From the IMG/VR virus record IMGVR_UViG_3300034072_000758, positions 427,030 to 491,029 of that record: a stretch of DNA of 64,000 bases; one strand, 5' to 3'. Origin of the DNA: a virus. Below are positions 1 to 64,000 of this stretch, piece after piece (positions within the stretch are counted from its first letter, which is position 1; every line of letters starts with the position of its first letter). Position numbers and translations under genes: made by a program. Below the pieces are notes generated by a model that did no database searches, had not been told where the DNA came from, and worked only from the letters and a program-made list of their open reading frames with translations.

Positions 1-54
1 ATCTCCATGAAAATGTTGCGATAATATATCACGACATTTTCATTCGTCAATCAT

Positions 55-128
55 CTGTGTGTAGCTCAGTTTGGTAGAGTGTTCGCCTCGGACGCGAAAG
101 GCCGCAGGTTCAAATCCTGTCACACAGA
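55..128 (+). tRNA. tRNA-Pro (anticodon CGG)
   Basis: Hand-folded cloverleaf: acceptor CTGTGTG/CACACAG, D-arm GCTC-AGTTTGGTA-GAGT, anticodon stem TTCGC/GCGAA with loop CTCGGAC, T-arm GCAGG-TTCAAAT-CCTGT. Confidence 0.7.
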
Positions 129-130
129 CC

Positions 131-248
131 TTAGAACGTGATCGACATCTTGTTCAAATAAATGAACAGAACGATCAGTGATCCGATGGCACTCCAAATG
201 AGGATGCCGAAGATAAGCTTAAAAGCTCGGTCGTAAGAAGATTTCATT
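131..248 (-). CDS. small hydrophobic protein (39 aa, MKSSYDRAFKLIFGILIWSAIGSLIVLFIYLNKMSITF), below ORF-track cutoff
   Basis: Hand translation of the minus strand. Single predicted TM helix. Sits between two tRNA genes. Confidence 0.25.
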
Positions 249-330
249 TTAGTTTCCTCAGTGTTTTCTACGATGATCACTGTTTTTTACACAAATGTCA
301 ATAATATTTAGCGACATAATGTCGCAGTAT

Positions 331-402
331 GCTCAGGTAGGTCAGTGGTAGACCGTCTCTTTCGTAATGAGAATGCCGGGGGTTCGATTCCCTCTCTGAG
401 CA
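331..402 (+). tRNA. tRNA-Thr (anticodon CGU)
   Basis: Acceptor GCTCAGG/TCTGAGC, D-arm GGTC-AGTGGTA-GACC, anticodon stem TCTCT/TGAGA with loop TTCGTAA, T-arm GGGGG-TTCGATT-CCCTC. Confidence 0.7.
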
Positions 403-446
403 CGGACTTCATTAAGTGTCTATTGAAAAGAAAGGAGGACAACGAA

Positions 447-677
447 ATGCAAGTACAAACCCACAAACAAGTAAAACTCCATCGCAACAACGAACGCGAT
501 ACTCGTTGGATTCCTTCTGAGTTCGCTCATGAAGGGCGAACGGTAGACCTGAAAAATGGCGGCGAGTGGAGCCGTGGATGGATTGTTAAGGAAGTATTTG
601 ACCCCGCTGTGGAATCAAAGTATATTCAAGAACAGTCCCAGAACTACAAGAACCACCGTAAGGCAACTGACGTGTGA
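447..677 (+). CDS. hypothetical protein (start moved downstream of tRNA-Thr to ATG after RBS AAAGGAGG)
   Basis: ORF 345..677 overlaps the tRNA at its 5' end. An internal ATG at 447 is preceded by aaggagg 8 nt upstream. Confidence 0.5.
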   Translation: MQVQTHKQVKLHRNNERDTRWIPSEFAHEGRTVDLKNGGEWSRGWIVKEVFDPAVESKYIQEQSQNYKNHRKATDV

Positions 678-683
678 TTCGTG

Positions 684-706
684 AGGGACGCTCTGTCCCT
701 CATTAT
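684..706 (+). other. leader hairpin duplicating the acceptor 5' strand of the downstream tRNA-Gln (TGAGGGAC-gctctg-TCCCTCA)
   Basis: Inverted repeat seen directly, immediately 5' of the tRNA start. Confidence 0.4.
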
Positions 707-777
707 TGAGGGATGGTGTAACGGTAACACATCTGACTCTGACTCAGAAGTTCTAGGTTCGAATCCTAGTCCCTCAA
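707..777 (+). tRNA. tRNA-Gln (anticodon CUG)
   Basis: Acceptor TGAGGGA/TCCCTCA, D-arm GTGT-AACGGTA-ACAC, anticodon stem TCTGA/TCAGA with loop CTCTGAC, T-arm CTAGG-TTCGAAT-CCTAG. Confidence 0.7.
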
Positions 778-788
778 CAAGGTATGTT

Positions 789-1070
789 ATGCGACTTATG
801 ACCTCCGATGAAATACAACCCTTGGAAAAGAAGTTCATGGGGTACATTTCGACTCCGGTGTTGGATATTGATGGGATCGGTCAGTTATGCGTTAATAGAG
901 TATATATTCCTACTGATAAACTTGGTATCGGCAAATGGTATGTCACAGATGTGGCGACACCCGATGCGCATTTCGCCTTCATTCGTAACCCAGATCATTC
1001 GATCATGGAGGTAATTGTTTCCGGGGATACATCAGACGAGTATCTGATGAAGTTGGCCGTATGTCTTTAA
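789..1070 (+). CDS. hypothetical protein
   Basis: ORF 681..1070 trimmed to the first ATG after the tRNA-Gln (MRLMTSDE...). Confidence 0.5.
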   Translation: MRLMTSDEIQPLEKKFMGYISTPVLDIDGIGQLCVNRVYIPTDKLGIGKWYVTDVATPDAHFAFIRNPDHSIMEVIVSGDTSDEYLMKLAVCL

Positions 1071-1453
1071 TCGAAACATCTAGCCTGTCTGGGCTTGAGG
1101 CGATGGCTATAGATTATGGCTTGGATGGCTTTCACGAGTATGCCAACAAATTTTCTTTTTTTATGCGTCTCGAAGAAGTCGATTACGACAAGTTCATAAC
1201 CGAAGAATTGGTTATGGAAGTTGATGGATATTCTTTTCGGTTTAAAACCAACCCAGAAGAAACAGACGCAGAAATGGCATATGGCTGGCTTAAGTGTATA
1301 TACACCGATACTTTTGAAGTTTCTATCGTCGGCGACGTAGAGCAAAACGAAAGTAAGCAACTTGTCACGAGTAACAGTTTGTCGCAAGATGAACTTGAAG
1401 ATATAGTGTTTCGGTTAGCGTTGTTGACCAGTGATTACGGTATGGTCGATTAG
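1061..1453 (+). CDS. hypothetical protein (acidic)
   Basis: 130-aa ORF. ATG overlaps the upstream stop. Its stop TAG overlaps the first bases of the next tRNA. Confidence 0.55.
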   Translation: MSLIETSSLSGLEAMAIDYGLDGFHEYANKFSFFMRLEEVDYDKFITEELVMEVDGYSFRFKTNPEETDAEMAYGWLKCIYTDTFEVSIVGDVEQNESKQLVTSNSLSQDELEDIVFRLALLTSDYGMVD

Positions 1454-1518
1454 CTCAGTGGTAGAGCGCTCCCTTGACATGGGAGAGGCCGTAGGTTCGA
1501 ACCCTACATCGACCACCA
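1444..1518 (+). tRNA. tRNA-Val (anticodon GAC), CCA encoded
   Basis: Acceptor GGTCGAT/ATCGACC, anticodon stem CTCCC/GGGAG with loop TTGACAT, T-arm GTAGG-TTCGAAC-CCTAC, 3' ACCA. Confidence 0.75.
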
Positions 1519-1782
1519 ATTTTATTTTGGTGACTAAGTAAATTTAAATTGTAAATGCTTTGATGGGTGTGGTTATATCAGAAAAACCACAAAACAAAAC
1601 TATCGGAGCAAAGCAATGTCTAAGCCAGATTTCTTACGTCACTGTAATTTCCTCACGCCCGCTCAGGTTCGTGGGGTAACAATTACTCAGCCAGTAGCCC
1701 AACCGGCTGAAAAACAAGATGCTGTGGATAAAAGTAAATAAATATTTACAGCATGGCCTTGAATGTTGTATTCTAGGCTTAT

Positions 1783-1856
1783 CGGGGTTTAGCGCAGTCT
1801 GGTAGCGCGTCCGTTTTGGGTGCGGAAGGTCGAGAGTTCGAATCCCTCAATCCCGA
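1783..1856 (+). tRNA. tRNA-Pro (anticodon UGG)
   Basis: Acceptor CGGGGTT/AATCCCG (one G-U pair), D-arm GCGC-AGTCTGGTA-GCGC, anticodon stem TCCGT/GCGGA with loop TTTGGGT, T-arm GAGAG-TTCGAAT-CCCTC. Confidence 0.7.
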
Positions 1857-1894
1857 CATGTCCACGGTAACCATTCCGTAATGCGAAAGGCCCT

Positions 1895-1920
1895 GCCACC
1901 GGAAGGTGGTGGGGTTTTTC
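1895..1920 (+). terminator. rho-independent terminator (CCACC-GGAA-GGTGG + T-run)
   Basis: GC hairpin followed by TTTTTC. Confidence 0.6.
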
Positions 1921-1992
1921 ATTTCCCAACAAAATAAATTGACTTGAAAATCTTCTTTGTGCGATGATCGTTCATCAGTATAAGAGAGTATC

Positions 1993-2295
1993 ATGTTAAA
2001 ACTATCGACCGAAGTTCAAAACATTTTGTATAAGGCTGTAACGTTAGAAAACGAATACATGCCTACAGACTTAGAAATCACTACTTTGGGTGATTTTCTT
2101 CTGAATGTAGTCGAGCGCGCTCCCGATGCTGATTTTTTGGATCACCCGGAGATATTCGTCACGGTGTTTGATTTGATGCTTAATTACACAAGTACAGTAT
2201 GCCCCAATCATCCTCGTGTTCAATATATACGAGACCTGAAACAATTCTTTGAAGCACTTTGGAAAGACAAAAATGAAACTCGAAAAACTAATTAG
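1993..2295 (+). CDS. hypothetical protein
   Basis: 100-aa ORF with ATG start. Confidence 0.5.
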   Translation: MLKLSTEVQNILYKAVTLENEYMPTDLEITTLGDFLLNVVERAPDADFLDHPEIFVTVFDLMLNYTSTVCPNHPRVQYIRDLKQFFEALWKDKNETRKTN

Positions 2296-2701
2296 TGACG
2301 CGAAAAAAGGTGACGCTCCGTCTCAGTATAGCATTGGTATGCTATATGGTTACGGTACGCCGCTGACGCCGGACTTTTCCGAAGCAATCTTCTGGTTTGA
2401 AAAAGCCAGAGAACAGGATCACGCTGAGGCCATTTATAATCTCGGTGCGATTTATCAGTTCGAAGAGAACTTCAAAAATCTGGAAATTGCTAATCAGTAT
2501 TTCGAAGAAGCTGCCAAGCTGAAACACGATGTCGCTGCGTACAATCTCGGTCTGAACTATATGACCGGCCACGGAGTTCGTAAGGATGACGAGAAGGCGA
2601 AGTATTGGTTCGAGCAAGCCATTTTGTTTGGCAATAAGGTTGCGGTAACTATGTTGGCGCAATTGAAAACAAATCCAACTTTTTATAAAAGAGTTGCTTG
2701 A
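2273..2701 (+). CDS. Sel1-like repeat (SLR/TPR-like) protein
   Basis: Repeated Sel1 signatures (YSIGMLYGYG...AIFWFEKAREQDHAEAIYNLGAIY; AAYNLGLNYMTGHGVRKDDEKAKYWFEQA). The track start at 2249 is TTG, so the ATG at 2273 is preferred. Confidence 0.65.
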   Translation: MKLEKLISDAKKGDAPSQYSIGMLYGYGTPLTPDFSEAIFWFEKAREQDHAEAIYNLGAIYQFEENFKNLEIANQYFEEAAKLKHDVAAYNLGLNYMTGHGVRKDDEKAKYWFEQAILFGNKVAVTMLAQLKTNPTFYKRVA

Positions 2702-2726
2702 CAGATCAAAACTGTTGATATATAAC
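2698..2726 (+). promoter_or_regulatory. sigma70-like promoter TTGACA-N17-TATAAC driving the large non-coding region
   Basis: TTGACA at 2698-2703 overlaps the stop codon of the upstream gene. TATAAC lies at 2721-2726. Confidence 0.5.
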
Positions 2727-2732
2727 CTTAGA

Positions 2733-4047
2733 CATGGTGATGAACCGGTGACTTGAGCTTTGGTAAAGCTCGAATTTACCAGTTAAAGAGAATTAAGCTG
2801 GTCCCCGATTTGCTTAGTTCGACGGTTCATCATCATATTGAACTAAATTGGATGGAGAGGTTGCGGTAACGAGTCCCCAGAGTCATTTGACTCAGCCTTT
2901 GGACTTAACCCCGTCCGTGCTTTTCGGTGTGGTAGCTCAAGATTGACAAGAGCGTTCCATCCAATTTAGTTTAATTGGGTAAGTCTTCGGGCCTACCGTT
3001 GGGGGAAGGATCAACACGGCTGCTGGCATGTTCCAGACAGGTGCCTTCCCTTTTAAATTCGCTCGAAAGAGCAAAGAGATTGTTCGGTAGGATCAAATCT
3101 TGGGTGATCGTGCGCTGGTCATCATGAGATAAAAGACCGGGGGCTAGTCCAGCCTCAAGTATCGGTGAAAGTCCGATCCGAACAACCAAATTCTGTGCTT
3201 CGTTGCGAAAGCGAAGGGGATTGACAGTCAGTCCCTAGCCTCATTGGAGGTCATCACAGAACGTTACCCCACGGTGAAATATACGTGTGGCAGAGGGAGA
3301 GAGCCAATTGCGAGGAAATGCGCGCCGGTCTTTCCCTCATATAATTCGCTTGAAAGAGCAAATAACAAGTTGGCCGCTCGCATGATCGTTCCGAGAGGTA
3401 AGAGCAAAGATCGGTAGATGTTTCTACCAAATTGACGCCAACAACCGAGAAAGAGGGAACTACGGGCCTAACCAATCCGTAAATCTCTCAGTGAGTGGAC
3501 AGGAGTTGCGGACGCCCTTGGTCGGGAAGGTCACAACTCCGAAGTTGCTCAAAGTTTGGGCCGAAAGGCCATAGCCGCGTGGTGACGAACCAGTAAGTCG
3601 GCTACGAGTTTCACCGAGAATGAGGCTGGGTGTACCCGTAAGTCCTCTACTCTCTGGTGTTTAAAGTTGAATACGGACGAGCGCCCTGTGCGCGAACAGG
3701 TGATGGGCGCAGCCCTAGAGGATGGCAACGTCCGCTATACCTTCGGGGAAGCATCGGTTGGTAGTGATTAATCCAATCCGCTCGTGTTCTACTCTAAACA
3801 TTTCGGGTGACTAACATTTAGGGCTGGGGTCGCTACCCAAATCCGGTGTTGGTGTACAATTAATGAACGGCAAACTAGACTTGTTTCAGTAATTCTTTGT
3901 GCTGGCTTATTTGATAGAGCAAACAGCCTGAAAACTAAATAGAATACTCCCTGTGTGATCTGGCACTGGCAGGATTGTGGTTGACAAGACCCACTCGGCG
4001 AGTCTAAATGGACAGGCATTTACGGTACGCCTACTTATTACCGTTAT
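2733..4047 (+). ncRNA. large (about 1.3 kb) structured non-coding RNA candidate ending immediately 5' of tRNA-Ala. The class is unassigned: GOLLD/ROOL-like ornate RNA or an ORF-less intron-like ribozyme are both possible.
   Basis: No ORF longer than 119 aa in any frame and no RBS-linked ORFs. Consensus promoter at the 5' end. Many GNRA-tetraloop hairpins (GCTC-GAAA-GAGC twice, GGGCC-GAAA-GGCC, GCGAAAGC, CTTCGG). Long-range stems (GCGCCC...GGGCGC at about 3680-3710). An internal 45-nt duplicated module at 3044-3086 and 3329-3374. GC content above the surrounding genes. Confidence 0.45.
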
Positions 4048-4120
4048 GGGGCCATAGCTCAGTTGGTAGAGCACCTGCTTTGCAAGCAGGATGTCGTCGG
4101 TTCGACTCCGACTGGCTCCA
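4048..4120 (+). tRNA. tRNA-Ala (anticodon UGC)
   Basis: Acceptor GGGGCCA/TGGCTCC (G3-U70 present), D-arm GCTC-AGTTGGTA-GAGC, anticodon stem CCTGC/GCAGG with loop TTTGCAA, T-arm GTCGG-TTCGACT-CCGAC. Confidence 0.75.
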
Positions 4121-4237
4121 CTCGAATTTTGTGATAGATCGCCCCATAGGGGATATGCGTCCGTCACAGAGTTCCGGGGTTTGGGCCGCTTCCTCTCAAA
4201 AAGAAAAAGCGGTCGCTTAAGTTTTCGGAGTTGCGTA

Positions 4238-4567
4238 ATGAACCGGGCAGAAGCATTACTTGGCACAAAGCCAAAAGTTCCTAATCAGGTTCCTCCCGAA
4301 GCTAAACAACATATTCATGAATGCATCAAAAACGCCATGAATAATGGCGACACATCCTGCTATATCAATGTCCACGATCACCGTGTTCCTATCAGCACAC
4401 TCGATTTGGAAGTCATTGAAGTATACCTCAAAGCCGAAGGATATAGATGTCATGTCCATTCCTATACGGATGAACATGGCAGCGATGATGTTCTAGTCAT
4501 CAAATGGGGAGAAACTTTCTTCGAAAGAGTGAAAAGATGGTTCCGTTCTATCCAAGAAAAAAACTAA
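4238..4567 (+). CDS. hypothetical protein
   Basis: ORF 4091..4567 trimmed to the first ATG after the tRNA (MNRAEALLGTK...). Confidence 0.5.
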   Translation: MNRAEALLGTKPKVPNQVPPEAKQHIHECIKNAMNNGDTSCYINVHDHRVPISTLDLEVIEVYLKAEGYRCHVHSYTDEHGSDDVLVIKWGETFFERVKRWFRSIQEKN

Positions 4568-4848
4568 AAGTATATTACGGATACTACTACTCCAAAAGTC
4601 CCCAACCGGTGCGCGGGCGAAGATATTTGGGTTGGTATCGCCGGAATGCAACACGCTTTCATCGTATTTACCGCGTAGTAGAAAGCGTTGCTACGCTTGA
4701 TCCACCAATTCGTCCCGGTCTTCCCAGAATGTATTTTACGGTCAAGTATTCCGGTCGTGATTGGGATTACGGTGAATTGAATTGGACCAAAGAACAGGCC
4801 GATGAACGTTGGCTGAACAGAAGAAACGAAGGTGCTTGTTTCACCTGA
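4537..4848 (+). CDS. hypothetical basic protein (start uncertain, 4504 or 4537)
   Basis: ORF 4504..4848 overlaps the upstream gene. Arg/Tyr rich. Confidence 0.35.
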   Translation: MVPFYPRKKLKVYYGYYYSKSPQPVRGRRYLGWYRRNATRFHRIYRVVESVATLDPPIRPGLPRMYFTVKYSGRDWDYGELNWTKEQADERWLNRRNEGACFT

Positions 4849-4965
4849 TATGGGCTGCTTGGAGTTTAGCTGGGTTCGAATCCCGCTCGATCCACCATTA
4901 AGATTGGGTCGATGTCACCGGAAGACAAGAGCGGGTTCGAGTCCCGTCCAGTCCACACCCTTTAT
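4849..4965 (+). other. two tRNA 3'-half-like fragments (T-arm + 3' acceptor + CCA/CAC: ...GGGTTCGAATCCCGCTCGATCCACCA and ...GGGTTCGAGTCCCGTCCAGTCCACA) with no matching 5' acceptor strand
   Basis: T-loop consensus GGTTCGAWTCC seen twice. No complementary acceptor 5' strand upstream. Confidence 0.4.
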
Positions 4966-5038
4966 GGGGCCATAGCTCAATTGGTAGAGCGCAAGTATGG
5001 CATACTTGAGGTCGCCGGTTCGATCCCGGCTGGCTCCA
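4966..5038 (+). tRNA. tRNA-Ala (anticodon GGC)
   Basis: Acceptor GGGGCCA/TGGCTCC, D-arm GCTC-AATTGGTA-GAGC, anticodon stem CAAGT/ACTTG with loop ATGGCAT, T-arm GCCGG-TTCGATC-CCGGC. Confidence 0.7.
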
Positions 5039-5116
5039 CATTTATTAGTTGACAGCTTGACAACAAAATAAAACCTGTTACTCTCCTGAATAACTCTAAT
5101 ATCAGGAGAATAAAAT

Positions 5117-6016
5117 ATGGTACATCAACCCATGCGTGGTCCGCAAATCGGCTCCGTTTCCGACTACGACGACTATGACGATTATGGCTATTCGGAAATG
5201 GATAGCTATGGCATCGTTCGTCGGCATCGCAGCCAAAAAGAAAATATCAACAATTCTAAATGGGTTGATCCTATTCACGGTGGTCGCCGAACGAAACAGT
5301 CCGATCCCTATTACTTCTCCGAATATTTCCTTTTCGGTCGTCACGGCGACATCAAGCAAAAGGGCGTCACTGGCGATTATAGTGATCGTCTGAGTGAATG
5401 GGATCGTCTTCGTTATGACTTTCTGATGCGCAAGCATGTGCCGAATGGTTGGATGCGCGCAAGTCCTAGCCAACTCGAACCCTTCCTGACCGAATATTTC
5501 GGGGTCTTCAAGAACATCAAGGTGGTGGCTCTGGCCGAAGGCTGTAAAATGAGCGGCTATAACTACTTCATCGTCTGGTATACATACGAAGAAGTGGCCG
5601 AACGCTCGAAGCCGAAGATCAAGCGCAAGATTGAGGCTGAAAGGAACAAGCTCAAGGAAGCCGAAGATCAAGGCTACCGCAATTCCGATCTGGGGATGTA
5701 CCTTAAGTCGGCGGTGCGGGCGCTGGTCAGCGCGGCTCGTCCTATGTTCGGTGGCAAGCCCAAGGTTCACTGGCGCATTGACGCTCGTATCAAGCGTCTG
5801 GAAGCCATGACTATCGATGATCGCAAGCGCAAGAAGGGTGAGTTCAACAAACTCGCTAAGCGCATCCTCAAGCTGCTGAACGACACCAAGGCGGACCTGA
5901 CCGCTCAAAAGTCGTACTACAGTTCCGATCTGGACAAGGCGATTGAAACCGTCGAAACCAAGATCAAGGACTACAATACGCCGGGGTATAACCCATACGC
6001 GCGGGGCGCAGAATAA
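5117..6016 (+). CDS. hypothetical protein (299 aa, N-terminal DYDDYDDYGY acidic tract, basic coiled-coil C-terminal half)
   Basis: Long ORF with RBS AGGAG 8 nt upstream. The antisense ORF 5102..5908 is rejected. Confidence 0.6.
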   Translation: MVHQPMRGPQIGSVSDYDDYDDYGYSEMDSYGIVRRHRSQKENINNSKWVDPIHGGRRTKQSDPYYFSEYFLFGRHGDIKQKGVTGDYSDRLSEWDRLRYDFLMRKHVPNGWMRASPSQLEPFLTEYFGVFKNIKVVALAEGCKMSGYNYFIVWYTYEEVAERSKPKIKRKIEAERNKLKEAEDQGYRNSDLGMYLKSAVRALVSAARPMFGGKPKVHWRIDARIKRLEAMTIDDRKRKKGEFNKLAKRILKLLNDTKADLTAQKSYYSSDLDKAIETVETKIKDYNTPGYNPYARGAE

Positions 6017-6453
6017 TGATCGTCGGCGAGTTCAAAACCGCAACCGGCATGACGACCATCTTTCATGATGCGGATGGTTATCATGTCAACGCCGCTGGTC
6101 GAGAAGACATTCACGGGGCGATGACGGCGGATGCGGTCGTTCGTTATCTTTGCGGTGCTTTGATCAGCGCCAATCACAAGCTGGGTATTGACCAGTTTGA
6201 AGATATGGAAGCGTTCGAAGAAACCGATCCGGGGATCGAAGCTGCCGCCTCCTTCTATCGTCAATTGGGGGATGGTGACGAAGTTTATTCATTTGTTCCT
6301 CTAAACGAAGTGTGTATCCGTGGTACTCCCGAACGGCTGAAAGCTCTAGGGGAGTTTCTGATCGAAAGTTCAACTATGAGTGACGATCACGCACATTTCC
6401 AAACTCAGGGCGGCGTCAAGCCCGATTTCGTTGTGGTTAAGTCAGATGAATGA
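6016..6453 (+). CDS. hypothetical protein
   Basis: 145-aa ORF. ATGA overlap with the upstream gene. Confidence 0.55.
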   Translation: MIVGEFKTATGMTTIFHDADGYHVNAAGREDIHGAMTADAVVRYLCGALISANHKLGIDQFEDMEAFEETDPGIEAAASFYRQLGDGDEVYSFVPLNEVCIRGTPERLKALGEFLIESSTMSDDHAHFQTQGGVKPDFVVVKSDE

Positions 6454-6826
6454 AAAACTGGAAGCCAAACTTGCTTGGGAAAAACTCTGTAAGCAAGCAA
6501 ATACCAATCCGGCCTATACGCGCGACGTTGTGTTATCGACGGATAACAGTTTCCGCATCGCGGCTAAATCGGCGGTCGATGATCGATACGCGGATTGCGT
6601 ATCAATAGAAATTTCGCATGAGGGTGATCCCCAGATGGGTTGGTCTTATGCTCATTTCTCACCGGCCCGTGCGCGTCTGTTCGCTCACATGCTAATCGAA
6701 CGTGCCGATGCGCTGGAAGCAAAAAACGGCGTAGAGATCATCGATACCGAAAGCCTACAAGATCAGGCGCATCGTCTTCGGGTGGCGGTTGATGAAAAAC
6801 GCCGAAAGCTGGGATTGTTGAAATGA
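6446..6826 (+). CDS. hypothetical protein
   Basis: ORF 6380..6826 trimmed to the ATG at 6446 (ATGAATGA overlap with the upstream stop). Confidence 0.5.
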   Translation: MNEKLEAKLAWEKLCKQANTNPAYTRDVVLSTDNSFRIAAKSAVDDRYADCVSIEISHEGDPQMGWSYAHFSPARARLFAHMLIERADALEAKNGVEIIDTESLQDQAHRLRVAVDEKRRKLGLLK

Positions 6827-7026
6827 AACATTCCGACTTTGAACTCAACATGGAGTTTCGATGCGGTGGTAGTGATTGGAAAGTCACCGACATCGGAACT
6901 CGCACAATTATTGCCATCAAACTTACGGGTACGATCAACGACCTAACGTGGCTTGCTGGTCCGCCATACGCTCTCGAAGAAGTAGTCTTCGATGAAAATG
7001 ATTTCGCAGGATGTGAAGTAATATGA
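6823..7026 (+). CDS. hypothetical protein
   Basis: 67-aa ORF coupled by an ATGA overlap. Confidence 0.45.
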   Translation: MKHSDFELNMEFRCGGSDWKVTDIGTRTIIAIKLTGTINDLTWLAGPPYALEEVVFDENDFAGCEVI

Positions 7027-7346
7027 AATTGATTATTCTTCAAGCTGAACACGCAGAAGCCGCAATCGCTACTCGCATCGTAACTCTGGAATACGAGTCA
7101 AAAGAAGCTGTCGATAAGTTGATCGAAGGCTACCTAGCATCGGCCCCCAAGCCGTTTACTTGGCGCGAATACCGAGCGACTACGCCGGAAGAACGAGCCA
7201 AAAGAAAAGAAGAACGGGAAAATTGGGCTAAAGCTCAACCCGATCTTCAAATCGGCAAAGCGAAATTCCCAGCCGAAGTTCTTGTAAGGGCTTCTACTTA
7301 CGTGTATGATCTGAATGCGTTCTTCGAAGAGTTTAAGGAAGGTTAA
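7023..7346 (+). CDS. hypothetical protein
   Basis: 107-aa ORF coupled by an ATGA overlap. Confidence 0.5.
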   Translation: MKLIILQAEHAEAAIATRIVTLEYESKEAVDKLIEGYLASAPKPFTWREYRATTPEERAKRKEERENWAKAQPDLQIGKAKFPAEVLVRASTYVYDLNAFFEEFKEG

Positions 7347-7349
7347 TTC

Positions 7350-7619
7350 ATGTACCACTTCATCGCCCTACTTCTCACGTTTCTTCACGTGATCATCGCC
7401 ATCATTGTTGGTGGTATCGGTTCAGTTTTGTTCATGTTCAGGACAAAAAATTTCCGCGATCTGACCGCAATGATTCTGGTCATCGGTGGCATCTATATGC
7501 TGATCGGGGCTATTTTCTTCCCGGTGTTTGCTATCGGTTCGTTCGCCCTGTTCTGGCCAGTTTACATCGTCACCCTGTATCTTCTTCACATCAAGAAAGA
7601 AGACAATACGCTCACATAA
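7350..7619 (+). CDS. small membrane protein (2-3 TM helices)
   Basis: Hydrophobic sequence MYHFIALLLTFLHVIIAIIVGGIGSVLFMF...IGGIYMLIGAIFFPVFAIGSFALFWPVYIV. The stop overlaps the tRNA-Thr start. Confidence 0.55.
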   Translation: MYHFIALLLTFLHVIIAIIVGGIGSVLFMFRTKNFRDLTAMILVIGGIYMLIGAIFFPVFAIGSFALFWPVYIVTLYLLHIKKEDNTLT

Positions 7620-7685
7620 GTTCAATTGGTAGACTATCTCCTTGGTACGGAGGCAGTAGGAGTTCGAGTCTCCTTGTGAGCACCA
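7610..7685 (+). tRNA. tRNA-Thr (anticodon GGU), CCA encoded
   Basis: Acceptor GCTCACA/TGTGAGC, anticodon stem TCTCC/GGAGG with loop TTGGTAC, T-arm AGGAG-TTCGAGT-CTCCT, 3' ACCA. Confidence 0.7.
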
Positions 7686-7881
7686 TAATCGTTATTCACA
7701 AGGATCACTCAAATGATGATATTCACTTGGCTATTGTCAGCGGCTTCGCTAAACAATCAGGCACATCTTAGAAATTTGCCGAAGACCAAGATCGACCCAG
7801 CACCGAATGAGCATCCGGTTACGGAAACACCTCCAAAAAAGAAAAAGAGAGCTTGGTTCTCTTTGTTGGACACCGACTGAT

Positions 7882-9216
7882 TCACACGAACCAGTCGGTT
7901 CCTTCTTTTGTATCCAATAGGGTGACGCCGCGTTCGGCCAAAGCATTCCGAATGATGTCCGCCATGACCCAATCTTTACCGGCTCTTGCCAGATTGCGGT
8001 CGTAGATCAGACCTTCGATGATTTCACGCTCGTCCTTAGACACATTCTTGAACCAATCCTCGTATCGATGATTGAGGACACCAAGCAATTGCGCAGCCGC
8101 AACGAACTCGGACTTGGTTTCCGGCTTCATCAAACTGGATAATTCAGCCAGAGCCAAAGGCGTATTCAGATCATCATGAAGATGATCGAGGAATGATTGT
8201 GGCACCGGAACTTCGTGCGTGGTGAGCTTTGCCGTCTGGCGCAGGAAGGCATAGTAGCCATCCAGCCGGTTCTTCGTGGTTTGAAGAAGTTCTGGGGTCC
8301 AATTCAAGACGGTTCTATAATGCGCTGAGAGCAACGCCAAGCGCACGATTTCCCCATCCCATTCCTTTACGAGATCGTGGACCAACACGACATTCCCTAC
8401 CGACTTGGACATCTTGCCGTTATTGGTCAGGAACTCGTTATGCATCCAGTAGCGGGAATACTCGTGATTATGGCCGCAATGACCTTGAGCACATAACCCC
8501 TGAGAGATTTCATTCTCATGGTGCGGAAAGGCCAAGTCTATACCCCCGCCATGAATGTCGATAGGAAGACCCAGATTGGCTTCAATCATGGCCGAGCACT
8601 CAATGTGCCAACCGGGGCGTCCAGCACCCCACGGACTTTCCCAAGCCGGTTCACCGGGCTTCGACGGTTTCCATAGTACGAAGTCTTTTTGGTCGCGCTT
8701 ATACGACACCTCACCGATCCGGCTTTCGGCTTCGTCATCCGAACCATTGGAGAAAACACCATGATCCGGGTATGAATCCACGTCAAACAAAACGTGACCT
8801 TCCGACACATACGCATGGCCGTTCTTGATCAGACGCACAATCATGTCGATCATGGCCGGGATATGGTTGGTCGCCAGAGGTTCAATGGGAGGCCGTAGGA
8901 CGCCCACGGAGGCCATGTCTTGACGATATATGTCCGTGTAGCGTTCAGCAATAACCTTGTAGTCCACGCCCTCCTGAGAGGCTTTCTGGATGATTTTATC
9001 ATCGATGTCGGTGATGTTCCGAGCATAGATGACATGGTTATTTCCATACTTGTGGCGGAGAACACGAAACAGCAAATCGAATACGACCGCTGGGCGGGCA
9101 TTGCCGATATGTGCGTGATTATATACCGTAGGACCACAGACGTACATCGTAATCCGGTTAGGATTTCGAGGAACGAAAGTTTCTTTGGATCGAGTTTTGC
9201 TGTTGAATATCTTCAT
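7882..9216 (-). CDS. cysS: cysteinyl-tRNA synthetase (class I)
   Basis: HIGH motif (NHAHIGNARP), KMSKS motif (GKMSKSVGN), and a length typical of bacterial CysRS. Start trimmed to MKIFNSK with an AGGA RBS. The upstream in-frame extension to 9255 cannot be excluded. Confidence 0.85.
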   Translation of the reverse strand: MKIFNSKTRSKETFVPRNPNRITMYVCGPTVYNHAHIGNARPAVVFDLLFRVLRHKYGNNHVIYARNITDIDDKIIQKASQEGVDYKVIAERYTDIYRQDMASVGVLRPPIEPLATNHIPAMIDMIVRLIKNGHAYVSEGHVLFDVDSYPDHGVFSNGSDDEAESRIGEVSYKRDQKDFVLWKPSKPGEPAWESPWGAGRPGWHIECSAMIEANLGLPIDIHGGGIDLAFPHHENEISQGLCAQGHCGHNHEYSRYWMHNEFLTNNGKMSKSVGNVVLVHDLVKEWDGEIVRLALLSAHYRTVLNWTPELLQTTKNRLDGYYAFLRQTAKLTTHEVPVPQSFLDHLHDDLNTPLALAELSSLMKPETKSEFVAAAQLLGVLNHRYEDWFKNVSKDEREIIEGLIYDRNLARAGKDWVMADIIRNALAERGVTLLDTKEGTDWFV

Positions 9217-9261
9217 AGATAAATTCCTAACATAACCAATGACTGTTGGCAACACTATGGC

Positions 9262-9289
9262 TTGACAATATTAATTACCATGCTAGACT
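9262..9289 (+). promoter_or_regulatory. sigma70-like promoter TTGACA-N16-TAGACT
   Basis: Seen directly upstream of the gene at 9320, with a GGAG RBS. Confidence 0.5.
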
Positions 9290-9319
9290 AGAATTAGAAA
9301 ATATTGGAGATTAGTTTAC

Positions 9320-9571
9320 ATGATGACCCTCGACATGGCTGAAATGGAATACGATTTGAGTAAGAAAGCCCTGACTTTCTACATGGATCGTGGCGAAGCT
9401 TGGCCAAGCGAAGTCGAAGTGGTATCGCATCATACGGGTCGTGTCATCCGTTTTGTTTACGATTTGGAACTGGCTCAACAAAATGATTTCTGGGACGGCG
9501 AACTGACCGCCTTAAAACCAACCGAAGAATGTAATGTGAAAACCCTCTGGCTGGTGCCGTGTTTCCGATGA
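9320..9571 (+). CDS. hypothetical protein
   Basis: 83-aa ORF downstream of the promoter. Confidence 0.5.
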   Translation: MMTLDMAEMEYDLSKKALTFYMDRGEAWPSEVEVVSHHTGRVIRFVYDLELAQQNDFWDGELTALKPTEECNVKTLWLVPCFR

Positions 9572-9891
9572 CTGATGCCGAATATGAAAAATTAGCTCGC
9601 CGGGTCGCACACCTTATGGGGGACGACGATGCGGCTGCAAAGAGCCTGTGGCGGATGGCTGCGGGCTGTCGAGAACGCGCTGTAGAAGTCGTCCGCGCCT
9701 TCGGACAACATCTTAGTGCCGGTCTGGCCAAAACTTTAATTGAGACCGATAATGATTTCTGCGATTATGTTTGCGCATATGTCATCAACGGTGGTCTTGA
9801 AGTCGAATGGTTGTATTGGAGCCGCGATGAATATGACGCCGATCATGATCTCAAAAGAATAGCCGCGATAGCCAAGAAAGCACTGATATGA
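9559..9891 (+). CDS. hypothetical protein
   Basis: 110-aa ORF overlapping its neighbours by a few nt. Confidence 0.5.
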   Translation: MFPMTDAEYEKLARRVAHLMGDDDAAAKSLWRMAAGCRERAVEVVRAFGQHLSAGLAKTLIETDNDFCDYVCAYVINGGLEVEWLYWSRDEYDADHDLKRIAAIAKKALI

Positions 9892-10184
9892 ATCAGCCAT
9901 TGTACAAAGTAGTAATGCGGGCAGAAGAAATCAAAGATGGCTCAACCGTCACCAAAAAGACGGGTGAAGTTCAGTATACGTTCAAGAACAAATTGTCGCT
10001 GTACCAAACTCAAACCAAAGGGGAACCACCCATTCTTCCGGTCATTATCGAAGGATACTTCCTCGTTGGTGCTAGAGGACAAATCAATCAGATCAAAGGC
10101 GATCTGGAACTGATGATGACCATGACCGCCGAAGAGTTGTTGTGGTTTGCTCAAGAACTTTGTGATGAAGAGGAAGACAAATGA
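9888..10184 (+). CDS. hypothetical protein
   Basis: 98-aa ORF with an ATGA overlap. Confidence 0.5.
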   Translation: MNQPLYKVVMRAEEIKDGSTVTKKTGEVQYTFKNKLSLYQTQTKGEPPILPVIIEGYFLVGARGQINQIKGDLELMMTMTAEELLWFAQELCDEEEDK

Positions 10185-10363
10185 AATTTTGTGTGACGGC
10201 TGAAAACGATCAAGGTCTAACCTTTCAGGTTACATTCCATAATCCCAATTGGAATGGCGCAACGGCTGCTGCGCAGCGCGCCGTAAATAAGGCGGTGAAG
10301 GCCGATCCTTTCCATAAAAAGCATGGACCGTTCTTGGCCAAGAATATCGACGTGACAGCATGA
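10181..10363 (+). CDS. hypothetical protein
   Basis: 60-aa ORF with an ATGA overlap. Confidence 0.4.
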   Translation: MKFCVTAENDQGLTFQVTFHNPNWNGATAAAQRAVNKAVKADPFHKKHGPFLAKNIDVTA

Positions 10364-11130
10364 AGCGAATCAACCCCATAACCAATAGTGCGCAGGATAA
10401 GAGAGATTTTAAGATCAGAACGTTCTCTGATCTTAATCACTATCTCGACACGTTTTTGGGCGGGGAGATTGCGCGTTGTGCGAAGGCTACGGTCTTCTTC
10501 ATGATTAATCGCATGTTGGATCAACCTGCCACCAAACCATTTAAACCCTTCACAATGGGTGATATTTTACGAGTGACCGGGGAAGACATCGATGTCGTGG
10601 TCCCTTCGACAAGCTGGCTTCAAAATCTCGACATTCTTGTGTTTGATCGGTCGATTGGTGACAATGATCCAATCACCCTGAAATATAGCACTCTTTTTAA
10701 AGACTTATATCGAAATAACGATCTGGGCGCTGGGCCGAAACCAGTACCAACCCCACCTATTATCCCCCGGTTGTTGGCGGCAATTGATGGCACGGTTGAC
10801 CACGAGCACAATGTCAGAGAAAAAGAAGATCGGGTATTTACTAAGACAATCCATCGTTTTCTTAATACCAACAGACTTTTTCTTCAATACTCTCTGACCA
10901 AATGTGCCGGTAAAGAAGATAGTCATATATCCAATGATCGCAAACCAATGGTTGTTATTGAATTTATTCATAGCTATGTTGGAATTATAGGACACACTTG
11001 GTTTACGGGCGCGGGCAAAGTATTAGCTCCCGAAACCAATGTTTATTACAAGGTTCGTCCCAAAAAAGGGTCTTCGCTCGAAGAGGCCGAAGAAGAACTT
11101 ATGTTGCTGATGATGGAGGAAAGAATATGA
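10360..11130 (+). CDS. hypothetical protein (256 aa)
   Basis: Long ORF. The antisense ORFs 10620..10871 and 10705..10995 are rejected. Confidence 0.55.
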   Translation: MKRINPITNSAQDKRDFKIRTFSDLNHYLDTFLGGEIARCAKATVFFMINRMLDQPATKPFKPFTMGDILRVTGEDIDVVVPSTSWLQNLDILVFDRSIGDNDPITLKYSTLFKDLYRNNDLGAGPKPVPTPPIIPRLLAAIDGTVDHEHNVREKEDRVFTKTIHRFLNTNRLFLQYSLTKCAGKEDSHISNDRKPMVVIEFIHSYVGIIGHTWFTGAGKVLAPETNVYYKVRPKKGSSLEEAEEELMLLMMEERI

Positions 11131-11291
11131 AAATAGCTATGATTGTCGCGGCTATAGCTTTGTGCTATACCGGCAACAACACGACCAAAGAAACCACCGA
11201 TCTTGAGAACGCGCAATGGGTTCAGGGTCTTATGAATATTTTGACTGCTGTGAAATATGAAACTCCGTCCGTTACGCGATGTGATTCTTGA
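11127..11291 (+). CDS. small putative lipoprotein (MKIAMIVAAIALC lipobox-like signal)
   Basis: ORF 10998..11291 trimmed to the ATG at 11127 with a GGAGGA RBS. Signal peptide ends in ALC. Confidence 0.45.
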   Translation: MKIAMIVAAIALCYTGNNTTKETTDLENAQWVQGLMNILTAVKYETPSVTRCDS

Positions 11292-11955
11292 AGGCTTAGG
11301 TGAGGCTTGGAAATATTATCCAAAGAACCTCGCCTTAAAGAAATGCTTTCAGATCATCGGTGAAATTGAAAGCTCCAAAAAGACGGGGTTCGATGACCTG
11401 TGCCAAGCCATACAATCTTTACCGGATGGCAGCATTAAAATTTCTCGTTGTCTCGACTATTACAAGACCGTAACTTTCGATCTTAACGCAGTAGAAAGCG
11501 GCGAGATCGATTTATATAGAGCTATGGTGGAAGATGACACTTGGCACTCTGTTTTTGATTTACACATGATTAAAAATCACGCCAGTATCATCCCAGCCCC
11601 ATCGGTATCCAGAAAGCTGATTAATTTTGGGTATTGTCTTCATTGTTGTTTGAAGGCTACCACAACAAAATACGCAAGTATGTTATGTCGAGTTATAGAA
11701 GCGCTTTCGAACGAAAATTGGAAGATGTTTACTTACCATTGCCAACATGGCTATAACAACGGCATCCCGGCATCAAGATCAATATTAAGCTGGCTGCGCT
11801 ACGAGTATCAAGTAGGCCAGTATGGTCCCGATTACGATCTCTTAGCCGATGTTATAGCGATAATGGACCGGAACACTTCGTTGGCTATAGATAAATGGTT
11901 CGACCAATGCCTCATTGAGACGCGGGAGAGCGACCATAATGCAAGTGATAAATGA
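11257..11955 (+). CDS. hypothetical Cys-rich protein (232 aa)
   Basis: Long ORF with several CxxC/HC pairs (GYCLHCCLK, YHCQHG). Confidence 0.5.
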   Translation: MKLRPLRDVILEGLGEAWKYYPKNLALKKCFQIIGEIESSKKTGFDDLCQAIQSLPDGSIKISRCLDYYKTVTFDLNAVESGEIDLYRAMVEDDTWHSVFDLHMIKNHASIIPAPSVSRKLINFGYCLHCCLKATTTKYASMLCRVIEALSNENWKMFTYHCQHGYNNGIPASRSILSWLRYEYQVGQYGPDYDLLADVIAIMDRNTSLAIDKWFDQCLIETRESDHNASDK

Positions 11956-12361
11956 TCTCGTACTGCGGCGGCTCTATAAATTCTGGCTTAATAAAGACGG
12001 TGACGGCTTCATCAAAACTGGTTGATATGCTTTTCCGATTGACTGTTCGGAAAAGCATATAAGGATGAATCTTATTACCTTGGTCGATTTCGCGTTTCAA
12101 CTCTGAGCGGATTTTGAGAATTGCGGTCGAATCATATAGATAATCCTGTCGTAACAAGATGCCATTTTCCACGTCAAACCTGAACATTCTCGACATGGCT
12201 TGAACCGGGTCTTTGTGTCCAGCAAACATATTTACCGGGGCAGTCATAGGCTCATCAAACAAATCTTCTAGCTGATCAATAGGCATAATCTTGGCGCTGG
12301 AATATTGTAGCCTGAGATTTGCCATATTGATGTTTAATTTGTACGCGACGTATGAGGTCAT
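11912..12361 (-). CDS. hypothetical protein (contains a perfect 14-bp inverted repeat at 12024-12060 inside the coding region)
   Basis: ORF 11912..12475 trimmed to the Met that forms an ATGA overlap with the upstream gene. Confidence 0.45.
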   Translation of the reverse strand: MTSYVAYKLNINMANLRLQYSSAKIMPIDQLEDLFDEPMTAPVNMFAGHKDPVQAMSRMFRFDVENGILLRQDYLYDSTAILKIRSELKREIDQGNKIHPYMLFRTVNRKSISTSFDEAVTVFIKPEFIEPPQYEIIYHLHYGRSPASQ

Positions 12362-12579
12362 TGATAAGCACCACTGGTAATGGACGCCAGAAGACGCATA
12401 ACGGCCTCTGGATGCGTCTTCATTGCGTCGATGGGGCGAAGATACCCAAGGGCGCGTTTCTCGGTGTACGCCCATTCTTTAGCCCAAGAATCGATGTCGA
12501 AGTTCTTATGTTCGTCATCTTTGTCCGCATTTTCCCAGACCGCACGAGCTTGAGCTATGATTTGTTCAAGGTCAGTCAC
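12358..12579 (-). CDS. hypothetical protein
   Basis: 73-aa ORF coupled to its neighbours. Confidence 0.45.
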   Translation of the reverse strand: MTDLEQIIAQARAVWENADKDDEHKNFDIDSWAKEWAYTEKRALGYLRPIDAMKTHPEAVMRLLASITSGAYQ

Positions 12580-12760
12580 GGAGCACCAATGGGGCTTCCG
12601 ACGCTTGTTCTATGCGATACGCCTTCTCATGCCAGAACTCGAACATTTTAAGATCGTTCTTGGTCAAGGCGTGACGGAGTTCATCTATGTACCCTTGCCT
12701 CAACTCAGGAGGAAGGCTCATAAAATCGGCGACGGTTAATCTGAATGATAATGTGCTCAT
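12572..12760 (-). CDS. hypothetical protein
   Basis: 62-aa ORF, first gene of the minus-strand block. Confidence 0.4.
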   Translation of the reverse strand: MSTLSFRLTVADFMSLPPELRQGYIDELRHALTKNDLKMFEFWHEKAYRIEQASEAPLVLRD

Positions 12761-12804
12761 ATCACGAGCATATCAAAGATAGTTAATAAATGGCAATTTT
12801 AAAA

Positions 12805-12833
12805 TTGATTTATCGAGACCATATTTGATATAT
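12805..12833 (+). promoter_or_regulatory. sigma70-like promoter TTGATT-N17-ATATAT
   Basis: Seen directly in the AT-rich divergent intergenic region. Confidence 0.4.
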
Positions 12834-12840
12834 TTACTAC

Positions 12841-13128
12841 ATGACAACAGATACAGATTTCCGAAAGATCATCGCCGAAGCGTTCAAGAATGCTGACGCC
12901 AAACCAGAATATGAACGCGCCGAATACCTGATCAGGGAATTGACCGGCGTGATTGCTTTGAAGCCGGATTTGGAAAGCTTCAACGACTGTGTTATGGGGA
13001 ATTTCAACATTCGCCTTGTGATGAATAGAGCCGAATGGTATACCCCCGCGTTACGAGTGTCTGAATACATGGCCGCGCTCTTTACCGAGACGGCTAGGAT
13101 TAAAGACGAGTGGGAAAAGTCGGAATAA
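12841..13128 (+). CDS. hypothetical protein
   Basis: 95-aa ORF. Confidence 0.5.
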   Translation: MTTDTDFRKIIAEAFKNADAKPEYERAEYLIRELTGVIALKPDLESFNDCVMGNFNIRLVMNRAEWYTPALRVSEYMAALFTETARIKDEWEKSE

Positions 13129-13166
13129 CTTTTCCACAGGTTTCAGTCCTTATTGTTATATTATGG

Positions 13167-13195
13167 TTGACTTTGATACTAAATAGAATTATAGT
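13167..13195 (+). promoter_or_regulatory. sigma70-like promoter TTGACT-N17-TATAGT upstream of a tRNA trio
   Basis: Seen directly about 25 nt upstream of tRNA-Asn. Confidence 0.5.
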
Positions 13196-13220
13196 CACCA
13201 AATAGACCGTAAGGTCATGT

Positions 13221-13296
13221 TCCTCGGTAGCTCAGTTGGTAGAGCGCCTGACTGTTAATCAGGATGTCACAGGTTCGAGTCCTGTCCGAGGAGCCA
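13221..13296 (+). tRNA. tRNA-Asn (anticodon GUU), CCA encoded
   Basis: Acceptor TCCTCGG/CCGAGGA, anticodon stem CCTGA/TCAGG with loop CTGTTAA, T-arm ACAGG-TTCGAGT-CCTGT, 3' GCCA. Confidence 0.75.
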
Positions 13297-13352
13297 TTAA
13301 AATTCGTGCGTTGTTTACCGCGTTGTAGCGGAGTAATAAATACGCACTATAT

Positions 13353-13424
13353 GGCCGATTAGCTCAGTGGTAGAGCGTCTCGTTTACACCGAGAATGTCG
13401 GGAGTTCGACCCTCTCATCGGCTA
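13353..13424 (+). tRNA. tRNA-Val (anticodon UAC)
   Basis: Acceptor GGCCGAT/ATCGGCT, anticodon stem TCTCG/CGAGA with loop TTTACAC, T-arm GGGAG-TTCGACC-CTCTC. Confidence 0.7.
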
Positions 13425-13448
13425 CCCATCCTTCGGATGGTTTTCTTT
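13425..13448 (+). terminator. rho-independent terminator (CCATCC-TTCG-GGATGG + TTTTCTTT)
   Basis: UUCG tetraloop hairpin plus T-run. Confidence 0.6.
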
Positions 13449-13509
13449 ATATAAAAATAATTTTGCGGTTGCGAAATTATAAATAATGTATTAAGATGTC
13501 CTTAGATAT

Positions 13510-13581
13510 GCGGGTGTAACTCAGCGGTAGAGTGTCAGCCTTCCAAGCTGTTCGTCGCAGGTTCGATCCCTGTCACCCGCT
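13510..13581 (+). tRNA. tRNA-Gly (anticodon UCC)
   Basis: Acceptor GCGGGTG/CACCCGC, D-arm ACTC-AGCGGTA-GAGT, anticodon loop CTTCCAA, T-arm GCAGG-TTCGATC-CCTGT. Confidence 0.7.
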
Positions 13582-13600
13582 CTCTACAAAGGACATCAAG

Positions 13601-13843
13601 ATGAAACTCTTCCATTACACGAAAGAAGGCGAGCCAACCAAGGTTGGTTTCAATTTCTATCCGCCTAACGATCCGAGTTCGATTGGCTTTAAGCTGATGT
13701 TCTCGCGCCGCCATCTGATCTATCTTCGTTGGTCTAAGATCAGAAAGAAGCTCCATTTCAACATCCGCTGGATGTCTAAAGATCAATATGAGCATTCCCG
13801 CGCGCTCTATGAGATTTATAACACGCGGGTTGAGCGTCACTAA
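13601..13843 (+). CDS. hypothetical protein
   Basis: ORF 13532..13843 trimmed to the first ATG after tRNA-Gly. A terminator follows at about 13875-13898. Confidence 0.5.
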   Translation: MKLFHYTKEGEPTKVGFNFYPPNDPSSIGFKLMFSRRHLIYLRWSKIRKKLHFNIRWMSKDQYEHSRALYEIYNTRVERH

Positions 13844-13874
13844 TCCGGGTCGTGGAACTACCGCCCTCTGAAAA

Positions 13875-13898
13875 AGCCTCCGCAAGGGGGCTTTTTTA
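13875..13898 (+). terminator. rho-independent terminator
   Basis: AGCCTCC-GCAA-GGGGGCT followed by TTTTTT. Confidence 0.6.
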
Positions 13899-13933
13899 TT
13901 GCCTCAAAGTAATCATTCGTATAGTATTGAAAC

Positions 13934-14263
13934 ATGAGTATTACCGATAATATAAAACCATTTCTACCAGTAATTCACAATATGCTGGATAATAAACAAG
14001 AGACCTTTGATTTTCATATTCAACTAGAAAATACAGAAACGCTTGTGTCTATTAAAAACGAATGGGGTAATATGACTCGCAGTAGTGAGGAATTTACGAT
14101 AATTGCTCACGGGTATTTTTGTTATACTTTGTTTATGGTCCCCGGACTTGATGGCGACAAAAAAGTATATCGATACGAAAAATCCCCCACGTTCTTTCTA
14201 AACGACCGCACCGAAGAAGACATGGAAGACGTGATTTTTGAAATAACCATGCGTCTTATGTAA
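13934..14263 (+). CDS. hypothetical protein
   Basis: 109-aa ORF. Confidence 0.5.
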   Translation: MSITDNIKPFLPVIHNMLDNKQETFDFHIQLENTETLVSIKNEWGNMTRSSEEFTIIAHGYFCYTLFMVPGLDGDKKVYRYEKSPTFFLNDRTEEDMEDVIFEITMRLM

Positions 14264-14317
14264 CTTGACACGATGTCAATATTAACATAATCTATCTTCT
14301 TCCATGAGGATGAATTT

Positions 14318-14689
14318 ATGATCGACGCAAAGATTTTCGAGCCTATGTTTAAGCGGGCTTGGGCGGAAATGGGTAAATCCCTCCCGGTCGTAATTCCATT
14401 CTACTATACCAGTAAGAGTGAACAAATCACGCTCAATCTTCATAGCTTTAGCATTGAGAATCGCGGCTTTGACGAACCGTTTACTGGTTTTGTCACTATG
14501 GACATCAATCTGTCAAATAAAGCGCGCTTCGTGATCCTAGTAGAATTTGACGGAAGCTACACCCAACTAAATGGGATTACCGTTCACCGGATCAATAAGC
14601 TTTCTCACAAGTACGGGTTTCCTCGCCTTCGTGCGAATAGCACTGATGTAGAAAATATTCTGGCGTATTTGATAATGGCTGTATTCTAA
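14318..14689 (+). CDS. hypothetical protein, tandem paralog A (MIDAKIFEPMF...)
   Basis: 123-aa ORF. N-terminus is similar to the next gene. Confidence 0.5.
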   Translation: MIDAKIFEPMFKRAWAEMGKSLPVVIPFYYTSKSEQITLNLHSFSIENRGFDEPFTGFVTMDINLSNKARFVILVEFDGSYTQLNGITVHRINKLSHKYGFPRLRANSTDVENILAYLIMAVF

Positions 14690-15051
14690 TGATCGACGCT
14701 CGTAATTTCGCCACCATGTTATACAGGATAACAGATGGCAATCCTTTAACCACAGATTTGGGGTACGTCCGGCTACACTATCGGATCGACGGTGAGGAAG
14801 ATTTCATCATATTCGATATTACGGGTCATGCATATCATCCGGTCATAGAGGGACAGACTGGTGTTTCAGAAACATTTATGACTATTCGACACCAACACTT
14901 CTATATGAAGGTTGGTGTTTGGTATAGCGAAGTTTCCAAATCCATTATAAGGGCATGGTACAGAAATGGGTGGGATAATAAAGCGGTGTATAAAATTTAT
15001 AATCAAGAGGACGCTGAGAAGCATATAATGGCGGCTATGCTATATGTCTAG
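14689..15051 (+). CDS. hypothetical protein, tandem paralog B (MIDARNFATML...)
   Basis: 120-aa ORF with an ATGA overlap. Confidence 0.5.
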   Translation: MIDARNFATMLYRITDGNPLTTDLGYVRLHYRIDGEEDFIIFDITGHAYHPVIEGQTGVSETFMTIRHQHFYMKVGVWYSEVSKSIIRAWYRNGWDNKAVYKIYNQEDAEKHIMAAMLYV

Positions 15052-15427
15052 CCAACCATTCGATAGCAATCCAGAGTATGTAAAGAATCTTCCTTGGGGG
15101 TGTATTGCGCGACTTTGCCAAAGTAATATTAAAAAGAGATTCTTAGAATTTAATGATCAAGATTTCGTTTTTTCTGTAGATGAACTCACCAATGGTGTGG
15201 ATACTGCGAGGTATCATGTATTACTTTCTGAAATACAAATCGATCCTATATACGGAATATATCGTTATACAAAAAAGCTGTTCACCGCTTACGTTCATTT
15301 TGAGCGCGTGGAAAATCGCTTAATGGGTTCTAAACCACCTCTCTCTTTGTATATGCCCGTCGAGCTTTACGAGGACGACGCACCGTTAGTAGAAGAGGTG
15401 ATTTTTATGATGGCATTATTATCCTGA
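15044..15427 (+). CDS. hypothetical protein
   Basis: 127-aa ORF. Confidence 0.5.
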   Translation: MSSQPFDSNPEYVKNLPWGCIARLCQSNIKKRFLEFNDQDFVFSVDELTNGVDTARYHVLLSEIQIDPIYGIYRYTKKLFTAYVHFERVENRLMGSKPPLSLYMPVELYEDDAPLVEEVIFMMALLS

Positions 15428-15491
15428 TAGGCAAAAAATAAGGACAATTAAGCACGGCTATTTAGGGGCTATCCGGCTTCTAAATATTTTT

Positions 15492-16319
15492 ATGGCCTTC
15501 TTGAATTTAGATTTACGTCCAGTATCCAAGAAAATCGACTCCTTCGTCAGTTACGTTGATAAGCGTGTTGACGAAATGGATTTATATACTCAGACCATGT
15601 TGTTCTGTGAACTGAGTTGCTTGGCGTACTTCTCTCATAACGAGGTTCAGGATTGGGCCAAAAAATTAAATTTCCTGTCAGTAGTCGCTATCGAGAATGA
15701 TGGTGGGTTGGCATATCTGTTCGAAACGGAAACCGATCTGATCTTGTCGTTCCGTGGGAGTGATAATGCTCAGAATCGTAAAACCAACTTCGACCTCGAT
15801 CTAGTGAAGGATGGAGCTTTAGCCGGTAAAGTTCACCACGGTTTCTTGAAGCTGGCAGACAAGATGATCAACAGCTTTGTAACGCTGCTGGATGCTAATA
15901 ATTGTGAAAAGAAGGTTTGGGTAACAGGACATTCTCTGGGAGGCGCAATAGCTGCGATCATGGCCGTGAAAGCCGAGCGTCGAGTCGGACCTAATGTTGA
16001 TGGTATCGTGACTTTCGGCCAACCTAAGATAGGCAATCATGCCTATATCAAGGGAATTACTACCCCGTATTATCGTTGGGTAAACCACGAAGACATCGTA
16101 TCGAAGCTTCCGATGTGGTTACCTCATTTTGGTTCATTAAAATATCTTAACAACAAAGGTGATCTGAGCATTCAGACTTTTATTTCCACTTTGTTTATAT
16201 TCCCTTCTACCCAATCGATAGAAGATCATGACATCGTGAAATATCGCGCTGTTCTGGAAAAACAAAAGGGGAAGGAACTTAATCCCTCCCCTATGACATT
16301 CTTCAAACTTATTAAGTAA
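15492..16319 (+). CDS. class-3 (fungal-type) lipase / alpha-beta hydrolase
   Basis: GHSLGG nucleophile elbow (VWVTGHSLGGAIAAIMA), 275 aa, with downstream His/Asp candidates. Confidence 0.7.
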   Translation: MAFLNLDLRPVSKKIDSFVSYVDKRVDEMDLYTQTMLFCELSCLAYFSHNEVQDWAKKLNFLSVVAIENDGGLAYLFETETDLILSFRGSDNAQNRKTNFDLDLVKDGALAGKVHHGFLKLADKMINSFVTLLDANNCEKKVWVTGHSLGGAIAAIMAVKAERRVGPNVDGIVTFGQPKIGNHAYIKGITTPYYRWVNHEDIVSKLPMWLPHFGSLKYLNNKGDLSIQTFISTLFIFPSTQSIEDHDIVKYRAVLEKQKGKELNPSPMTFFKLIK

Positions 16320-16982
16320 TTAGAACGAAGCAGTCAGCGACAGGACGGTATGGTCCGGTTCGATTTGGGTGTTGGTGTCATGGTAACGAACGTCAACCGA
16401 CAGGCGGTCATTCAGCTTGTACGAGACACCGATGTTGCCAGTGTTGTAGGACGACTGCTGGAACGATTGTTCTCCGAGCGCGCCCGAAACAGTCAGACGA
16501 TTTGTCAACGGGTACGAAGCATTGACCTCATAGTAGAAAGCCTTGCCAGTCTCACCGAAGAACTGTGGCGAGTAATAAACGGCTGCGCCGACATTGGCCT
16601 TACCAACCGGACGCGAAACGCCAGCCTTGATTTCGCCATAAGCGTAATCGGAACCCTTCGGCTGATCAGGATAGCCGGTGTAAATCACGGCGAAATCGAA
16701 TGTGTATTCCTTGTAGGAAGGGCGGACACCCGCATACAGATTGATTTCAGCATCCGTGCTGTTATTGAAATCCACGTTGGACGCAAAAGCGCCGACATAT
16801 ACAGTGTTGTCGAAGGTGTGTTCGACACGGGCTTGAACAGCTTCATGTTGATCGGTTTGGCTGACACCACGATCCACATAATCCGAGGCGACGGTTACTG
16901 CGTAATTGGTGTCACCAGCCGAAGCCGTTGCCGCCGATACTAAACCGAGAGCGGCGATTGTTGCTGCGATAAGCACTTTCAT
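16320..16982 (-). CDS. outer-membrane beta-barrel protein (OmpA-like/porin-family) with signal peptide
   Basis: Signal peptide MKVLIAATIAALGLVSAATASA. Alternating aromatic/hydrophilic beta-strand pattern. C-terminal ...LTASF. Confidence 0.65.
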   Translation of the reverse strand: MKVLIAATIAALGLVSAATASAGDTNYAVTVASDYVDRGVSQTDQHEAVQARVEHTFDNTVYVGAFASNVDFNNSTDAEINLYAGVRPSYKEYTFDFAVIYTGYPDQPKGSDYAYGEIKAGVSRPVGKANVGAAVYYSPQFFGETGKAFYYEVNASYPLTNRLTVSGALGEQSFQQSSYNTGNIGVSYKLNDRLSVDVRYHDTNTQIEPDHTVLSLTASF

Positions 16983-17078
16983 TTTGTTTTTACCTCATGT
17001 ATTCTGAAAGGAAGCGGAATATACATGATTGGTAAAATGTATGTCAAAATATTTTTTAAATTACGGAAATAAATTAAA

Positions 17079-17107
17079 TTGACGAAATCGTAAAAAAATC
17101 TTAAGAT
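17079..17107 (+). promoter_or_regulatory. sigma70-like promoter TTGACG-N17-TAAGAT
   Basis: Seen directly in the AT-rich intergenic region. Confidence 0.4.
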
Positions 17108-17150
17108 TTTACAAATCTGTCAATAAATAATAGACAGTGAGGAAAAAGTC

Positions 17151-17270
17151 ATGGAATTTCAGTTCAATAAAGATAAGGCAATGGGATTGTGCGTCACCAT
17201 TGGAGGCTCCATATTGGGGTGGAGCCTCATTGGTTTGGCAATCTATCTGGCAGTTACGCAGCTAACTTAG
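17151..17270 (+). CDS. small single-TM protein (39 aa, MEFQFNKDKAMGLCVTIGGSILGWSLIGLAIYLAVTQLT); holin-like size but unproven
   Basis: Own promoter and RBS GAGGAAAAAG. Convergent with, and overlapping, the 3' end of the endolysin gene. Confidence 0.3.
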   Translation: MEFQFNKDKAMGLCVTIGGSILGWSLIGLAIYLAVTQLT

Positions 17271-17886
17271 ACAGTTTAGCGAAGTAAGCCTTTCGGTCAT
17301 CGAGACCATTTTTACCGCCATTGATCAGCTTGGTAACAGCTTCAATGTTGTTATTGTCAGCGGCGGCGTTGATCTTGCGATCCGACCAGTACAGACAAGC
17401 CAGCGTCACGGAAATATCTGGCTGCGCGGCTATCTCTGGGTTCTTGGCCAGATCGATACCGATGCGTTTACCGAACTTGACGTAATTGAAATAGCCAGTC
17501 AATTGGAAGATACCGCGTCCGCGATACTTTGGACCCATGCCTACAGCATTGTTACCGAGGTCTTTGCGAAAATCGTACTTTTGAAGATAGTCGTCAAAAC
17601 CATCCTTATTGGCATCCTTACCCGACCCCAATTCGCTGAAATAACGGAAGCCTGACGTTTCGTGCGCGGCTTGAGCTAAGAAATGGAAAATACGTAATTG
17701 TGTATTGATCTCATATTTCTTAAGTTCAACGGCCATAGAACGACCCAAAAGAACACTGGTCGATCCGAGATTCTTACCGACCATATAATTTATTAATGCT
17801 GTAAAAGTCTTTGGTCCCAAATCACCATCAACGATGATTCCAGCACCAGCCAAGTTCAATTTGGCTTGAATTGCTTTAACGTCCAT
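17254..17886 (-). CDS. endolysin: N-terminal peptidoglycan-binding domain + GH19 (chitinase-like) lysozyme domain
   Basis: PG_binding-like N-terminus (IVDGDLGPKTFTAL). GH19 signatures FLAQAAHETSGF and RGRGIFQLTGYFNY. Confidence 0.75.
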   Translation of the reverse strand: MDVKAIQAKLNLAGAGIIVDGDLGPKTFTALINYMVGKNLGSTSVLLGRSMAVELKKYEINTQLRIFHFLAQAAHETSGFRYFSELGSGKDANKDGFDDYLQKYDFRKDLGNNAVGMGPKYRGRGIFQLTGYFNYVKFGKRIGIDLAKNPEIAAQPDISVTLACLYWSDRKINAAADNNNIEAVTKLINGGKNGLDDRKAYFAKLSKLAA

Positions 17887-17948
17887 TTCAATATCTCCAT
17901 AAAATGTGTTTTAGATAGAATATTTATCGCCAGATAGCTTGACAGACT

Positions 17949-17976
17949 GGATATATTTGATATGCTGTCAACATAT
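17949..17976 (+). promoter_or_regulatory. sigma70-like promoter TTGACA-N16-TATGCT
   Basis: Seen directly. It overlaps the ORF-track start at 17962, which favours the downstream start at 18004. Confidence 0.45.
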
Positions 17977-18003
17977 CGTCATTCACTAGAAGGATCACAA
18001 AAT

Positions 18004-18714
18004 ATGCTGTTTAACAACGATGTTAAAGCCGCCAAGGTTGCCAAGCCGTCTTCGAAGCCCAAGGCTGTCGAAGTGGCCCTGCCGGGTATGCTTCAACTGG
18101 CTCGCCTCGATGCTCTGATCAAAAGCTTCGCCGGTCTGAAAGCCAAGGTCGAGAGCAAGGTTAAGGACAGCATGACCGACTATTTCGTCCGCGTCGGCAT
18201 GGAACTGTCTAAGCAACCGGAAAACTTCAAGGGTATCGAAGGTCTGGCCAACGGCTCGTGCCAACTCAAGATTCGTTCGACGGCTTCCTATCTGACCGAC
18301 GAAGAACGCGCTCTGCTGGATGCGCACAAGATTTCGACCGTGAAGGTCACATCGCAAGTCGAAACCTTCATTATCAATCCGGCCTACGGCACCAACATGG
18401 AAATTCTGTCCAAGGTCAGCGCCCTTCTCGAAGCGGCTGCGGAAGCTGGTGAAATTCCGTCCGACCTGTTCCAGAAGCAAGATGCCGTCGAGTCCTATGT
18501 CGTGGACAAGGACGCCATCAACCAAGTCTTCGCCCTTAAGGGTGGAAAAAAGCCCGGTGACCGCGAACGTCTGATCCGCGCTCTGCTGCCGGTCGTTTCG
18601 AGCCTCGCCGTCAAGACGACTATCGAAGAAGATGATCTGGAAAAGAACATCAGCGAGTTCGGTGGTCTGGTCCGCGAAGCCAAGGCTGTCGCCACTGCTG
18701 TCGCTGCGGTATAA
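18004..18714 (+). CDS. hypothetical protein (236 aa, Ala/Lys-rich)
   Basis: ORF 17962..18714 trimmed to the ATG with an AAGGA RBS. The antisense ORF 17995..18747 is rejected. Confidence 0.55.
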   Translation: MLFNNDVKAAKVAKPSSKPKAVEVALPGMLQLARLDALIKSFAGLKAKVESKVKDSMTDYFVRVGMELSKQPENFKGIEGLANGSCQLKIRSTASYLTDEERALLDAHKISTVKVTSQVETFIINPAYGTNMEILSKVSALLEAAAEAGEIPSDLFQKQDAVESYVVDKDAINQVFALKGGKKPGDRERLIRALLPVVSSLAVKTTIEEDDLEKNISEFGGLVREAKAVATAVAAV

Positions 18715-19337
18715 TGGACTATTCCGATTGGCAATTCCTCTACCCACCTCGTCCCGACATCGCTATCCCCAAAGCTCTTTTGGGATCGTACGAAAAGGAC
18801 GGGTGGGTTGCTCAAGTCAAGCTAAATGGTACATGTTCGGTGATGGGTATAGCCCCTCACCGAGGTTCCATGAAAGCATGGAACAGGCATGGTGAAACTC
18901 ATTCCGCGTGGCAACCATCGAGTATCAACCTGAATGCGTTTCAAAATCTTCCGGGTGATGGGTATTACGTCTTCGTGGCGGAACTTCTTCATTCGAAGGG
19001 TAACTACAAGAATATCAACTATATCCACGATATTCTTGTGGCGGATGGCGACTTTCTGCTGGGTTACACCATGACGGAACGCCAAGACCTTCTTCAATCC
19101 CTGTTCCCGACCGAAGATACCGGGTCCGTAAGCCATACTGTAATTGACGACAATACATGGCTGGTGAAGAACCACACGACCGGATTTTCCAGTCTGTTTG
19201 ATAATCTGGATGATGACGCTTACGAGGGTTTGGTTATGAAACAGCCGAACAAAGCTCTGGCGTTTTGCCTGAAAGAAAAATCGAACTCGGATGGCCAAGT
19301 CAAGTGCCGCCGCCCATCTAAGAACTATCACTTCTAA
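18714..19337 (+). CDS. minimal ATP-dependent RNA ligase-like nucleotidyltransferase (Rnl2-like adenylyltransferase domain only, 207 aa)
   Basis: Covalent nucleotidyltransferase motifs: I VKLNGTC (compare Rnl2 KIHGTN), III-like YVFVAELL, IV EGLVMK, V CLKEK. Confidence 0.55.
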   Translation: MDYSDWQFLYPPRPDIAIPKALLGSYEKDGWVAQVKLNGTCSVMGIAPHRGSMKAWNRHGETHSAWQPSSINLNAFQNLPGDGYYVFVAELLHSKGNYKNINYIHDILVADGDFLLGYTMTERQDLLQSLFPTEDTGSVSHTVIDDNTWLVKNHTTGFSSLFDNLDDDAYEGLVMKQPNKALAFCLKEKSNSDGQVKCRRPSKNYHF

Positions 19338-19340
19338 TAC

Positions 19341-19368
19341 TTGACATATCCCGCTTTTATTGTATGAT
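19341..19368 (+). promoter_or_regulatory. sigma70-like promoter TTGACA-N16-TATGAT
   Basis: Seen directly upstream of the gene at 19392 (RBS TAGGAG). Confidence 0.5.
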
Positions 19369-19391
19369 ATGCTTATATTATATGTAGGAGA

Positions 19392-19685
19392 ATGAATATG
19401 TCGAACAATACGGTTGCGGCTGGTGGTGATAAAATCCTCAAGGATGGCATGTATGCTATCAGGTTAGGTGATGCCTATAAGATCAACGAAATCCCAAATT
19501 CGGGGGTGGGGCCGAACGGTCGCTACAAAAAATTCAGTGTAATGGGGAGCAAGTACAGCTTCGAAGGCTTTAGCCTTGAACATACTGGCATCCTGCGCGA
19601 AGTTTATGAAACCCAAGATGAAGCGCTTGCGGTAGTCAAACAAAGAAAGGCAGAGCATGAAAGTCGGCGACAAGGTTTGGTTTAA
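19392..19685 (+). CDS. hypothetical protein
   Basis: 97-aa ORF. Confidence 0.5.
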   Translation: MNMSNNTVAAGGDKILKDGMYAIRLGDAYKINEIPNSGVGPNGRYKKFSVMGSKYSFEGFSLEHTGILREVYETQDEALAVVKQRKAEHESRRQGLV

Positions 19686-20082
19686 ACCCAAGAAATGTTA
19701 TGTGATCATCGACTTCATTGAAGACGATTACGTAGAAGTTCGATACGGGACCACCGGGTCTACCGTGGAGACTACTCTGGCGAGCTTGACCGAAAAGTCG
19801 CCAGACGACATTATCAACGATTTCGACCGAGACATTCATGACGCTTTGGGCGAGATCGCGGCTAAGAATGCGTTCGAATTTTATCTTCGCAGAAACCCGG
19901 ACCTGATCAAGCAAATTGAAAAGGTCTATGACGCGGATCGTGAAAAATTCAAAGAGTTGGGCGTTACCGCAAATTCTTTGTCTGAAATGCCGTTCATGGC
20001 CCGCCTGAATGTCATGGGGGTGTATCTGAACATGAACGCTCGCGCTCTTATCGCTGGATCGATCTATGGGGACTTGTCTTGA
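19657..20082 (+). CDS. hypothetical protein
   Basis: 141-aa ORF. Confidence 0.5.
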   Translation: MKVGDKVWFKPKKCYVIIDFIEDDYVEVRYGTTGSTVETTLASLTEKSPDDIINDFDRDIHDALGEIAAKNAFEFYLRRNPDLIKQIEKVYDADREKFKELGVTANSLSEMPFMARLNVMGVYLNMNARALIAGSIYGDLS

Positions 20083-20450
20083 CCCGTAATGACCTAATCC
20101 AGCGTGTCAAGGGATTTCGGGGCAACAAGGCGGATAAAGCCCGCTGGGATGCCGTGACCACGGCTTTAGCCGTTGCGAAGAAATGGCCAACCGACATCCC
20201 ATTCCCTGTAGCGAAGATCGACGGTTACGGAATCGTCACATTCAAAGTAAAGCGAAATGATGCTGTCATAGGACGCATTGTTTTCAACGGCACCGACATG
20301 CTGTTTTCAGCCGGTGATACCGAAACGGCGAAGCGCGAAGATAATCTCCAAACAATTTTCGATGCTTTCATGCTGATCATGAATCCCCCACCGAAGACAG
20401 CCGGACAAAAACTCTCAGACTTTAAATCGAGATATTTGTCCACAGTCTAA
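20079..20450 (+). CDS. hypothetical protein
   Basis: 123-aa ORF with an ATGA overlap. Confidence 0.5.
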   Translation: MTRNDLIQRVKGFRGNKADKARWDAVTTALAVAKKWPTDIPFPVAKIDGYGIVTFKVKRNDAVIGRIVFNGTDMLFSAGDTETAKREDNLQTIFDAFMLIMNPPPKTAGQKLSDFKSRYLSTV

Positions 20451-20457
20451 ATAAAGT

Positions 20458-21048
20458 ATGACTTTAATTCCAAAAAATGTTCTCATGGGAAAATCCCCGG
20501 AGAATGTCGTACTGAACAAAGCTCGCCAAGATAAAACATTAGCGACAATCGTTGATAGTCTGGCATCAATGACCTTACAGGACATTGATGCTTTGTCGTA
20601 TATGAAATATATCAAAGATGGCCTGAAAAAAATAAAGACCAATATGGTGGATGCCCCAGCATCATTTACAACATATGATATGATCGAAGCATTTGTTTCT
20701 TGGAGCACCGTTCCCGATGTTTTAGGCCACTGCTATACCTATTTGGGAGACACCACCTTTGTTCCAGTTGGTAATGGTCGCACTTCTTTGGAAATAAAAT
20801 ACGGCGATTTGTTCTTCTGTCCGTTCGAGGGTGGTATCTGGATCGATACCATTTTCTCTGAAAAAATACCCAGCTTGGCCAAGAAAGACGATGGCGTCGT
20901 GGCGTTTATGGAATACAAAAAGCGCGTCCGAGATCGTATGAATGAATCTGTAAATGGGTCCGGCGTTATTTTTGACAGTCATTCAGACAAAAGGGGCGAC
21001 ACCATAAGCATCGCCCCAAATATCAATTTCACTATACAACGCTTTTAG
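20458..21048 (+). CDS. hypothetical protein
   Basis: 196-aa ORF. Confidence 0.5.
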   Translation: MTLIPKNVLMGKSPENVVLNKARQDKTLATIVDSLASMTLQDIDALSYMKYIKDGLKKIKTNMVDAPASFTTYDMIEAFVSWSTVPDVLGHCYTYLGDTTFVPVGNGRTSLEIKYGDLFFCPFEGGIWIDTIFSEKIPSLAKKDDGVVAFMEYKKRVRDRMNESVNGSGVIFDSHSDKRGDTISIAPNINFTIQRF

Positions 21049-21968
21049 TAACGGAACCAAACATCGCCCTCATTACCTCCCGATGGCGCGTTAGGGGAAA
21101 CGGTAACAGCATAAGATGTCGAAGCACCGCCATTGAAAGAACGAATAGTCTTTTGGTTCACAACCGAAGACAAATAGTCATACTCGTTCTTACGTACTGG
21201 TTGATCCCCGCCATTTGCTTCTGGTAGACCGGTGATACGATTACCATTCATGTTCAGTGTGCCGGACATTGTGTCCCCGGCCTTGTGAACTACCAAAGAA
21301 TCATTGGCTGGGATGTATCCTAGAGCGTCAGTTACCTGAGTGCTATTGATCGAGGTCAATGCGTTTTGTGTAGGCGTATAACCCAAAGCATCAGTCACGT
21401 CTTGACTGGTCAGATTGACGTTCCCACCACGGTTATTGAATGAGGATACATACTGAGCCGGTCCACCGCCGTCACCGCCGTTGTTCGTGATCCCGGTGAT
21501 GATACCCTTTTCATTGACCGTAAAAGCTGGGGATGAATAAAAACCGGGCGCGTTGTTTTGAGAACCAGAAGCGCCACCAAGGGTCGTTGGGAGAGATACC
21601 GCGATAGAAACGTTAGCCGATCCATCAAACGATCCAGAACCGGAAACAGCGCCAGAAATAGCAATTGTGCGGGCCGTTGTCAGCTTGTCAGCGGATGCGG
21701 CTTGCTGTGATACTGAGGACCATGCGTTTGAACTATTATATACTTTGAGAACACCAACCGATGTATCCCACCAAAGGATACCCTTTCTAGGGTTAGCTGG
21801 GGCGGTTGGGCCAGCAAAGTTTTCAACCAAGCTCAAGAAGTTTTGAGCATAGTCATCACCCCAATTGATCGCATTTTTACCGACCAGAGCAATTGGGGCC
21901 GCGCTGGTGTTTACCGTCTCAGCATTGACGGTTACGTTTCCATTATTTGAGAATAAATTATAAGCCAT
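21045..21968 (-). CDS. tail fiber-like protein (Gly/Ser/Thr/Asn-rich with repeated ...VTDALGY(T/I)P... C-terminal repeats)
   Basis: Composition and repeats typical of fibers. Conserved fiber-like N-terminus (ILWWDTSVGVLKVYN). Confidence 0.5.
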   Translation of the reverse strand: MAYNLFSNNGNVTVNAETVNTSAAPIALVGKNAINWGDDYAQNFLSLVENFAGPTAPANPRKGILWWDTSVGVLKVYNSSNAWSSVSQQAASADKLTTARTIAISGAVSGSGSFDGSANVSIAVSLPTTLGGASGSQNNAPGFYSSPAFTVNEKGIITGITNNGGDGGGPAQYVSSFNNRGGNVNLTSQDVTDALGYTPTQNALTSINSTQVTDALGYIPANDSLVVHKAGDTMSGTLNMNGNRITGLPEANGGDQPVRKNEYDYLSSVVNQKTIRSFNGGASTSYAVTVSPNAPSGGNEGDVWFRY

Positions 21969-21979
21969 TCTACTCCCAA

Positions 21980-22567
21980 TTACGACATGTAAATTCTGAT
22001 AGTGTATGTGATTTCCAGAGTTCTGTTCAAGGATTTCTGGACCGGGTGGAAGATACAGTGTGTCAAGAGCTTACCAGCCCCGGCGATTGTTTCATAAGCC
22101 TTGAGACCAATTTCATCAAATACGTATGTACCTTCGGTTGTGCTCGACAAATCGGTAGCCATCTGATCGGCTGGCTCGGTAGCATTGAGCGTACAAACAA
22201 TCACAACATCTGAATAGATGGTGTTCTGAGCATGTTTCACGCGCATGTAGTTGTTTGTTGGATCGGTGTTCAGCGGAGACAAATCATTCACAACCTTACG
22301 ATAAGTTTGGTTATAGATTTGCGCCGTCTTACCGGTTACGTTCGGTGGAAAATATGTGACCGTGCCAATACCAGAAACTACCGACCCACCGTTTCCGAAA
22401 ACCATTTCATGAATGTTCCCGGTTGGACGGTTCGCCAGAGCCAAAGCAAGGGCTTCGCTCATATTTTCGAAATGGATACTGTTGAACTTATCCACCAAAA
22501 CTTCTTTAGTATTCGCGTCAACAATTTTGACATGTCCAACGAATTTCGTTCCAAGCTTATCATTCAT
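21980..22567 (-). CDS. hypothetical (probably structural) protein
   Basis: 195-aa ORF within the fiber gene block. Confidence 0.45.
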   Translation of the reverse strand: MNDKLGTKFVGHVKIVDANTKEVLVDKFNSIHFENMSEALALALANRPTGNIHEMVFGNGGSVVSGIGTVTYFPPNVTGKTAQIYNQTYRKVVNDLSPLNTDPTNNYMRVKHAQNTIYSDVVIVCTLNATEPADQMATDLSSTTEGTYVFDEIGLKAYETIAGAGKLLTHCIFHPVQKSLNRTLEITYTIRIYMS

Positions 22568-23273
22568 TTCGTTTACGCCCGCCGCCGCGTCCTTTACCTA
22601 TTTTGATAGTGACAAAACCATTTTTGGAATTGTAAACATCATAGAATTTTAAATCATTTTCTACACACCAAGATCGTAAGGCTGTTACCTTGACCGTATT
22701 ACCATCGGGTTTAGTAACAATCCAATTCAATGCGTTAGCATTATTTGCCCCGGATTGTGCTTCTCTCATCTTATTTATTGTGTTTTTCGAGTGCTTTTTA
22801 TCTTTTCGTTGTCTCGACCACAACTCACGAGTTTCGGGGCTTGGTATCCATCCAGTTCTCTTATAAATCATCGATCTTGGTTTGGAATGCTTCATCCCTT
22901 TTTTGCCACCACCCAATGATTTCTGCGTGATTACTCTATTTGTTAATATACCACCAGCATCTATACCAAAGCGACCAAACTCTTTTATCAATGCTATTTC
23001 TAAAGCGTAAGCATCATCGCTCAACATTAGCTCATTAATAAAAACGATTTCCGGTTCTACCCCGTCATCCAGCATTTGTTTCAATGCGTTATGCTTGAGT
23101 GAATTTAATCGCTTTACAGCGATCTCTCCCTTTGCTTCTCTTACATGCGAATAGCATCTATCATCGCAACCTTTGCCTATATACAATGGTTGGTGGCGTA
23201 ATAAATTATGATAAAAGTCTATTCGAGGATCACAAATAGCATAGACATAAAATCTATTCTGGTTCGTCCCCAT
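22560..23273 (-). mobile_element. freestanding GIY-YIG homing endonuclease gene
   Basis: N-terminal GIY-YIG motifs (FYVYAICDP...PLYIGKG...R...E), basic C-terminal DNA-binding region, inserted between fiber genes. Confidence 0.75.
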
Positions 23274-23412
23274 CGTCCTCTATCTCTGTTCTTACGAATA
23301 AATTTTGTACCAAAACTTCGGAAGTATCTTTATCTCTGATCACAAACTGATCATAGATTTTTGGCTTAGACATTTCGTTTGGTGTATCGCTCATTTGATA
23401 TTTATTTACTTT

Positions 23413-26400
23413 TTAAACACGATTTTGATCCGAGATGAATATTAATCCATCGTAGACCGGTGTGCCGGTGTCATAATAAGATTGCTCAAACTTTTTGATC
23501 AGATAAACGGTTGTTCCGAAGTTCGGGGCTTTCTTGAAATTGACAGTCAAGCCGCTCGAAGTCGTAGTCACCGTATAATCAACAGTGAAAGTCTTCGCAG
23601 AAAGGACAGGGAACCCCGTGTATCCATCGCTGGTGATCAGTGTTCCATTAGCATATACCAGAGGCTCATAGACCGCCACAGACAGCCCATCCATACTATT
23701 TACACCCATCATAGTGAAAGATTTGTTCGATCCATTCCCAGCAGCACTCACCTTGAATATACGCTCATTGCCGACCGAGGTATTATGTGTCCCGCGACGA
23801 AGACCAGACAATTCGGTAACGCCACCATTTACAGTGATATTATCGAACTCAATCCGCTCACCATTGATCCAAATAACGCCACAACGATCCTGCTGTGTTA
23901 TGCTGCCATCCAAAGCTTGAACGTCAATGACACGTGGGGGAATAAGATCGCCAGTTACCGACAGATAGATCGTGGAATTATTCAGATATAATGGTTGACT
24001 TAATGTTGCCACAGAAGATGTCATGTCAATAAGACGGAATGAATCTTCTCTCGCAACAAGAATTGGTATATCATTTTCTACGGCACCGACGACGCCAGTA
24101 TCGAACGAATATTCTTCCACTCCACCGGCATCATAGTCACCAGTTTCCTTTGGATTGAAGAGATCATATGCTGGTCTCGTCAAAGACAATTTATAGCTTT
24201 CTGGGGTGATCAGCGGTGCGTCAAACACGGTGACTACAATGTTCGGAATATATTCGTCGGTCGATGGTGGTATATAGTCCCCAATACGGATCACTACGCG
24301 GTGAAGTTTGTTGTATTCGTTCACCCCAAATGCTTCAAAAATATCCCCGGCTTGGTCCATAAACACAGTTGGCCCATGCTTACCATAGGTATAACGATCA
24401 GATGAAGTACCAGCAAACCAAGAAACTGTATCCAGAGTTGGTCCAGCTACGTTAGACATGTAAGTAAATTCAGCGGCCTGAGTGTCATACGTAACGACAT
24501 CAGCTTGAATAGCAAAACCAATGTTACTGTTATGAACTCCACCCATTTCTTTACGCATGACCAAACGATAAGTATCCGCGTCTAGCTTTTTCGTCGTAAA
24601 CAACTCAGTGTAACCTACGTTTACTGTGAAGTTATTATCCGAAGTATCGATTACGGTCCCATCAAAACAAAGATCGGTGTTGGCCATATATGAACCAAAG
24701 ATCGTATCGAATTGAGTATCGACGGTACACTCCGCCCCCGGAGTAGAGAACGGCACATACCCCATCCAACCATTAGGGTAAGCAAACATGTTATTCTTGA
24801 CGTGCGGGCAGATATTTGACCACGTTACCGAAGTGCCGCCATTGGCGATGTCGGCAGACACATATTCCTCGTGCGCGAACTGAACGCGGTTCTTGGATAT
24901 GTAGTAATAGTAACGCATTTCCATAGTACCATTTGCGTAGTTCGGTAAGATAACGCCTTTACCATCGTCTCGTCCCGCCATAACCAGCGTATAGCTATCA
25001 TTTAACCACTGTGTTGTATTGGCAATAACGGTATCATCAGTTGCGCTCGGAACATATACTTGATCATTCCATTGTGCTATTGGCGGAAGCTTGAATAGTT
25101 GTAAACGCGAAACGCTATATCCAGTGGTAGCAGACACAAAGAATGAACCGGTATCTTGATCAAGATGTATACAGTTTATGGATGGTCCAATACCAGTCAG
25201 ATCATTGATACGATAAACGATACCACCGACCCTCACAGGGACTTGGTTGACAGTATCGACTTCATACAAAATAAACCACGGGCTATACGAACCATATCCA
25301 GTAGGCACACAGCTACCACCCACCACAAAATAATTTGTATCTGGGATACCAACCGCAAACGTGATGGATTGATAGAAATCATGCGGGACCGATGATGCTG
25401 GACTATCCGCATGAATGGTTACGTTGGCCACGGACTCATATGTGATTGTGCCGGTATTCACGTTCTGGAAAGAGAATGTTGTATCATCATTTCTAAAACG
25501 AATAAACACGGCGGTCGATCCATCTAAAGACAAATGAATTGGTGTATGGCTCCAAACCGAACTTATATCAGCGCTGTTCGCAACGGCATTGGCCACGAAC
25601 AAATAAGCTTCGTCTTGTTCTTCCGGGTAAGGAATATCCAGCGGGTTAGCGGCATCCTGATAAACACCGTCCACACTAATCCAAGTGTATGTCGGCCCAT
25701 TTAGTGACAGAACAACAGAGTTTTCGTCATTCACCAGAGAAGTCGCCATACCAGCGGCATTTGGATCAGTCAGATAGGTGATTTGAATTTCATCCCCCGC
25801 CGACAACACGGCGGTCATCACAACCGATGATCCCGTTACCGTATATTCATCCGGGTTCAGGCGCAGACCGTTGACATCCACGAACAATGTCTCCGGTGCT
25901 TGACTATTGTTTCCAATCACATATGTCGAGTTCGCATGGTAATTAAACACTTCGATCTGAACATTCGCCCCAGCGGTCAATTCGCTGAAAGTTCTCAGCG
26001 TGATTGTGTCGGCTGGTGTATTTGAAATAACGACCGTTTTGTTCCCGTGATCGACTGAATACAGGCTTGGTGAAATACGCTTACCATCAGCAAATGGAAC
26101 AACGACATCCGCATTTTCAGTATAAGATACGAGGTGAACCGTTCCGTTGCTTAAGATGTCGTGATAGCCTTGTACTGGCATAGAAGCGCCGCCAGACATG
26201 AATACGTCAATACTCAAGGTATCGCTCACCGAAGGAGCAACCAACTCTTCTGGGTTATTGCGCTCCATCTGAAAGCCATCTTGTTCGTTGATAGTATCGT
26301 CGCCATCCTGATCGAGAATTGTAAAATCCTTTTCATCCGTGAATGATCCACCATCAATGCGATCATCCTTGATGCCAGTCAGCTTTTCGATGTTTGTTTC

Positions 26401-28734
26401 CTCAAACCCGCCGTAGAAACGAACAACACGATCCGCCGCAGCATTCGCCGCGATATTTTCTTTGACGTAAACCGTAATGACCGTGTTCGCGTCATAAGAA
26501 CCATTAAACAGAATTGTATTGCTCGTTATTGTGTAGTTCTTAACGACTTCGTTGTCAGCGAGCACTTCAACGATCTTATTTGTTACGTCATAGTTGAGAG
26601 GAATGGATTGATTGTAAATGAAGCTCTCCTGAAAAACGACAGGAAGGTGGTCAATTCTATCAAAATTCAAACCAATTTTGATAAAGCGCGTTGGGTTCCA
26701 AGATGCGGGAGTATATTCCGCAAGATCGCGGCCAGTTTTATTGTAATTAGCGTACCAAGTTTTCCAAGGTTCGGTTGTCTGAATGATTGTGAGATCACGA
26801 GCATTCTTCATATCCAACATGCGATATGAGTTCGTGGACTCGTCAAAATATGCTGGGAAATCGAAATCCATAACCGACACCGCAGCGTTGTCGATGTCTG
26901 GCGAAACGATACGCGAGAACTCACGAACCTTAACACGATATGGCTTCACTTCGGTGATGTAATCAATGAGGTTTTGTGTGTTGTCGATAGGCTGAACTGG
27001 TACAGCCTTAAGTGGTTCGTTATATCCAATCAAATTTAGGAACGAGGTCTTGAAAGCCCAAGTGACCTGATCTTGGCTCGAATGAATATAGTGAAGCATA
27101 TCGTAGAACATTGTGTTTTGTTCTTCGATAGTCAAAATTTCACTTCTCAGCGTATCAATCAAATACTTCAATTCAATCGAACCATCACGTTGGTTGAATT
27201 GATCAACGTCACCTTCAAACTTGATCAGGTCTTCGTCGTAGAATTTTTCAGAAAGCTCGATTGTACCGGATTGTCTCGCCACAACGATCCACGCGCCGTC
27301 GATGTGTTCACACCATAGCCATTTGCCGTTATCGTCATCCAATACCTTGACGAATTTGTCTTTGTTATTTACGAAAGAAACGTCGCGGTCTCTAATCGTA
27401 TTATAAGTAACAGCAGGGGGATTCAAATATGAGTAACCCTCAGCGTACCAATCTACATAATTGAAGAAATCAACAGTTCTGTAATTCTGATAATTGATCA
27501 GTTCGTATGCTGTAGAATTGTATTCCCATACTGTCCAGAAATTGTGAGTTTCGCTGTTTGCGTTCACTAGAACCTTGTAGCCTTGAGTTGGGTTCGGGAT
27601 AGCATCGCGTTCTTCCAGCGTATCGACCACAATGTCGTAGGTCTTCACCGGAGAGAATACCAGACCCGGATTATTGACCAAGAAGGAGCTTCCATATCCA
27701 GTCAAGGTTACGTTAGCAAAATAGGAGGCGGCTTGGCTATACGCACAATATCCGAAGCGAGAAGGACCATAGAACGGTGAGTTCGATGGAATCTCGTATT
27801 CAAGCGCAGTATTATCGTCCAGAGAGCCATTTTTTTGCGACGTTCGAATCGTGACACGATTACTGGCACGGACCACTTCGATTTGTATTTCGCCCAGAGC
27901 GTTCCATCCACCGCCTTCTGGCAAAATAGTATTATGGCCATTCACGAGAATGGTCTTGGTTGTCCCGGCGTAATACACAAGGCTCCATGCCTCAGATACA
28001 TTGCTCCCTTTGACCGCACGATTTGCGATCAAGCTATGAGGGACGCCATTGACTTCGGCAAAAGCTACCACAAGACCAATAACGTCATCATCCCCGTTGG
28101 TGCTACCTACGGTAACGGTATGCTTGTAGTTCGACAAAGCATTCGGTGAAACGAAACCAATCATGTTGGCGCTGTTCACAGTGGTTTCGAAACGGTTATT
28201 GACGAAATCCCAAGAAAGCGCTTCGTTTCCCGGTGGAATCACACCAGCATTAATGAAATATTGATTTCCGTTAAATCTCCCCCAAGTATTGAAGATTTCG
28301 GATTGTGTAGGCGTCTGAACAACGTCTTCGTCATTGGCATCTTCTGGGATGTTTTCGGTCGATGCTTCCCACACACTCCACTGAGGATCATCGACATTGC
28401 TAACGCCGTCCACAAGAATTTTATATTTGTTTCCCGCGATTATGGAAGAAACAAAATTTGGATCGAGCAACAGATCATTGCGCTCCTGATAACTGTAGAC
28501 CTTGTGATCATAAGTCGTTTCTGGTGGAAGTTGTTCAATATATTTTTTACCTTCGGCGCGTCTCCACACGAGATATTCCGAATAGGGAGTCGTGGCTACC
28601 AAGCTATCAATGTACGAAGACCTTTCGATAACGAAAGCTTCTTTCGCAAATATGTTATTAGCTATTTTAACAAAGGCTTTTCTTGCGACGGTGAAGTCTG
28701 TGATAGAAAATATGCCACGATTCAATTCATTCAT
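23413..28734 (-). CDS. giant virion fiber / host-recognition protein (1773 aa)
   Basis: Uninterrupted 5.3-kb ORF, Asn/Thr/Ser/Gly/Tyr-rich beta-rich composition, adjacent to other fiber genes. Confidence 0.6.
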   Translation of the reverse strand: MNELNRGIFSITDFTVARKAFVKIANNIFAKEAFVIERSSYIDSLVATTPYSEYLVWRRAEGKKYIEQLPPETTYDHKVYSYQERNDLLLDPNFVSSIIAGNKYKILVDGVSNVDDPQWSVWEASTENIPEDANDEDVVQTPTQSEIFNTWGRFNGNQYFINAGVIPPGNEALSWDFVNNRFETTVNSANMIGFVSPNALSNYKHTVTVGSTNGDDDVIGLVVAFAEVNGVPHSLIANRAVKGSNVSEAWSLVYYAGTTKTILVNGHNTILPEGGGWNALGEIQIEVVRASNRVTIRTSQKNGSLDDNTALEYEIPSNSPFYGPSRFGYCAYSQAASYFANVTLTGYGSSFLVNNPGLVFSPVKTYDIVVDTLEERDAIPNPTQGYKVLVNANSETHNFWTVWEYNSTAYELINYQNYRTVDFFNYVDWYAEGYSYLNPPAVTYNTIRDRDVSFVNNKDKFVKVLDDDNGKWLWCEHIDGAWIVVARQSGTIELSEKFYDEDLIKFEGDVDQFNQRDGSIELKYLIDTLRSEILTIEEQNTMFYDMLHYIHSSQDQVTWAFKTSFLNLIGYNEPLKAVPVQPIDNTQNLIDYITEVKPYRVKVREFSRIVSPDIDNAAVSVMDFDFPAYFDESTNSYRMLDMKNARDLTIIQTTEPWKTWYANYNKTGRDLAEYTPASWNPTRFIKIGLNFDRIDHLPVVFQESFIYNQSIPLNYDVTNKIVEVLADNEVVKNYTITSNTILFNGSYDANTVITVYVKENIAANAAADRVVRFYGGFEETNIEKLTGIKDDRIDGGSFTDEKDFTILDQDGDDTINEQDGFQMERNNPEELVAPSVSDTLSIDVFMSGGASMPVQGYHDILSNGTVHLVSYTENADVVVPFADGKRISPSLYSVDHGNKTVVISNTPADTITLRTFSELTAGANVQIEVFNYHANSTYVIGNNSQAPETLFVDVNGLRLNPDEYTVTGSSVVMTAVLSAGDEIQITYLTDPNAAGMATSLVNDENSVVLSLNGPTYTWISVDGVYQDAANPLDIPYPEEQDEAYLFVANAVANSADISSVWSHTPIHLSLDGSTAVFIRFRNDDTTFSFQNVNTGTITYESVANVTIHADSPASSVPHDFYQSITFAVGIPDTNYFVVGGSCVPTGYGSYSPWFILYEVDTVNQVPVRVGGIVYRINDLTGIGPSINCIHLDQDTGSFFVSATTGYSVSRLQLFKLPPIAQWNDQVYVPSATDDTVIANTTQWLNDSYTLVMAGRDDGKGVILPNYANGTMEMRYYYYISKNRVQFAHEEYVSADIANGGTSVTWSNICPHVKNNMFAYPNGWMGYVPFSTPGAECTVDTQFDTIFGSYMANTDLCFDGTVIDTSDNNFTVNVGYTELFTTKKLDADTYRLVMRKEMGGVHNSNIGFAIQADVVTYDTQAAEFTYMSNVAGPTLDTVSWFAGTSSDRYTYGKHGPTVFMDQAGDIFEAFGVNEYNKLHRVVIRIGDYIPPSTDEYIPNIVVTVFDAPLITPESYKLSLTRPAYDLFNPKETGDYDAGGVEEYSFDTGVVGAVENDIPILVAREDSFRLIDMTSSVATLSQPLYLNNSTIYLSVTGDLIPPRVIDVQALDGSITQQDRCGVIWINGERIEFDNITVNGGVTELSGLRRGTHNTSVGNERIFKVSAAGNGSNKSFTMMGVNSMDGLSVAVYEPLVYANGTLITSDGYTGFPVLSAKTFTVDYTVTTTSSGLTVNFKKAPNFGTTVYLIKKFEQSYYDTGTPVYDGLIFISDQNRV

Positions 28735-28759
28735 AGTTATATTTATTTCTCAAAAAGGC

Positions 28760-28788
28760 TTGACTTTTTGATTTCATAGATGGATACT
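28760..28788 (+). promoter_or_regulatory. sigma70-like promoter TTGACT-N17-GATACT
   Basis: Seen directly. Confidence 0.45.
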
Positions 28789-28821
28789 GAGCACAGTCTT
28801 AATTTTCCACATTAGGGAAAC

Positions 28822-29028
28822 ATGTCCAGAAAGAAGCCTACCAAGCTCACAATGTCGCAAAAGACGGCGTTGAACAACATTCGTCAGAAGTTCGGTGAAC
28901 CCAAATTTATCTATTATCAGGGTAACTATACCTACTGCGAATTTGCCACGGTCCTATACAAGTGGGACGCGCGGTCTGAGAAATGGCTTCAAGAGGGCGA
29001 GATTTCGGCTCAGGCTGAAACGGCCTAA
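28822..29028 (+). CDS. hypothetical protein
   Basis: 68-aa ORF. Confidence 0.45.
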   Translation: MSRKKPTKLTMSQKTALNNIRQKFGEPKFIYYQGNYTYCEFATVLYKWDARSEKWLQEGEISAQAETA

Positions 29029-29033
29029 TAAGG

Positions 29034-30791
29034 ATGTCCACTATGATCAAAGTTGCCTCAGTGCAATTCAATCCCGTTGTCGGCGACGTATTCGGCAATG
29101 CGGAGCGTATGCTTCAACTATACATTGAAGCGGCAAAGACCGCCGATCTGGTAGTCTTCCCCGAATGCTCCATCAGTGGGTATCCCATCGAAGACCTCGC
29201 GTTGAAGGCGGATTTCATCGACAGATGTATCGAAGCGCGAAAATCATTCATTGATGCCGTGTATCTTTCCAAGGAAAAGGCCGGTGTCATTTTCGGATGC
29301 CCCAACCTAAACACCAATGGTAAAACCACAAACTCCGCATTCGCGGTCGATCCGGTTCACCAAGACTATTCGATCTTTGATAAACAACGCCTCCCGAATT
29401 ATGGCGTGTTCGATGAAGTCCGTACTTTTGCCCCAGCAACCAAGCCTCAACCAACATGGCAGTTCCGCGATCTCAAGATCGGCATTCTGATCTGCGAAGA
29501 TGCGTGGCATTCCGGTTCGTTGAGCGGATGTATTGGTGAGCATTTCCCCAACCTGATGATCAGCATCAATGGTTCGCCGTTCGAAATCGGCAAGAATGTC
29601 ATCCGCAAGAATGTAATCGTAGATCGTATCCACGAACTGTTCGAAGTCGGTGATGCGTTCGGCGTCCCCTTCGTCTATACCAACATGGTTGGTGGTCAAG
29701 ACGAGATCGTATTTGATGGTAATTCGTTTGTCATCGACAAGAATGGCTACCGGGCTGTGCCTACCTTCGAAGAAGGTGTTCACTATTTCGATGTCTCGCT
29801 GGACTCGTTCCAACCGGGCGTTTACGATGTCGAGCCTTCCAGCATTGCCGATGTCTACAAATGTCTTGTCACCGGCACGAGAGATTTCTTCGGAAAGCAA
29901 GGTTTCGTGTCCGGCGTTCTCGGCTATTCAGGTGGTGTAGATTCGGGTCTGGTGGCCGCTATCCTTGTGGATGCGCAAGGACCGAAAAATGCCAATCTCG
30001 TGTCTCTTCCGTCGAAGTTCTCGGACCAAGCCTCGAAAGACGATGCCTTGGAAGGCGCTATTCGTTTGGGCGCTAACTATCGGTCGATCAGCATTGAACC
30101 GATTGTCCAAGCCCTACGCGATGCCTACAAGCCGTCTGAATACAATCCAAACAGCATGTCCATGATGAATGGCGCTCGTAAAAATACTGGCACGATCTTC
30201 ACCACGGACCCGGAGTTGAGCAACTATTCGGGTGAACTGACCGGCGTGGCGGACGAAAACATCCAAGCTCGTGCTCGTGGTAATATCCTGATGGCTATCT
30301 CTAACCAAGAAGGCCACATGGTTCTGTCCACCGGTAATAAGTCGGAAGTGAGCCTCGGTTTCTGTACGATTTATGGTGACATGTCGGGTGGTTACAACCC
30401 GATCAAGGATTGCCCGAAGACGCTGGTATGGGCGCTATGTTTGTGGCGAAATCAAGCTGATCCGGCTGAATACGGCTTCCTTGGTCCCAAGGGTGAAGTT
30501 GTTCCGCAAGAGATCATCGACAAAAAGCCGGACGCTGGCTTGGCTGAAAATTCCAAAGGCGATCCGTTCGACTACCGCAACATCACCGATCCAATCCTCA
30601 ATATTTTGGTGGACAAGGCCGGTTCGGTTCAAGACGTGATCGATGCTGGTTTTGATCCTGCGGAAGCACAGCGCCACTACAAGCTTCTTCTGCGCTCGGA
30701 ATACAAGCGCCGCCAAGCATGTCCCGGCATCAAGATCACTTCCAAATTACACGGGCGGGATCGACGTATCCCAATCGTCTATCGAGAATAA
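29034..30791 (+). CDS. nadE: glutamine-dependent NAD+ synthetase (N-terminal CN-hydrolase/nitrilase domain + C-terminal NAD synthetase domain)
   Basis: Nitrilase catalytic residues (FPE..K..ILICEDAWH). ATP-pyrophosphatase P-loop LGYSGGVDSGL. 585 aa. Confidence 0.85.
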   Translation: MSTMIKVASVQFNPVVGDVFGNAERMLQLYIEAAKTADLVVFPECSISGYPIEDLALKADFIDRCIEARKSFIDAVYLSKEKAGVIFGCPNLNTNGKTTNSAFAVDPVHQDYSIFDKQRLPNYGVFDEVRTFAPATKPQPTWQFRDLKIGILICEDAWHSGSLSGCIGEHFPNLMISINGSPFEIGKNVIRKNVIVDRIHELFEVGDAFGVPFVYTNMVGGQDEIVFDGNSFVIDKNGYRAVPTFEEGVHYFDVSLDSFQPGVYDVEPSSIADVYKCLVTGTRDFFGKQGFVSGVLGYSGGVDSGLVAAILVDAQGPKNANLVSLPSKFSDQASKDDALEGAIRLGANYRSISIEPIVQALRDAYKPSEYNPNSMSMMNGARKNTGTIFTTDPELSNYSGELTGVADENIQARARGNILMAISNQEGHMVLSTGNKSEVSLGFCTIYGDMSGGYNPIKDCPKTLVWALCLWRNQADPAEYGFLGPKGEVVPQEIIDKKPDAGLAENSKGDPFDYRNITDPILNILVDKAGSVQDVIDAGFDPAEAQRHYKLLLRSEYKRRQACPGIKITSKLHGRDRRIPIVYRE

Positions 30792-30817
30792 AAAAAGGGG
30801 CCGAAAGGCCCTTTTTT
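30791..30817. terminator. bidirectional rho-independent terminator (A-run, GGGGCC-GAAA-GGCCC, T-run)
   Basis: Seen directly between convergent genes. Confidence 0.7.
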
Positions 30818-31182
30818 CATAATGATAATAATAGTGTGATCAGAAAATCATCAATTTCGGTCTCTTCACCAGTAACATACATTTTATAGCTGGTGACAAT
30901 ATCTCTACCGTATGGTGGATGATATTTGAATGTTGGATCAAACCGAATAACGAATTTATCAGTCTCAAATTCAGTTATAGCGTGATAAATATCTCTATCA
31001 GGGTTGACCATATTATCGGCTATCGAGAATAGAAAATTTATATCCCTGTGAATTACCCAAAGATAAAATATATTATCTTTGGGTAATGTGGTTGCGATTT
31101 TACCGAGCACCATTTGCTCCCACACGGTCCTATACAGCGTGTGGCACTTTTCAGCATCATCGAATGTTTTGGTTATAATCAT
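30817..31182 (-). CDS. hypothetical protein
   Basis: 121-aa ORF. Confidence 0.5.
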   Translation of the reverse strand: MIITKTFDDAEKCHTLYRTVWEQMVLGKIATTLPKDNIFYLWVIHRDINFLFSIADNMVNPDRDIYHAITEFETDKFVIRFDPTFKYHPPYGRDIVTSYKMYVTGEETEIDDFLITLLLSL

Positions 31183-31247
31183 TTTTCAAGTATGCCACAT
31201 TTTCTTACTTAATCAAGAATTTCAACAAAATAAATCCCTTGCCCTCA

Positions 31248-31270
31248 GTTAACGTTAATGCTACGTTAAC
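31248..31270 (+). promoter_or_regulatory. perfect 7-bp inverted repeat GTTAACG-N9-CGTTAAC (operator-like) in the upstream region of the SPFH gene
   Basis: Seen directly, 55 nt upstream of the start codon. Confidence 0.3.
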
Positions 31271-31325
31271 CACAAATCTACATTGTGTGGATTGTGTCTG
31301 CCAGTAATCAGTAAGAGAGTAGAGT

Positions 31326-32681
31326 ATGCCTCCATTTTTATGGATTGTAATCCCGGTAGCGGTTGTTGCCTTCTTGGTCATCACCGCGATCCTGTTGTCG
31401 TTCGCATGGCGCGTTGTCGTTGATACGAACAAGGTCCACATCGTTCAGTCTCGCAAAAAGACAACCAGCTACGGCGTCGGCGCTGAACACGGTAACGTCT
31501 ATTACCGCGTCCCATCATTCATCCCGGTTTGGGGTGTTACAACCATCGAGCTTCCAGTCAGCAACTTTGATCTGTCTCTGAACAGCTATAAAGCATATGA
31601 CAAAGACCGCGTTCCGTTCGAACTCGACATTACCGCGTTCATGCGTATCGCTGACACCAATACCGCCGCAGCGCGCGTTTCCAGCTTCACCGACTTGAAG
31701 ACCCAACTCCAATCGGTCGTACAAGGCGCTGTTCGTAAAATTCTGTCGTCCTATGACATCAACACTGTTATGGGTGATCGCTCGACTTTCGGTCAACAAT
31801 TCACTGACGAAGTAAAAGCCGAACTCGCCAATTGGGGCGTTGAGCCGGTTAAGAACCTCGAACTGATGGACATCCGTGACTCGGACGGCTCTAAGGTAAT
31901 CGCTAACATCATGGCGAAGAAGACCTCGTTCATCGAAATGGAATCCCGCGTCGAAGTCGCCAAGAACCAGCAAGCCGCTAAGGAAGCTGAAATCGCTGCC
32001 GGTCAAGCCGTTCTCATTCGTGAGCAAGAAGCCCAACAACAAGTTGGTGAACGTACTGCGCAGCAAGAGCGCGCTACGGGTATCGCCAAAGAAAAGTCTC
32101 GCCAAGACATACAGCAAGAAGCCGCTATCACCAAAGAGCGCGAAATGGAAGTTCTTTCGGTTGAAACCCAGCGTAATGCTGAAATCACCAAAAAGGCTCA
32201 AGTCGTTCTGGCTGAACAGCAACGCGATACTGACGTTATTAAAGCTGAGGCTCAAAAGAAGACCACAGTTCTGATCTCCGAAGGTAATCTCCAAGAAGCT
32301 AAGCTCACCGCCGAAGGTATCAAGGCAAAGGGTGAGGCCGAAGCTGCTGCGAAGCAAGCGATGGAAACCGCTCCGGTTCAAGCTCAAATCCTGCTGGCGC
32401 AGGAAATTGGTGAAAACCAAGGCTACCAAAAGTACCTTATCGATCTGCGTGAGGTAGAAGCCTCTCAGGTGGTTGGTGTGGCTCAGGCCGCTGCCCTCCA
32501 AAAGGCTGAGATCAAGATCATCGCCAACAACGACACTGCTTCTAAGGGTCTGAACTCGGTCGGTGAACTGTTCTCGTCCACGGGCGGCACAAAGCTCGGT
32601 GCTATGGTCGAAGGCTTCGCTCAGACCGAAGAAGGCCGCAAGCTGATCGACAAGTTTATCGGTAAGGGCGGCGCTGCTTAA
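31326..32681 (+). CDS. SPFH/band-7 (flotillin/YqiK-like) membrane protein
   Basis: N-terminal TM helix. Band-7 core (VHIVQSRKK...GVTTIELPV...). Long Ala/Gln/Glu-rich coiled-coil tail. Confidence 0.7.
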   Translation: MPPFLWIVIPVAVVAFLVITAILLSFAWRVVVDTNKVHIVQSRKKTTSYGVGAEHGNVYYRVPSFIPVWGVTTIELPVSNFDLSLNSYKAYDKDRVPFELDITAFMRIADTNTAAARVSSFTDLKTQLQSVVQGAVRKILSSYDINTVMGDRSTFGQQFTDEVKAELANWGVEPVKNLELMDIRDSDGSKVIANIMAKKTSFIEMESRVEVAKNQQAAKEAEIAAGQAVLIREQEAQQQVGERTAQQERATGIAKEKSRQDIQQEAAITKEREMEVLSVETQRNAEITKKAQVVLAEQQRDTDVIKAEAQKKTTVLISEGNLQEAKLTAEGIKAKGEAEAAAKQAMETAPVQAQILLAQEIGENQGYQKYLIDLREVEASQVVGVAQAAALQKAEIKIIANNDTASKGLNSVGELFSSTGGTKLGAMVEGFAQTEEGRKLIDKFIGKGGAA

Positions 32682-32706
32682 TTCACTCAACAAAGTGAAT
32701 TTGTAA

Positions 32707-32733
32707 AGGCGGGGAGAAATCTCCGCCTTTTTA
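32707..32733 (+). terminator. rho-independent terminator (AGGCGGGGAG-aaat-CTCCGCCT + TTTTT)
   Basis: Seen directly. Confidence 0.65.
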
Positions 32734-32869
32734 ATGTAAAAATACGGTTAAAAAATATCGTTAAAAAATACGAATTAAATTGAATCTCCCAAAAACACTT
32801 GATACATTAGAGTTAACTTGATGACAGTCATCAAGCCTGTAACAAGCTAATCCAAGGATTAACAAGCAA

Positions 32870-33130
32870 ATGTCGAACATCGTACAAGAACTGAACAACG
32901 GCCTCGTGTCGGTTTCCTTCACCAAGGCTGACGGCTCGCTGCGCGCCATGAAGGCCACCCTGAGCACCAACGTTTCGGAAGCCAAGGCTCTGATCGAAGC
33001 CGCTCAAGCCGCTGGCACCCTGAACACAACTCCTTCGGCTTCGGGCCAAATCTCGGTCGTTGAAGTCACCGACGCTGGTGTCGCTCAATGGCGCTCGCTG
33101 AATGTCAACACGGCGAAGATCACCGCCTAA
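32870..33130 (+). CDS. hypothetical small protein flanked by its own terminator (possibly highly expressed)
   Basis: 86-aa ORF. Strong terminator hairpin at 33170-33202. Confidence 0.5.
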   Translation: MSNIVQELNNGLVSVSFTKADGSLRAMKATLSTNVSEAKALIEAAQAAGTLNTTPSASGQISVVEVTDAGVAQWRSLNVNTAKITA

Positions 33131-33208
33131 TTGACAAGAAAGTCTTTCCTAGACTTCATGTTAAAACTCAAAGACTCTCGGTATTCCGAGGGTCTTTTTT
33201 ATGTTTAC

Positions 33209-33236
33209 TTGACATCAACATATTCTGTGATACTAT
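33209..33236 (+). promoter_or_regulatory. sigma70-like promoter TTGACA-N16-TACTAT
   Basis: Seen directly. RBS TAGGAGC precedes the gene at 33269. Confidence 0.5.
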
Positions 33237-33268
33237 AGGTTCATAAAATATAATCTAGGAGCTTACAT

Positions 33269-33859
33269 ATGACTGATGAACGCCGAGTATCAAATATCGA
33301 ATTTTGTATATCTCGCATGGAAAAGGAATGTCAAATCTTCCAAGCGGCTGGTACTAATCTGACCCCGGCTCACCTTCTTCAAGTCATGATCAAGGCCGAG
33401 GTCTATGATTATTCGCTGATCGTCACGTCGCGCACCGGCAAGGCTTCTGGTTTCAAAGTCACCGTCGATAGTTCGGTTGACATGCGCCTGATCTACAACA
33501 TCAATTTCAAGAATGACGTTTTCGATCTCAAGCTGGACATGATGGATACCAAAGATATGAAGGTGACCACCACGAACAGCCAAGGCGACGATGTGACGGA
33601 AATTCGCAGTGTGCGTATCCTGTATTTTGTCAACAAGCTGGATCGTCATTCAGAGCGTCATCACCGGGATGCCATCAATATCGCCATGTCGATGTTCGAT
33701 GAAGACGTGAACCGCGATGATCGCCACACCATTCGCCTTCTGGAACGAGTTCGTTCCTATACCAATCCTCAATCGGCGGTCGGCGAAGAAAAGCGTAGCC
33801 AGTGGGTTGGCTCTAACGGCGAACGTTTCGAGAAACACAAAGGAAAGAGGATCGCATGA
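33269..33859 (+). CDS. hypothetical protein
   Basis: 196-aa ORF. Confidence 0.5.
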   Translation: MTDERRVSNIEFCISRMEKECQIFQAAGTNLTPAHLLQVMIKAEVYDYSLIVTSRTGKASGFKVTVDSSVDMRLIYNINFKNDVFDLKLDMMDTKDMKVTTTNSQGDDVTEIRSVRILYFVNKLDRHSERHHRDAINIAMSMFDEDVNRDDRHTIRLLERVRSYTNPQSAVGEEKRSQWVGSNGERFEKHKGKRIA

Positions 33860-34023
33860 AATCGGACGCATACAAAGAGGGCTACGACTACTGTGGTCAT
33901 CATGGGCCAAACTTTCAAGCCAACCCATATCCCAAAGGCTCTCAGGAAGCCGAGGATTGGCGTGATGGGGTTTGGCGCTGTGTCAACGAAGACGACGCCG
34001 AACATCGCGGAAGGGGCGGCTAA
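33856..34023 (+). CDS. small Cys/His-containing protein (55 aa, below ORF-track cutoff)
   Basis: ATGA overlap with the upstream gene and TAATG overlap with the downstream gene fill an otherwise empty slot in the operon. Confidence 0.35.
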   Translation: MKSDAYKEGYDYCGHHGPNFQANPYPKGSQEAEDWRDGVWRCVNEDDAEHRGRGG

Positions 34024-34289
34024 TGAAGATCGTTCTGGAACAGCTTCCTAACTACCAAATGGTCACGCATGGTGGCGATTTCCTCGCGCGGCGTTTCGCC
34101 ATTCTGATCAACGATGTTGTCGTTGACGAGTTCATGGAACGGGGTGCGCCCCACTACTATGTATCCACCATGTTCGAAAAGCTTATTCGTGATCGGATCG
34201 GCGTCTACGAACTGGCTCTCGGTATCAAAGCCGAAGAAATAGTCATCACACCAGCCGAAGAGTTTAGAAAATGGAGGAATTTTCAATGA
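34023..34289 (+). CDS. hypothetical protein
   Basis: ORF 33972..34289 trimmed to the ATG at the TAATG junction. Confidence 0.45.
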   Translation: MKIVLEQLPNYQMVTHGGDFLARRFAILINDVVVDEFMERGAPHYYVSTMFEKLIRDRIGVYELALGIKAEEIVITPAEEFRKWRNFQ

Positions 34290-34486
34290 TGGGTTACACC
34301 AAAGCCACCGATTTCATGCGTGATAATGTGTCGGGTAATCTGGTCAAGCGTGGCGATACGACCAAGAGTGGCGGGCTGGTTTACTATATGGAAACCGGCC
34401 CCGCATATCGTCTGTCCGCTAAGGAAGCGGAAGTCCTCGGACGATACAACTTTCGCCCCCGTTTCGTAGAAGGAGCTACCAAGTGA
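34286..34486 (+). CDS. hypothetical protein
   Basis: ORF 34271..34486 with a GGAGGA RBS before the ATG at 34286. Confidence 0.45.
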   Translation: MMGYTKATDFMRDNVSGNLVKRGDTTKSGGLVYYMETGPAYRLSAKEAEVLGRYNFRPRFVEGATK

Positions 34487-34815
34487 TCGTCATGAACCAA
34501 TATTTCTTTCTGGGGCCGAACGCGATCATTCATAACTTCTATGATCCAGAAATCCAAACGGCGGCTCAGATGTCTCGCGGCATGGCCATCGAACTCGGTG
34601 AAGTTCCCCCGGCCTACAGCGAAGACCCGATCATTGTCACGCCTGATGCGTATATCGCTAAGAACGAGTTCGACCGCGATGACTTGTTCTTCGGCGATAC
34701 TAACTTCGTCCCCGAATATCTTCTGTGGGAAGGTGGCGACGGTAAGACTTACGTGGTTCACATCAAGGACTGCTATCGAGCCACCGACATGGTTTGTATG
34801 GGTCTTCTGAATTAG
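34483..34815 (+). CDS. hypothetical protein
   Basis: 110-aa ORF. Confidence 0.5.
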   Translation: MIVMNQYFFLGPNAIIHNFYDPEIQTAAQMSRGMAIELGEVPPAYSEDPIIVTPDAYIAKNEFDRDDLFFGDTNFVPEYLLWEGGDGKTYVVHIKDCYRATDMVCMGLLN

Positions 34816-35867
34816 AAGTCGGCCTTCGGCTTCAATACCTGTGACAAATTCTGACGCTGTTTGATTTCATATCCATCACGGAACGTAGTCATCTTGTCGT
34901 TCGACAGGTAGTCTTTCAGGATGCGGTGCGCAGCTTCCCACTCGTATTCGCGGTACGCCACTTCCTTGATCTTCCAAGCGCTGCTAACGCGCTGGAACAG
35001 GGTTGATGGCATGTAGTCGGTACGCAGGAAGAAATCGCCTTCCTGAGCCACGTCTGGGAACGCATGACCAGAACCAATCAGTTGAGCACCATTAGGCGGA
35101 ATGCCATCACCCGCAAAAATCCAAGGGTTCTGTAAACCATCCTCAGAACCGGGGATGTAGTAGAACTGCTGGGTTTCGAAGTTTCTACGAATGAAATTCG
35201 CCTTGGCGTTCTCAACGACTTGTTCGTTGATCTCGAACTCCTTAGTCGCGGTGGATAGAATGTCTCCCAGAGTGTCGGATGTATCCAACCCAAATGGATC
35301 GGTGGCCTGTTTATCCAAAATATCTTGGTATTCCTGAGAGGCCGTCATGGGCTTCACTTGGATACGCCATATGTGAGGATACCAAGTAGACGAATAACCA
35401 TCAGCGGCCTTGTCGGCTTCCTTCACGACATAAAACTTGTTGGCTGGCTTCGCGGTCGGTGAGGTGTTATCGCGGCGGTGTGGAAGCTCTATAACGTCCC
35501 CGGCGATGATACGACGACCAAGACGGGCGATCAGATCATTTAGATGGAACTCAATAAACAGCGTATCGGACTCAAACATCATCCCGAACTGAGACAAACT
35601 GAAATCCGTCTCGTCGTTGATTTGATAGATACCGCGTGTCTCATACACGGTATCCGAATATTTTCTATCGCGGTTTTCCAAGTATAACGGGTCTTGAATA
35701 CTGGTAATATTCGTGACGGTTGAGTTAGACGTTTGGTCGTACACACCTTCATATAGGTGAACATATACCGCAGTACCAGACACCGTGAAAAATTCCGAGA
35801 TCACCCTATCGGAGAACTTGAAATCGTTTCCTTTTTTACCACTATTCCAGAGAGTTATACGAGCCAT
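34812..35867 (-). CDS. hypothetical protein (351 aa, probably structural)
   Basis: Long ORF. The antisense ORFs are rejected. Confidence 0.5.
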   Translation of the reverse strand: MARITLWNSGKKGNDFKFSDRVISEFFTVSGTAVYVHLYEGVYDQTSNSTVTNITSIQDPLYLENRDRKYSDTVYETRGIYQINDETDFSLSQFGMMFESDTLFIEFHLNDLIARLGRRIIAGDVIELPHRRDNTSPTAKPANKFYVVKEADKAADGYSSTWYPHIWRIQVKPMTASQEYQDILDKQATDPFGLDTSDTLGDILSTATKEFEINEQVVENAKANFIRRNFETQQFYYIPGSEDGLQNPWIFAGDGIPPNGAQLIGSGHAFPDVAQEGDFFLRTDYMPSTLFQRVSSAWKIKEVAYREYEWEAAHRILKDYLSNDKMTTFRDGYEIKQRQNLSQVLKPKADF

Positions 35868-35899
35868 ATTTGTATTTATATTGAAGAAAACCCCCGAAC

Positions 35900-36316
35900 G
35901 TGTTATCTAAATATAGCATTGTTCGGAGACTGGCGCTCGTGCCAAAGGTTTATCAAAATTTGTCTGGCACGACAAAAGACTCTTTTAAGATCGGCAAGAA
36001 CGGTCCTGAAATCATTCGTGGATACGGAGAGCCAGAGGTCGAAGCTACAAATGGTAGTCTATACGTCGATCAAACCGATGGTGAACTTTATCAATATAAA
36101 AAAGACGAATGGGTTCTCCTGTCCAAGGACTACGCGAGCTTCCATTATCTGTCCCTGTTGGCCCAGCACGAGACGATCCAGCACATAGCCACTCTCATGT
36201 GTCAGGCAAAAGAAAAGAGCCAATTCCCGTGGAAAGTGACTCTTACTTTATTCGGACTATTTGCCGCGTTTGCGATCCCCGGCGTGATCCTTATCTGGTT
36301 ATTCTTTCCCGACTAA
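35900..36316 (+). CDS. fiber-associated protein sharing a conserved N-terminal domain (VYQNLSGTTKDSFKIGKNGPEIIRG) with the gene at 55502..55963
   Basis: Paralogous N-terminus seen by eye. The start may be an internal GTG. Confidence 0.45.
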   Translation: MLSKYSIVRRLALVPKVYQNLSGTTKDSFKIGKNGPEIIRGYGEPEVEATNGSLYVDQTDGELYQYKKDEWVLLSKDYASFHYLSLLAQHETIQHIATLMCQAKEKSQFPWKVTLTLFGLFAAFAIPGVILIWLFFPD

Positions 36317-37576
36317 CCATTCACCCGGAAGATCATAATTGTCGATGATCTTCTTGTTCATGTCGCCATACAGGCTGATCGACGGCTTGCGATTGATCAG
36401 ATCATTGTGGAACGCCTGAACCTGTTCGCGGGACGTGCGTTCAGCTTCTTCGAGGATTCCGCCCACGTTATCGTAGCTTCGGCCTTCATCGAACATGTCG
36501 GCCAGAACGAATTGCATCAGTTCGCCGTATTCTTCATCGACCTTGGAAATTTCCACAAGGGCCTTATTCTTCGCCAGCGTCCAGTCGGCATCGGTGATAC
36601 CGTTTTCGGCGATGGTGCGCAGCGTTTTACCGATGGCGATAAAGCATTTCTTGAGGTTCTTTTTCGTCGTTTCGAACGCGATGACAAAGAGTTCCGTATC
36701 GTTGGAATAGTGGGCGCTGACATGGTAGCACAGACCCAACTTCTCGCGTACTTCAACGAACAGAGGCGACGACATGCCACCAGACAGAACATCGGTGAGA
36801 AGATAGGACAGAACGCGCTCGTCACGCTTTACCGGAAAGGCGATGCGACCCTTAACCGAACCCTTCGGGGGAGACGGAATAACGACTGTGCCACCCACGT
36901 ATTCCGCCTTTTCAGTCGGAACCTTTTGGCCTTGAGGCAGCTTCATGACGTGGCTGGCTTTCACCTTTTTCACGAACTCGTCATGATCGACATTACCACC
37001 ACAGAACACGATCATGTTCTGGGTGAAATAGTTGGCCTTGTGATAGACCGCCAGATCGTCTTCGACGTTGATATTTGTGATGGTTTCTTCCGTGCCGAGC
37101 GTTTCGCGGCCCAGAGCGCTGCCGGGATATGCCGCCGCTTTCAGGCCGTTGTAGACCATCTTGCCGCCATTGGTTTGGGTCATGGCGAACTCTTGGAGGA
37201 TGACATCGCGTTCCTTCTCGATTTTGTTGAAAGCGATGTTGGTCACCATGTCGGTGAGAAGGTCGAGCGAATTATCCACAAACTTACCGAGACCTTCCAC
37301 GAAATAAACCGTGTGGCGGGCCGAGGTGTACGCATTGAAGGACGAGCCGAGCGATTCGATTTCGGATGAAATAGCGAACGAATCTTCCCGGTTGGAAGTA
37401 CCGTTAAACATCATGTGTTCGAGGAAGTGAGCGGTGCCTTGCTTTACGTCATTTTCATCACTGGAACCAGCGTTGACGGCGACCGCAACAAGCGAAGAGT
37501 GAGTTTGCCTTTGAGCGGTGATGACCGTTAGGCCATTGTCGAGGACGGTGGTTCTGATGTTTGTGTAAAATGACAT
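36299..37576 (-). CDS. M16-family zinc metallopeptidase (pitrilysin/insulinase-like)
   Basis: Inverted zinc motif HFLEHMMF (HxxEH) near the N-terminus. 425 aa. Confidence 0.7.
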   Translation of the reverse strand: MSFYTNIRTTVLDNGLTVITAQRQTHSSLVAVAVNAGSSDENDVKQGTAHFLEHMMFNGTSNREDSFAISSEIESLGSSFNAYTSARHTVYFVEGLGKFVDNSLDLLTDMVTNIAFNKIEKERDVILQEFAMTQTNGGKMVYNGLKAAAYPGSALGRETLGTEETITNINVEDDLAVYHKANYFTQNMIVFCGGNVDHDEFVKKVKASHVMKLPQGQKVPTEKAEYVGGTVVIPSPPKGSVKGRIAFPVKRDERVLSYLLTDVLSGGMSSPLFVEVREKLGLCYHVSAHYSNDTELFVIAFETTKKNLKKCFIAIGKTLRTIAENGITDADWTLAKNKALVEISKVDEEYGELMQFVLADMFDEGRSYDNVGGILEEAERTSREQVQAFHNDLINRKPSISLYGDMNKKIIDNYDLPGEWLVGKE

Positions 37577-37709
37577 ATTCGCTCCATGTAACTAAATCAA
37601 CGCATATACTATCATAAAAATCTTTCAAGTCAACATTTTATATTTGCTTATCCACATCCAATGATGATAGAAAAATATGGTTAATTTTGTGTAAAGGATT
37701 ATCCGCGTA

Positions 37710-38240
37710 ATGGGTACTCGTCATTTGGTGGTTGTTCGCTTGAACAATGAAGTAAAAGTCGCTCAGTATGGTCAATTCGACGGTTATATGAGCGGGGCTG
37801 GTAGAACAATACAACGTATTTTGTCGTTTGCTGATTTGAATTTGCTAAAAGAGTTAGTAGCAAAATGTTGGTGGATCACAGATGATGAACACAACAAGAT
37901 GATGGCTGATCTTGGTGTCAAAAGTAATGACGGTTGGATTAGCTTGGATGACAGTAAAAAAATTGAAAAAGCTTATCCGCATCTTCATCGCAATTGTAGC
38001 GCCGAAGTCATCACTGAAATTCTCAACAGCGAAAACGGATTACCGCTTCAAAATTCATACGATTTTGGAGAAGATGGACTTTTTTGCGAATACACCTATA
38101 CGGTCGATCTCGACAATGATACATTGACCGCACAAAGCGGGGGTTTGGACGGCAAAGTCCTTTTCCAAGGACCAATCAACACGCTCCACACAATCCCACC
38201 ATTTGAAGACCCCAAAGACGAAGAAGAAGACGAAGAATGA
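37710..38240 (+). CDS. hypothetical protein with acidic C-terminus ([10 protein letters not shown])
   Basis: 176-aa ORF with an ATGA overlap with aspS. Confidence 0.5.
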
Positions 38241-40018
38241 CCAAGACAAACATGCGAACGCAAACCTGTGGTGAATTGACCGTGGCCTATACTGGCGACA
38301 CGGTGAGCCTGTGTGGCTGGATTCACCGCAAGCGAGATCATGGCGGCTTGCTGTTCATCGACTTACGTGACAATTACGGACTGACCCAGATCGTAATGCA
38401 AAAGACCGCTGCCTGTTTCTCGGTGGTGGAGCACCTTCGCCAAGAAAGCGTAATTCGCGTAATCGGTAAGGTCGTAACGAGAACGGAAAATACACAAAAC
38501 CCGAACCTCGCAACCGGGCAGATCGAAGTCATCGCTTCGGAAATTACAGTTCTGTCGGAAGCCTCGGAACTTCCAGTGCCAGTGTTCGGTGATGTTCAGT
38601 ATCCAGAAGACCAACGTTTGAAGCATCGCTATCTCGATCTTCGCCGTGACGAACTCCACTCAAACATCCTGCTGCGCTCCAAGATCATTAGCTACCTGCG
38701 TAGGTTCATGGAGGGCGAAGGCTTTACTGAGTTTCAGACGCCTATTCTGACCGCATCTTCCCCAGAAGGCGCGCGCGACTTCCTCATTCCATCACGCCTT
38801 CATCCCGGCAAATTTTATGCCCTGCCTCAAGCACCACAACAATTCAAGCAACTTTTGATGGTGTCTGGCTTTGACCGCTATTTCCAGATCGCACCTTGCT
38901 TCCGCGACGAAGCCGCCCGTGCTGACCGGTCGCCGGGTGAGTTCTATCAACTCGATATTGAAATGTCTTTCGTCAATCAGGAAGACGTTTTCTCTCAGGC
39001 TGAACGTATCCTTCATTCGACCTTTACTGAGTTCTCGAACGGGAAGACCGTAAGTTCGTACCCATTCCAGCGAATCACCTACAAGGACTCGATGGAAAAA
39101 TACGGCAACGATAAGCCCGATCTTCGTAACCCAATCGTCATGAGCGATGCTTCGCTTTATTTCGTGAACGGCGGCTTCGGTCTGTTTGAGAAAATGGCCA
39201 GCGACGGCAAAAGCTCGATCTGGGCTATTCCGGTCAAGGGCAATGGAAACATCAATCGCAAATTCTGCGACAAGATGAACTCTTGGGCCATCGAAGAAGG
39301 CCAAAAAGGTATGGGATATATCTATTGGAACGAAGAAGGCGCACAAGGCCCAATCGCCAAGAATCTCCATGCCGATAAGCTGGGACAATTGGAAGCCGCC
39401 TATGAATTGGGTAACGGTGATGCCATATTCTTCGTGGCCGGGATCAAAAAGGATTTCCTCAAGTTCTGCGGATTCGCCCGCACCAAGATCGCCGAAGAAC
39501 TCGGTCTGATCAAGGATGATCATTTCCATTTCTGCTGGGTGGTGGATTTCCCAATGTTCGAACTATCGAACGAAGGCAAAATCGATTTCGCCCACAATCC
39601 GTTCTCTATGCCACAAGGCGAAATGGAAGCTCTGGAAACCAAGAACCCGCTGGATATTCTGGCCTATCAGTACGACATCGTGTGTAACGGCATCGAACTG
39701 TCCTCCGGGGCTATTCGTAACCACCGACCCGACATCATGCTCAAGGCTTTTGAAATCGCTGGTTACAAGGCCGAGGAAGTGGAAGAACGCTTCGGCGGTA
39801 TGTTGAACGCATTCCGCTATGGCGCGCCTCCCCACGGTGGTCTGGCTCCCGGTGTTGACCGCATGGTCATGATGCTGGCTAATAAATCCTCCATCCGAGA
39901 CATCATCGCTTTCCCGCTGAATCAGCAAGGACAAGATTTGATGATGAACGCACCATCGGAAGTCACGGATAAACAACTCAAAGAGTTGAACATCCGAACA
40001 TACAAGCCATTGAGCTAA
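38237..40018 (+). CDS. aspS: aspartyl-tRNA synthetase (class II, bacterial-type)
   Basis: N-terminal OB anticodon-binding fold. Class II motif 2 (FRDE...R...F.Q.D.E) and motif 3 ([14 protein letters not shown]). 593 aa. Confidence 0.85.
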
Positions 40019-40025
40019 TCTTGGA

Positions 40026-40047
40026 GGGTCGCTTGAAAAAGCGGCCC
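40026..40047 (+). terminator. rho-independent terminator after aspS
   Basis: GGGTCGC-ttgaaaaa-GCGGCCC followed by TTTCT. Confidence 0.55.
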
Positions 40048-40053
40048 TTTCTA

Positions 40054-40081
40054 TTGACATACTAAGAAGATATGATATGTT
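40054..40081 (+). promoter_or_regulatory. sigma70-like promoter TTGACA-N16-TATGTT
   Basis: Seen directly. Confidence 0.5.
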
Positions 40082-40119
40082 GTTAGTAAGACAACATTAT
40101 ATTATTAGGAGATTTACAT

Positions 40120-40449
40120 ATGACTGACCGCGAAGCGAATGCCCTGAAAATCATTCAACACAAGATTGATCAATTCGTTCTAATTCTTGAAGCTGCTAAT
40201 CGCCAAATGATCGCGGCTATGTCGGAAAAAACTGGTCACATGCCGGAAATCTTAGTCTACGAAATCAAGAAAGCCAATGACTACATTCTCTACGGCGAGG
40301 AAGTCGTTAAGTGGTTCAATGACGGCAAGACCAAGGAAGAGGTCTTGGCGATGATCAACCAATTCTTCATCGACTACCATATGGGCTGGTCGAACAAGCC
40401 GAAGGAATGCTGTGAAGTGATGGCGGCTATCGCTTGCGCCATCAAGTAA
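40120..40449 (+). CDS. hypothetical protein
   Basis: 109-aa ORF with RBS TAGGAGA. Confidence 0.5.
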   Translation: MTDREANALKIIQHKIDQFVLILEAANRQMIAAMSEKTGHMPEILVYEIKKANDYILYGEEVVKWFNDGKTKEEVLAMINQFFIDYHMGWSNKPKECCEVMAAIACAIK

Positions 40450-41676
40450 TTACAGCCACACTTTCCCATATGCTGATTGAAGAATAGACGGGATGAACAC
40501 TTTACCACCTTCGTCCTGATAGTTTTCCAGAACAGCCAACAAAGTTCTACCAACCGCCAGTCCAGACCCATTTAAGGTGTGGACTGGTTCTTTTTTGCCT
40601 TGAGCATTGGTGAAGCGAGTCTTCATGCGATTGGCTTGGAAATCGCCACAATTGGATACCGAGCTAATCTCACGATAAGTTTTCTGTGATGGCACCCAAA
40701 CTTCGATGTCGTAAGTCTTTTGTGCTCCGAAGCCCATGTCACCCGCGCATAATAACATGATGCGATATTTTATACCCAATGAAGTGAGGATGTTTTCAGC
40801 ACAAGATAACATGAACTCGTGCTCTTGTGCCGACTTCTCAGGCGTAGTGATCGACACCATTTCAACTTTGTTAAATTGATGCTGGCGTAAGATGCCATGC
40901 GTGTCCTTACCAGCGCTTCCGGCTTCGGATCGGAAACATGGGGTCAGCGCAGTTAGACGAAGGGGTAATTCACCCTCAGCCAAAATCTTATCAGCGACAT
41001 AATTTGTCAAAGTCACTTCGGCGGTCGGGATCAGAAAATGTTCATCAGTGTTCACCGAGTACAGGTCATCGATGAATTTAGGAAGCTGACCAGTTCCATA
41101 CAAGGCCGTGTCTTTCACCAGCAACGGAGTGGAGCATTCCTCGAATCCATTTTTAACCTGACATTCAAGCATATACTGCCCGATAACTCGTTCGAGACGT
41201 GCCACGGGGCCGCGCATGAATGAGAAGCGTGTGCCAGACATCGCTACCCCCGCTGATATATCGAGGCCGTATTTGCTCCCGATCTCAACATGGTCTTTCG
41301 GGTCTTTTATGGAACGGAGCGGAATATCATTGACACGAACCAATTGATTGTCGTGCTCGTCTTTTCCAACCGGAACGTCATTGGCTGGGACATTTGGGAT
41401 GTCGAACAAATAGTCTTCAAGTTCCCCGGCCAGATAATCGACCAAGCCTTCGGCAGTAGTTATTTCGGCCTTCACCGCCACCCCGGTTTCATGGTCTTTA
41501 TTCCGCGCGGCATCCTTGCGCTTGGCGTACAAAGCCTCAAGATCAGTCAACGATTTACGATGATCTGTATCCTTTTTGAGAATGTCCGAAACTATCCGAG
41601 ACCCGTCAAGCCCTCTCTTATTCAACCCGCTGGCAACGGCTTCTGGATTCTCGCGGATGGTCTTTATATTGATCAT
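40450..41676 (-). CDS. serS: seryl-tRNA synthetase (class II)
   Basis: N-terminal coiled-coil tRNA-binding arm. Motif 2 (FRSEAGSAGKDTHGILRQHQFNKVE). Motif 3 (GSGLAVGRTLLAVLENYQ). 408 aa. Confidence 0.85.
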   Translation of the reverse strand: MINIKTIRENPEAVASGLNKRGLDGSRIVSDILKKDTDHRKSLTDLEALYAKRKDAARNKDHETGVAVKAEITTAEGLVDYLAGELEDYLFDIPNVPANDVPVGKDEHDNQLVRVNDIPLRSIKDPKDHVEIGSKYGLDISAGVAMSGTRFSFMRGPVARLERVIGQYMLECQVKNGFEECSTPLLVKDTALYGTGQLPKFIDDLYSVNTDEHFLIPTAEVTLTNYVADKILAEGELPLRLTALTPCFRSEAGSAGKDTHGILRQHQFNKVEMVSITTPEKSAQEHEFMLSCAENILTSLGIKYRIMLLCAGDMGFGAQKTYDIEVWVPSQKTYREISSVSNCGDFQANRMKTRFTNAQGKKEPVHTLNGSGLAVGRTLLAVLENYQDEGGKVFIPSILQSAYGKVWL

Positions 41677-41739
41677 GATATTCTTCTACGGCTATTTAAT
41701 TCACCATAAAAGAGTGATGATTCTCAGTCAATATAAAAC

Positions 41740-41913
41740 TTATGCTGCGCCTCGAAGAACGACCCCAGCTTCGTCCAACAAATGTTCCAGCATGTCGTAA
41801 AAACCATCCAATTGCTCACGGGTAGGAACGAATTTGGGTTCACGACCATGAACAGCACGATAGCATTCAATGTAGGCGGCAACTTCTTCGTCGGCAATAT
41901 TTTGTTGAGACAT
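41740..41913 (-). CDS. small hypothetical protein (57 aa, below ORF-track cutoff) directly upstream of serS
   Basis: Hand translation MSQQNIADEEVAAYIECYRAVHGREPKFVPTREQLDGFYDMLEHLLDEAGVVLRGAA with an AAGGAAC RBS. Confidence 0.4.
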   Translation of the reverse strand: MSQQNIADEEVAAYIECYRAVHGREPKFVPTREQLDGFYDMLEHLLDEAGVVLRGAA

Positions 41914-41973
41914 ATCTTGTTCCTTTACTGCTATAAATTCAGCATAACATACATAGGAACAGTGTCAATTATT

Positions 41974-42930
41974 TTAAACCCACTGGACGCCAGTATTTCC
42001 GTCTAAATCAATTCCGATTTTCTTGAAGAACTCTGTTATTTCGTTACGATCCAAAGTCTTATCCATAAAGTTCGACTTGAGTTGAAGATAATCCCAAGAC
42101 TGAATATGATACGTAAGATCGTAAAGCTTCTCGACCGAGGCTTTCAATTGATCATTATTCATGGATTGAACGAATGCCATATTGTTTCCTTTGTCATCCT
42201 TACCAACACCAATAGCCACCCAACCATTGTTTTCAGCTTTCACCCGCATGTTTACCAAAGTCATATCCGACGATGGCTGAATGCCGAATGCTTCTGGATT
42301 ATCTTTTAACGAAGCCGCGAATTGCTTCACTTGCTTAGTCTCGCCCGATTTAGTATTGAACCACGCTTTAAAAGCGACAGGCTTTTCTTTTTTCACAAGC
42401 TGGTGGAGAATATTTTGAAGCTGGGAAATGAAATGTTGACCGGGATCATTAACGAACGGAGTATCATTCATACGGATTGGTTTACTCAGGGTGTGACCAT
42501 TAGCATAAGCCAAGAACATGATTTTGGCTTTACCTGAGAATATAACTGCTTCGACCGGTGGATAATAAATCTTGGCAGCTTTGATTATCTCTGGAAGCAT
42601 TTTGAAATTTGTCATAACGACAATTTTCTTAATGACGCCCTTGCCGTAAATCCAAATAGTCAATTCGTGATTATCGTGACCAGACAGTTCCCAAATACGC
42701 TTCTTGAAGAAATTGATGTCGGTATAATTATTCTTGAGAATTGCGGAATTTTTTGAATCAGTCTTCCATACTTCTCTACCGCGCAAGAACTTGAAAGCAT
42801 TAACAACTTCTAACGCATCTTCCTTTGGAAGATTGCGAATGATGTTGGCCAATTCTTTATTCGTTTCTACCTGTTCAGGGTCAATACCATGTTTGGATAG
42901 AACTTCATATGCTTCTGCTTGTGGGTCCAT
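41974..42930 (-). CDS. hypothetical protein (318 aa)
   Basis: Long ORF. Confidence 0.55.
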   Translation of the reverse strand: MDPQAEAYEVLSKHGIDPEQVETNKELANIIRNLPKEDALEVVNAFKFLRGREVWKTDSKNSAILKNNYTDINFFKKRIWELSGHDNHELTIWIYGKGVIKKIVVMTNFKMLPEIIKAAKIYYPPVEAVIFSGKAKIMFLAYANGHTLSKPIRMNDTPFVNDPGQHFISQLQNILHQLVKKEKPVAFKAWFNTKSGETKQVKQFAASLKDNPEAFGIQPSSDMTLVNMRVKAENNGWVAIGVGKDDKGNNMAFVQSMNNDQLKASVEKLYDLTYHIQSWDYLQLKSNFMDKTLDRNEITEFFKKIGIDLDGNTGVQWV

Positions 42931-43005
42931 ACTTTATTTATTTTAAAATTGCGAACGCCGCCACGTATATGCTACGGTTGATTTTATTAGAAAGTAGATG
43001 GTGTA

Positions 43006-43581
43006 ATGGAACAAATCGCTAAAACCATTAAGTATGTGACTTTTCTCGCTCTGGTTACATATGTGTCCACATTATCCAAAGCGGATATTTTGTTTTATTC
43101 CCTATTTGTGGCGTTTGTGTTTCTTATCAATGTCCCAGCAATGGCGGTCGGCTTAACCCAGCCGGATGGCGTAACAGTTAGATATGAAAAAACCTTTTGC
43201 ATCACTAACCTGTTACTTCTTTCCATAGGTGGGATGATCTTATCTCATTATAAAGGCTTCGATCTTTTCTGGCCAATAATGGGTTCGTCCTTCTTAATAA
43301 TTCTTGCTGCCGTGGCGGCAGGGAGCTTCATCCCAATCACAGATGATTTCTATAAAGACATTCTCAGGGGAGAAATTATCGCAATTGGGTTGGGTTCATT
43401 GATAACAATCAGCGCTGGCGCAGCAAACGTAATGGGTTATACCAGCAAGTTTTTGGTAGTGGTCGGGTTGGCATTTTTATGTGTGGCTGCTATTTTATCC
43501 AGCGCAACCGTTCGCTTAAGATATAGTATCCCAACAGCATTATGTGCGTTAACTTGGAGTGCGATGTTCGTTCTTCGGTAA
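43006..43581 (+). CDS. polytopic membrane protein (5-6 TM helices)
   Basis: Hydrophobic segments throughout the 191-aa ORF. Confidence 0.55.
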   Translation: MEQIAKTIKYVTFLALVTYVSTLSKADILFYSLFVAFVFLINVPAMAVGLTQPDGVTVRYEKTFCITNLLLLSIGGMILSHYKGFDLFWPIMGSSFLIILAAVAAGSFIPITDDFYKDILRGEIIAIGLGSLITISAGAANVMGYTSKFLVVVGLAFLCVAAILSSATVRLRYSIPTALCALTWSAMFVLR

Positions 43582-43592
43582 TAAATACTTGA

Positions 43593-44348
43593 ATGAGCAT
43601 CAGACCAAGAGACCGCCTAAAAAGAGAAATCAACATCATGTTGGGTGGAACCCTCGTAGATGTTGAATTGGAAGACCTCGAACTGGATTTGGCTATCGAC
43701 ATTACATTGGATCGCTATCGCCAACGCAGCGGTAATTCAATGGAAGATGGTTATATTTTTATGACCATGACCGATCAACAGGTCTATCAGCTTCCAGCCG
43801 AAGTTCAGGTTGTAAAGTCCGTTCTCAGAACCGGCTATGGTCAATTTGGTACAGAAGAACCATTCTCATTGGCCTTCGTAAACCAAATGTATTACATGAA
43901 CAGCCCATCCGGTATGGGTGCTCCCGGTGGTACTGCGGGCTTCCTGTCAACATATGATATGTCGGCTCAATATTCTGAACTGTCTGCGCGTCTGTTTGGT
44001 CGTGACGTTGACTTCACTTGGAACGCTCAAACCAAGCGCATTCAAATGGCTCGCAGACCAATGATCGGTGAGCAAGTCGCACTGGAAGTCATGCTGATTA
44101 AACCAGAAGATGTGATCATTGACGATTTCGCCGCTAAGGGTTGGATCAGAAGCTACGCAATGTCTCAGGCTAAAATGATCTTGGGTCAAGGTCGCGGCAA
44201 GTTTGCTACCTTTGCTGGCCCACAAGGCGGAATTACTCTGAACGGCGCTGAACTTAAGCAAGAAGCGGTGGCCGAGATCGAAAAATTAGATGCTGAGCTT
44301 ACCAACCTAATCGACGCCAATAGAGGCTTCCCATTCATAATTGGATAA
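43593..44348 (+). CDS. hypothetical protein (251 aa)
   Basis: Long ORF. Confidence 0.5.
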   Translation: MSIRPRDRLKREINIMLGGTLVDVELEDLELDLAIDITLDRYRQRSGNSMEDGYIFMTMTDQQVYQLPAEVQVVKSVLRTGYGQFGTEEPFSLAFVNQMYYMNSPSGMGAPGGTAGFLSTYDMSAQYSELSARLFGRDVDFTWNAQTKRIQMARRPMIGEQVALEVMLIKPEDVIIDDFAAKGWIRSYAMSQAKMILGQGRGKFATFAGPQGGITLNGAELKQEAVAEIEKLDAELTNLIDANRGFPFIIG

Positions 44349-44349
44349 C

Positions 44350-44378
44350 TTGACAGCAAGAAAATATATTGCTAGATT
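44350..44378 (+). promoter_or_regulatory. sigma70-like promoter TTGACA-N17-TAGATT
   Basis: Seen directly. Confidence 0.5.
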
Positions 44379-44410
44379 GAAACCCTCATTTTATTTTGGG
44401 GGTATAAATC

Positions 44411-44602
44411 ATGGAATATCGTTTTTCGTATACTGATCTGAGTGGGGGCAGCGTTATGGTGTCTACCCGCGATTACAGCGAGGCAAAGAGACAGTACGAC
44501 AACGTAACCACGAAGTATCTGTGTAAATTCCTCCTTCACTTCGGCGATAATGGCTGGCAAGTCATTGAACAAAGCCTCCCGGTTTATGGAAGGGCAGCAT
44601 AA
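44411..44602 (+). CDS. hypothetical protein
   Basis: 63-aa ORF with RBS GGGGG. Confidence 0.45.
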   Translation: MEYRFSYTDLSGGSVMVSTRDYSEAKRQYDNVTTKYLCKFLLHFGDNGWQVIEQSLPVYGRAA

Positions 44603-44904
44603 TGGACAAGACACAAGTTGCGCTGGGGATCGTGCGCGAGGCTCATTCGCTGTCTCCCGAAGAGTTCCAAAATCGCTATCCGCCGAAGACTGATCGGATG
44701 TATGATCCGAACGACCCCTTCTACATGACTTCGACGGATTATTTGAACCAATATAATCCCAACCGTCTCCATTGTGCGGATGGCGGCGCTTGTCACCACG
44801 CTTGCGCTTCGAACGAGGCCGGGGCCTGTTTCCGACGTGATACTTGCGGGCCGCTCAGTAATAGTGGCTGGGAAATGAAAGACGGAAAGTGGGTACAAGA
44901 ATGA
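44602..44904 (+). CDS. small Cys-rich protein (CADGGACHHACASNEAGACFRRDTC)
   Basis: 100-aa ORF with an ATGA overlap. Cys cluster. Confidence 0.45.
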   Translation: MDKTQVALGIVREAHSLSPEEFQNRYPPKTDRMYDPNDPFYMTSTDYLNQYNPNRLHCADGGACHHACASNEAGACFRRDTCGPLSNSGWEMKDGKWVQE

Positions 44905-45905
44905 CCATCGTTCATAAACTTCAAGAGCACGGACTAATCAGTCCGCCGAAATGGTTGCCGGATAACCTCGCGTATCTGGTCATCATGGGATCGATGGCTT
45001 ACGGCGTCAATACGGACACGTCCGATATGGATGTGTATGGCTTTGCTGTGCCTCCCAAGGAGATCGTATTTCCACACCTGACCGGCTATATCCCCGGCTT
45101 TGGTAACCACCCGGAAAAGTTCGATCAGTGGTCCGAGCATCACATCAGACAGAACCAGAAGGAATACGACTTCTCGGTCTATTCCATCGTGCGATATTTC
45201 GATCTGTGTAGGGAAAACAACCCCAACATGATTGATAGCCTTTTCGTGCCGGACAACTGCGTGATGTTCCAATCCAAAGTCGGTGAGATCGTCCGCGAGA
45301 ACAAACACGCCTTCCTTCACAAGGGGGCTTTCCACAAATACAAAGGCTATGCTTACGCGCAAATCGGGCGTTACAAGTCTCTGTCCCCGGAGAGCAAGCT
45401 TGGCTCCATCCGTATCAAGATGGGTGAAGAAGGTTTGGAGTTCGATGCCTTCAAAGAAAAGGTGGATAGTGGGGAGCTTGTTCTATCAGCTTCGATGAAG
45501 CGTGATTTCGACGGCCTGAACGAACGCCAAATCAACACCATCAAGGAAGGTGTGGATCGCAAGGCTATGTATCACGTGGTTCGTTTGATGAACGAGCTTG
45601 AGCAAATCCTGACAACAGGGACGCTTGATCTCCAAATCAATCGGGAACAGCTTAAGTCTATTCGTCGTGGCGAGTGGACACCTGAGCAAATCTTTGAATA
45701 CTTCGAGCGCAAGGAAGCCGAACTCGACGGCATCCAATTGACCTCGAACGTGCTTCCACATGGCCCTAACATGAAACAGCTTCACAGCATTCTGGTAAGC
45801 TGTCTGGAAGAGGTTTATGGGTCTCTGGACAACATGATCTCCCAGAATAAAGATGATCGATTACTGGTCGAATTGAAAGGTCTCGTGAAAAAGTTCGACG
45901 TATAG
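44889..45905 (+). CDS. Pol-beta-superfamily nucleotidyltransferase-domain protein (cGAS/DncV/MNT/OAS-type GS...DxD fold)
   Basis: N-terminal signature GSMAYGVNTDTSDMDVYGF (G[GS]-x9-13-[DE]h[DE]h). Helical C-terminal domain. 338 aa. Confidence 0.5.
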   Translation: MGTRMTIVHKLQEHGLISPPKWLPDNLAYLVIMGSMAYGVNTDTSDMDVYGFAVPPKEIVFPHLTGYIPGFGNHPEKFDQWSEHHIRQNQKEYDFSVYSIVRYFDLCRENNPNMIDSLFVPDNCVMFQSKVGEIVRENKHAFLHKGAFHKYKGYAYAQIGRYKSLSPESKLGSIRIKMGEEGLEFDAFKEKVDSGELVLSASMKRDFDGLNERQINTIKEGVDRKAMYHVVRLMNELEQILTTGTLDLQINREQLKSIRRGEWTPEQIFEYFERKEAELDGIQLTSNVLPHGPNMKQLHSILVSCLEEVYGSLDNMISQNKDDRLLVELKGLVKKFDV

Positions 45906-45906
45906 C

Positions 45907-45934
45907 TTGACAAAGGTGAGTATTGGTGTATGTT
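45907..45934 (+). promoter_or_regulatory. sigma70-like promoter TTGACA-N16-TATGTT overlapped by a 9-bp inverted repeat GGTGAGTAT...ATACTCACC
   Basis: Seen directly. The IR spans the -10 element and the leader (45913-45960). Confidence 0.45.
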
Positions 45935-45980
45935 GGTATCACAAAATATCGATACTCACCTTTTTCAAGGAGATTTAAAT

Positions 45981-46112
45981 ATGTTCATCACCAACGAAAT
46001 GCGCAACTGGCTGAACAGCCAATCAATCCAAGACCTCCGCGATGCCCTGCGGGCCGACATAGGCGATCTGGCTCAGGTCATCCGCGACGAACTCAATCTG
46101 CGGACGGCCTAA
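45981..46112 (+). CDS. small hypothetical protein (43 aa)
   Basis: ORF 45930..46112 trimmed to the ATG with a strong AAGGAGA RBS. Confidence 0.4.
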   Translation: MFITNEMRNWLNSQSIQDLRDALRADIGDLAQVIRDELNLRTA

Positions 46113-46321
46113 TGTTCGACTGGTATCTCGTGAAGCCCGGTCGATATGAAAACGCCGAAAAGACAAGGGCGCTGGTATTCTCCGATGACGGTGCCGTCTG
46201 GTGGAATGTCCCGGCTGTAAAGACTGGACCGGGATATAACCTTGGTGACATGTGTGGGCCTTACAGAGAGGCCGAACACGCTGGGACACTCGATCAAGCG
46301 CCGGTTCTCCCACCACTATAA
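46112..46321 (+). CDS. hypothetical protein (69 aa)
   Basis: TAATG coupling. Followed by a bidirectional terminator. Confidence 0.45.
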   Translation: MFDWYLVKPGRYENAEKTRALVFSDDGAVWWNVPAVKTGPGYNLGDMCGPYREAEHAGTLDQAPVLPPL

Positions 46322-46350
46322 AAAAGCCCGCTTCAAGCGGGCTTTTTTTA
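46321..46350. terminator. bidirectional rho-independent terminator (A-run, GCCCGCTT-caa-GCGGGC, T-run)
   Basis: Seen directly between convergent genes. Confidence 0.7.
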
Positions 46351-47538
46351 ATAATTTGCTAATATGTTTCTATAATATTTTAAATACAAGTTCGAGTTTC
46401 CCGAAACGTTATTCATAGTTACAATAATATCCAGATTGTCTATGTAAAACCTCACAAATTCGGTAGCATCAATTGGTAATGTGACATCACTTAACATGCT
46501 TATGGAACGAAGTGCCGAGTCATAATAATAAATCTCGTGTGGCGCACTAGGAGAACTTGAATTTTTCATATTTGTTATGATCAAATATTTGTTAGTTCGA
46601 TTTGATATTTTATGTATATGGCTGTTCCCATTACTTATTATGCTTCTGGTATAATTGTTTATATTGCCCTGTAACGAACTCGTCTCATCGGTTACAACGG
46701 ACGTAGAGGGGTTATAAGAAAAATAGGAAAATTGAGGATGCGTTACGCTGCTTGAACCATGATGTAGCAACAATTCATTGTTGGCCGGGGATAACATCGC
46801 GCGAGACGCAAGGTTACCAGATACAAAGGTATATGGGCTTGTGTATGTTTGTTCATACGTGATGCCGGTAGACGTATTGAACTTGAAGAAATATAAATAG
46901 CTTCCATTCATATTCCACATCACAAAAGTGTCGTCATTAATCCATTCTACTTCACACACCGCACCAAATGAGCTATAACCCGGAATACCGGTAGGCACAG
47001 TAATAGTAAAATTAGAAGCCGGGGTCAAAACCGTTACATATACCGTTCCACTAAGAACACTCGCCGTAGCCGCCCAATCATTTGTTTTATGCCAACCATT
47101 TGCGGTAGTCGTACTCGCAGCCGAGGTAGCATGGTAAATAGAGCGTGATGTCGATGTAGAGGCAAATGGAAATGTTGTTAACACATCAGAACCACTTACA
47201 GTTGTCTGTGGATAACCACCAAAAACCGAGGGTTTATGAAGCGCTCTCGTAAAAGTAAAAGGACCACTACTATAAAAACCTGATGAATTTGCGGTATCTT
47301 TCACATACAAATCGGTCCCGGTATTCAACATAATAGCATATCTTATACCAGACACATAATAGCCGCTCGAAGCAGTGGTTGTATCTTTTCCGTATGAATA
47401 CAGGCCATTTACCATTGGTGCTGTACTTGGGTGTACTTTACCATTAAAGCTTACAAAATACGGGGTGTGATCAAACCTCGTACTTGAGGTCTGAGCGGGC
47501 GATGTACTTTTTCCTTCAACCAAATAATGATACAGCAT
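46348..47538 (-). CDS. fiber-like structural protein (Ser/Thr/Tyr/Asn-rich, 396 aa)
   Basis: Composition. ATGA-coupled to the upstream collagen-repeat gene. Confidence 0.5.
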   Translation of the reverse strand: MLYHYLVEGKSTSPAQTSSTRFDHTPYFVSFNGKVHPSTAPMVNGLYSYGKDTTTASSGYYVSGIRYAIMLNTGTDLYVKDTANSSGFYSSGPFTFTRALHKPSVFGGYPQTTVSGSDVLTTFPFASTSTSRSIYHATSAASTTTANGWHKTNDWAATASVLSGTVYVTVLTPASNFTITVPTGIPGYSSFGAVCEVEWINDDTFVMWNMNGSYLYFFKFNTSTGITYEQTYTSPYTFVSGNLASRAMLSPANNELLLHHGSSSVTHPQFSYFSYNPSTSVVTDETSSLQGNINNYTRSIISNGNSHIHKISNRTNKYLIITNMKNSSSPSAPHEIYYYDSALRSISMLSDVTLPIDATEFVRFYIDNLDIIVTMNNVSGNSNLYLKYYRNILANY

Positions 47539-48818
47539 TATGAGAAGTTCTTCCCGATCTGGGTTAGAAGATACGTTAAACCGCCGTCATATGTAAATAC
47601 AGTGTAAACATCTACCGCACCATTCGACGTGGATTGTGTATACGTAACATTCTGGGGGGTTCTGGCCGATGCTGGCCATGTTACCGAAAATGCTCCGCCC
47701 CCCTGCCGCACCGCAACAATCGCAGTATATGTTCTGGATGTCGAAACCGCATTCGTGAAGGCAAAACTTGTAGCCCCGGTTAAGGTAATATTATAAAAAT
47801 AGTTAGCACCTAGATCGAGCGTAACAGTTCCAGACGCACTAGCAACCACCGCAACATTTTCATAAGTTGGCCCCATCGGACCTTGAATACCTTGAATGCC
47901 CTGAACACCTTGAATACCTTGAACACCTTGAATACCCTGAGCACCAGTATTACCTATAGGGCCTTGTATACCTTGTATACCTTGCGGACCTTGTGGTCCT
48001 TGCTCACCTCTAACATACCCAGCGTTCCCAATCGATCCATTGGAATATAGAATATTAAGCCAGCCGGTAATCGCGTTGGCCGAAACAATACCATTACCAT
48101 ATGGACCTGCTGGTCCGGTCGCGCCTTGGTTACCCTGTGGCCCCTGTGGGCCGATCACCGAACCAGCATCAATCGTCGCTCCCGTTGAGAGAGTCAGAAT
48201 AAGGCGTCCTGAGCCATTGACCACTGCTGCTGTAACACTGGTCCCACTTGGACCCACCACGGCACCGGCATTGATCACGGTTCCAGACGTAAGCGTCAGA
48301 TAAAGTTGACCGTTCGTAACTGTAGCAGACTGTACACCAACACCATTGGTCCCAGAAGCCCCATCTAAGCCCTTTACGTAGCCAGCATTGATCGTGAGGC
48401 CGTTGGACATATTAATGAAGAGATCGCCGCTCTGAGCTACGTATGCGCCTTGTACGCCTACACCGTTTTCACCCACAACATCACCCACGTCGATGACCGT
48501 GTTATCAGTCAAAGTGAAAATCAGATTTTGGTTCAGAATTTGCGCGTTGGAAACGCCGACGCCTTGCGGACCAGCCTCGCCAGTAGGAACGATCCCGGCA
48601 TCAATGACTGAGTTATCGGTCATGAGCATCAGAAGATGATTCTCACCGTTTACGTACTCAACGTATACGTTGGCAACACCCACCCCACGCGGGCCTTCTG
48701 GCCCCATAACAACAGGGATTTTATCGACCACGGCATTAGGTATTATCGTGTCGTTTGTATTGTTGAACATAACTGGTGGAGTACCACCGGGAAGACGGGC
48801 ATTGATAATATCTGGCAT
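47538..48818 (-). CDS. collagen-like triple-helix-repeat fiber protein
   Basis: Runs of G-X-Y triplets ([19 protein letters not shown]; [47 protein letters not shown]) encoded by 9-bp tandem DNA repeats at about 47880-47960. Confidence 0.7.
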
Positions 48819-48843
48819 ACAGATATTTATTCAACAACATGAC

Positions 48844-48871
48844 TTGACAAAATATCAGGCTATGCTATCTT
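48844..48871 (+). promoter_or_regulatory. sigma70-like promoter TTGACA-N16-TATCTT driving a non-coding unit
   Basis: Seen directly. Confidence 0.5.
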
Positions 48872-48877
48872 ATACTT

Positions 48878-49346
48878 GTCCCTCCGCTATTGGGTCGTGT
48901 GAACATTCTAGGTAAGTAACACGTTCTCATACAGGCTCGCGGTTAAGTCTATGGGTGATCTGAGTGGCCTAAGATGTATGTGGTTCGATTCCACTATGGG
49001 ATACCAATTCGCTCAAATGAGCAAACGAATTGTTGTTTAAAGGGTGTATGGAGGCACGTTCTGTCCGAGTGGGGACAGAAAGGCGGGGGTTCGAATCCCC
49101 GTTGTCCGAATCAGGTGGTGTTTTCGAGGGAGACCTTGGAAATGTGGGTTCGAGTCCCACAGAGACAGAACAACAGACCAACGGCGAGAGTTGCGTATCT
49201 ATAAGTTCAGGCCCGAAAGGGATAGAGTGAAGCTGAGGATGCCGCGAAGGAAGTAAGCGCGGATTCGATGACGCTGAAACGAATATTACACCCTGACGCT
49301 CTCAATGATTAGGCCCTCGGACATACCATCCGAGGGCCTTTTTTAT
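48878..49346 (+). ncRNA. promoter-to-terminator non-coding transcription unit containing three tRNA T-arm/acceptor-like hairpins (GTGG-TTCGATT-CCAC...GGGATACCA; CGGGGG-TTCGAAT-CCCCG; GTGGG-TTCGAGT-CCCAC) that do not form canonical cloverleaves
   Basis: No ORF with a start/RBS. T-loop consensus three times on the plus strand. One hairpin can form an acceptor/T minihelix (GGACAG...CGGGGGTTCGAATCCCCG-TTGTCC). Strong terminator at 49311-49346. Confidence 0.4.
49311..49346 (+). terminator. rho-independent terminator (AGGCCCTCGG-loop-CCGAGGGCCT + TTTTTT)
   Basis: Seen directly. Confidence 0.7.
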
Positions 49347-49675
49347 ATGTATAGCAACACGTCCATTAAAAGATTATCTATACATTCCACCGAGGGCTTG
49401 TCCGTGTGCGGGAAATTAGTGTACATCAAACGATTATCATTGAACGTAAATTCATACTTATATTCTTGAATACCATTATTTCTAAGCTTATACGTGATGT
49501 CATCAATAAAAATCTCCCAAATAAAAACCGAATCAATTTTGTCTATTTCAATACGTTTATACTTATGTCCATAGCCCTCACGACATTGCGTCCATTTACC
49601 CAAGCTCTCTATTTGCTTAAAAGCATTTTCAAGAGACCTGAGTAAATGTCGTTGTTCCTGCGGTGTGTAAATCAT
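49343..49675 (-). CDS. hypothetical protein (110 aa) translationally coupled to the K+ channel gene
   Basis: ORF 49343..49894 trimmed to the Met at the ATGA overlap. Confidence 0.45.
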   Translation of the reverse strand: MIYTPQEQRHLLRSLENAFKQIESLGKWTQCREGYGHKYKRIEIDKIDSVFIWEIFIDDITYKLRNNGIQEYKYEFTFNDNRLMYTNFPHTDKPSVECIDNLLMDVLLYI

Positions 49676-50016
49676 TTCTTTTGAGACCGAATGTATTTCA
49701 GAATTTCTTCTTGTTCTTCGTGCGTGAACTCGTTGCGATTCTCGACCATCGTACTGATGATGCGACCGATCAACAAAGGCATAATGAAAAGAAGAATGAC
49801 GTGCATCAAGCCAGTCGCAATAAGCCGCCCAGCCAAAGTTGTGGGATACATGTCGCCGTAGCCGACCGTAGAGGCAGTCACGACGCACCACCAAAGACTA
49901 TCCCAGAAAGTCTTTCCTTCGGCCCACGAGTAGCCCAGAGCCGCCAGAAACACGATCAATACATACAGAGCAATAAGCTCACGGATCGTGTTTGTCGCCT
50001 TGATCAAATACTTCAT
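49672..50016 (-). CDS. viral-type potassium channel (2-TM/P-loop, Kcv-like, 114 aa)
   Basis: K+ selectivity filter TVGYGD (WWCVVTASTVGYGDMYPTT) between two hydrophobic helices. ORF 49672..50073 trimmed to the Met with an AAGGAGA RBS. Confidence 0.7.
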   Translation of the reverse strand: MKYLIKATNTIRELIALYVLIVFLAALGYSWAEGKTFWDSLWWCVVTASTVGYGDMYPTTLAGRLIATGLMHVILLFIMPLLIGRIISTMVENRNEFTHEEQEEILKYIRSQKK

Positions 50017-50075
50017 ACTATCTCCTTTTCTAATAGAGAAGCGCAGCATACTACTTTTTAATGGAAGCATCAAGA

Positions 50076-50357
50076 TCAGCCATGACGATATAATGCGTCA
50101 GACAACCAACCATCCCAATCATCGAATGGAGGAATGTTGTTGAGATCGACCACGAAGTAACGCATCAGGGCATTATCGACTGTGGCTTGCGCTCTGGCCT
50201 TCCAAACAGCTTTCGCTTCCTCGGAAGATGGATAGATACCTACCAAGTCGATTTTAGAAACATCTTTGAATTGGAGAGAATCGACGGAGACCAACTCTCC
50301 CCCAATCACCAAATACAACCACTGTCTTGTGTGAAAGCTGTCGGTTTCGTTGGTCAT
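50076..50357 (-). CDS. hypothetical protein
   Basis: ORF 50076..50414 trimmed to the first Met outside tRNA-Trp. Confidence 0.45.
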   Translation of the reverse strand: MTNETDSFHTRQWLYLVIGGELVSVDSLQFKDVSKIDLVGIYPSSEEAKAVWKARAQATVDNALMRYFVVDLNNIPPFDDWDGWLSDALYRHG

Positions 50358-50383
50358 ATTCCAGTCCTTGTGATCAAAGTATT

Positions 50384-50460
50384 TTGGCAGGGGTGGAGAG
50401 ATTCGAACTCCCATCGCGCAGTTTTGGAGACTGCCGCTCTAACCGTTGGAGCTACACCCC
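50384..50460 (-). tRNA. tRNA-Trp (anticodon CCA), CCA encoded
   Basis: Minus strand: acceptor AGGGGTG/CACCCCT, D-arm GCTC-CAACGGTTA-GAGC, anticodon stem GCAGT/ACTGC with loop CTCCAAA, T-arm GGGAG-TTCGAAT-CTCTC. Confidence 0.75.
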
Positions 50461-50473
50461 TATAGGCGATCAA

Positions 50474-50752
50474 TCACTTGACCGCAAAGGAAGAAATGAG
50501 CTTACAACTCGTTTTTACAAACCCTACATAACGAGGGTCCGAGAAACGGTCGAAGTCATTCAAATAATCGAAGTCCGCCTTGTCGATTTCATACACATGA
50601 TATTCGACGGCTGGTGAATGCTGTTCTACAACCGTAAAACTACGGTCGCTTCTCAAGCCACGTTCTTTATCTGCGATCTTCACAGCTTCAATCGGCCTTA
50701 AGTTATTCGTCAAGGCGACGATATGATTTTGATTCAAAACAGCGGTACGCAT
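50474..50752 (-). CDS. hypothetical protein
   Basis: 92-aa ORF between tRNAs. Confidence 0.45.
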   Translation of the reverse strand: MRTAVLNQNHIVALTNNLRPIEAVKIADKERGLRSDRSFTVVEQHSPAVEYHVYEIDKADFDYLNDFDRFSDPRYVGFVKTSCKLISSFAVK

Positions 50753-50812
50753 ACTATTACTCCTTACCCGACATTAATAATTTATTTACATTATCAAAGT
50801 CAATTTTATTTT

Positions 50813-50903
50813 TGGAGGACGTGGTGGGACTCGAACCCACGGTGGTCTATGTTACGACAACAGGTTAAGAGCCTGTCCCTCTCGCCGCTGAGGTGACACG
50901 TCC
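50813..50903 (-). tRNA. atypical type-II (long variable arm) tRNA with lysine anticodon CUU; chimeric derivative of the canonical tRNA-Lys(CUU) at 51517-51593
   Basis: 5' GGACGTG-TCA-CCTC-AGCGGCGA-GAGG-G-ACAGG-CTCTTAA-CCTGT-[TGTCGTAACATAGACCACC]-GTGGG-TTCGAGT-CCCAC-CACGTCC-T-CCA. Acceptor stem, T-arm and anticodon loop are identical to the canonical Lys(CUU). It adds a Ser/Tyr-like D-arm and a 19-nt variable arm. Confidence 0.55.
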
Positions 50904-50997
50904 GTATCAAAAATGTAGGGAGATCGGGTTCACCACAATCATGCTGGTACACAAGGTCGTCACATGATTAGTAACCCACTAGGGCATGGCTCCAGCT

Positions 50998-51074
50998 TGG
51001 TGAACACGGTGGGGGTCGAACCCACGACCTACTGATTAAAAGTCAGTTGCTCTACCTACTGAGCTACGTGTTCG
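50998..51074 (-). tRNA. tRNA-Lys (anticodon UUU), canonical, CCA encoded
   Basis: GAACACG-TA-GCTC-AGTAGGTA-GAGC-A-ACTGA-CTTTTAA-TCAGT-AGGTC-GTGGG-TTCGACC-CCCAC-CGTGTTC-A-CCA. Confidence 0.75.
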
Positions 51075-51154
51075 TGCGCCCTGTCGGACTCGAACCGACA
51101 CTCGTTAGAAGCAGATTTTAAGTCTGCCGGGTCTACCAATTTCCCCAAGGGCGC
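51075..51154 (-). tRNA. tRNA-Leu (anticodon UAA), type II
   Basis: Acceptor GCGCCCT/AGGGCGC, Leu-type D-arm, anticodon stem GCAGA/TCTGC with loop CTTAAAA, 13-nt variable arm, T-arm GTCGG-TTCGAGT-CCGAC. Confidence 0.7.
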
Positions 51155-51204
51155 TTAGGTACTTTTCTTGTAAACATCAAAGATGATTTTGGCAACATCT
51201 TTGT

Positions 51205-51280
51205 TGGCGAGGATAGAAGGATTCGAACCTCCGACACATGCGTTCGAAGCGCATTGCTCTGTCCACTGAGCTATATCCCC
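51205..51280 (-). tRNA. tRNA-Arg (anticodon UCG), CCA encoded
   Basis: GGGGATA-TA-GCTC-AGTGGACA-GAGC-A-ATGCG-CTTCGAA-CGCAT-GTGTC-GGAGG-TTCGAAT-CCTTC-TATCCTC-G-CCA. Confidence 0.7.
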
Positions 51281-51281
51281 G

Positions 51282-51366
51282 TGCGCCGAGAGGGATTCGA
51301 ACCCTCATACCATTACGGTGTCCGTTTTTGAAACGGGTGCGTCTACCAAAGTTCCGCCACCAGCGC
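51282..51366 (-). tRNA. tRNA-Leu (anticodon CAA), type II
   Basis: Acceptor GCGCTGG/TCGGCGC (two G-U pairs), D-arm GCG-GAACTTTGGTAGA-CGC, anticodon loop TTCAAAA, T-arm GAGGG-TTCGAAT-CCCTC. Confidence 0.65.
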
Positions 51367-51417
51367 ATAGAAAACCTTTAATATAGATCGTTATCCACAT
51401 CCATATTAAAGGTTATG

Positions 51418-51501
51418 AGGATGTAGAGGGACTCGAACCCCCGATGGTCTTTTGACAACGGATTAAAAGCCCGTCCCTCTCGCCGCTGAGGTGATACATC
51501 C
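51418..51501 (-). tRNA. atypical type-II (long variable arm) tRNA with lysine anticodon UUU
   Basis: 5' GGATGTA-TCA-CCTC-AGCGGCGA-GAGG-G-ACGGG-CTTTTAA-TCCGT-[TGTCAAAAGACCATC]-GGGGG-TTCGAGT-CCCTC-TACATCC-T. The 22-nt D-region TCACCTCAGCGGCGAGAGGGAC is identical to the other atypical tRNA. Confidence 0.55.
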
Positions 51502-51516
51502 ATAGTAGTATTTGTT

Positions 51517-51593
51517 TGGAGGACGTGGTGGGACTCGAACCCACAACATTCGGTTTAAGAGACCGACGCTCTAACCATTGTAGCTACACGTCC
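51517..51593 (-). tRNA. tRNA-Lys (anticodon CUU), canonical, CCA encoded
   Basis: GGACGTG-TA-GCTA-CAATGGTTA-GAGC-G-TCGGT-CTCTTAA-ACCGA-ATGTT-GTGGG-TTCGAGT-CCCAC-CACGTCC-T-CCA. Confidence 0.75.
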
Positions 51594-51610
51594 GTATCAA
51601 ACAAATACTG

Positions 51611-51683
51611 CGCGGATCAAGGGACTCGAACCCATAACCCTCTGTTTAGAAGACAGATGCTCGTCCAATTGAGCTTCATCCGC
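51611..51683 (-). tRNA. tRNA-Arg (anticodon UCU)
   Basis: Acceptor GCGGATG/GATCCGC (one mismatch), anticodon stem TCTGT/ACAGA with loop CTTCTAA, T-loop TTCGAGT. Stems are slightly imperfect. Confidence 0.55.
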
Positions 51684-51692
51684 ATAGTAGTG

Positions 51693-51778
51693 TGTGCCGA
51701 GGGGGACTCGAACCCCCACGCCCATTACAGGCCCCGGTTTCTGAAACCGGGAAGTCTACCAAATTTCATCATCAGCAC
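51693..51778 (-). tRNA. tRNA-Leu (anticodon CAG), type II
   Basis: Acceptor GTGCTGA/TCGGCAC, anticodon stem CCGGT/ACCGG with loop TTCAGAA, long variable arm, T-arm GGGGG-TTCGAGT-CCCCC. Confidence 0.65.
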
Positions 51779-51803
51779 GTATGCTCTTTCGAGCAAAGTC
51801 TTG

Positions 51804-51883
51804 TACGGGTGAGAGGACTCGAACCTCCACGATTGCTCGCTAGAACCTAAACCTAGTGCGTCTACCAGTTTCGCCACACCCGC
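51804..51883 (-). tRNA. tRNA-Leu (anticodon UAG), type II
   Basis: Acceptor GCGGGTG/CACCCGT, D-arm GCG-AAACTGGTAGA-CGC, anticodon stem CTAGG/TCTAG with loop TTTAGGT, T-arm GGAGG-TTCGAGT-CCTCT. Confidence 0.65.
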
Positions 51884-51884
51884 G

Positions 51885-51957
51885 CACTGCCAGTAGGACT
51901 CGAACCTACAACCTTCTGATTCGTAATCAGATGCTCATCCAGTTGAGCTATGGCAGC
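51885..51957 (-). tRNA. tRNA-Arg (anticodon ACG), copy 1
   Basis: GCTGCCA-TA-GCTC-AACTGGAT-GAGC-A-TCTGA-TTACGAA-TCAGA-AGGTT-GTAGG-TTCGAGT-CCTAC-TGGCAGT-G. Confidence 0.7.
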
Positions 51958-52081
51958 ATAAAGCAACAAGACGGTGGGGTTCGAACCCACAACCTTTCGG
52001 CTCCGACTTTGACCGCAACGGCTTTTCGCAAACCATTACGTGCGTGTGTATACCCATTCCACCACGCCAAGTTACTTCAAG
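51958..52081 (-). other. unassigned 124-nt spacer inside the tRNA array containing a T-arm-like palindrome GTGGGGTTCGAACCCAC but no foldable acceptor/anticodon arms
   Basis: Could not be folded into a cloverleaf on either strand. All other spacers in the array are 0-15 nt. Confidence 0.3.
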
Positions 52082-52166
52082 TGTCCATGAAAGGATTCGA
52101 ACCTTCACGCCCATTACAGGCAACAGCCTCTCAAGCTGCCGTGGCTACCAATTACACCACACGGAC
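52082..52166 (-). tRNA. tRNA-Leu (anticodon GAG), type II
   Basis: Acceptor GTCCGTG/CATGGAC, D-arm GTG-TAATTGGTAGC-CAC, anticodon stem GCAGC/GCTGT with loop TTGAGAG, T-arm GAAGG-TTCGAAT-CCTTT. Confidence 0.65.
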
Positions 52167-52175
52167 ATACGCAAG

Positions 52176-52292
52176 TGCGTTCGGGAGGATTCGAACCTCC
52201 AACCTCTATACTCGTTTGATCGTCATCCGACCAGTATAGCGGTATCCAACCCTCTAATGGGCTGGCGTGGCTACCAATTTCACCACGAGCGC
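52176..52292 (-). tRNA. atypical 117-nt Leu-like type-II tRNA with a non-canonical anticodon region (CCAGCCC-ATTAGA-GGGTTGG) and an oversized variable region; possible pseudogene, suppressor-like or insert-containing tRNA
   Basis: Acceptor GCGCTCG/CGAACGC (one C-A mismatch), Leu-type D-arm TG-GTG-AAATTGGTAGC-CAC, T-arm GGAGG-TTCGAAT-CCTCC. The middle section has a 7-bp stem, a 6-nt loop and a second 7-bp hairpin CTATACT...AGTATAG. Confidence 0.4.
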
Positions 52293-52302
52293 ATATTACG
52301 AG

Positions 52303-52377
52303 CGGGACTGGCAGGATTCGAACCTGCGACCTTCGGTTTCGTAGACCGGCGCTCTTATTCCGCTGAGCTACAGTCCC
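52303..52377 (-). tRNA. tRNA-Arg (anticodon ACG), copy 2 (different body)
   Basis: GGGACTG-TA-GCTC-AGCGGAATAA-GAGC-G-CCGGT-CTACGAA-ACCGA-AGGTC-GCAGG-TTCGAAT-CCTGC-CAGTCCC-G. Confidence 0.6.
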
Positions 52378-52404
52378 GTAATACTTTGATTCACAATGTA
52401 AAAG

Positions 52405-52440
52405 AACATAGAAAAACCCCCAAAAGCGTATTGCTCTTGG
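52405..52440 (-). terminator. hairpin CCCCCAAgagcaatacgcTTTTGGGGG + TTTTT (minus strand) separating the HNH gene transcript from the tRNA array; upstream of it are leader hairpins (52457-52487) and a probable tRNA-array promoter
   Basis: Seen directly. Confidence 0.45.
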
Positions 52441-52689
52441 GGGTTCGATCTTAACCGTTATGTTGTCTGCCTATTTCATCCGATGAAACGCAGACATGCG
52501 CGATTAAACCGTACCCCCTTTCGGGCGGCGGAGCCACTTTCTTAACAGTTTAAGGCGCAGAGCGAACATAACGAAAAATTCCTGTGATTTTGGGGCGAAA
52601 CCCCGTGTGGATTTCACCCTATCATTTCTATTTATCATCGGTCAACAAAAAAAGTTATTTTCCGATGAATTTTTTTGAACAAAGAAAAA

Positions 52690-52715
52690 GCGCCGCACGT
52701 TTCCATGCGGCGCTT
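52690..52715 (-). terminator. rho-independent terminator after the HNH gene (GCGCCGCATGGAAACGTGCGGCGC + TTTTT on the minus strand)
   Basis: Seen directly. Confidence 0.6.
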
Positions 52716-52720
52716 CATCA

Positions 52721-53296
52721 TTACTTTACGATCTTGAAACCGTGCTTCTTGTAGTATGGAACGTTCTCGAAATCGATGACCGACACCATAAACTTACCAT
52801 AGCCGTTGCTGACCATGACTTGTTCGACCGTGGCCACGACCTGATCCACGACCGACTTGACCGCCTTCGCCGCTTTGATCTTCGGCTTGATGGTTTCGAC
52901 AGCGGGTTCAACCGACGCTTCATCTTCAATAACGCGCGGCGCGATTTCGGCTGCGACCGTTTCGATGCGAGTGTCGATGACATTGATGGAATCGCCGAAC
53001 TTGGAGACTTCACGATCCAGACGCTTGAGTTCGAGGTTTTCGACCGCGTTGTTATGACCGTTACCATCCTTATGAACGACTTCATCATTCTTCGTCGCGC
53101 CGAGGAAGCAGATGGCTATCAGACGATGGAGGCCGACCTTGGAATGGAGGGCGACGTTCTTGAGACTGATACGGAGCTTATCGCCATCCTTCTGATAGGA
53201 TAGTTCGGTGCCGTCCTTCTTGAAGACGCGACCATCGGAAGTGGCAAGATATTGTTCGTCCGCGAAATAGAAACGGACGCGCTTGACGCTCGACAT
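52721..53296 (-). mobile_element. freestanding HNH homing endonuclease gene adjacent to the tRNA array
   Basis: HNH motif (HKDGNGHNNAVENLE), N-terminal homing-endonuclease-associated domain. 191 aa. Confidence 0.7.
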
Positions 53297-53375
53297 ATAA
53301 ATCTCCTTAATTGATGTTGTTGGGGAGACAATATATCAGGTGTTTCAATTCGTCAACACCCCACGGCCAAAAATA

Positions 53376-53828
53376 TTATGACGGCATAGTCCCGTCCATA
53401 TTTCCATCCGGCCAACCACTATAGATGTCTATAGCATCCAAGTCTTCTAAGGTTTCACAAGCGTCAATTTGTGCTTTTAACGCCCACGAATATGTATAGA
53501 CCTGATTAACATATAACAGTAAATATCCAGAAAATGTGATCAAACCTTGAGCATTCATAGGAACGTTATTATTATTATTATCGCGCCATGTATAGTTCGG
53601 TGGCAAAGGAATACCAGCCGTGACAGCAGCAACCATACCGGTAAGGTTTGTTCTCGCGCGGGCATCGGTAGCCCAAAAATATCCAAGATACCACATACCC
53701 GCAGCAAGCCTAGTCTCTCGGTGAGTATTAATATCATTGTTCAGTTTTAAGATTGTAGCCCCAACTGTTCGGTTATCCTCAACCGAGATCAGAACGCCAT
53801 TATCGTATACTTCTAATTTATTCAACAT
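53376..53828 (-). CDS. hypothetical protein
   Basis: 150-aa ORF. Confidence 0.5.
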   Translation of the reverse strand: MLNKLEVYDNGVLISVEDNRTVGATILKLNNDINTHRETRLAAGMWYLGYFWATDARARTNLTGMVAAVTAGIPLPPNYTWRDNNNNNVPMNAQGLITFSGYLLLYVNQVYTYSWALKAQIDACETLEDLDAIDIYSGWPDGNMDGTMPS

Positions 53829-54583
53829 TATGTATTCCTAATCCAAATATAAGGAAAGATGTTCGAAACATAGGTTGGGTTTGTAAAAGTCGCTGGGAAC
53901 GAAGAGGCCGGTGTGCTTGTAGAAGTCACACCGATGTTTGTATACGAAGAAGTCGAGGTTCTTCCCAAATATGGATTTCCGCTCGATTGCCAACCATAAC
54001 ACATCAGGTTCATTGGTGAACTCAATAGGAGTGTTACCCAAATCCATTTTCCATAGCAATTAGCCGAATTATAAAAAACAATTTCTTTATTGCCACTGGA
54101 ATTAATAGGTATTTGACCGAGATCATACATTAATGCGGATGGTGCGCCATTGACATTACTGTAAATAGCTATTCGAATATTGGGATTTTGCCACTGATGC
54201 GTTACATTAAAACCGATGCGATTAAATGCTCCACCGTCATGAATAAAAAACGGCATGGCATACAACGTCCCATTTACGAAATAGTTATTTGATAATTGGC
54301 TCGCGTCTACTTGAGGGGAGCCATAAAATAAGCCATTAACAAAACCCGGATGCGTCAAAGCATTTGAGTTTGTTCCGCTCGCCGGTCTACCAGCTAAGTT
54401 ACTTTCACCAAGCTGGGTCCATTCTTGATTTTTATATTCTTCAATATAACCCAAATCAGTGTTGAAGCGGATCATACCCTCAGTCGGCGAAGACGGACGC
54501 TGATCGGTTGAACCCTTGGCCAGTCGAAAAAAACCAGTAGATTCTTGCTTAATGTTACCAGATGAAAGTATACCGTGTTTCAT
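53828..54583 (-). CDS. hypothetical structural protein (251 aa)
   Basis: ORF with an ATGA overlap with the downstream gene. Confidence 0.5.
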   Translation of the reverse strand: MKHGILSSGNIKQESTGFFRLAKGSTDQRPSSPTEGMIRFNTDLGYIEEYKNQEWTQLGESNLAGRPASGTNSNALTHPGFVNGLFYGSPQVDASQLSNNYFVNGTLYAMPFFIHDGGAFNRIGFNVTHQWQNPNIRIAIYSNVNGAPSALMYDLGQIPINSSGNKEIVFYNSANCYGKWIWVTLLLSSPMNLMCYGWQSSGNPYLGRTSTSSYTNIGVTSTSTPASSFPATFTNPTYVSNIFPYIWIRNT

Positions 54584-54662
54584 AGACTATATTTATCGAC
54601 CGTGAGTGTTTTAAAAAAACGGTATTATACGTTTCGTAACCAAATGTAAGAGGATTTCGCAA

Positions 54663-55448
54663 TTACCCTACAACTACTACCTGCCAAGTTCCAGAAATGG
54701 TGAAGGAACTCAAATCAACAATAGTGGTTGTAGTATTGGAATACGTGATTTCATCGGGCAAAATCGCACGATTATTATTATCGATAATTTGAACCAACAC
54801 ATACTGTTGATTGAGACCATGAGTTACTGTTAAAAGACCCGCAACCGTAGCCGTAAATGTTGTCTTGTAAACCCCGGCTGCACTCAGGTTAGAGCGGGCT
54901 GTCTGTGCGTTGCTGGCTCCTGTACCACCCAGAGTCACGGATACAGGGGCGGTGAGAGAGATCGTGTTACCGACGATTGTGATACCATTTCCAGCCGCAT
55001 AGTTACCGGAGATTGTAGCACCATTCACGGTGATACCAGTTCCGCCGACCAAGTTAGTAGCAACGGTTGTGCTGTTGATGGTAATACCAGTACCAGCATT
55101 TATGGTCGAATAGACGTTGCCGGTCTTCGAAACGAGACCGTTGCTAGACAAGATGCTGAGGTTTTGGAGGCCGTTCGCAAGACTCAAAGAAACAACACCA
55201 TTTGAGTAAGCGGTGTTTAGACCAGAACCAATCGTTGTTACCACATTTTCTGTCATGGAAACCCAAGTCGAATTTCCAGAAAGAGTTGGGTCTGAGAAAC
55301 CTTCAAATTTACCTAAAGATAGATTATATCGGATCGAACCGGCGTTTGCCGTGGCAGGACGTTGATCCGTATTCCCACTGGCGATTTGTGTAGAAATTAC
55401 ACTGTCATGAATGAGTGCGCCTTTTATAACACTATTACCTGAAAACAT
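54663..55448 (-). CDS. tail fiber-like protein with Gly/Thr/Ile repeats (GTGITINSTTVATNLVGGTGITVNGATISGNYAAGNGITIVGNTISL)
   Basis: Beta-helix-like repeats. 261 aa. Confidence 0.55.
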   Translation of the reverse strand: MFSGNSVIKGALIHDSVISTQIASGNTDQRPATANAGSIRYNLSLGKFEGFSDPTLSGNSTWVSMTENVVTTIGSGLNTAYSNGVVSLSLANGLQNLSILSSNGLVSKTGNVYSTINAGTGITINSTTVATNLVGGTGITVNGATISGNYAAGNGITIVGNTISLTAPVSVTLGGTGASNAQTARSNLSAAGVYKTTFTATVAGLLTVTHGLNQQYVLVQIIDNNNRAILPDEITYSNTTTTIVDLSSFTISGTWQVVVVG

Positions 55449-55501
55449 TGAAAATATACCCCAGCGTGTAGGTTGCTTTAGTATATTTAGTTTGTAGTCA
55501 G

Positions 55502-55963
55502 TTACACTTTAACGCACACTTTAATAATCATACCTTCTGTAGCATAAGTAGATAAGTAAAGCCTGAAAGAGTTATTATCAATAAGTCTTATATTATCGGG
55601 ACTGATAAGGTTATCATCCCAATATAACTGCACTATAACGTATTTTTCTGACAAATTGTGAGAAATTACTACGGATTTTTCCTCGTCTAAATCAGAAATT
55701 CCAATAGTTGTTCTATATGAACTCACCGGTATCATGTCAACGGTGACTAATTGAAGCCAACCACTAGCCGTCTTCTGATACGATGTTCCCGTATCTTCTC
55801 TAAGATAAATGCTGCTATCTGGTACATCAATAAAGGCAGTTGGCAAGCCAGTACCGCGCACGAATGTCGGTCCTCGCTTGCCTATAGCGAACTTATCTTC
55901 TGTTGTTCCACTGAGATTGTGATACACGTTGCTCATAGTTTTATTTATATAAAAACCGAGCAT
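55502..55963 (-). CDS. fiber-associated protein, N-terminal paralog of the gene at 35900..36316 (VYHNLSGTTEDKFAIGKRGPTFVRG)
   Basis: Shared N-terminal motif seen by eye. Confidence 0.5.
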   Translation of the reverse strand: MLGFYINKTMSNVYHNLSGTTEDKFAIGKRGPTFVRGTGLPTAFIDVPDSSIYLREDTGTSYQKTASGWLQLVTVDMIPVSSYRTTIGISDLDEEKSVVISHNLSEKYVIVQLYWDDNLISPDNIRLIDNNSFRLYLSTYATEGMIIKVCVKV

Positions 55964-55970
55964 TATGTTA

Positions 55971-56441
55971 TCAAATTATGGCGTCCTCAATTCCGGCGAC
56001 ACGGAGACGTGTGATGTCACCAATACGAAAACCCATTTGCTCTAATCCTTTAAAGATACCAAAGAACTTGTTTCTGATAAGAGCTATGTGTTCAACCAAT
56101 TGTGCTAGGTCTAACACTGTCTGATCAACCTCAGCATATTGATCAGCCTGACGATCAGTCAAAGAACGATTATAATTTTCCAGATAGAATTTCTTACGAG
56201 CGGTCTTCTCTTTCAATTCTTCTCGTTCATAGAGCTTAAGAATGGCCTCAAGCTCTTGAAGCTGAGCATAGCGATATTCAAATAGACCCGGTATCTCCTT
56301 GAGCACCGTATTAAGGCGCTTTTCGTCAATGATCAGGTCTTTCTTAGCATCTTCGTATTGGGCTTCGAAATAATCCACAGCCTTTCCAAAGTTGTCAAAG
56401 TCCAGAGGACTTCTAGCCAATATTGAATACCACTTGCTCAT
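55971..56441 (-). CDS. hypothetical coiled-coil protein downstream of uvsX (UvsY-like mediator cannot be confirmed)
   Basis: 156-aa ORF. Confidence 0.45.
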   Translation of the reverse strand: MSKWYSILARSPLDFDNFGKAVDYFEAQYEDAKKDLIIDEKRLNTVLKEIPGLFEYRYAQLQELEAILKLYEREELKEKTARKKFYLENYNRSLTDRQADQYAEVDQTVLDLAQLVEHIALIRNKFFGIFKGLEQMGFRIGDITRLRVAGIEDAII

Positions 56442-56684
56442 TTAGTAGTCGTCTCCGTAGGGATCGTCTTCTTCTTCATCTTCATATGGAGAGCCGTAAA
56501 GCTCGTCATATGCCCTCGATAACACACTGTCTTCATCAGCGATCATTTGAATATCTTTGCTTTCAAAGCCATATTCTTCAAATTCTCGAAGGATAGACAT
56601 CGCAACCTCGTGTTGTTGACGGGCTGGTATGAAGGGTTTCACTCTGTCCCAAATATTTAGGATCAGTTCACTTTCGCTATTCAT
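56442..56684 (-). CDS. small acidic protein
   Basis: ORF 56442..56735 trimmed to the Met just after the uvsX stop. Confidence 0.4.
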   Translation of the reverse strand: MNSESELILNIWDRVKPFIPARQQHEVAMSILREFEEYGFESKDIQMIADEDSVLSRAYDELYGSPYEDEEEDDPYGDDY

Positions 56685-57747
56685 CACCACTCTCGTCCGC
56701 CAAGTCTTCGAGTTCGTCACCAAACCCAATATCACCTGATGGTTCGCTAAACGAATCCATCAAAGCATCGTAGTGTGAAGGTTCAATTTGCTTTCTGAAC
56801 ATTTTAAGTTCTTCACCATTGATAGTGAACTTGTAACGAGTGCCGTCCTTTTGGATGACATTCTTTCCCAAGAAGAAATCGAACAGACCGGAATAGGGGT
56901 TCATACCACCGTTGTAAGGGATTTGAACTTCTACTTCCTCGAATGGCTTGGAGAAGCGCGACTTGACACATTTGATCTTAGAGCGAATACCGCGTACTTC
57001 CTTGATCTTCTGACCGTCTTCGTCTTCTTTCAGCTTGAGCTTGTTCATCGTAAGGATAATCGAACTTGCGAAAATGAAGCCTGAACCACCGGAAACCACA
57101 TCATCAGGATTAAATTGATCCTGAGATTTGTAGGTGTGGTTTGTGGCTACCAGACCGATGTTGCGCGATCCGAACAATTTCAAGCACTGTGTAACAAATG
57201 CCTTCAATTGCTTGGCCTTACGGCCCATATCGCCCTTCATGTTACCATCGGCGAACTGATCCAATTCGGTAGGTGTCGAAAGCATACCCAACGAATCGAT
57301 AATGAACATGACCGGCTGACGATCTGCCTTATCGACGTTCGCATATTGAAGATCGTAATCCGCAATATATTCAGTAACAATCTTGGCGCACTCGTCCACA
57401 GTCGATACCGGAATACGAAGCATCTTGTCGATGTCGATGTTGAAGCGTTCAGCCCAACCCTTATCGACGCCATTTTCGGAGTCCAGAAGGATGGCAAGAA
57501 TACCTTGCTTCTGGCAGTCTTCAATCACCTTACCAACGGCGATGAACGACTTACCTGAACCAGATTCACCAGCCAGAACCGTGACTTTCCCAAGAGGAAT
57601 ACCACGTTTGAAATCGCCAGAAATCATCATATTGACAGCGTAGTTTCCAGTGTCAACCCAATGTGTTGGATCAAAGAAACCAGTTTCAATATTCAATGAT
57701 TTACTGATCGATTTCCTAAATTTAGAAAAATCGTAAGGTTTTACCAT
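56677..57747 (-). CDS. uvsX: UvsX/RecA-family recombinase
   Basis: Walker A LAGESGSGKSF, RecA-fold core, acidic C-terminal tail. Gene order is immediately adjacent to the gp32-like SSB. Confidence 0.8.
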   Translation of the reverse strand: MVKPYDFSKFRKSISKSLNIETGFFDPTHWVDTGNYAVNMMISGDFKRGIPLGKVTVLAGESGSGKSFIAVGKVIEDCQKQGILAILLDSENGVDKGWAERFNIDIDKMLRIPVSTVDECAKIVTEYIADYDLQYANVDKADRQPVMFIIDSLGMLSTPTELDQFADGNMKGDMGRKAKQLKAFVTQCLKLFGSRNIGLVATNHTYKSQDQFNPDDVVSGGSGFIFASSIILTMNKLKLKEDEDGQKIKEVRGIRSKIKCVKSRFSKPFEEVEVQIPYNGGMNPYSGLFDFFLGKNVIQKDGTRYKFTINGEELKMFRKQIEPSHYDALMDSFSEPSGDIGFGDELEDLADESGDE

Positions 57748-57803
57748 TGATATAAGAAGGGTGGCACGATGGTTCGCACCACCACTCTCTCCCTGTATTG
57801 AGA

Positions 57804-58847
57804 TTAGTTACCCGCAGCGGCGGTTTTGTTACGGATACGCGCAAGGATGGCTTGTGCGTCACCTGATGGGGCGGCTGTTTGCTTAGGAGCTTCGGCGGCT
57901 GGTGCCACGTCAACAACGACTTCATCTGCTTCCGCATCCGGGGTCGTGGCCGCTACAGCCTTGGTAGCCGGGATCGATGTTCTAGCTACAGGAGCCGCAG
58001 CAGGAGCCGAGGCCGGGGCTTGGCCGTCACGACGCACATACGGCTTGTATGGGCTGTTAGCATACTTGTCAGCATCGAACGGAAGACCAGCAACGGAGTC
58101 GTGGAACAGTTGCATGATGACTTCCAGATCGGCTTCCGAAGGCTTCTTCGGCAGAGCGACTTGTGCGAGATCGAACAGACCATAGGTATCGATAGCGGCC
58201 AACTCTTCTTCGCTCAGGGTACGCTCCTTCGGAGAGAACTTGGACGAAGTGTAGTTGTTGTGCTCACCGTTCTTGGTCACAATGATCTTGAAATCACGGC
58301 CATGAACGTAGTCTACCGGCAGATGGCTGTAATCGATGTCATCAACGTCAGCTTCGATAATCTTGGCCAATTGCGGGCCGAAAACAAAGCGACGAATTGG
58401 GTTTTCTGGGGGGTCTTTTTCGTTGAGGGATGTCGAAACGACAAAGCCCTGAGCAACCAGTGTGCGCTTACGATAATACTTGAGCGCATCTTGCTTGCGG
58501 TCAGTCCACCACGGACGGATCGCCTCGGTAATCGGGCAAACTTCCTTCGGGCCATACATCTTCATACATGGAACGGTGATAGTTACCTTCTTGTTGGTTG
58601 GATATTGACCGCCGACAATACCATCAAATTCGAGGGTGATTGTTTCGCGGTAAACCCAGAAGCGTGGGCTGTCTGGATCGCCATCAGGCAGGAGGCGGAT
58701 TACTGTTTGCTCGCCCGACTTCATGTCCCAGAATTGGAAAGAGGCGTTGTCGCCCGAAGAAGTGGTGGTGCGGCTGTTGTTGCCTTCGTTCTTGGACTTA
58801 GCCATCAACGCTTGCAAACGTGCTTTTTTGTCATCAATCTGTGTCAT
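57804..58847 (-). CDS. T4 gp32-like single-stranded DNA-binding protein
   Basis: N-terminus aligns to T4 gp32 (KARLQALMAK / TVIRLLPD vs AELAAQMAKL / AVIRFLPS). Acidic Ala/Pro-rich C-terminal tail. The start at 58847 was chosen by that alignment; 58913 is the alternative. Confidence 0.7.
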   Translation of the reverse strand: MTQIDDKKARLQALMAKSKNEGNNSRTTTSSGDNASFQFWDMKSGEQTVIRLLPDGDPDSPRFWVYRETITLEFDGIVGGQYPTNKKVTITVPCMKMYGPKEVCPITEAIRPWWTDRKQDALKYYRKRTLVAQGFVVSTSLNEKDPPENPIRRFVFGPQLAKIIEADVDDIDYSHLPVDYVHGRDFKIIVTKNGEHNNYTSSKFSPKERTLSEEELAAIDTYGLFDLAQVALPKKPSEADLEVIMQLFHDSVAGLPFDADKYANSPYKPYVRRDGQAPASAPAAAPVARTSIPATKAVAATTPDAEADEVVVDVAPAAEAPKQTAAPSGDAQAILARIRNKTAAAGN

Positions 58848-59135
58848 TTTATTTTGCCTTTTTACTTTGCTTGTTAGGTTTTGCTTGGTATGAGGTTCTT
58901 TCTGAACCCGCATAGTATTTATGCTAATTCTTCGTTAACCTCATGAATTAACCATACCATAATGTACTTTTTCTTTTCAATTTAAATCGGTATTTAATGT
59001 AAATAAAAACCATGTTATTTACTTTACACAAGGTAATAAAAAAGCGACCCGAAGGCCGCTTTTATTAATCAATCTCTGAGACGTTTCAACGGTCCACCAG
59101 AGCCATCGCGCTTCAATACTACCAAGCTACTATAC

Positions 59136-60965
59136 TCATACACCATCAGCCAGCATTTCAGCCATGTTCTTCGGCGTCACATCCTTGTATGAAGGGGCGC
59201 GATAGTACATCGACACCATACCATTCGGAAGCTCTGTTACAGGGACGACATTAATCTTTTTAATGGTGGGATACTTCTCAAAGAATGCCTTAGCGGCCTC
59301 CATAGCGGTCTTGTGAACCGATCCGGTTACTCCACCCTTAGCCGATCCCATATAACCCGAATAGGACAGTTCAACCGCTTCCTCAAGCTCACCGTCTTCT
59401 TCATCGTATTCTGGTTCTTCTTCATCGTATTCTGGTTCTTCATCTTCGCTCTTAAGCTCGAAGACGGTCTGATCATTTTCATCACGAACATCGGCATAGA
59501 AATCACCACGCTCGTCAAGATTGATATAATAACCATAGATCGGCCCATCCCACTCAGCACGGGCTTCATCATCACTCATCAAATTTTCGAAGTCACGGCT
59601 ATCAAACAAATGACCGTTTGCTGGGATCAATTCAACGGTTCTCAAGTAATTTTCAAGACCATCGGTATCATGTTTGTGCTTCATGTATCCAGCGTCGATT
59701 ACCGAGATCGTTTCATTCAAACCTTCGGTGTCATCCTTAATCATTACTTCGTTCTTAAAGTCATCAATCTGGCTGTGCGGAAGCAGAACATCTTCACGGC
59801 GGAGGCCATCGGCTTCCATGAGGCGGGCAGTCGAGAAACTATTAGTCCATTCCAAGAACTCACGAATAGCCGAGCTAGAGGTCATGAAACCTTCGGAAAT
59901 TTTCAGGCCCGATGCCTTGATGATCTTGACCATAAGCGAGCGAACAGCAGTCTTCTTGTCAGCAGGAAGTTCGGCATAGCGGTCAGAAATGTAAGAGCAC
60001 AGATTGCTTAAGCTCAGGTTTTCAATGTATGGAACGACCAGATCGAAATAGTAAATCACATTTGGATTTATTGGTTTGTCGCTAGGAACAGTTGGTGTTC
60101 CAGTGAAAGCCACTTCTCCGGTCTTAACCAGCTTTTCCCAAGCCAGTTTAGATACCTTTTTACCCAAAACGTTCGTGGTTTCGATACCAGTTCCACCGCA
60201 GCTATCGCATGGTTCTTCATTACCACCAGTACCCTTACAAGTCGGGCAAGCTTCGTCATCCACACCCATAGCCACTCTGGCTTCGGTCAGACGTTCAAAA
60301 TGACCAGCCGATTTGTATTCAGCATAGCTTTCACATATTTTTGCTGATTTAAGTTCAGAATAGTGAGACGCCATGCGCAGGATTTGTTGTCCAACCGCGT
60401 CAGCAAACGATCCACCACCATTCACGTGGTTGGTCATATCGATTGCGGCTTCGAGATCATTGACCGGAAATTGGAAGCGATTGCTACTCGCGTCTTCAAT
60501 TTGAATAGAATTATATCCTTCATTCACCGACTTCTTGGCTATCATCTTAGCATTGTCGAGGGTCAAGTAAGAAGTTTTAGATGTATGATAAAGCATAATA
60601 GTCTCCGACTCTGTAACTGAACTATATGTAGAAAATTCTTTTGGCGTGATTTTTTTATTGGAGGCGCGGGCCGCAAATGTAACATTAAATTTAGAGGCCA
60701 AAGAACGAAATGCCGAGAACAAGTCTTCAATACTATTAATATCAATAATGCTGTTATCATAATACATACGAATACAGCTATCATTCCCTTCATCTACGAC
60801 CGAGACTAGCAGATGATTTGGTTTAGTAATGAAGCGACGGCAATCTTGTGGCTCGTATACAGTATTTCCGTCATTATCAAACATTCGGCATTCGTACCCG
60901 TATTGACGAAGTACGTTAAAAACCTCCGTAGATAAAGCAGCAAAAGAGATCACAATATTCTCCAA
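59136..60965 (-). CDS. hypothetical protein with DnaJ-type CxxCxGxG zinc-finger pair (CPTCKGTGG...CDSCGGTG) and a tandem EPEYDEE acidic repeat
   Basis: 609-aa ORF. The 21-bp perfect tandem DNA repeat at about 59385-59430 encodes the acidic repeat. Confidence 0.55.
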   Translation of the reverse strand: MENIVISFAALSTEVFNVLRQYGYECRMFDNDGNTVYEPQDCRRFITKPNHLLVSVVDEGNDSCIRMYYDNSIIDINSIEDLFSAFRSLASKFNVTFAARASNKKITPKEFSTYSSVTESETIMLYHTSKTSYLTLDNAKMIAKKSVNEGYNSIQIEDASSNRFQFPVNDLEAAIDMTNHVNGGGSFADAVGQQILRMASHYSELKSAKICESYAEYKSAGHFERLTEARVAMGVDDEACPTCKGTGGNEEPCDSCGGTGIETTNVLGKKVSKLAWEKLVKTGEVAFTGTPTVPSDKPINPNVIYYFDLVVPYIENLSLSNLCSYISDRYAELPADKKTAVRSLMVKIIKASGLKISEGFMTSSSAIREFLEWTNSFSTARLMEADGLRREDVLLPHSQIDDFKNEVMIKDDTEGLNETISVIDAGYMKHKHDTDGLENYLRTVELIPANGHLFDSRDFENLMSDDEARAEWDGPIYGYYINLDERGDFYADVRDENDQTVFELKSEDEEPEYDEEEPEYDEEDGELEEAVELSYSGYMGSAKGGVTGSVHKTAMEAAKAFFEKYPTIKKINVVPVTELPNGMVSMYYRAPSYKDVTPKNMAEMLADGV

Positions 60966-60984
60966 AAAATCGATACATATATTT

Positions 60985-61028
60985 ATTCAAAAAGAAAAAG
61001 GGACGAATTTTACTTCGCCCCTTTCGGA
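60985..61028 (-). terminator. rho-independent terminator (minus strand)
   Basis: GGGGCGAAG...TTCGTCCC hairpin followed by TTTTTCTTTTT on the minus strand. Confidence 0.5.
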
Positions 61029-61029
61029 A

Positions 61030-61347
61030 TTAAACTTGATCGAGATCGAGTATTTGGTACGATTCGATACCATTTATATTCAACCACTTGTCCAAAACAT
61101 ACATAGCGTTAGTATCGCAGCCCTCCGAATCCGGCACAAGGGTGTAAGCTCTCCCGGTATAAGTCGTACCTGTTAACTTGTCCTTATCAAAGGTTTCAAT
61201 AGAAGAAGACACTCTCGCAACGCCTTCATAAACGTTGTGACCGACAAAGTGCTTACTAGAGACCCCATCACTGGTTGCTTCAATAAGCAACCAGCGCTCA
61301 AGAAGAACAGATGGGGATTTTTCTATAGACTCTGGATGCCAGATCAT
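61030..61347 (-). CDS. hypothetical protein downstream of the RNR gene
   Basis: ORF 61030..61407 trimmed to the Met 1 nt after the nrdA stop. Confidence 0.45.
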   Translation of the reverse strand: MIWHPESIEKSPSVLLERWLLIEATSDGVSSKHFVGHNVYEGVARVSSSIETFDKDKLTGTTYTGRAYTLVPDSEGCDTNAMYVLDKWLNINGIESYQILDLDQV

Positions 61348-61348
61348 C

Positions 61349-63994
61349 TTAGGTACATGACTCGCATATTTCCGGGTTTTCTGGGGCAACCGTTGGGGCA
61401 GCGTCATAGTTATTGACGGTGACCTTTTGGATACGGCTGGCCGAGCGAGAGCGCAGATAATAAGTCGTTTTCAGACCAGATTCCCACGCCATTTTGTACA
61501 GGGCCGACAAGACACCAATTCTCTTGTTCTGATCATACTTGTTCAAGTCCAAAAAGATGTTCGTGGACTGCGCTTGACAAATAAAGGCACCACGAGCCGC
61601 CGCGTGACGAATGATGGCCTTCTGTGAAATTTCCCAGACGGTCTTGTAGAGCGAATAGAAATCCGTAGGCAGGTTCTTAAGGTTCATGATCGAACCCTCG
61701 TCTTGTATCAACGTTTGGATCGTTTCGTCATTCCATCGACCGATTGCCTTCAAGTCGGCAACCAAGTGCTTGTTGATAGAAATGAACTCACCCGACAGAG
61801 TTTCACGCTTCAACAGGTTTGACTTCGTAGGCTCTGTACATTCCTCAGCACCAGAAATGTGCGCAATGGAGGCCGTAGGAGCGATAGCAATCAGCAGGGA
61901 GTTGCGAAGGCCATACGTTTTAATATCCGCCTTGAGAGCGTCCCAACGGGCCTTGTCAGATGGTTCTACACCTACCAGATCGAATTGGAGATCACCCTTG
62001 GCAGCACGGGTCAGGAAGAAGTCTCGGTGAGCACCATGTTTCTTAGCCAGTTCACATGAGGTCTTCAAGGCTTGGTAATAAATTTCCTCTTGGATCGTAG
62101 CAGACAGAGCAACCGCTTCATCGCTCTCGTAAGGAAGACGTAGCTGATAGAAAATATCAGCCAGACCCATCAGACCCAAACCAACTGGACGCCAGCGCTT
62201 GTTAGATGCTTCCGACTCTGGGATCGGATAGAAGTTACGGTCGATAACACGATCAAGATACTTGACCGCAATGTCTACGTTCTTTCTCAGCTTTTCTTTG
62301 TCGAGCTTGTTGTTCTTGACATAATTACGACCAACATTGATCGAACCAAGGTTACAAACAGCGACTTCATGGCCTTCCAACGCGGTATAACGATCCGTTG
62401 AGTGATCATAACCAAGAATGTTGATATTGTCGTGAAGAATCTTTTCCGGGGACATCGCATTGAATTGTTCACGGGTCAATTCGATCTTCTTACCAGAGTT
62501 GGTAATTTCGAGAATTTCCGTACACAAATTCGACAGGTGAATGATACCGGAGGACAACTTCTTTTCAACCAGCTTCACACCATAGACTTCACTATGACCG
62601 GCGACCCCGATAGAATCGGCGGTAGTGATCTCAGCAGCATATTTTGTACCGGAGATTGTCTCGATTTGGTCAGTTGGAAGATGGCGCAGGAACGAACCAT
62701 TCGTCAATTCGATCTGAATGACTTCCGTTTCCGGGTGAACCTGATTGCCGCGCTTATTAGCGGTATCCTTGAAGCAAATCCATCCGTTGCCGGTTTCGCT
62801 CAAGGTACGAATCATACGCGCATACAGCTTGTGTGCCGGAATTTGTTCAGCGTACTTGCCTTCGCGCTCAAGCTCAAGATAGCGAGCCTCATAAGCTTCA
62901 CCGTACAGGTCATTCAATTCTGGCGCGACAGCCGGGTCAAACAGCGACCATTGCTCGTTGGCGACCATACGCTTCATGAACAAATCGGATACCCAGACCG
63001 CGAGGTTCAGGTTGTAGGCGCGCTTTTCCTTTTCACCGGCATTATCGCGCAGTTCCAAGAACTCCATGATGTCAGCGTGGTGTGTTTCGATATAAACACA
63101 AGCCGCACCCTTGCGCTTGCCACCTTGGTTGACAGCAGCAACATATCCGTTATTGGCATGAAGCCAAGGAATCAGGCCGTTGGAATTACCGTTTGTGCCT
63201 TTGATGAAGCTACCAGACGAGCGGATGCGCGAAGCCGAATAACCGATACCACCAGCATACTTCGACAATTGATTAAAGTCCGACTGGCGCTTCGAAATGT
63301 CTTTCAGATCATCCAGAGCCGAATCCAACAAATAGCACGACGACATCTGGCTACGTTGAGTTCCCGAATTGAAAAGCGTCGGCGATGATGTCATGTACTC
63401 CAAGCTGGACAGCAGATTATACATTTCGATAACTTCGGAAGCTGTTTCGGCAAGACCAGCAGCTACGCGCATGAAGAAATATTGAGGCGTCTCAATGACA
63501 ACACGTTGTTTCGAGTTCTCGCTTACCTTCGCCGAGGTGTGCTTCAAACAATAGCGATCATATAGCGTTTGAATACCATGATATTCCAACAGGTTATCGC
63601 GCTCAGGCTTAATCGCCGAGTTCAGCTTACGCTTGTTGGCCGAAACCAATTTATACGTTGCTTCGTTAATCAGACCCAACTCATAACCAGTTTGAATGCT
63701 CTGCGAGAACGAATGAATGTCCTGAACAGCCAATTCTTTAGCAATATAGTTCGAGAGAATACGAGCGGCCAGTGTACCGTATTGCGGATCAGTAATGGCC
63801 AAATTGGAAGAGTTCTTTATAGAAATCAAATCGATTTCGCGGGAAGCAACACCGTCAACCAAACTACCAACGGTCTTAGTAGCTACCTTAAAGATGTCCA
63901 AATCTTTCAGGTCACTCGACACTCTTGTCAGAGAATTAACAATCTTATTCAGGTCAACCTCTTCAAGTTGACCATTTCTTTTCTTTACGAACAT
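61349..63994 (-). CDS. nrdA: ribonucleotide reductase large (alpha) subunit, class I-like, with N-terminal ATP-cone
   Basis: ATP-cone (VKKRNGQLEEVDLNKI), active-site block SNLCTEI and CNLGSINV, C-terminal Cys pair (CESC). 881 aa, uninterrupted with no intron. Confidence 0.85.
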   Translation of the reverse strand: MFVKKRNGQLEEVDLNKIVNSLTRVSSDLKDLDIFKVATKTVGSLVDGVASREIDLISIKNSSNLAITDPQYGTLAARILSNYIAKELAVQDIHSFSQSIQTGYELGLINEATYKLVSANKRKLNSAIKPERDNLLEYHGIQTLYDRYCLKHTSAKVSENSKQRVVIETPQYFFMRVAAGLAETASEVIEMYNLLSSLEYMTSSPTLFNSGTQRSQMSSCYLLDSALDDLKDISKRQSDFNQLSKYAGGIGYSASRIRSSGSFIKGTNGNSNGLIPWLHANNGYVAAVNQGGKRKGAACVYIETHHADIMEFLELRDNAGEKEKRAYNLNLAVWVSDLFMKRMVANEQWSLFDPAVAPELNDLYGEAYEARYLELEREGKYAEQIPAHKLYARMIRTLSETGNGWICFKDTANKRGNQVHPETEVIQIELTNGSFLRHLPTDQIETISGTKYAAEITTADSIGVAGHSEVYGVKLVEKKLSSGIIHLSNLCTEILEITNSGKKIELTREQFNAMSPEKILHDNINILGYDHSTDRYTALEGHEVAVCNLGSINVGRNYVKNNKLDKEKLRKNVDIAVKYLDRVIDRNFYPIPESEASNKRWRPVGLGLMGLADIFYQLRLPYESDEAVALSATIQEEIYYQALKTSCELAKKHGAHRDFFLTRAAKGDLQFDLVGVEPSDKARWDALKADIKTYGLRNSLLIAIAPTASIAHISGAEECTEPTKSNLLKRETLSGEFISINKHLVADLKAIGRWNDETIQTLIQDEGSIMNLKNLPTDFYSLYKTVWEISQKAIIRHAAARGAFICQAQSTNIFLDLNKYDQNKRIGVLSALYKMAWESGLKTTYYLRSRSASRIQKVTVNNYDAAPTVAPENPEICESCT

Positions 63995-64000
63995 GTGACG

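Follow-up and report, generated by a model that had tools for sequence, protein, structure and literature searches.

Two long tRNA genes with lysine anticodons in a phage tRNA array are members of a conserved family of large-phage tRNAs that has apparently not been described before, and are not one-off constructs. They are located in a window of 64,000 nucleotides (the whole stretch of DNA analyzed here, positions 427,030 to 491,029 of IMG/VR virus record IMGVR_UViG_3300034072_000758), and the family is named Tyr-scaffold tRNA-Lys here. As judged from the sequences, the body of these tRNAs is chimeric, with a D-arm and a variable (V) region coming from bacterial or phage tRNA-Tyr and an acceptor stem resembling that of tRNA-Lys. 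The two window genes probably represent working phage tRNAs that accept lysine and decode AAA and AAG on a class II-shaped body, a reading to which we assign somewhat better than even chances; all statements on aminoacylation are derived from the identity rules of other organisms.

In the textbook view, an enlarged variable region is restricted to the tRNAs for Leu, Ser, bacterial Tyr, and Sec. The family breaks this limit, and it differs from the earlier exceptions, the nev-tRNAs and allo-tRNAs, which are mistranslators or rarities, in being large, conserved, and present in the well-studied phage phiCbK and its relatives. It represents a natural experiment on the handling of a foreign tRNA core by the ribosome, EF-Tu, and LysRS, in particular the class I enzyme, and on the changes of identity that accompany an isotype switch (A73 to U73 and replacement of the acceptor stem). 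As Caulobacter and phiCbK are genetically tractable, these questions are directly testable, and the scaffold may also serve as an orthogonal tRNA chassis.

The long tRNA-Lys genes of the window

Two long tRNAs with lysine anticodons next to canonical tRNA-Lys genes had originally been predicted from a hand fold, and both are called by ARAGORN as well as by the Rfam model RF00005, which places the anticodon where the hand fold had placed it in either case. The long tRNA-Lys(CUU) gene (50813..50903, minus strand) consists of 91 nt including an encoded CCA end and scores 52.1 bits with RF00005. The long tRNA-Lys(UUU) gene on the same strand is called at 51417..51501 (85 nt) by ARAGORN and at 51418-51501 by RF00005 (49.3 bits); it comprises 84 nt up to the discriminator U73 (51418), and C74 is the only encoded base of its CCA end. 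Both scores exceed the RF00005 gathering score of 29 bits, and the four helices are intact in both tRNAs.

The long CUU tRNA is composed of an acceptor stem of 7 bp, a connector of 3 nt, a D stem of 4 bp (CCUC/GAGG), an anticodon stem of 5 bp with the loop CUCUUAA, a V region of 19 nt, the T-arm GUGGG-UUCGAGU-CCCAC, and the discriminator U73, and its MFE fold is a cloverleaf with a V hairpin (ensemble frequency 0.60). The long UUU tRNA exhibits the same architecture with the loop CUUUUAA and a V region of 15 nt; it is part of the family alignment (A1), the consensus fold of which is likewise a cloverleaf with a V hairpin. Both predicted anticodon loops are thereby confirmed, with the anticodons CUU (50867..50869, minus strand; reading AAG) and UUU (51465..51467, minus strand; reading AAA and AAG) assigned by ARAGORN and RF00005. 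The predicted lengths of the V regions and their GUC/GAC stems were also recovered: that of the long CUU gene (50841..50859, minus strand) reads U-GUC-GUAACAUA-GAC-CACC, with a stem of 3 bp, a loop of 8 nt, and an unpaired 3' tail of 4 nt, and that of the long UUU gene (51443..51457, minus strand) reads U-GUC-AAAA-GAC-CAUC, with a stem of 3 bp, a loop of 4 nt, and again an unpaired 3' tail of 4 nt. All three pairs of the latter stem covary across the Tyr-scaffold tRNA-Lys family.

The 22-nt D region TCACCTCAGCGGCGAGAGGGAC, which is of the tRNA-Tyr type, is identical in the long CUU gene (50875..50896, minus strand) and the long UUU gene (51473..51494, minus strand), as had been noticed before. 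The D-arm had been described as Ser/Tyr-like, of which the likeness to Tyr stands and that to Ser does not. The covariance model assigns the 4-bp CCUC/GAGG D stem and a 3-nt connector. With 19 and 15 nt, the V regions of both genes fall into the range of at least 10 nt that characterizes class II tRNAs (PMC7609411). As a second class II criterion, a D stem of 3 bp combined with a non-Watson-Crick 13:22 pair was applied; position 13:22 is C-G in both window genes.

The canonical class I neighbors are present as predicted and were called by ARAGORN and RF00005, namely tRNA-Lys(CUU) at 51517..51593 (minus strand, 77 nt, U73, 65.2 bits) and tRNA-Lys(UUU) at 50998..51073 (minus strand, 76 nt, A73, 78 bits). 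The original prediction had regarded the long CUU gene as a copy of canonical tRNA-Lys(CUU) outside its middle part, and alignment of the two genes (A2) indeed reveals a common 5' run of 16 nt (the TTTGATAC leader, acceptor strand, and U8) and a common 3' run of 30 nt (T-arm, acceptor strand, U73, CCA, and AAA), the differences being confined to the D-arm, the anticodon stem, and the V region. In the long CUU gene, parts of the canonical Lys(CUU) neighbor and a long-type middle are joined in modular fashion, a hybrid that arose by recombination with this neighbor inside the tRNA array. Of the earlier term "engineered derivative," the chimeric nature is therefore retained, and natural recombination within the array is the better reading than engineering.

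A megablast search with the whole tRNA array against 50,697 phage records gave no match. The window phage is without a close cultured relative; the nearest ones infect Sinorhizobium and Agrobacterium. When some 30 ORFs of the window were scanned with Pfam and PHROG, no LysRS, TyrRS, RNA ligase, or recognizable tRNase was detected. The sole match related to RNA repair among these ORFs was an RlaP-family nucleotidyltransferase.

A conserved family in large phages

Scans with degenerate patterns followed by ARAGORN yielded 63 unique relatives in 63 loci of large phages, these family counts being biased towards Lys, because a D loop with GGCGA was demanded by the search patterns, two of which additionally called for a Lys anticodon. 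The exact 22-nt D region did not occur in IMG/VR, and shorter or degenerate patterns were used instead. Not all matches to these were retained: seven of the ten matches to the 16-mer CCTCAGCGGCGAGAGG were located outside of tRNAs and were discarded as chance, as were 10 of 14 genome matches and several metagenome matches to a degenerate pattern, which contained no tRNA. The lineages carrying the family are the Dolichocephalovirinae, Brevundimonas jumbo phages, RcXuper, DSS3P8, and contigs of 400-600 kb. Cultured carriers are phages of Caulobacter (phiCbK group; 26 Caulobacter-phage records carry the family), Brevundimonas, Rhodobacter, and Ruegeria, and thus all of their hosts are alpha-proteobacteria. 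GenBank annotates the family members of cultured phages as plain "tRNA-Lys," and no description of a phage tRNA-Lys with a long variable region was found in full-text literature searches.

Every position of the acceptor and T stems is paired in all 63 members, pairing of the anticodon stem ranges from 57 to 63 members depending on the position, and compensatory changes are abundant in the helices. In the family alignment, 99.4% of the cells are paired and double changes occur in 17 of 23 pairs, RNAalifold predicts the cloverleaf with V hairpin without guidance, none of 500 shuffled alignments matches the observed pairing and covariation, and sliding the pairing partners reduces pairing to 35-52%. 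Because pairing and covariation are kept across 63 sequences, the family is regarded as real and under selection, which bears out the earlier view that the long genes are not products of decay: the helices and the V stem are kept with compensatory changes. An intron in the V region or a decaying insert was ruled out as well, since the V stem covaries.

The core of the family consists of a D region of 20 nt with a 3-bp D stem and the D loop AG[C/U]GGCGA, and of a V region of 11-22 nt ending in CAYC. Among the 63 members, 41 carry G.A or C.A at position 13:22, and A.A occurs in one more. In 23 of 63 members the V stem is absent and the V region forms an unpaired loop of 11-12 nt. Of the 63 discriminators, 40 are U, 21 are A, one is C, and one is G, and a CCA end is encoded in 52 of 63. 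All 63 anticodons are CUU or UUU, set in a Lys-type loop C-U-[C/U]UU-A-A, and both isoacceptors co-occur in 16 loci. Canonical tRNA-Lys genes accompany the long ones in 25 of 63 loci; in the Caulobacter phage CcrRogue, all 23 annotated tRNAs of which were inspected, the two long genes are the only tRNA-Lys genes.

Tyr-type core and Lys-type acceptor stem

The origin of the core is indicated by several comparisons. The D region is nearest to that of tRNA-Tyr in 47 of 63 members, the D region of the tRNA-Tyr from phage EcS1 agrees with that of the family at 18 of 20 positions, and a scan for the D-arm alone recovered 23 new tRNAs, of which 19 were tRNA-Tyr(GUA) with V regions ending in ACACC or ACATC. 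In the reciprocal direction, a BLAST search with a tRNA-Tyr query matched the long Lys genes. Bacterial and phage tRNA-Tyr share with the family the 20-nt D region CCCGAG[C/U]GGCGAAGGG, a V region made up of one unpaired base, a short stem, and an unpaired 3' tail ending in ACAYC, and the elements G1-C72 and U35; an additional base separating U8 from the D stem likewise occurs in tRNA-Tyr from Streptomyces phages and from E. coli phage EcS1. In contrast, tRNA-Tyr carries a GUA anticodon and A73 instead of the CUU or UUU and mostly U73 of the family, whose acceptor stems resemble those of tRNA-Lys and whose V stem is lost in many members. A search of plasmids with the tRNA-Tyr scaffold returned Bifidobacterium matches only and was uninformative on the alpha-proteobacterial hosts.

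For 41 of 63 members, acceptor stem and discriminator taken together come closest to those of tRNA-Lys. The pair G2.U71, which is essential for class I LysRS in Borrelia (PMC9976931), occurs in 8 of 63 long and 10 of 44 other tRNA-Lys, as compared to 10 of 551 non-Lys tRNAs. Lysine identity is decided by the anticodon triplet, and the discriminator is marginal for class I LysRS (PMC9976931). Both window genes and every one of the 63 members possess the anticodon elements of tRNA-Lys (U35, U36, and U34 or C34). A73, which is a criterion of the E. coli class II LysRS, is replaced by U73 in both window genes, as it also is in the canonical tRNA-Lys(CUU) of the window and in 6 of 39 canonical tRNA-Lys of the arrays.

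Charging and decoding

These features suggest a pathway in which the long tRNAs would be transcribed from the tRNA array and then processed, host LysRS would read the anticodon (U35, U36) and charge them with lysine, and the charged tRNAs would deliver Lys at AAA and AAG codons, supplementing the phage supply of tRNA-Lys and, in phiCbK-type phages, constituting it. The class II-shaped core may be tolerated because the alpha-proteobacterial hosts mostly use a class I LysRS, an enzyme that approaches the tRNA on the side opposite the variable region. Class I LysRS occurs in most alpha-proteobacteria, including Caulobacter and Rhodobacter (PMC1475646), and the four cultured host genera belong to orders with reported class I LysRS, the enzyme being documented for Caulobacter and Rhodobacter. 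Sinorhizobium and Agrobacterium, however, contain a class II LysRS (PMC1475646), and since relatives of the window phage infect these hosts, this counts against a link to the class I enzyme.

A further argument against the favored reading comes from the scaffold itself: 21 of 63 members combine A73, U35, G1-C72, and the Tyr scaffold, and TyrRS could therefore charge at least those. Charging of the long tRNAs with tyrosine, which would cause AAA and AAG to be partly read as tyrosine and might serve proteome diversification or host poisoning, would agree with the Tyr-type scaffold and with the determinants found on it: every member carries U35, and of the 63, 56 have G1-C72 and 21 have A73. The critical Tyr determinants are A73 and U35, together with G1-C72 in bacteria (PMC9976931). 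We still consider it unlikely for the family. The window genes have U35, G1-C72, and the scaffold, and lack A73, G34, and A36; both of them and 40 of 63 members carry U73, as opposed to A73 in 16 of 17 tRNA-Tyr with the same scaffold, which looks like selection away from Tyr identity. Moreover, the acceptor stems are Lys-like, those of the window being identical to canonical tRNA-Lys, the long genes are the only phage-encoded tRNA-Lys genes of CcrRogue, and the proteins of the phage itself would also be harmed if every Lys codon were misread.

The original prediction had put forward a possible deliberate mischarging from Lys to Ser, in which host or phage SerRS would read the long V arm whatever the anticodon and place serine at Lys codons. 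Its premise of an encoded synthetase proved right, as ORF 40450-41676 codes for a seryl-tRNA synthetase (PF00587, 2e-43, plus Seryl_tRNA_N), and precedents for such charging exist in allo-tRNAs and in anticodon mutants of tRNA-Ser. The tRNAs themselves argue against it and make the proposal very improbable: G73 is found in one of 63 members and neither of the window genes, compared to 12 of 15 tRNA-Ser in the same arrays, and the V stem has only 3 bp with one unpaired base on the 5' and four on the 3' side, when it is not missing altogether as in the 23 stemless members. The tRNA-Ser of the arrays possess a stem of 4-6 bp with about one unpaired base per side and a different D-arm, and the scaffold of the family is that of tRNA-Tyr. 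In addition, SerRS homologs were detected in 111 phage records, none of them from a Caulobacter phage, and the family is carried by 26 Caulobacter-phage records. The mischarging claim was accordingly not upheld.

Leucine identity is not indicated either, as the window genes exhibit U73 instead of A73, and a D loop starting with A14-G15 and a V region ending in C, which give G15-C48 instead of A15-U48. The tRNA-Leu of the same arrays have A73 in 74 of 74 cases and a D-arm different from that of the long tRNA-Lys. Geometries of the 8/4, 9/3, or 8/5 type, as known from allo-tRNAs or Sec-like tRNAs, were ruled out, the family being 7/5 throughout; in the members inspected by eye, the base that follows the T stem and lies opposite U8 is C or U, so that the acceptor helix is not extendable.

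Possible advantage of the exchanged body

Many phages, including the window phage, keep canonical tRNA-Lys beside the long genes, and therefore a simple supply function is an insufficient explanation. The leading guess, which is speculative and built on analogy, is an evasion of immune nucleases that recognize tRNA-Lys by its body. The exchange would strip the tRNA of those D-loop and core features by which a host factor recognizes ordinary tRNA-Lys, the likeliest such factors being immune nucleases that are directed at tRNA-Lys and belong to the AriB or Schlafen type. In its full form, namely a counter-defense disguise by whole-body rebuilding on a Tyr scaffold, with lysylation by class I LysRS and invisibility to nucleases reading the D loop or core, this idea is tentative and considered possible rather than probable. 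For the PARIS nuclease AriB, tRNA-Lys(UUU) is a prime target and U16-U17 of the D loop are also read, and phage T5 evades it via its own variant tRNA-Lys (PMC12409363); tRNA-Lys(UUU) is targeted by a bacterial Schlafen as well (PMC13056530). The D loop of the long tRNA-Lys lacks U16-U17, the positions read by AriB. The anticodon stem-loop, which is the cut site of AriB, shows no systematic change in the family, and this speaks against evasion. PrrC, which mainly reads the anticodon loop, is an unlikely driver, since this loop is unchanged in the long tRNAs.

Among known systems, the tRNA-Lys(UUU) of T5 (PMC11464382, PMC12409363) most likely provides the functional model for the family, by analogy. 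It is also a phage tRNA-Lys that differs from that of the host at positions read by an immune tRNase, its deviations at the anticodon stem and at U16 of the D loop rescuing translation. Unlike the family, which replaces the whole D-arm and V core by those of another isotype, it is a class I tRNA with point substitutions. If the disguise should turn out to be true, the point mutations of T5 would be extended to a whole-body disguise, a class I amino acid would for the first time be seen to have a natural class II tRNA with retained cognate identity, and the distribution of a tRNA architecture would be tied to the class of the charging synthetase. The family may also be informative on how phages escape from the growing set of defense nucleases directed at tRNA-Lys.

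The same nucleases could be dealt with by long tRNAs that stay outside of translation and act as decoys or sponges, titrating a tRNA-Lys-directed nuclease or toxin and sparing the real tRNA-Lys pool. Such a function would fit with the combination of a different body and a perfectly Lys-like anticodon loop, by which anticodon nucleases usually recognize their target, with the canonical copies also kept in 25 of 63 loci, and with tRNA-Lys being a recurrent nuclease target. However, the acceptor stem paired in 63 of 63 members, the CCA end in 52 of 63, and the conserved T-arm are features for charging and EF-Tu binding that a decoy does not need, both isoacceptors are kept, CcrRogue has no other phage tRNA-Lys, and a stoichiometric decoy would presumably be inefficient against a catalytic nuclease. 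We regard a decoy as quite unlikely. The original prediction had offered decoys for PrrC-like host anticodon nucleases targeting tRNA-Lys as its alternative, and of this alternative a changed version is kept, in which a nuclease-resistant working tRNA is favored over a decoy.

For another proposal, the charged long tRNAs would not serve the ribosome but a tRNA-dependent transferase, comparable to the use of Gly-tRNA by Mom of phage Mu. Phage enzymes using aminoacyl-tRNA outside of translation do exist (PMC13219725), and the distinctive body could be a private handle for a transferase. Since two isoacceptors with exact decoding loops are kept, which would be needless in a donor, and no candidate transferase was found by Pfam and PHROG in about 30 ORFs of the window, such a role is hardly to be expected.

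Enlarged V regions also occur in other isotypes of the same arrays (7 of 28 tRNA-Asn, 6 of 35 tRNA-Ile, 3 of 14 tRNA-Cys, and 3 of 24 tRNA-Met), and the driving force may therefore not be Lys-specific. This leads to the view of the long genes as neutral variants, in which a Tyr-derived tRNA-Lys generated by anticodon switching (alloacceptor remolding) persists as a redundant, ordinary tRNA-Lys. Remolding of tRNA genes by anticodon switching is a known process, and the sporadic long V regions of Asn, Ile, Cys, Met, and other tRNAs, which retain isotype-typical discriminators, would be explained along with the converse case of a short V region in 22 of 74 tRNA-Leu. Yet the occurrence in unrelated phage lineages, the conserved core, and the maintenance beside canonical copies point to a specific advantage over drift, and neutrality is given a low probability.

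Relation to other unusual tRNAs

Nematode nev-tRNAs (PMC3333845) resemble the family in combining a class II shape with anticodons of class I families, and a nev-tRNA-Lys(CUU) exists. They differ in being eukaryotic, weakly expressed, and derived from tRNA-Leu, with A73 in all 115 of them, and they mistranslate by being charged with leucine, whereas the phage tRNAs derive from tRNA-Tyr, mostly lack A73, have a Lys-type acceptor, and are the sole phage tRNA-Lys in some phages. Membership of the long genes in the nev-tRNAs was ruled out by the Tyr-type scaffold, U73, and the phage source.

The allo-tRNAs and the (8/4) tRNA-Ser/His (Mukai et al., PMC5389517) are likewise non-canonical V-arm tRNAs with diverse anticodons and are known from bacteria and from tRNA clusters of alpha-proteobacterial phages. 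In contrast to their 8/4 or 9/3 geometry, long Ser-type V arm, and Ser or Ala identity, the phage family is strictly 7/5, with a Tyr-type core and a V stem that is short or absent.

With alloacceptor remolding, the family shares the principle that a tRNA gene first takes on the anticodon of a different isotype and later the identity elements of that isotype, and the steps from GUA to NUU would retain U35 throughout. Known cases mostly involve mitochondrial genes or bacterial duplicates and take place between class I tRNAs of like shape. The family differs from these in that a class I isotype has received a class II core, and in being spread over many phage lineages.

Long tRNA-Lys genes in the tRNA array

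ARAGORN identifies 25 tRNA genes in the window, 14 of which form a minus-strand array at 50385-52377. This array contains a long tRNA-Lys(CUU) gene of 91 nt (50813-50903, minus strand) and a long tRNA-Lys(UUU) gene of 85 nt (51417-51501, minus strand), which adjoin canonical genes for tRNA-Lys(UUU) (50998-51073, minus strand) and tRNA-Lys(CUU) (51517-51593, minus strand). The general tRNA covariance model of Rfam (gathering score 29) gives the long genes 52.1 (CUU) and 49.3 bits (UUU) and accommodates their additional bases by one base after U8 and an insertion within the variable (V) region. Its placement of the anticodons agrees exactly with that made by hand in the original prediction. A D region of 22 nt, TCACCTCAGCGGCGAGAGGGAC, is the same in both long genes, and their V regions read U-GUC-GUAACAUA-GAC-CACC (CUU) and U-GUC-AAAA-GAC-CAUC (UUU), each forming a stem-loop with a GUC/GAC stem. 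As judged from an alignment including the flanks, the long and the canonical CUU genes have in common a 5' block of 16 nt (leader TTTGATAC, acceptor strand, and U8) and a 3' block of 30 nt (T-arm, acceptor strand, U73, CCA, and AAA), their differences being confined to the D-arm, the anticodon stem, and the V region. The observations first reported for this locus, namely two long tRNAs with lysine anticodons and one D region beside canonical tRNA-Lys genes, variable stem-loops in both, a long CUU gene nearly copying its canonical neighbor, and a phage-encoded seryl-tRNA synthetase (SerRS; 40450-41676, minus strand), are thus confirmed in every detail.

Recovery and distribution of related genes

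No close relative of the window array was found among 50,697 phage records. Related genes were searched for in IMG/VR, GTDB (one genome per species), and JGI metagenomes with two queries, a word of 16 nt from the D-arm and a degenerate pattern that combined the D and T loops with a Lys anticodon loop and a long V region. The matches are called by ARAGORN as tRNA-Lys(CUU or UUU) of 81-94 nt and lie almost always within multi-tRNA arrays, on contigs of 130-608 kb. Deduplication left 67 long tRNA-Lys sequences, 63 of which share a common core architecture and occur in 63 loci. Cultured carriers are the whole phiCbK group of Caulobacter phages (phiCbK, Karma, Magneto, Swift, Rogue, CcrBL10, and others), Brevundimonas jumbo phages, Rhodobacter phage RcXuper, and Ruegeria phages DSS3P8 and V10. 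Four true matches in bacterial assemblies (two from Methyloligellaceae, one from Bradyrhizobium, and one from an unclassified Pseudomonadota MAG) reside in dense tRNA arrays, as on the phage contigs. In CcrRogue, for which 23 tRNAs are reported (Gill et al., PMC3556154), inspection of all 23 annotated tRNAs shows that the two long genes are the only tRNA-Lys genes.

The long genes of cultured phages are labeled plainly as "tRNA-Lys" in GenBank. Public annotation of the long tRNA-Lys(UUU) gene is inconsistent: in Ccr32 (KY555146.1, 50277-50367, equivalent to 696-786 of our locus L026) it is annotated as tRNA-Ser with "codon recognized UCG," and in four recent Caulobacter phage records (PV231352, PV231354, PV231355, and PV745554) it is unannotated.

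Structural conservation

Every position of the acceptor and T stems is paired in all 63 members, and those of the anticodon stem are paired in 57-63 members, with several pair types at each position. For 14 members with a V region of 15 nt, RNAalifold predicts the cloverleaf and a V hairpin of 3 bp without guidance; 99.4% of the cells in this alignment are paired on the predicted structure, and 17 of 23 pairs, including all three of the V stem, show changes on both sides. In 500 column shuffles the observed pairing and covariation values were never attained, and pairing fell to 35-52% when the partners were displaced by 1-3 columns. The V stems vary by phage yet stay paired (GUC/GAC, AGC/GCU, UGC/GCA, GGC/GCC, CAGGU/GCCUG, and CAAGC/GCUUG) and are often capped by GNRA loops. 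A subgroup of 23 members contains only an unpaired loop of 11-12 nt (UAUACAAACAYC) as V region, and the common feature is therefore the enlarged V region ending with CAYC (52/63 members) rather than the stem itself. Paired helices with compensatory changes and a CCA end encoded in 52 of the 63 members mark the family as one of tRNAs under purifying selection rather than pseudogenes. The original interpretation is thus supported in part: the long genes are chimeric and non-random, with bodies of mixed type and membership in a conserved, covarying family of 63.

Origin from a tRNA-Tyr scaffold

The members were compared part by part with 467 other unique tRNAs of the same arrays and with the tRNA-Tyr of E. 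coli and phage EcS1. The D region is nearest to tRNA-Tyr in 47 of 63 members, though only six of the references are tRNA-Tyr, and the acceptor stem with the discriminator (position 73) is nearest to tRNA-Lys in 41. The D region of the EcS1 tRNA-Tyr (TGACCCGAGTGGCAAAGGGT) matches the commonest one of the long tRNA-Lys at 18 of 20 positions. Scanning IMG/VR for the D-arm only (CCCGAGYGGCGAAGGG, anticodon unconstrained) yielded 23 new tRNAs, of which 19 are tRNA-Tyr(GUA) with the extra base after U8 as in the family; the remaining four are a further Lys, an Asn(GUU), and two odd calls. In the pooled Tyr set (n = 17), the V region ends with ACACC or ACATC in 11 cases and A73 is present in 16. In the reciprocal direction, a tRNA-Tyr of this kind used as query matched the long tRNA-Lys(UUU) of Caulobacter phages. 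Taken together, the part-by-part comparison, the D-arm scan, and the reciprocal search therefore indicate a tRNA-Tyr scaffold that has acquired a Lys anticodon and a Lys-type acceptor stem, mostly with U73 replacing A73; U35 is the single anticodon base common to both isotypes. That the family is real and of Tyr-scaffold origin is close to certain.

An 85-nt tRNA-Asn(GUU) of the related locus L121 combines a Tyr-type D-arm (CCCGAGTGGCGAAGGG) with a V region of 15 nt and may represent an intermediate or a parallel event of remoulding, because GUU is one anticodon step away from both Tyr GUA and Lys UUU. The arrays carrying long tRNA-Lys genes in four related loci (L014, 2793-2886; L043; L050; L090) contain few tRNA-Tyr and none with the CCCGAGCGGCGAAGGG D-arm, which may reflect a separation of identities in this sample of only four. 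In phiCbK-like phages, tRNA-Tyr is absent altogether (Gill 2012, PMC3556154).

Amino acid carried by the long tRNAs

The family was checked against published identity rules (PMC9976931). For serine, identity is set by the V arm together with G73 and acceptor pairs (PMC9976931). Only one of the 63 long genes contains G73, and their V stems are short or absent with an unpaired 3' tail of 4 nt, as opposed to the tRNA-Ser of the same arrays, with G73 in 12 of 15 and V stems of 4-6 bp flanked on either side by about one unpaired base. Moreover, homologues of the window SerRS occur in 111 phage records, none of them from Caulobacter phages, although 26 records of these phages carry the family. The proposed Lys-to-Ser mischarging is therefore unsupported, with discriminator, V-arm geometry, and SerRS distribution all against it. 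Leucine identity requires A73 and A15-U48 (PMC9976931); the long genes of the window have U73 and G15-C48, and their D-arm is unlike those of 74 tRNA-Leu, all with A73. Tyrosine identity critically involves A73 and U35, plus G1-C72 in bacteria (PMC9976931), and charging with tyrosine may be considered for the 21 of 63 members keeping A73; for the window genes it is a minor rival, since A73 is lost in both of them, as in 40 members of the family. Lysine identity resides in the anticodon triplet, and for class I lysyl-tRNA synthetase (LysRS) the discriminator is marginal, with G2.U71 being important in Borrelia (PMC9976931). All members contain the required Lys anticodon, U73 also occurs in the canonical tRNA-Lys(CUU) of the window, and G2.U71 is present in 8/63 long and 10/44 other tRNA-Lys, but only in 10/551 non-Lys tRNAs of the same arrays. 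On balance, lysylation appears the most likely outcome and lysine the probable amino acid carried; a lysine-accepting tRNA-Lys built on a tRNA-Tyr scaffold is, with moderate confidence, the best explanation.

Hosts and LysRS class

The cultured hosts are all alpha-proteobacteria of the orders Caulobacterales or Rhodobacterales, and the MAG matches belong to the Hyphomicrobiales. A BLAST search whose sensitivity extended to the tRNA-Tyr of an E. coli phage (73% identity) returned no full-length family members from phages infecting other hosts. The two synthetase classes reach the acceptor stem from opposite sides, class II enzymes from that of the variable region. An enlarged V region on tRNA-Lys may be tolerated in hosts with a class I LysRS, because class II rather than class I enzymes approach from this side. 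Class I LysRS is present in most alpha-proteobacteria, explicitly in Caulobacter, Rhodobacter, Rhodopseudomonas, and Mesorhizobium, with reversion to class II in Sinorhizobium and Agrobacterium (PMC1475646). As a caveat for the window itself, its nearest cultured relatives, recognized by 34-36% identity in part of a single structural protein, are Sinorhizobium phage Phosso and Agrobacterium phage Atu_ph07, which infect these class II genera.

Relation to known systems and possible selective reason

The family belongs among the non-canonical class II-type tRNAs and cases of alloacceptor remoulding. Nematode nev-tRNAs also include a Lys(CUU) form, but are leucylated tRNA-Leu derivatives keeping A73 (PMC3333845). 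The allo-tRNAs and (8/4) tRNA-Ser/tRNA-His of alpha-proteobacterial phages carry Ser or Ala identity on an 8/4 or 9/3 geometry (PMC5389517), unlike the 7/5 geometry of the family. A review on non-canonical tRNAs (PMC7609411), the phiCbK genome paper (PMC3556154), and full-text literature searches yielded no account of a phage tRNA-Lys with class II shape. Since the genes are already in public records, what is new is the recognition of their architecture, origin, and distribution. The family represents a clear, conserved exception to a textbook rule and is testable in a model phage-host pair.

tRNA-Lys(UUU) is a favored target of bacterial immune tRNases: it is cut at C40/A41 by AriB of PARIS, which also reads U16-U17 of the D loop according to mutational data and an AlphaFold model, and T5 escapes PARIS with a variant tRNA-Lys substituted at the places read by AriB (PMC12409363); a bacterial Schlafen prefers the same tRNA (PMC13056530). 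By analogy, an exchange of the entire D-arm and V core would eliminate body determinants read by nucleases while keeping the anticodon needed by LysRS, and such an escape is the favored, albeit speculative, selective reason for the body swap. Against it stand the lack of systematic change in the anticodon stem-loop and the canonical copies also kept in 25 of 63 loci. PrrC-type enzymes, moreover, read mainly the loop. Sporadic enlargement of the V region is further seen in other tRNAs of these arrays, among them Asn, Ile, Cys, and Met, and conversely 22 of 74 tRNA-Leu are short, so that an unusual plasticity of the V region is general to these phage tRNA sets, with the Lys family as its most widespread and coherent case.

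The enlarged non-Lys tRNAs keep isotype-typical discriminators (U73 in Cys; G73 in most Asn and in Asp and Gln). Those with a V arm and other class I anticodons are Ile(UAU) of 89-94 nt, Cys(GCA) of 84-89 nt, Met or Ile2(CAU) of 87-90 nt, and several Asn(GUU); examples of V-arm-bearing tRNAs of other isotypes lie in the related loci L009 (7782-7870), L014 (1187-1280), L035, L090, L012 (5230-5313), and L043, and in CcrRogue at 102172-102260 and 103384-103470 (L136, 46172-46260 and 47384-47470). The 22 short tRNA-Leu, counted among 74 unique ones (L008, 8345-8423, 8602-8679, and 8997-9073; also L013, L020, L029, L033, L035, and L043), are the mirror image of the long tRNA-Lys: they measure 76-79 nt, with a V loop of 5 nt and a class I-type D-arm, and keep A73. 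Some contigs with long tRNA-Lys also carry tRNAs with a CUA anticodon, called "Pyl" by ARAGORN (L015, 2912-2988 and 4963-5038; L019, 1016-1092); these resemble amber suppressors, a hint that stop codons may be reassigned or suppressed in the phages concerned.

Other features of the window

The window also codes for AspRS, CysRS, NAD synthase, ribonucleotide reductase, and virion proteins and therefore derives from a large phage. The synthetases CysRS, AspRS (bearing a GAD domain), and SerRS and the NAD synthase, which is glutamine-dependent, are encoded among 7882-9255 (minus), 38237-40018 (plus), 40450-41676 (minus), and 29034-30791 (plus); three aminoacyl-tRNA synthetases and NAD synthase together with 25 tRNA genes constitute an unusually rich translation module for a phage. 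The array is flanked at 49672-50073, 50076-50414, and 52721-53296 (all minus) by genes for a small potassium-channel-like protein with two transmembrane segments (Ion_trans_2, 1e-14), a DUF4170 protein (2e-21), and an HNH endonuclease (1e-5).

A tRNA-Leu-like element of 117 nt at 52176-52292 (minus strand; RF00005, 34.8 bits) is without an ARAGORN call. It has a Leu-type acceptor and D-arm, an anticodon stem of 7 bp closed by the 6-nt loop AUUAGA, and some 42 nt of V arm; the z-score of its minimum free energy fold is -4.9, and it may be a degenerate tRNA-Leu(UAG) or a tRNA-derived RNA of another role. The array gap at 51958-52080 (minus strand) contains a Leu-type D-arm and a good T-arm (GTGGGTTCGAACCCCAC), but its acceptor stem is interrupted by two U.U mismatches and a normal anticodon loop is missing, so that it probably represents a tRNA gene in decay. 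Finally, a nucleotidyltransferase of the RNA-repair-associated RlaP family is encoded at 44889-45905 (plus strand; Pfam 3.6e-16, phrog_388 9e-48). A link to tRNA 3'-end repair is possible, because the long UUU gene and the tRNA-Leu genes of the window are devoid of an encoded CCA; CcrRogue gp316 is likewise annotated as a nucleotidyltransferase.

What the first reader, a model, noticed from the sequence alone, without database searches (positions are those of the whole stretch)
52176..52292. A 117-nt Leu-like tRNA with an aberrant anticodon region
- Acceptor, D-arm (TG-GTG-AAATTGGTAGC-CAC) and T-arm are those of the phage's tRNA-Leu family.
- The middle of the molecule instead carries a 7-bp stem with a 6-nt loop (CCAGCCC-ATTAGA-GGGTTGG) plus a second 7-bp hairpin (CTATACT...AGTATAG).
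- That is about 30 nt more than any of the five canonical Leu tRNAs, which are all present: UAA, CAA, CAG, UAG and GAG.
- The loop contains UUA/UAG triplets, so a nonsense-suppressor-like or insert-containing tRNA is conceivable. A pseudogene is the conservative reading.
Basis: seen in the sequence. Interest (0 to 1): 0.6.

Follow-up and report, generated by a model that had tools for sequence, protein, structure and literature searches.

The report
Oversized leucine-tRNA-like gene, jumbo phage
A 117-base gene inside a giant phage's tRNA cluster folds like a leucine tRNA, but its anticodon hairpin is sealed and it carries a huge extra arm, so it is most likely a tRNA-shaped RNA (or a decaying gene copy) and not a stop-codon suppressor.

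Summary
Window 52176-52292 (minus strand) is a 117-nt cloverleaf. It has a Leu-type D-arm, a canonical T-arm, discriminator A73, a 7-bp/6-nt anticodon hairpin and a 42-nt variable arm. ARAGORN skips it; the Rfam tRNA model scores it 34.8 bits (threshold 29).

It lies in phase in a Leu/Arg/Lys tRNA array of a ~517-kb T4-like megaphage that encodes CysRS, AspRS and SerRS.

The suppressor idea fails:
- The loop reads A-U33-UAG-A, a tRNA-Leu(UAG) remnant, not a stop-reading anticodon.
- A 7-nt loop cannot form.
- The window shows no recoding or in-frame stops.

The extra ~30 nt is a hairpin at the tip of the variable arm, not an anticodon-loop intron.

No orthologue exists in any collection searched, so conservation of this element cannot be tested.

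Oversized Leu-type tRNA-like genes are nevertheless common and enriched in viral contigs: 85 distinct ones in about 150 loci, against chance level in cellular genomes. One such family shows compensatory changes.

Best reading (0.45): a processed, probably leucylatable, non-decoding tRNA-like RNA. The main rival is a young pseudogene (0.33). This is a new variant of the poorly understood "oversized phage tRNA" kind.

The parts
52176..52292 (-). Whole 117-nt tRNA-Leu-like element (X1)
   Evidence: RNAfold cloverleaf, z = -4.9. Rfam tRNA 34.8 bits at exactly these ends. Coordinates checked.
52286..52292 (-). Acceptor stem, 5' strand GCGCUCG
   Evidence: Pairs with 52177-52183 (CGAACGC). 6 of 7 pairs, with a C4.A69 mismatch.
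52267..52283 (-). D-arm GUG-AAAUUGGUAGC-CAC (Leu type: 3-bp stem, G18G19, A14, A21)
   Evidence: X1 nt 7-32, which include this arm, are 92% identical over 26 nt to tRNA-Leu(GAG). Alignment A2.
52246..52265 (-). Anticodon-arm equivalent: 7-bp stem CCAGCCC/GGGUUGG closing the 6-nt loop AUUAGA (52253-52258). The loop holds A32-U33-UAG-A37, a Leu(UAG)-type remnant.
   Evidence: Pair probabilities are at least 0.99 for all 7 pairs. The 8-nt loop costs +3.9 kcal/mol and the 10-nt loop +8.2.
52202..52243 (-). Giant variable arm (42 nt): basal stem ACC/GGU, as in Leu(CAA), extended by CUAUACU/AGUAUAG plus GU/AC plus GAU/AUC
   Evidence: MFE structure. The V region alone folds at -18.1 kcal/mol. The insert has no other copy in the window or in the fetched loci.
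52184..52200 (-). T-arm GGAGG-UUCGAAU-CCUCC
   Evidence: Perfect 5-bp T-arm found by the pattern scan. Expected 0.05 per shuffled window.
52176..52183 (-). Acceptor 3' strand CGAACGC plus discriminator A73. No encoded CCA.
   Evidence: Sequence. The five Leu tRNAs of the array also lack an encoded CCA.
52293..52301 (-). 9-nt 5' leader UCGUAAUAU, ending in the UAY motif that most tRNAs of this array have before +1
   Evidence: Spacer table. 11 of about 15 leaders in the array end in UAU or UAC.
50385..52377 (-). The tRNA array that holds X1. In transcription order: Arg, X1, Leu, X2, Arg, Leu, Leu, Arg, Lys, Lys, Leu, Arg, Leu, Lys, Lys, a 92-aa ORF, Trp.
   Evidence: ARAGORN and Rfam. Terminator-like hairpins upstream at 52446-52414 and 52716-52687.

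Best explanation
X1 is a diverged paralogue of the phage's class-II tRNA-Leu genes. Its anticodon loop is a UAG-type remnant. It has kept everything a tRNA needs to be made and handled, and has lost the ability to present a normal anticodon.

Shown:
- It sits in phase in the polycistronic tRNA array, with the same short UAY-ending leader as its neighbours.
- It has a 7-bp acceptor stem, U8, a Leu-type D-arm with G18G19, a canonical T-arm and A73.
- Its two expansions are fully base-paired and sit at the two places where an L-shaped tRNA tolerates extra RNA. One is 2 extra C-G pairs that shut the anticodon loop down to 6 nt. The other is a ~30-nt hairpin stacked on the tip of the variable arm.

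Inferred:
- It is cut out by RNase P and 3' processing, and receives CCA.
- It folds into an L with two long protruding helices.
- Bacterial LeuRS can still bind it and probably charge it, because LeuRS reads A73 and the D-arm/core, not the anticodon or the variable arm.
- It does not decode efficiently. It therefore acts as a tRNA-shaped RNA outside ordinary translation.
- The likeliest role is as a cleavage-resistant mimic, decoy or spare. This would be within the phage's duplicated Leu/Arg/Lys tRNA set, directed against host tRNA-targeting defence nucleases.

It is not a nonsense suppressor and not an intron-containing tRNA.
For: Structure and integrity:
- Clean cloverleaf, z = -4.9.
- Rfam tRNA score above the gathering threshold.
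- All invariant positions are intact and the D-arm is 92% identical to Leu(GAG).
- Phasing and leader motif match the other tRNAs.
- Relative to the Leu paralogues, the acceptor, T and anticodon stems differ by paired changes. Examples are G6-C67 to C6-G67 and T-stem GAGGG/CCCUC to GGAGG/CCUCC, read.

Anticodon arm:
- The closed form is strongly favoured.
- The loop AUUAGA(G) matches the Leu loop pattern N-U-NAG-A-G of Leu(GAG).

Context in the same array:
- Variable-arm expansion is a trait of apparently functional tRNAs here. Lys(CUU) of 91 nt and Lys(UUU) of 85 nt are called by ARAGORN and Rfam and have normal anticodon loops.
- A second tRNA-like element, X2, has an 11-bp hairpin with a pentaloop in place of the anticodon arm.
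- There is no codon demand for a second UAG decoder. CUA is 4.5% of Leu codons.

Analogues elsewhere:
- 85 distinct oversized (102-132 nt) Leu-type tRNA-like genes with 6-7 of 7 acceptor pairs were found in about 150 IMG/VR loci. In GTDB cellular genomes 16 of 121 pattern hits passed the same filter, which is chance level.
- None of those whose loci were scanned is called by ARAGORN. Three reach the Rfam tRNA threshold.
- One 104-nt family shows compensatory changes in the acceptor, anticodon stem, inner hairpin, loop-loop contact and T stem.
- L069 has the same architecture: a 5-6 bp stem, a 4-6 nt loop and a 58-nt paired variable arm.

Literature:
- Phage tRNAs as counter-defence against anticodon nucleases: PMC10264068.
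- Oversized megaphage tRNAs with 'enigmatic introns': PMC6784885.
Against: - No orthologue was found in any collection, so there is no covariation or conservation evidence for X1 itself. The only second copy is identical and comes from the same phage.
- There are no expression, processing or charging data.
- The C4.A69 mismatch, the non-7-nt loop and the insert are three departures from a working tRNA, which is what a young pseudogene looks like.
- All pairs of the variable-arm insert are Watson-Crick, so it could be a palindromic DNA insertion and not a selected RNA helix.
- The analogous phage elements share no insert sequence with X1. Most of them have no anticodon hairpin at all, so they argue by analogy only.
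- The decoy role is pure inference. No tRNA-targeting nuclease or partner protein was identified.
- The window also holds several orphan T-arm fragments, which suggests tRNA gene turnover.
Confidence: 0.45

Rival explanations
1. Young pseudogene. A duplicated tRNA-Leu gene was disabled by a 3-nt change in the anticodon arm, a palindromic ~30-nt insertion in the variable loop and an acceptor mismatch. It is still transcribed as part of the array but has no function.
For: - ARAGORN rejects it at default settings, and Rfam cannot align the anticodon arm.
- It has a C4.A69 mismatch.
- All five Leu anticodons are already covered, and CUA is rare.
- A more degenerate neighbour, X2, has two U.U mismatches in its acceptor.
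- Orphan T-arm fragments elsewhere in the window point to birth-and-death turnover of tRNA genes.
- A 517-kb genome is under weak pressure to delete junk.
- The insert helix is all Watson-Crick, which is compatible with a DNA palindrome.
Against: - Every invariant or semi-invariant tRNA position is intact, and no stem is disrupted apart from one C.A.
- Both insertions fall exactly where the L-shape tolerates them, and they extend existing helices coaxially.
- Phasing and leader are intact.
- Expanded variable arms occur in apparently functional Lys tRNAs of the same array.
- Oversized Leu-type elements in other phages are under structural selection and are phage-enriched.
Confidence: 0.33
2. 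Unusual but working decoder. It would be a tRNA-Leu(UAG) whose anticodon helix breathes to an 8-nt loop (CAUUAGAG) on the ribosome. It would read CUA/CUG, or act as a sufJ-like +1 frameshift tRNA at CUA-N. The altered loop geometry might make it resistant to an anticodon nuclease.
For: - U33-UAG-A37 is preserved in the loop.
- Leu identity elements are intact.
- 8-nt loops with an extra base 5' of U33 do decode quadruplets in known suppressors (PMC4238358, listed; otherwise my own knowledge).
- 6-bp anticodon stems are tolerated in tRNA-Sec, tRNA-Pyl and mt-tRNA-Ser(UCN) (PMC7609411).
- Phage tRNAs are proposed to escape anticodon nucleases through loop changes (PMC10264068).
Against: - Opening one C-G pair costs 3.9 kcal/mol, and the closing pair would be a Watson-Crick pair at 32-38, which working tRNAs avoid (own knowledge).
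- The review of non-canonical tRNAs read lists no cytosolic tRNA with a 6-nt loop or a 7-bp anticodon stem.
- A 42-nt variable arm (about 15 bp) is far beyond any tRNA known to work on the ribosome.
- There is no codon demand, and no frameshifted gene was seen in the window.
Confidence: 0.12
3. Intron-containing tRNA. A short intervening sequence would be removed to give an ~87-94 nt tRNA, for example ARAGORN's relaxed model tRNA(UUA) with a 24-nt intron.
For: - ARAGORN with intron search at a lowered threshold outputs a 94-nt 'tRNA-Stop(tta)' with a 24-nt intron after position 37.
- Megaphage tRNAs with unexplained 'introns' have been reported (PMC6784885).
- An RNA-repair-type nucleotidyltransferase (RlaP) is encoded nearby at 44889-45905.
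Against: - The model needs A33, a G.A mismatch in the anticodon stem and destruction of two perfect helices. It appears only below ARAGORN's default threshold.
- There is no bulge-helix-bulge motif and no Rfam group I intron hit.
- The phage is T4-like with bacterial-type genes, and no short-intron splicing pathway is known in bacteria (own knowledge).
- The extra RNA is in the variable arm, not the anticodon loop.
Confidence: 0.04
4. Nonsense (ochre/amber) suppressor tRNA serving recoded late genes.
For: - The letters UUA and UAG occur in the loop.
- Some huge phages recode stop codons and carry suppressor tRNAs (PMC6784885).
- Only 64 kb of about 517 kb could be inspected.
Against: - UAG in an anticodon loop reads Leu codons, not stops.
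- UUA is preceded by A, not U33, and no 7-nt loop can form.
- Long conserved genes (RNR, AspRS, CysRS, SerRS, NadE, a 1773-aa ORF) are intact under code 11.
- TAA, TGA and TAG all end ORFs. Treating any of the three stops as sense does not lengthen ORFs on average (mean stop-to-stop length falls in each case), although the longest ORF grows slightly for TGA and TAA.
- The single in-frame ORF pair is the shadow of a real opposite-strand gene.
Confidence: 0.03

Closest known systems
Oversized tRNAs with 'enigmatic introns' in Lak megaphages (Devoto et al. 2019, PMC6784885)
   Same: - tRNA genes of a >500-kb phage that are larger than expected.
- Standard bacterial tRNA finders miss them.
- They carry inserts with no known removal mechanism.
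   Different: - Lak inserts were modelled as anticodon-loop introns, with eukaryote settings. X1's main insert is in the variable arm, and its anticodon loop is shortened, not interrupted.
- Lak phages are recoded (TAG). This window is not.
Canonical bacterial/phage class-II tRNA-Leu
   Same: - 7/5 acceptor/T architecture.
- 3-bp D-stem with the AAUUGGUAG loop.
- A73 and a long variable arm.
- Position inside a tRNA operon.
- U33-UAG-A37 in the loop.
   Different: - Anticodon stem of 7 bp instead of 5, and loop of 6 nt instead of 7.
- Variable arm of 42 nt, against roughly 10-15 nt in the five Leu paralogues (read).
- One C.A mismatch in the acceptor stem.
Phage T4 stable RNAs 'species 1 and 2' (rnaC, rnaD) encoded in the T4 tRNA cluster (own knowledge; not retrieved)
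   Same: - RNAs of about 120-140 nt of unknown function.
- Co-transcribed and processed with the tRNAs of a T4-type phage.
- Partly tRNA-like.
   Different: - No sequence relationship was tested.
- The T4 RNAs are not close copies of a specific tRNA isotype.
tRNA-like small RNAs that are handled like tRNAs but do not decode: Bacillus cereus tRNA-Other (mentioned in PMC5389517), bacterial YrlA Y-RNAs (PMC4201824, listed), and engineered 'tRNA scaffold' RNAs (PMC3753655, listed)
   Same: - A tRNA shell (acceptor, D and T elements) gives processing, stability and protein recognition.
- The anticodon region is replaced or disabled.
   Different: - YrlA is circularly permuted relative to a tRNA and binds Ro. 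Its Rfam model (RF02553) gave no match on X1, and only one weak sub-threshold match elsewhere in the array.
- tRNA-Other is class I and chromosomal.
- Scaffold RNAs are synthetic.
tRNA-Sec, allo-tRNAs and selC* tRNAs (PMC5389517, PMC7609411)
   Same: - Long variable arm and lengthened anticodon stem.
- Found in phage and alphaproteobacterial tRNA clusters.
- Some were proposed to be regulatory ncRNAs.
   Different: - They have 8/5, 8/4 or 9/3 acceptor/T branches and 7-nt loops. X1 is 7/5 with a 6-nt loop.
+1 frameshift suppressor tRNAs with 8-nt anticodon loops (sufJ, SufB2; PMC4238358, PMC7803779; listed)
   Same: X1's alternative 6-bp/8-nt form, C-A-U33-UAG-A-G, has an extra base 5' of U33, as in sufJ.
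   Different: - In X1 that form is 3.9 kcal/mol less stable than the closed 6-nt loop.
- No frameshift site is known.

Membership tests
Canonical tRNA (Rfam RF00005 / ARAGORN definition) | Covariance-model score above the curated threshold | tested here: met
   34.8 bits against a gathering score of 29, full model 1-71. It was missed by the filtered whole-window scan.
Canonical tRNA (Rfam RF00005 / ARAGORN definition) | 5-bp anticodon stem with a 7-nt loop, U33 and a purine at 37 | tested here: not met
   7 bp plus a 6-nt loop. Only even loop sizes are possible, and pair probabilities are at least 0.99. ARAGORN gives no call at default settings.
Canonical tRNA (Rfam RF00005 / ARAGORN definition) | 7-bp acceptor, U8, G18G19, and a T-loop UUCRANY with G53-C61 | tested here: met
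   All are present. One C4.A69 mismatch.
Bacterial tRNA-Leu identity | A73 discriminator, Leu-type D-arm/core and a class-II variable arm. The anticodon is not required (established knowledge for E. coli LeuRS). | tested here: met
   A73, and X1 nt 7-32 (spanning the D-arm) are 92% identical over 26 nt to Leu(GAG). Actual charging cannot be tested with these tools.
Nonsense suppressor tRNA | Anticodon CUA, UUA or UCA at positions 34-36 of a 7-nt loop after U33 | tested here: not met
   UUA follows A, not U. UAG is a Leu anticodon. No 7-nt loop can form.
Nonsense suppressor tRNA | A genome with in-frame stops or a reassigned stop codon | tested here: not met
   Code-11 ORFs are intact, all three stops are used, and there are no true in-frame stops in 64 kb. 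The rest of the ~517-kb genome was not available.
Intron-containing tRNA (group I or bulge-helix-bulge) | A group I intron fold or a BHB motif at the anticodon loop | tested here: not met
   No Rfam intron hit was found. The insert is ~30 nt and lies in the variable arm. The anticodon hairpin has no bulges.
tRNA-Sec / allo-tRNA | Acceptor/T branch of 8/5, 9/4, 8/4 or 9/3 | tested here: not met
   7/5.
tmRNA / YrlA / other curated tRNA-like ncRNAs | Match to the family covariance model | tested here: not met
   Nothing but tRNA was found at E up to 10 across 4227 Rfam families. ARAGORN's default run reports no tmRNA in the window, and only a spurious permuted-tmRNA call appeared at a lowered threshold.
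tRNA pseudogene | Truncation, disrupted stems or loss of invariant nucleotides | tested here: inconclusive
   There is no truncation, and the invariants and stems are intact. However, the anticodon loop is non-functional in form and there is one acceptor mismatch. No relatives were available to measure constraint.
Oversized Leu-type tRNA-like genes of phages (operational class defined here) | Leu-type D-arm and canonical T-arm 55-85 nt apart, at least 6 of 7 acceptor pairs, length over 100 nt, not called by ARAGORN | tested here: met
   X1 passes the same filter as 84 other distinct IMG/VR elements. The class is enriched in viral over cellular collections. Homology of the inserts was not found.

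The most novel reading that the evidence does not exclude
X1 is one member of a widespread, phage-specific and so far undescribed class of 'tRNA-shell' RNAs.
- They have Leu-type acceptor, D and T modules, which guarantee RNase P/Z processing, CCA addition, stability and perhaps leucylation.
- These modules are wrapped around a non-decoding, lineage-specific cargo: a sealed anticodon hairpin, a giant variable arm or a pseudoknotted insert.
- Such RNAs would act on tRNA-binding proteins, for example as decoys or inhibitors of host tRNA-targeting defence nucleases, and not on codons.
Probability: 0.3. Interest if true: 0.75.

Novelty: new variant of a known kind. Interest (0 to 1): 0.5.

Why it matters
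Phage tRNA genes are now seen as weapons in a conflict over the host tRNA pool (anticodon nucleases, PARIS, Schlafen-like tRNases).

If X1 is a maintained RNA, a megaphage would be investing in a tRNA-shaped molecule that cannot decode. That would extend the known counter-defence repertoire from "resistant tRNAs" to "tRNA mimics".

The side result may matter more. Dozens of oversized Leu-type tRNA-like genes are invisible to ARAGORN, strongly enriched in viral contigs, and in one family supported by covariation. Standard annotation may therefore be systematically missing a class of phage RNAs.

If X1 is only a pseudogene, it is an ordinary by-product of tRNA-array turnover.

Tried and rejected
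Search for orthologues, to test covariation. All came up empty.
- megablast and blastn against INPHARED phages.
- Exact anticodon-hairpin and variable-arm patterns in IMG/VR and GTDB genomes.
- The neighbouring HNH protein in IMG/VR.
- UvsX in IMG/VR and JGI metagenomes. The best hit was 58% identical and had no syntenic tRNA array.
- The neighbouring 251-aa protein in 5.8 billion proteins. Only itself and a 40% hit were found.
- UvsX in the same database. The best hit was 67%, and three large contigs were fetched without an orthologous array.

Other ideas tested and dropped.
- Insert as a repeated or mobile element: no other copy in the window or in 1.7 Mb of fetched loci.
- Known ncRNA families for X1, X2, the 48.9-49.3 kb region and the IMG/VR analogues: only tRNA hits.
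- Intron models: ARAGORN -i gives nothing at default settings and an implausible model when relaxed.
- 'Closing anticodon stem around an intron' for the IMG/VR set: no enrichment over shuffles.
- Retention of a Leu anticodon-loop motif in that set: no enrichment, 32 observed against 31 expected.
- Recoding or in-frame stops: none.
- Sigma-70 promoter scan: at background level.
- Literature searches for a described class of phage tRNA-scaffold RNAs or giant-variable-arm tRNAs found nothing specific.
Full report
**What is there**

On the minus strand, window 52292 to 52176 reads:

GCGCUCG-UG-GUG-AAAUUGGUAGC-CAC-G-CCAGCCC-AUUAGA-GGGUUGG-AU-[ACC G CUAUACU G GU CG GAU GACG AUC AA AC G AGUAUAG A GGU]-U-GGAGG-UUCGAAU-CCUCC-CGAACGC-A.

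- RNAfold gives exactly this cloverleaf as the minimum-energy and centroid structure. The energy is -49.5 kcal/mol, z = -4.9, and none of 200 dinucleotide shuffles is as stable.
- ARAGORN tRNAs in the window and skips this one.
- The Rfam tRNA model matches it end to end at 34.8 bits, against a gathering score of 29. It leaves the anticodon arm unaligned and treats about 60 nt as insertions.
- The D-arm is 24 of 26 nt identical to the neighbouring tRNA-Leu(GAG).
- Aligned with the five Leu tRNAs, X1 has about 32 extra nt in the variable arm, and its anticodon arm is 20 nt where theirs are 17.

**Context**

The window comes from a T4-like megaphage.
- It carries gp32, UvsX and UvsY, ribonucleotide reductase, glutamine-dependent NAD synthetase, and cysteinyl-, aspartyl- and seryl-tRNA synthetases.
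- The closest UvsX proteins are 54-67% identical. They belong to Agrobacterium phage Atu_ph07, Sinorhizobium phage Phosso and uncultured 450-600 kb contigs.
- The same phage is on a 516,805-bp JGI contig and on a Logan contig with identical sequence.

X1 lies in a tight minus-strand array. The order is Arg, X1, Leu, X2, Arg, Leu, Leu, Arg, Lys, Lys, Leu, Arg, Leu, Lys, Lys, then Trp.
- X1 has 9-nt spacers on both sides.
- Its leader ends in UAU. Eleven of about fifteen leaders in the array end in UAU or UAC.
- Like the five Leu tRNAs, it encodes no CCA.
- Two terminator-like hairpins separate the array from the upstream HNH endonuclease gene.

**The anticodon arm**

- The hairpin is 20 nt, so only 6-, 8- or 10-nt loops are possible.
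- The 7-bp/6-nt form is favoured by 3.9 kcal/mol over the 8-nt loop and by 8.2 kcal/mol over the 10-nt loop. All seven pairs have probability of at least 0.99.
- Read against the paralogues, for example the Leu(GAG) loop UUGAGAG, the X1 loop AUUAGA(G) is A32-U33-UAG-A37-(G38). That is a tRNA-Leu(UAG)-type loop whose flanks have become two extra C-G pairs.
- UAG as an anticodon reads CUA/CUG, not a stop codon.
- The alternative UUA is preceded by A. ARAGORN produces it only with intron search at a lowered threshold. That model has a 24-nt 'intron', a G.A mismatch in the stem, and breaks both perfect helices.

**Suppression and recoding**

- Under the standard code the large conserved genes are uninterrupted.
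- TAA, TGA and TAG all terminate long ORFs (26, 12 and 6 of them), and reassigning any stop does not raise the mean ORF length.
- Of the same-frame ORF pairs separated by one stop, the one tested with Pfam and PHROGs (15492-16319 and 16350-16943) is the antisense shadow of a real Gcw_chp/porin-like gene at 16320-16982. Most of the others overlap larger opposite-strand ORFs.
- CUA is the rarest Leu codon, at 4.5% of Leu. A canonical tRNA-Leu(UAG) already exists at 51803-51883.
- The suppressor reading is therefore not supported for this window. The other ~450 kb could not be examined.

**Is it a relic or a maintained RNA?**

I could not find an orthologue anywhere. The searches covered INPHARED, IMG/VR, JGI metagenomes, GTDB genomes and the 5.8-billion-protein collection used to look for close relatives of the phage. 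The decisive covariation test is therefore unavailable.

Indirect evidence for a maintained RNA:
- All invariant tRNA positions, the tertiary-pair nucleotides, the phasing and the leader motif are intact.
- Both expansions are fully paired. They sit at the two sites where an L-shaped tRNA tolerates extra RNA.
- Stems differ from those of the paralogues by paired changes.
- Two Lys tRNAs of the same array, of 91 and 85 nt, have class-II-like expanded variable arms and normal anticodon loops. Both programs call them, so arm expansion is a habit of this phage's working tRNAs.
- A second uncalled element, X2 (51958-52080), has an 11-bp hairpin with a pentaloop where the anticodon arm should be.

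Evidence for a relic:
- X1 departs from a working tRNA in three ways: the C4.A69 mismatch, the non-7-nt loop and the insert.
- The insert helix is all Watson-Crick, so it is compatible with a DNA palindrome.
- X2 has a degenerate acceptor.
- Several orphan T-arm fragments elsewhere in the window suggest gene turnover.

**Related sequences elsewhere**

I scanned IMG/VR for a Leu-type D-arm and a T-loop separated by 55-85 nt. I then required at least 6 of 7 acceptor pairs.
- This gave 85 distinct elements of 102-132 nt from about 150 loci.
- The same pattern and filter on GTDB cellular genomes passed 16 of 121 matches. That is roughly the ~10% expected by chance, and several of the 16 are archaeal intron-bearing tRNAs or two adjacent tRNAs.
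- In the 18 loci scanned, ARAGORN calls none of the oversized elements.
- Rfam scores the three tested elements at 35-40 bits as tRNA and nothing else.
- Most of the 85 have no anticodon hairpin and no stem closing the middle.
- One locus holds five elements with identical AGUCAGG...CCUGACUA shells and unrelated middles within 5 kb.
- A 104-nt family (L108, L074, L080 types) keeps a CUUAGAU/CAUAGAU loop next to a 20-nt insert. It shows compensatory changes in the acceptor, anticodon stem, inner hairpin, a loop-loop contact and the T stem.
- L069 repeats X1's architecture: a short sealed loop and a 58-nt paired variable arm.
- None of these shares insert sequence with X1.

These results show that oversized, non-canonical Leu-type tRNA-like genes are a real, phage-enriched phenomenon, and in at least one family a selected one. 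They support X1 by analogy, not by homology.

The only published parallel I found is the 'enigmatic introns' in Lak megaphage tRNAs (PMC6784885). Reviews of non-canonical tRNAs list 6-bp anticodon stems and long variable arms. They list nothing like 7 bp plus 6 nt plus 42 nt (PMC7609411 and PMC5389517).

**Verdict**

| Reading | Confidence |
|---|---|
| Processed, probably leucylatable, non-decoding tRNA-like RNA derived from tRNA-Leu(UAG). Plausibly part of the phage's structurally diversified Leu/Arg/Lys set aimed at host tRNA-targeting defences (compare PMC10264068). | 0.45 |
| Young pseudogene | 0.33 |
| Odd decoder or +1 frameshifter | 0.12 |
| Spliced tRNA | 0.04 |
| Nonsense suppressor | 0.03 |

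The anatomy, the context, the absence of recoding and the existence of analogues are shown. Processing, charging and the decoy role are inferred.

Noticed in passing
window 51958-52080 (minus strand): A second uncalled tRNA-like element (X2) lies between tRNA-Leu(GAG) and tRNA-Arg(ACG).
- It has a Leu-type D-arm and a perfect T-arm.
- An 11-bp hairpin with a GCGAA pentaloop replaces the anticodon arm.
- The acceptor has two U.U mismatches and is extended by 8 more base pairs (including G.U pairs) formed by the flanks.
- The T-arm and 3' end resemble tRNA-Lys(UUU).
- ARAGORN calls it 'tRNA-Ile(aat) with a 14-nt intron' only at a relaxed threshold. Rfam gives no hit.
   Followed up: partly
window 50813-50903 and 51417-51501 (minus strand): There are two tRNA-Lys genes (CUU, 91 nt; UUU, 85 nt) with class-II-like long variable arms and an unusual D-arm (CCUC-AGCGGCGA-GAGG, with 3 nt between acceptor and D stem).
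- They sit beside normal-size Lys(CUU) and Lys(UUU) genes.
- The long CUU copy shares its acceptor and T-arm exactly with the normal one.
- Lys tRNAs with long variable arms are not canonical.
   Followed up: partly
window 48983-49161 (+), with a terminator-like hairpin at 49311-49345; window 4868-4957 (+): Orphan T-arm-like hairpins (GGTTCGAnTCC with 4-5 bp stems) lie outside any called tRNA.
- Three are in an intergenic stretch that ends in an intrinsic-terminator-like hairpin.
- Two are just upstream of tRNA-Ala, and one of them ends in CCA.
- There is no Rfam family match.
- They could be tRNA fragments or further tRNA-like RNAs.
   Followed up: partly
IMG/VR loci L055-L172 (for example L067 1-4957, L108 6696-6799, L069, L082 4578-4694, L076 4432-4538): 85 distinct oversized (102-132 nt) Leu-type tRNA-like genes have perfect or near-perfect acceptor stems and highly variable 55-85 nt middles.
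- ARAGORN misses them.
- They are enriched in viral contigs over cellular genomes.
- L067 holds five copies with identical shells (AGUCAGG...CCUGACUA) and unrelated middles.
- A 104-nt family has a covarying pseudoknot between an anticodon-loop insert and the variable-arm loop.
- I found no description of this class.
   Followed up: partly
L016 12340-12471 (identical in L003, L005, L025): This AT-rich phage tRNA array has an element with the same 20-nt D-arm as X1.
- It also has a 6-nt 'anticodon' loop, a 62-nt variable region, an acceptor with two mismatches and an 8-bp flank-formed extension.
- Rfam tRNA scores it 19.6 bits.
- The array also has unusually long tRNA-Cys (86 nt) and tRNA-Val (87 nt).
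   Followed up: partly
window 7882-9255 (-), 38237-40018 (+), 40450-41676 (-), 44889-45905 (+): The phage encodes cysteinyl-, aspartyl- and seryl-tRNA synthetases and an RlaP-type nucleotidyltransferase of the RNA-repair pathway. SerRS recognises long variable arms, which may be relevant to the expanded-arm tRNAs here.
   Followed up: no
window 52447-52686 (minus strand): About 240 nt lie between two terminator-like hairpins (52716-52687 and 52446-52414). The stretch is just upstream of the tRNA array and has no minus-strand ORF of 50 aa or more. It may be a small RNA or a leader.
   Followed up: no
window 16320-16982 (-), 50076-50414 (-), 23413-28734 (-): Host-like genes are present: a Gcw_chp/porin-type outer-membrane beta-barrel and a DUF4170 protein embedded at the edge of the tRNA array. 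Together with the nearest relatives (Atu_ph07, Phosso), they point to a Gram-negative, probably alphaproteobacterial host. A 1773-aa ORF has no Pfam match.
   Followed up: no
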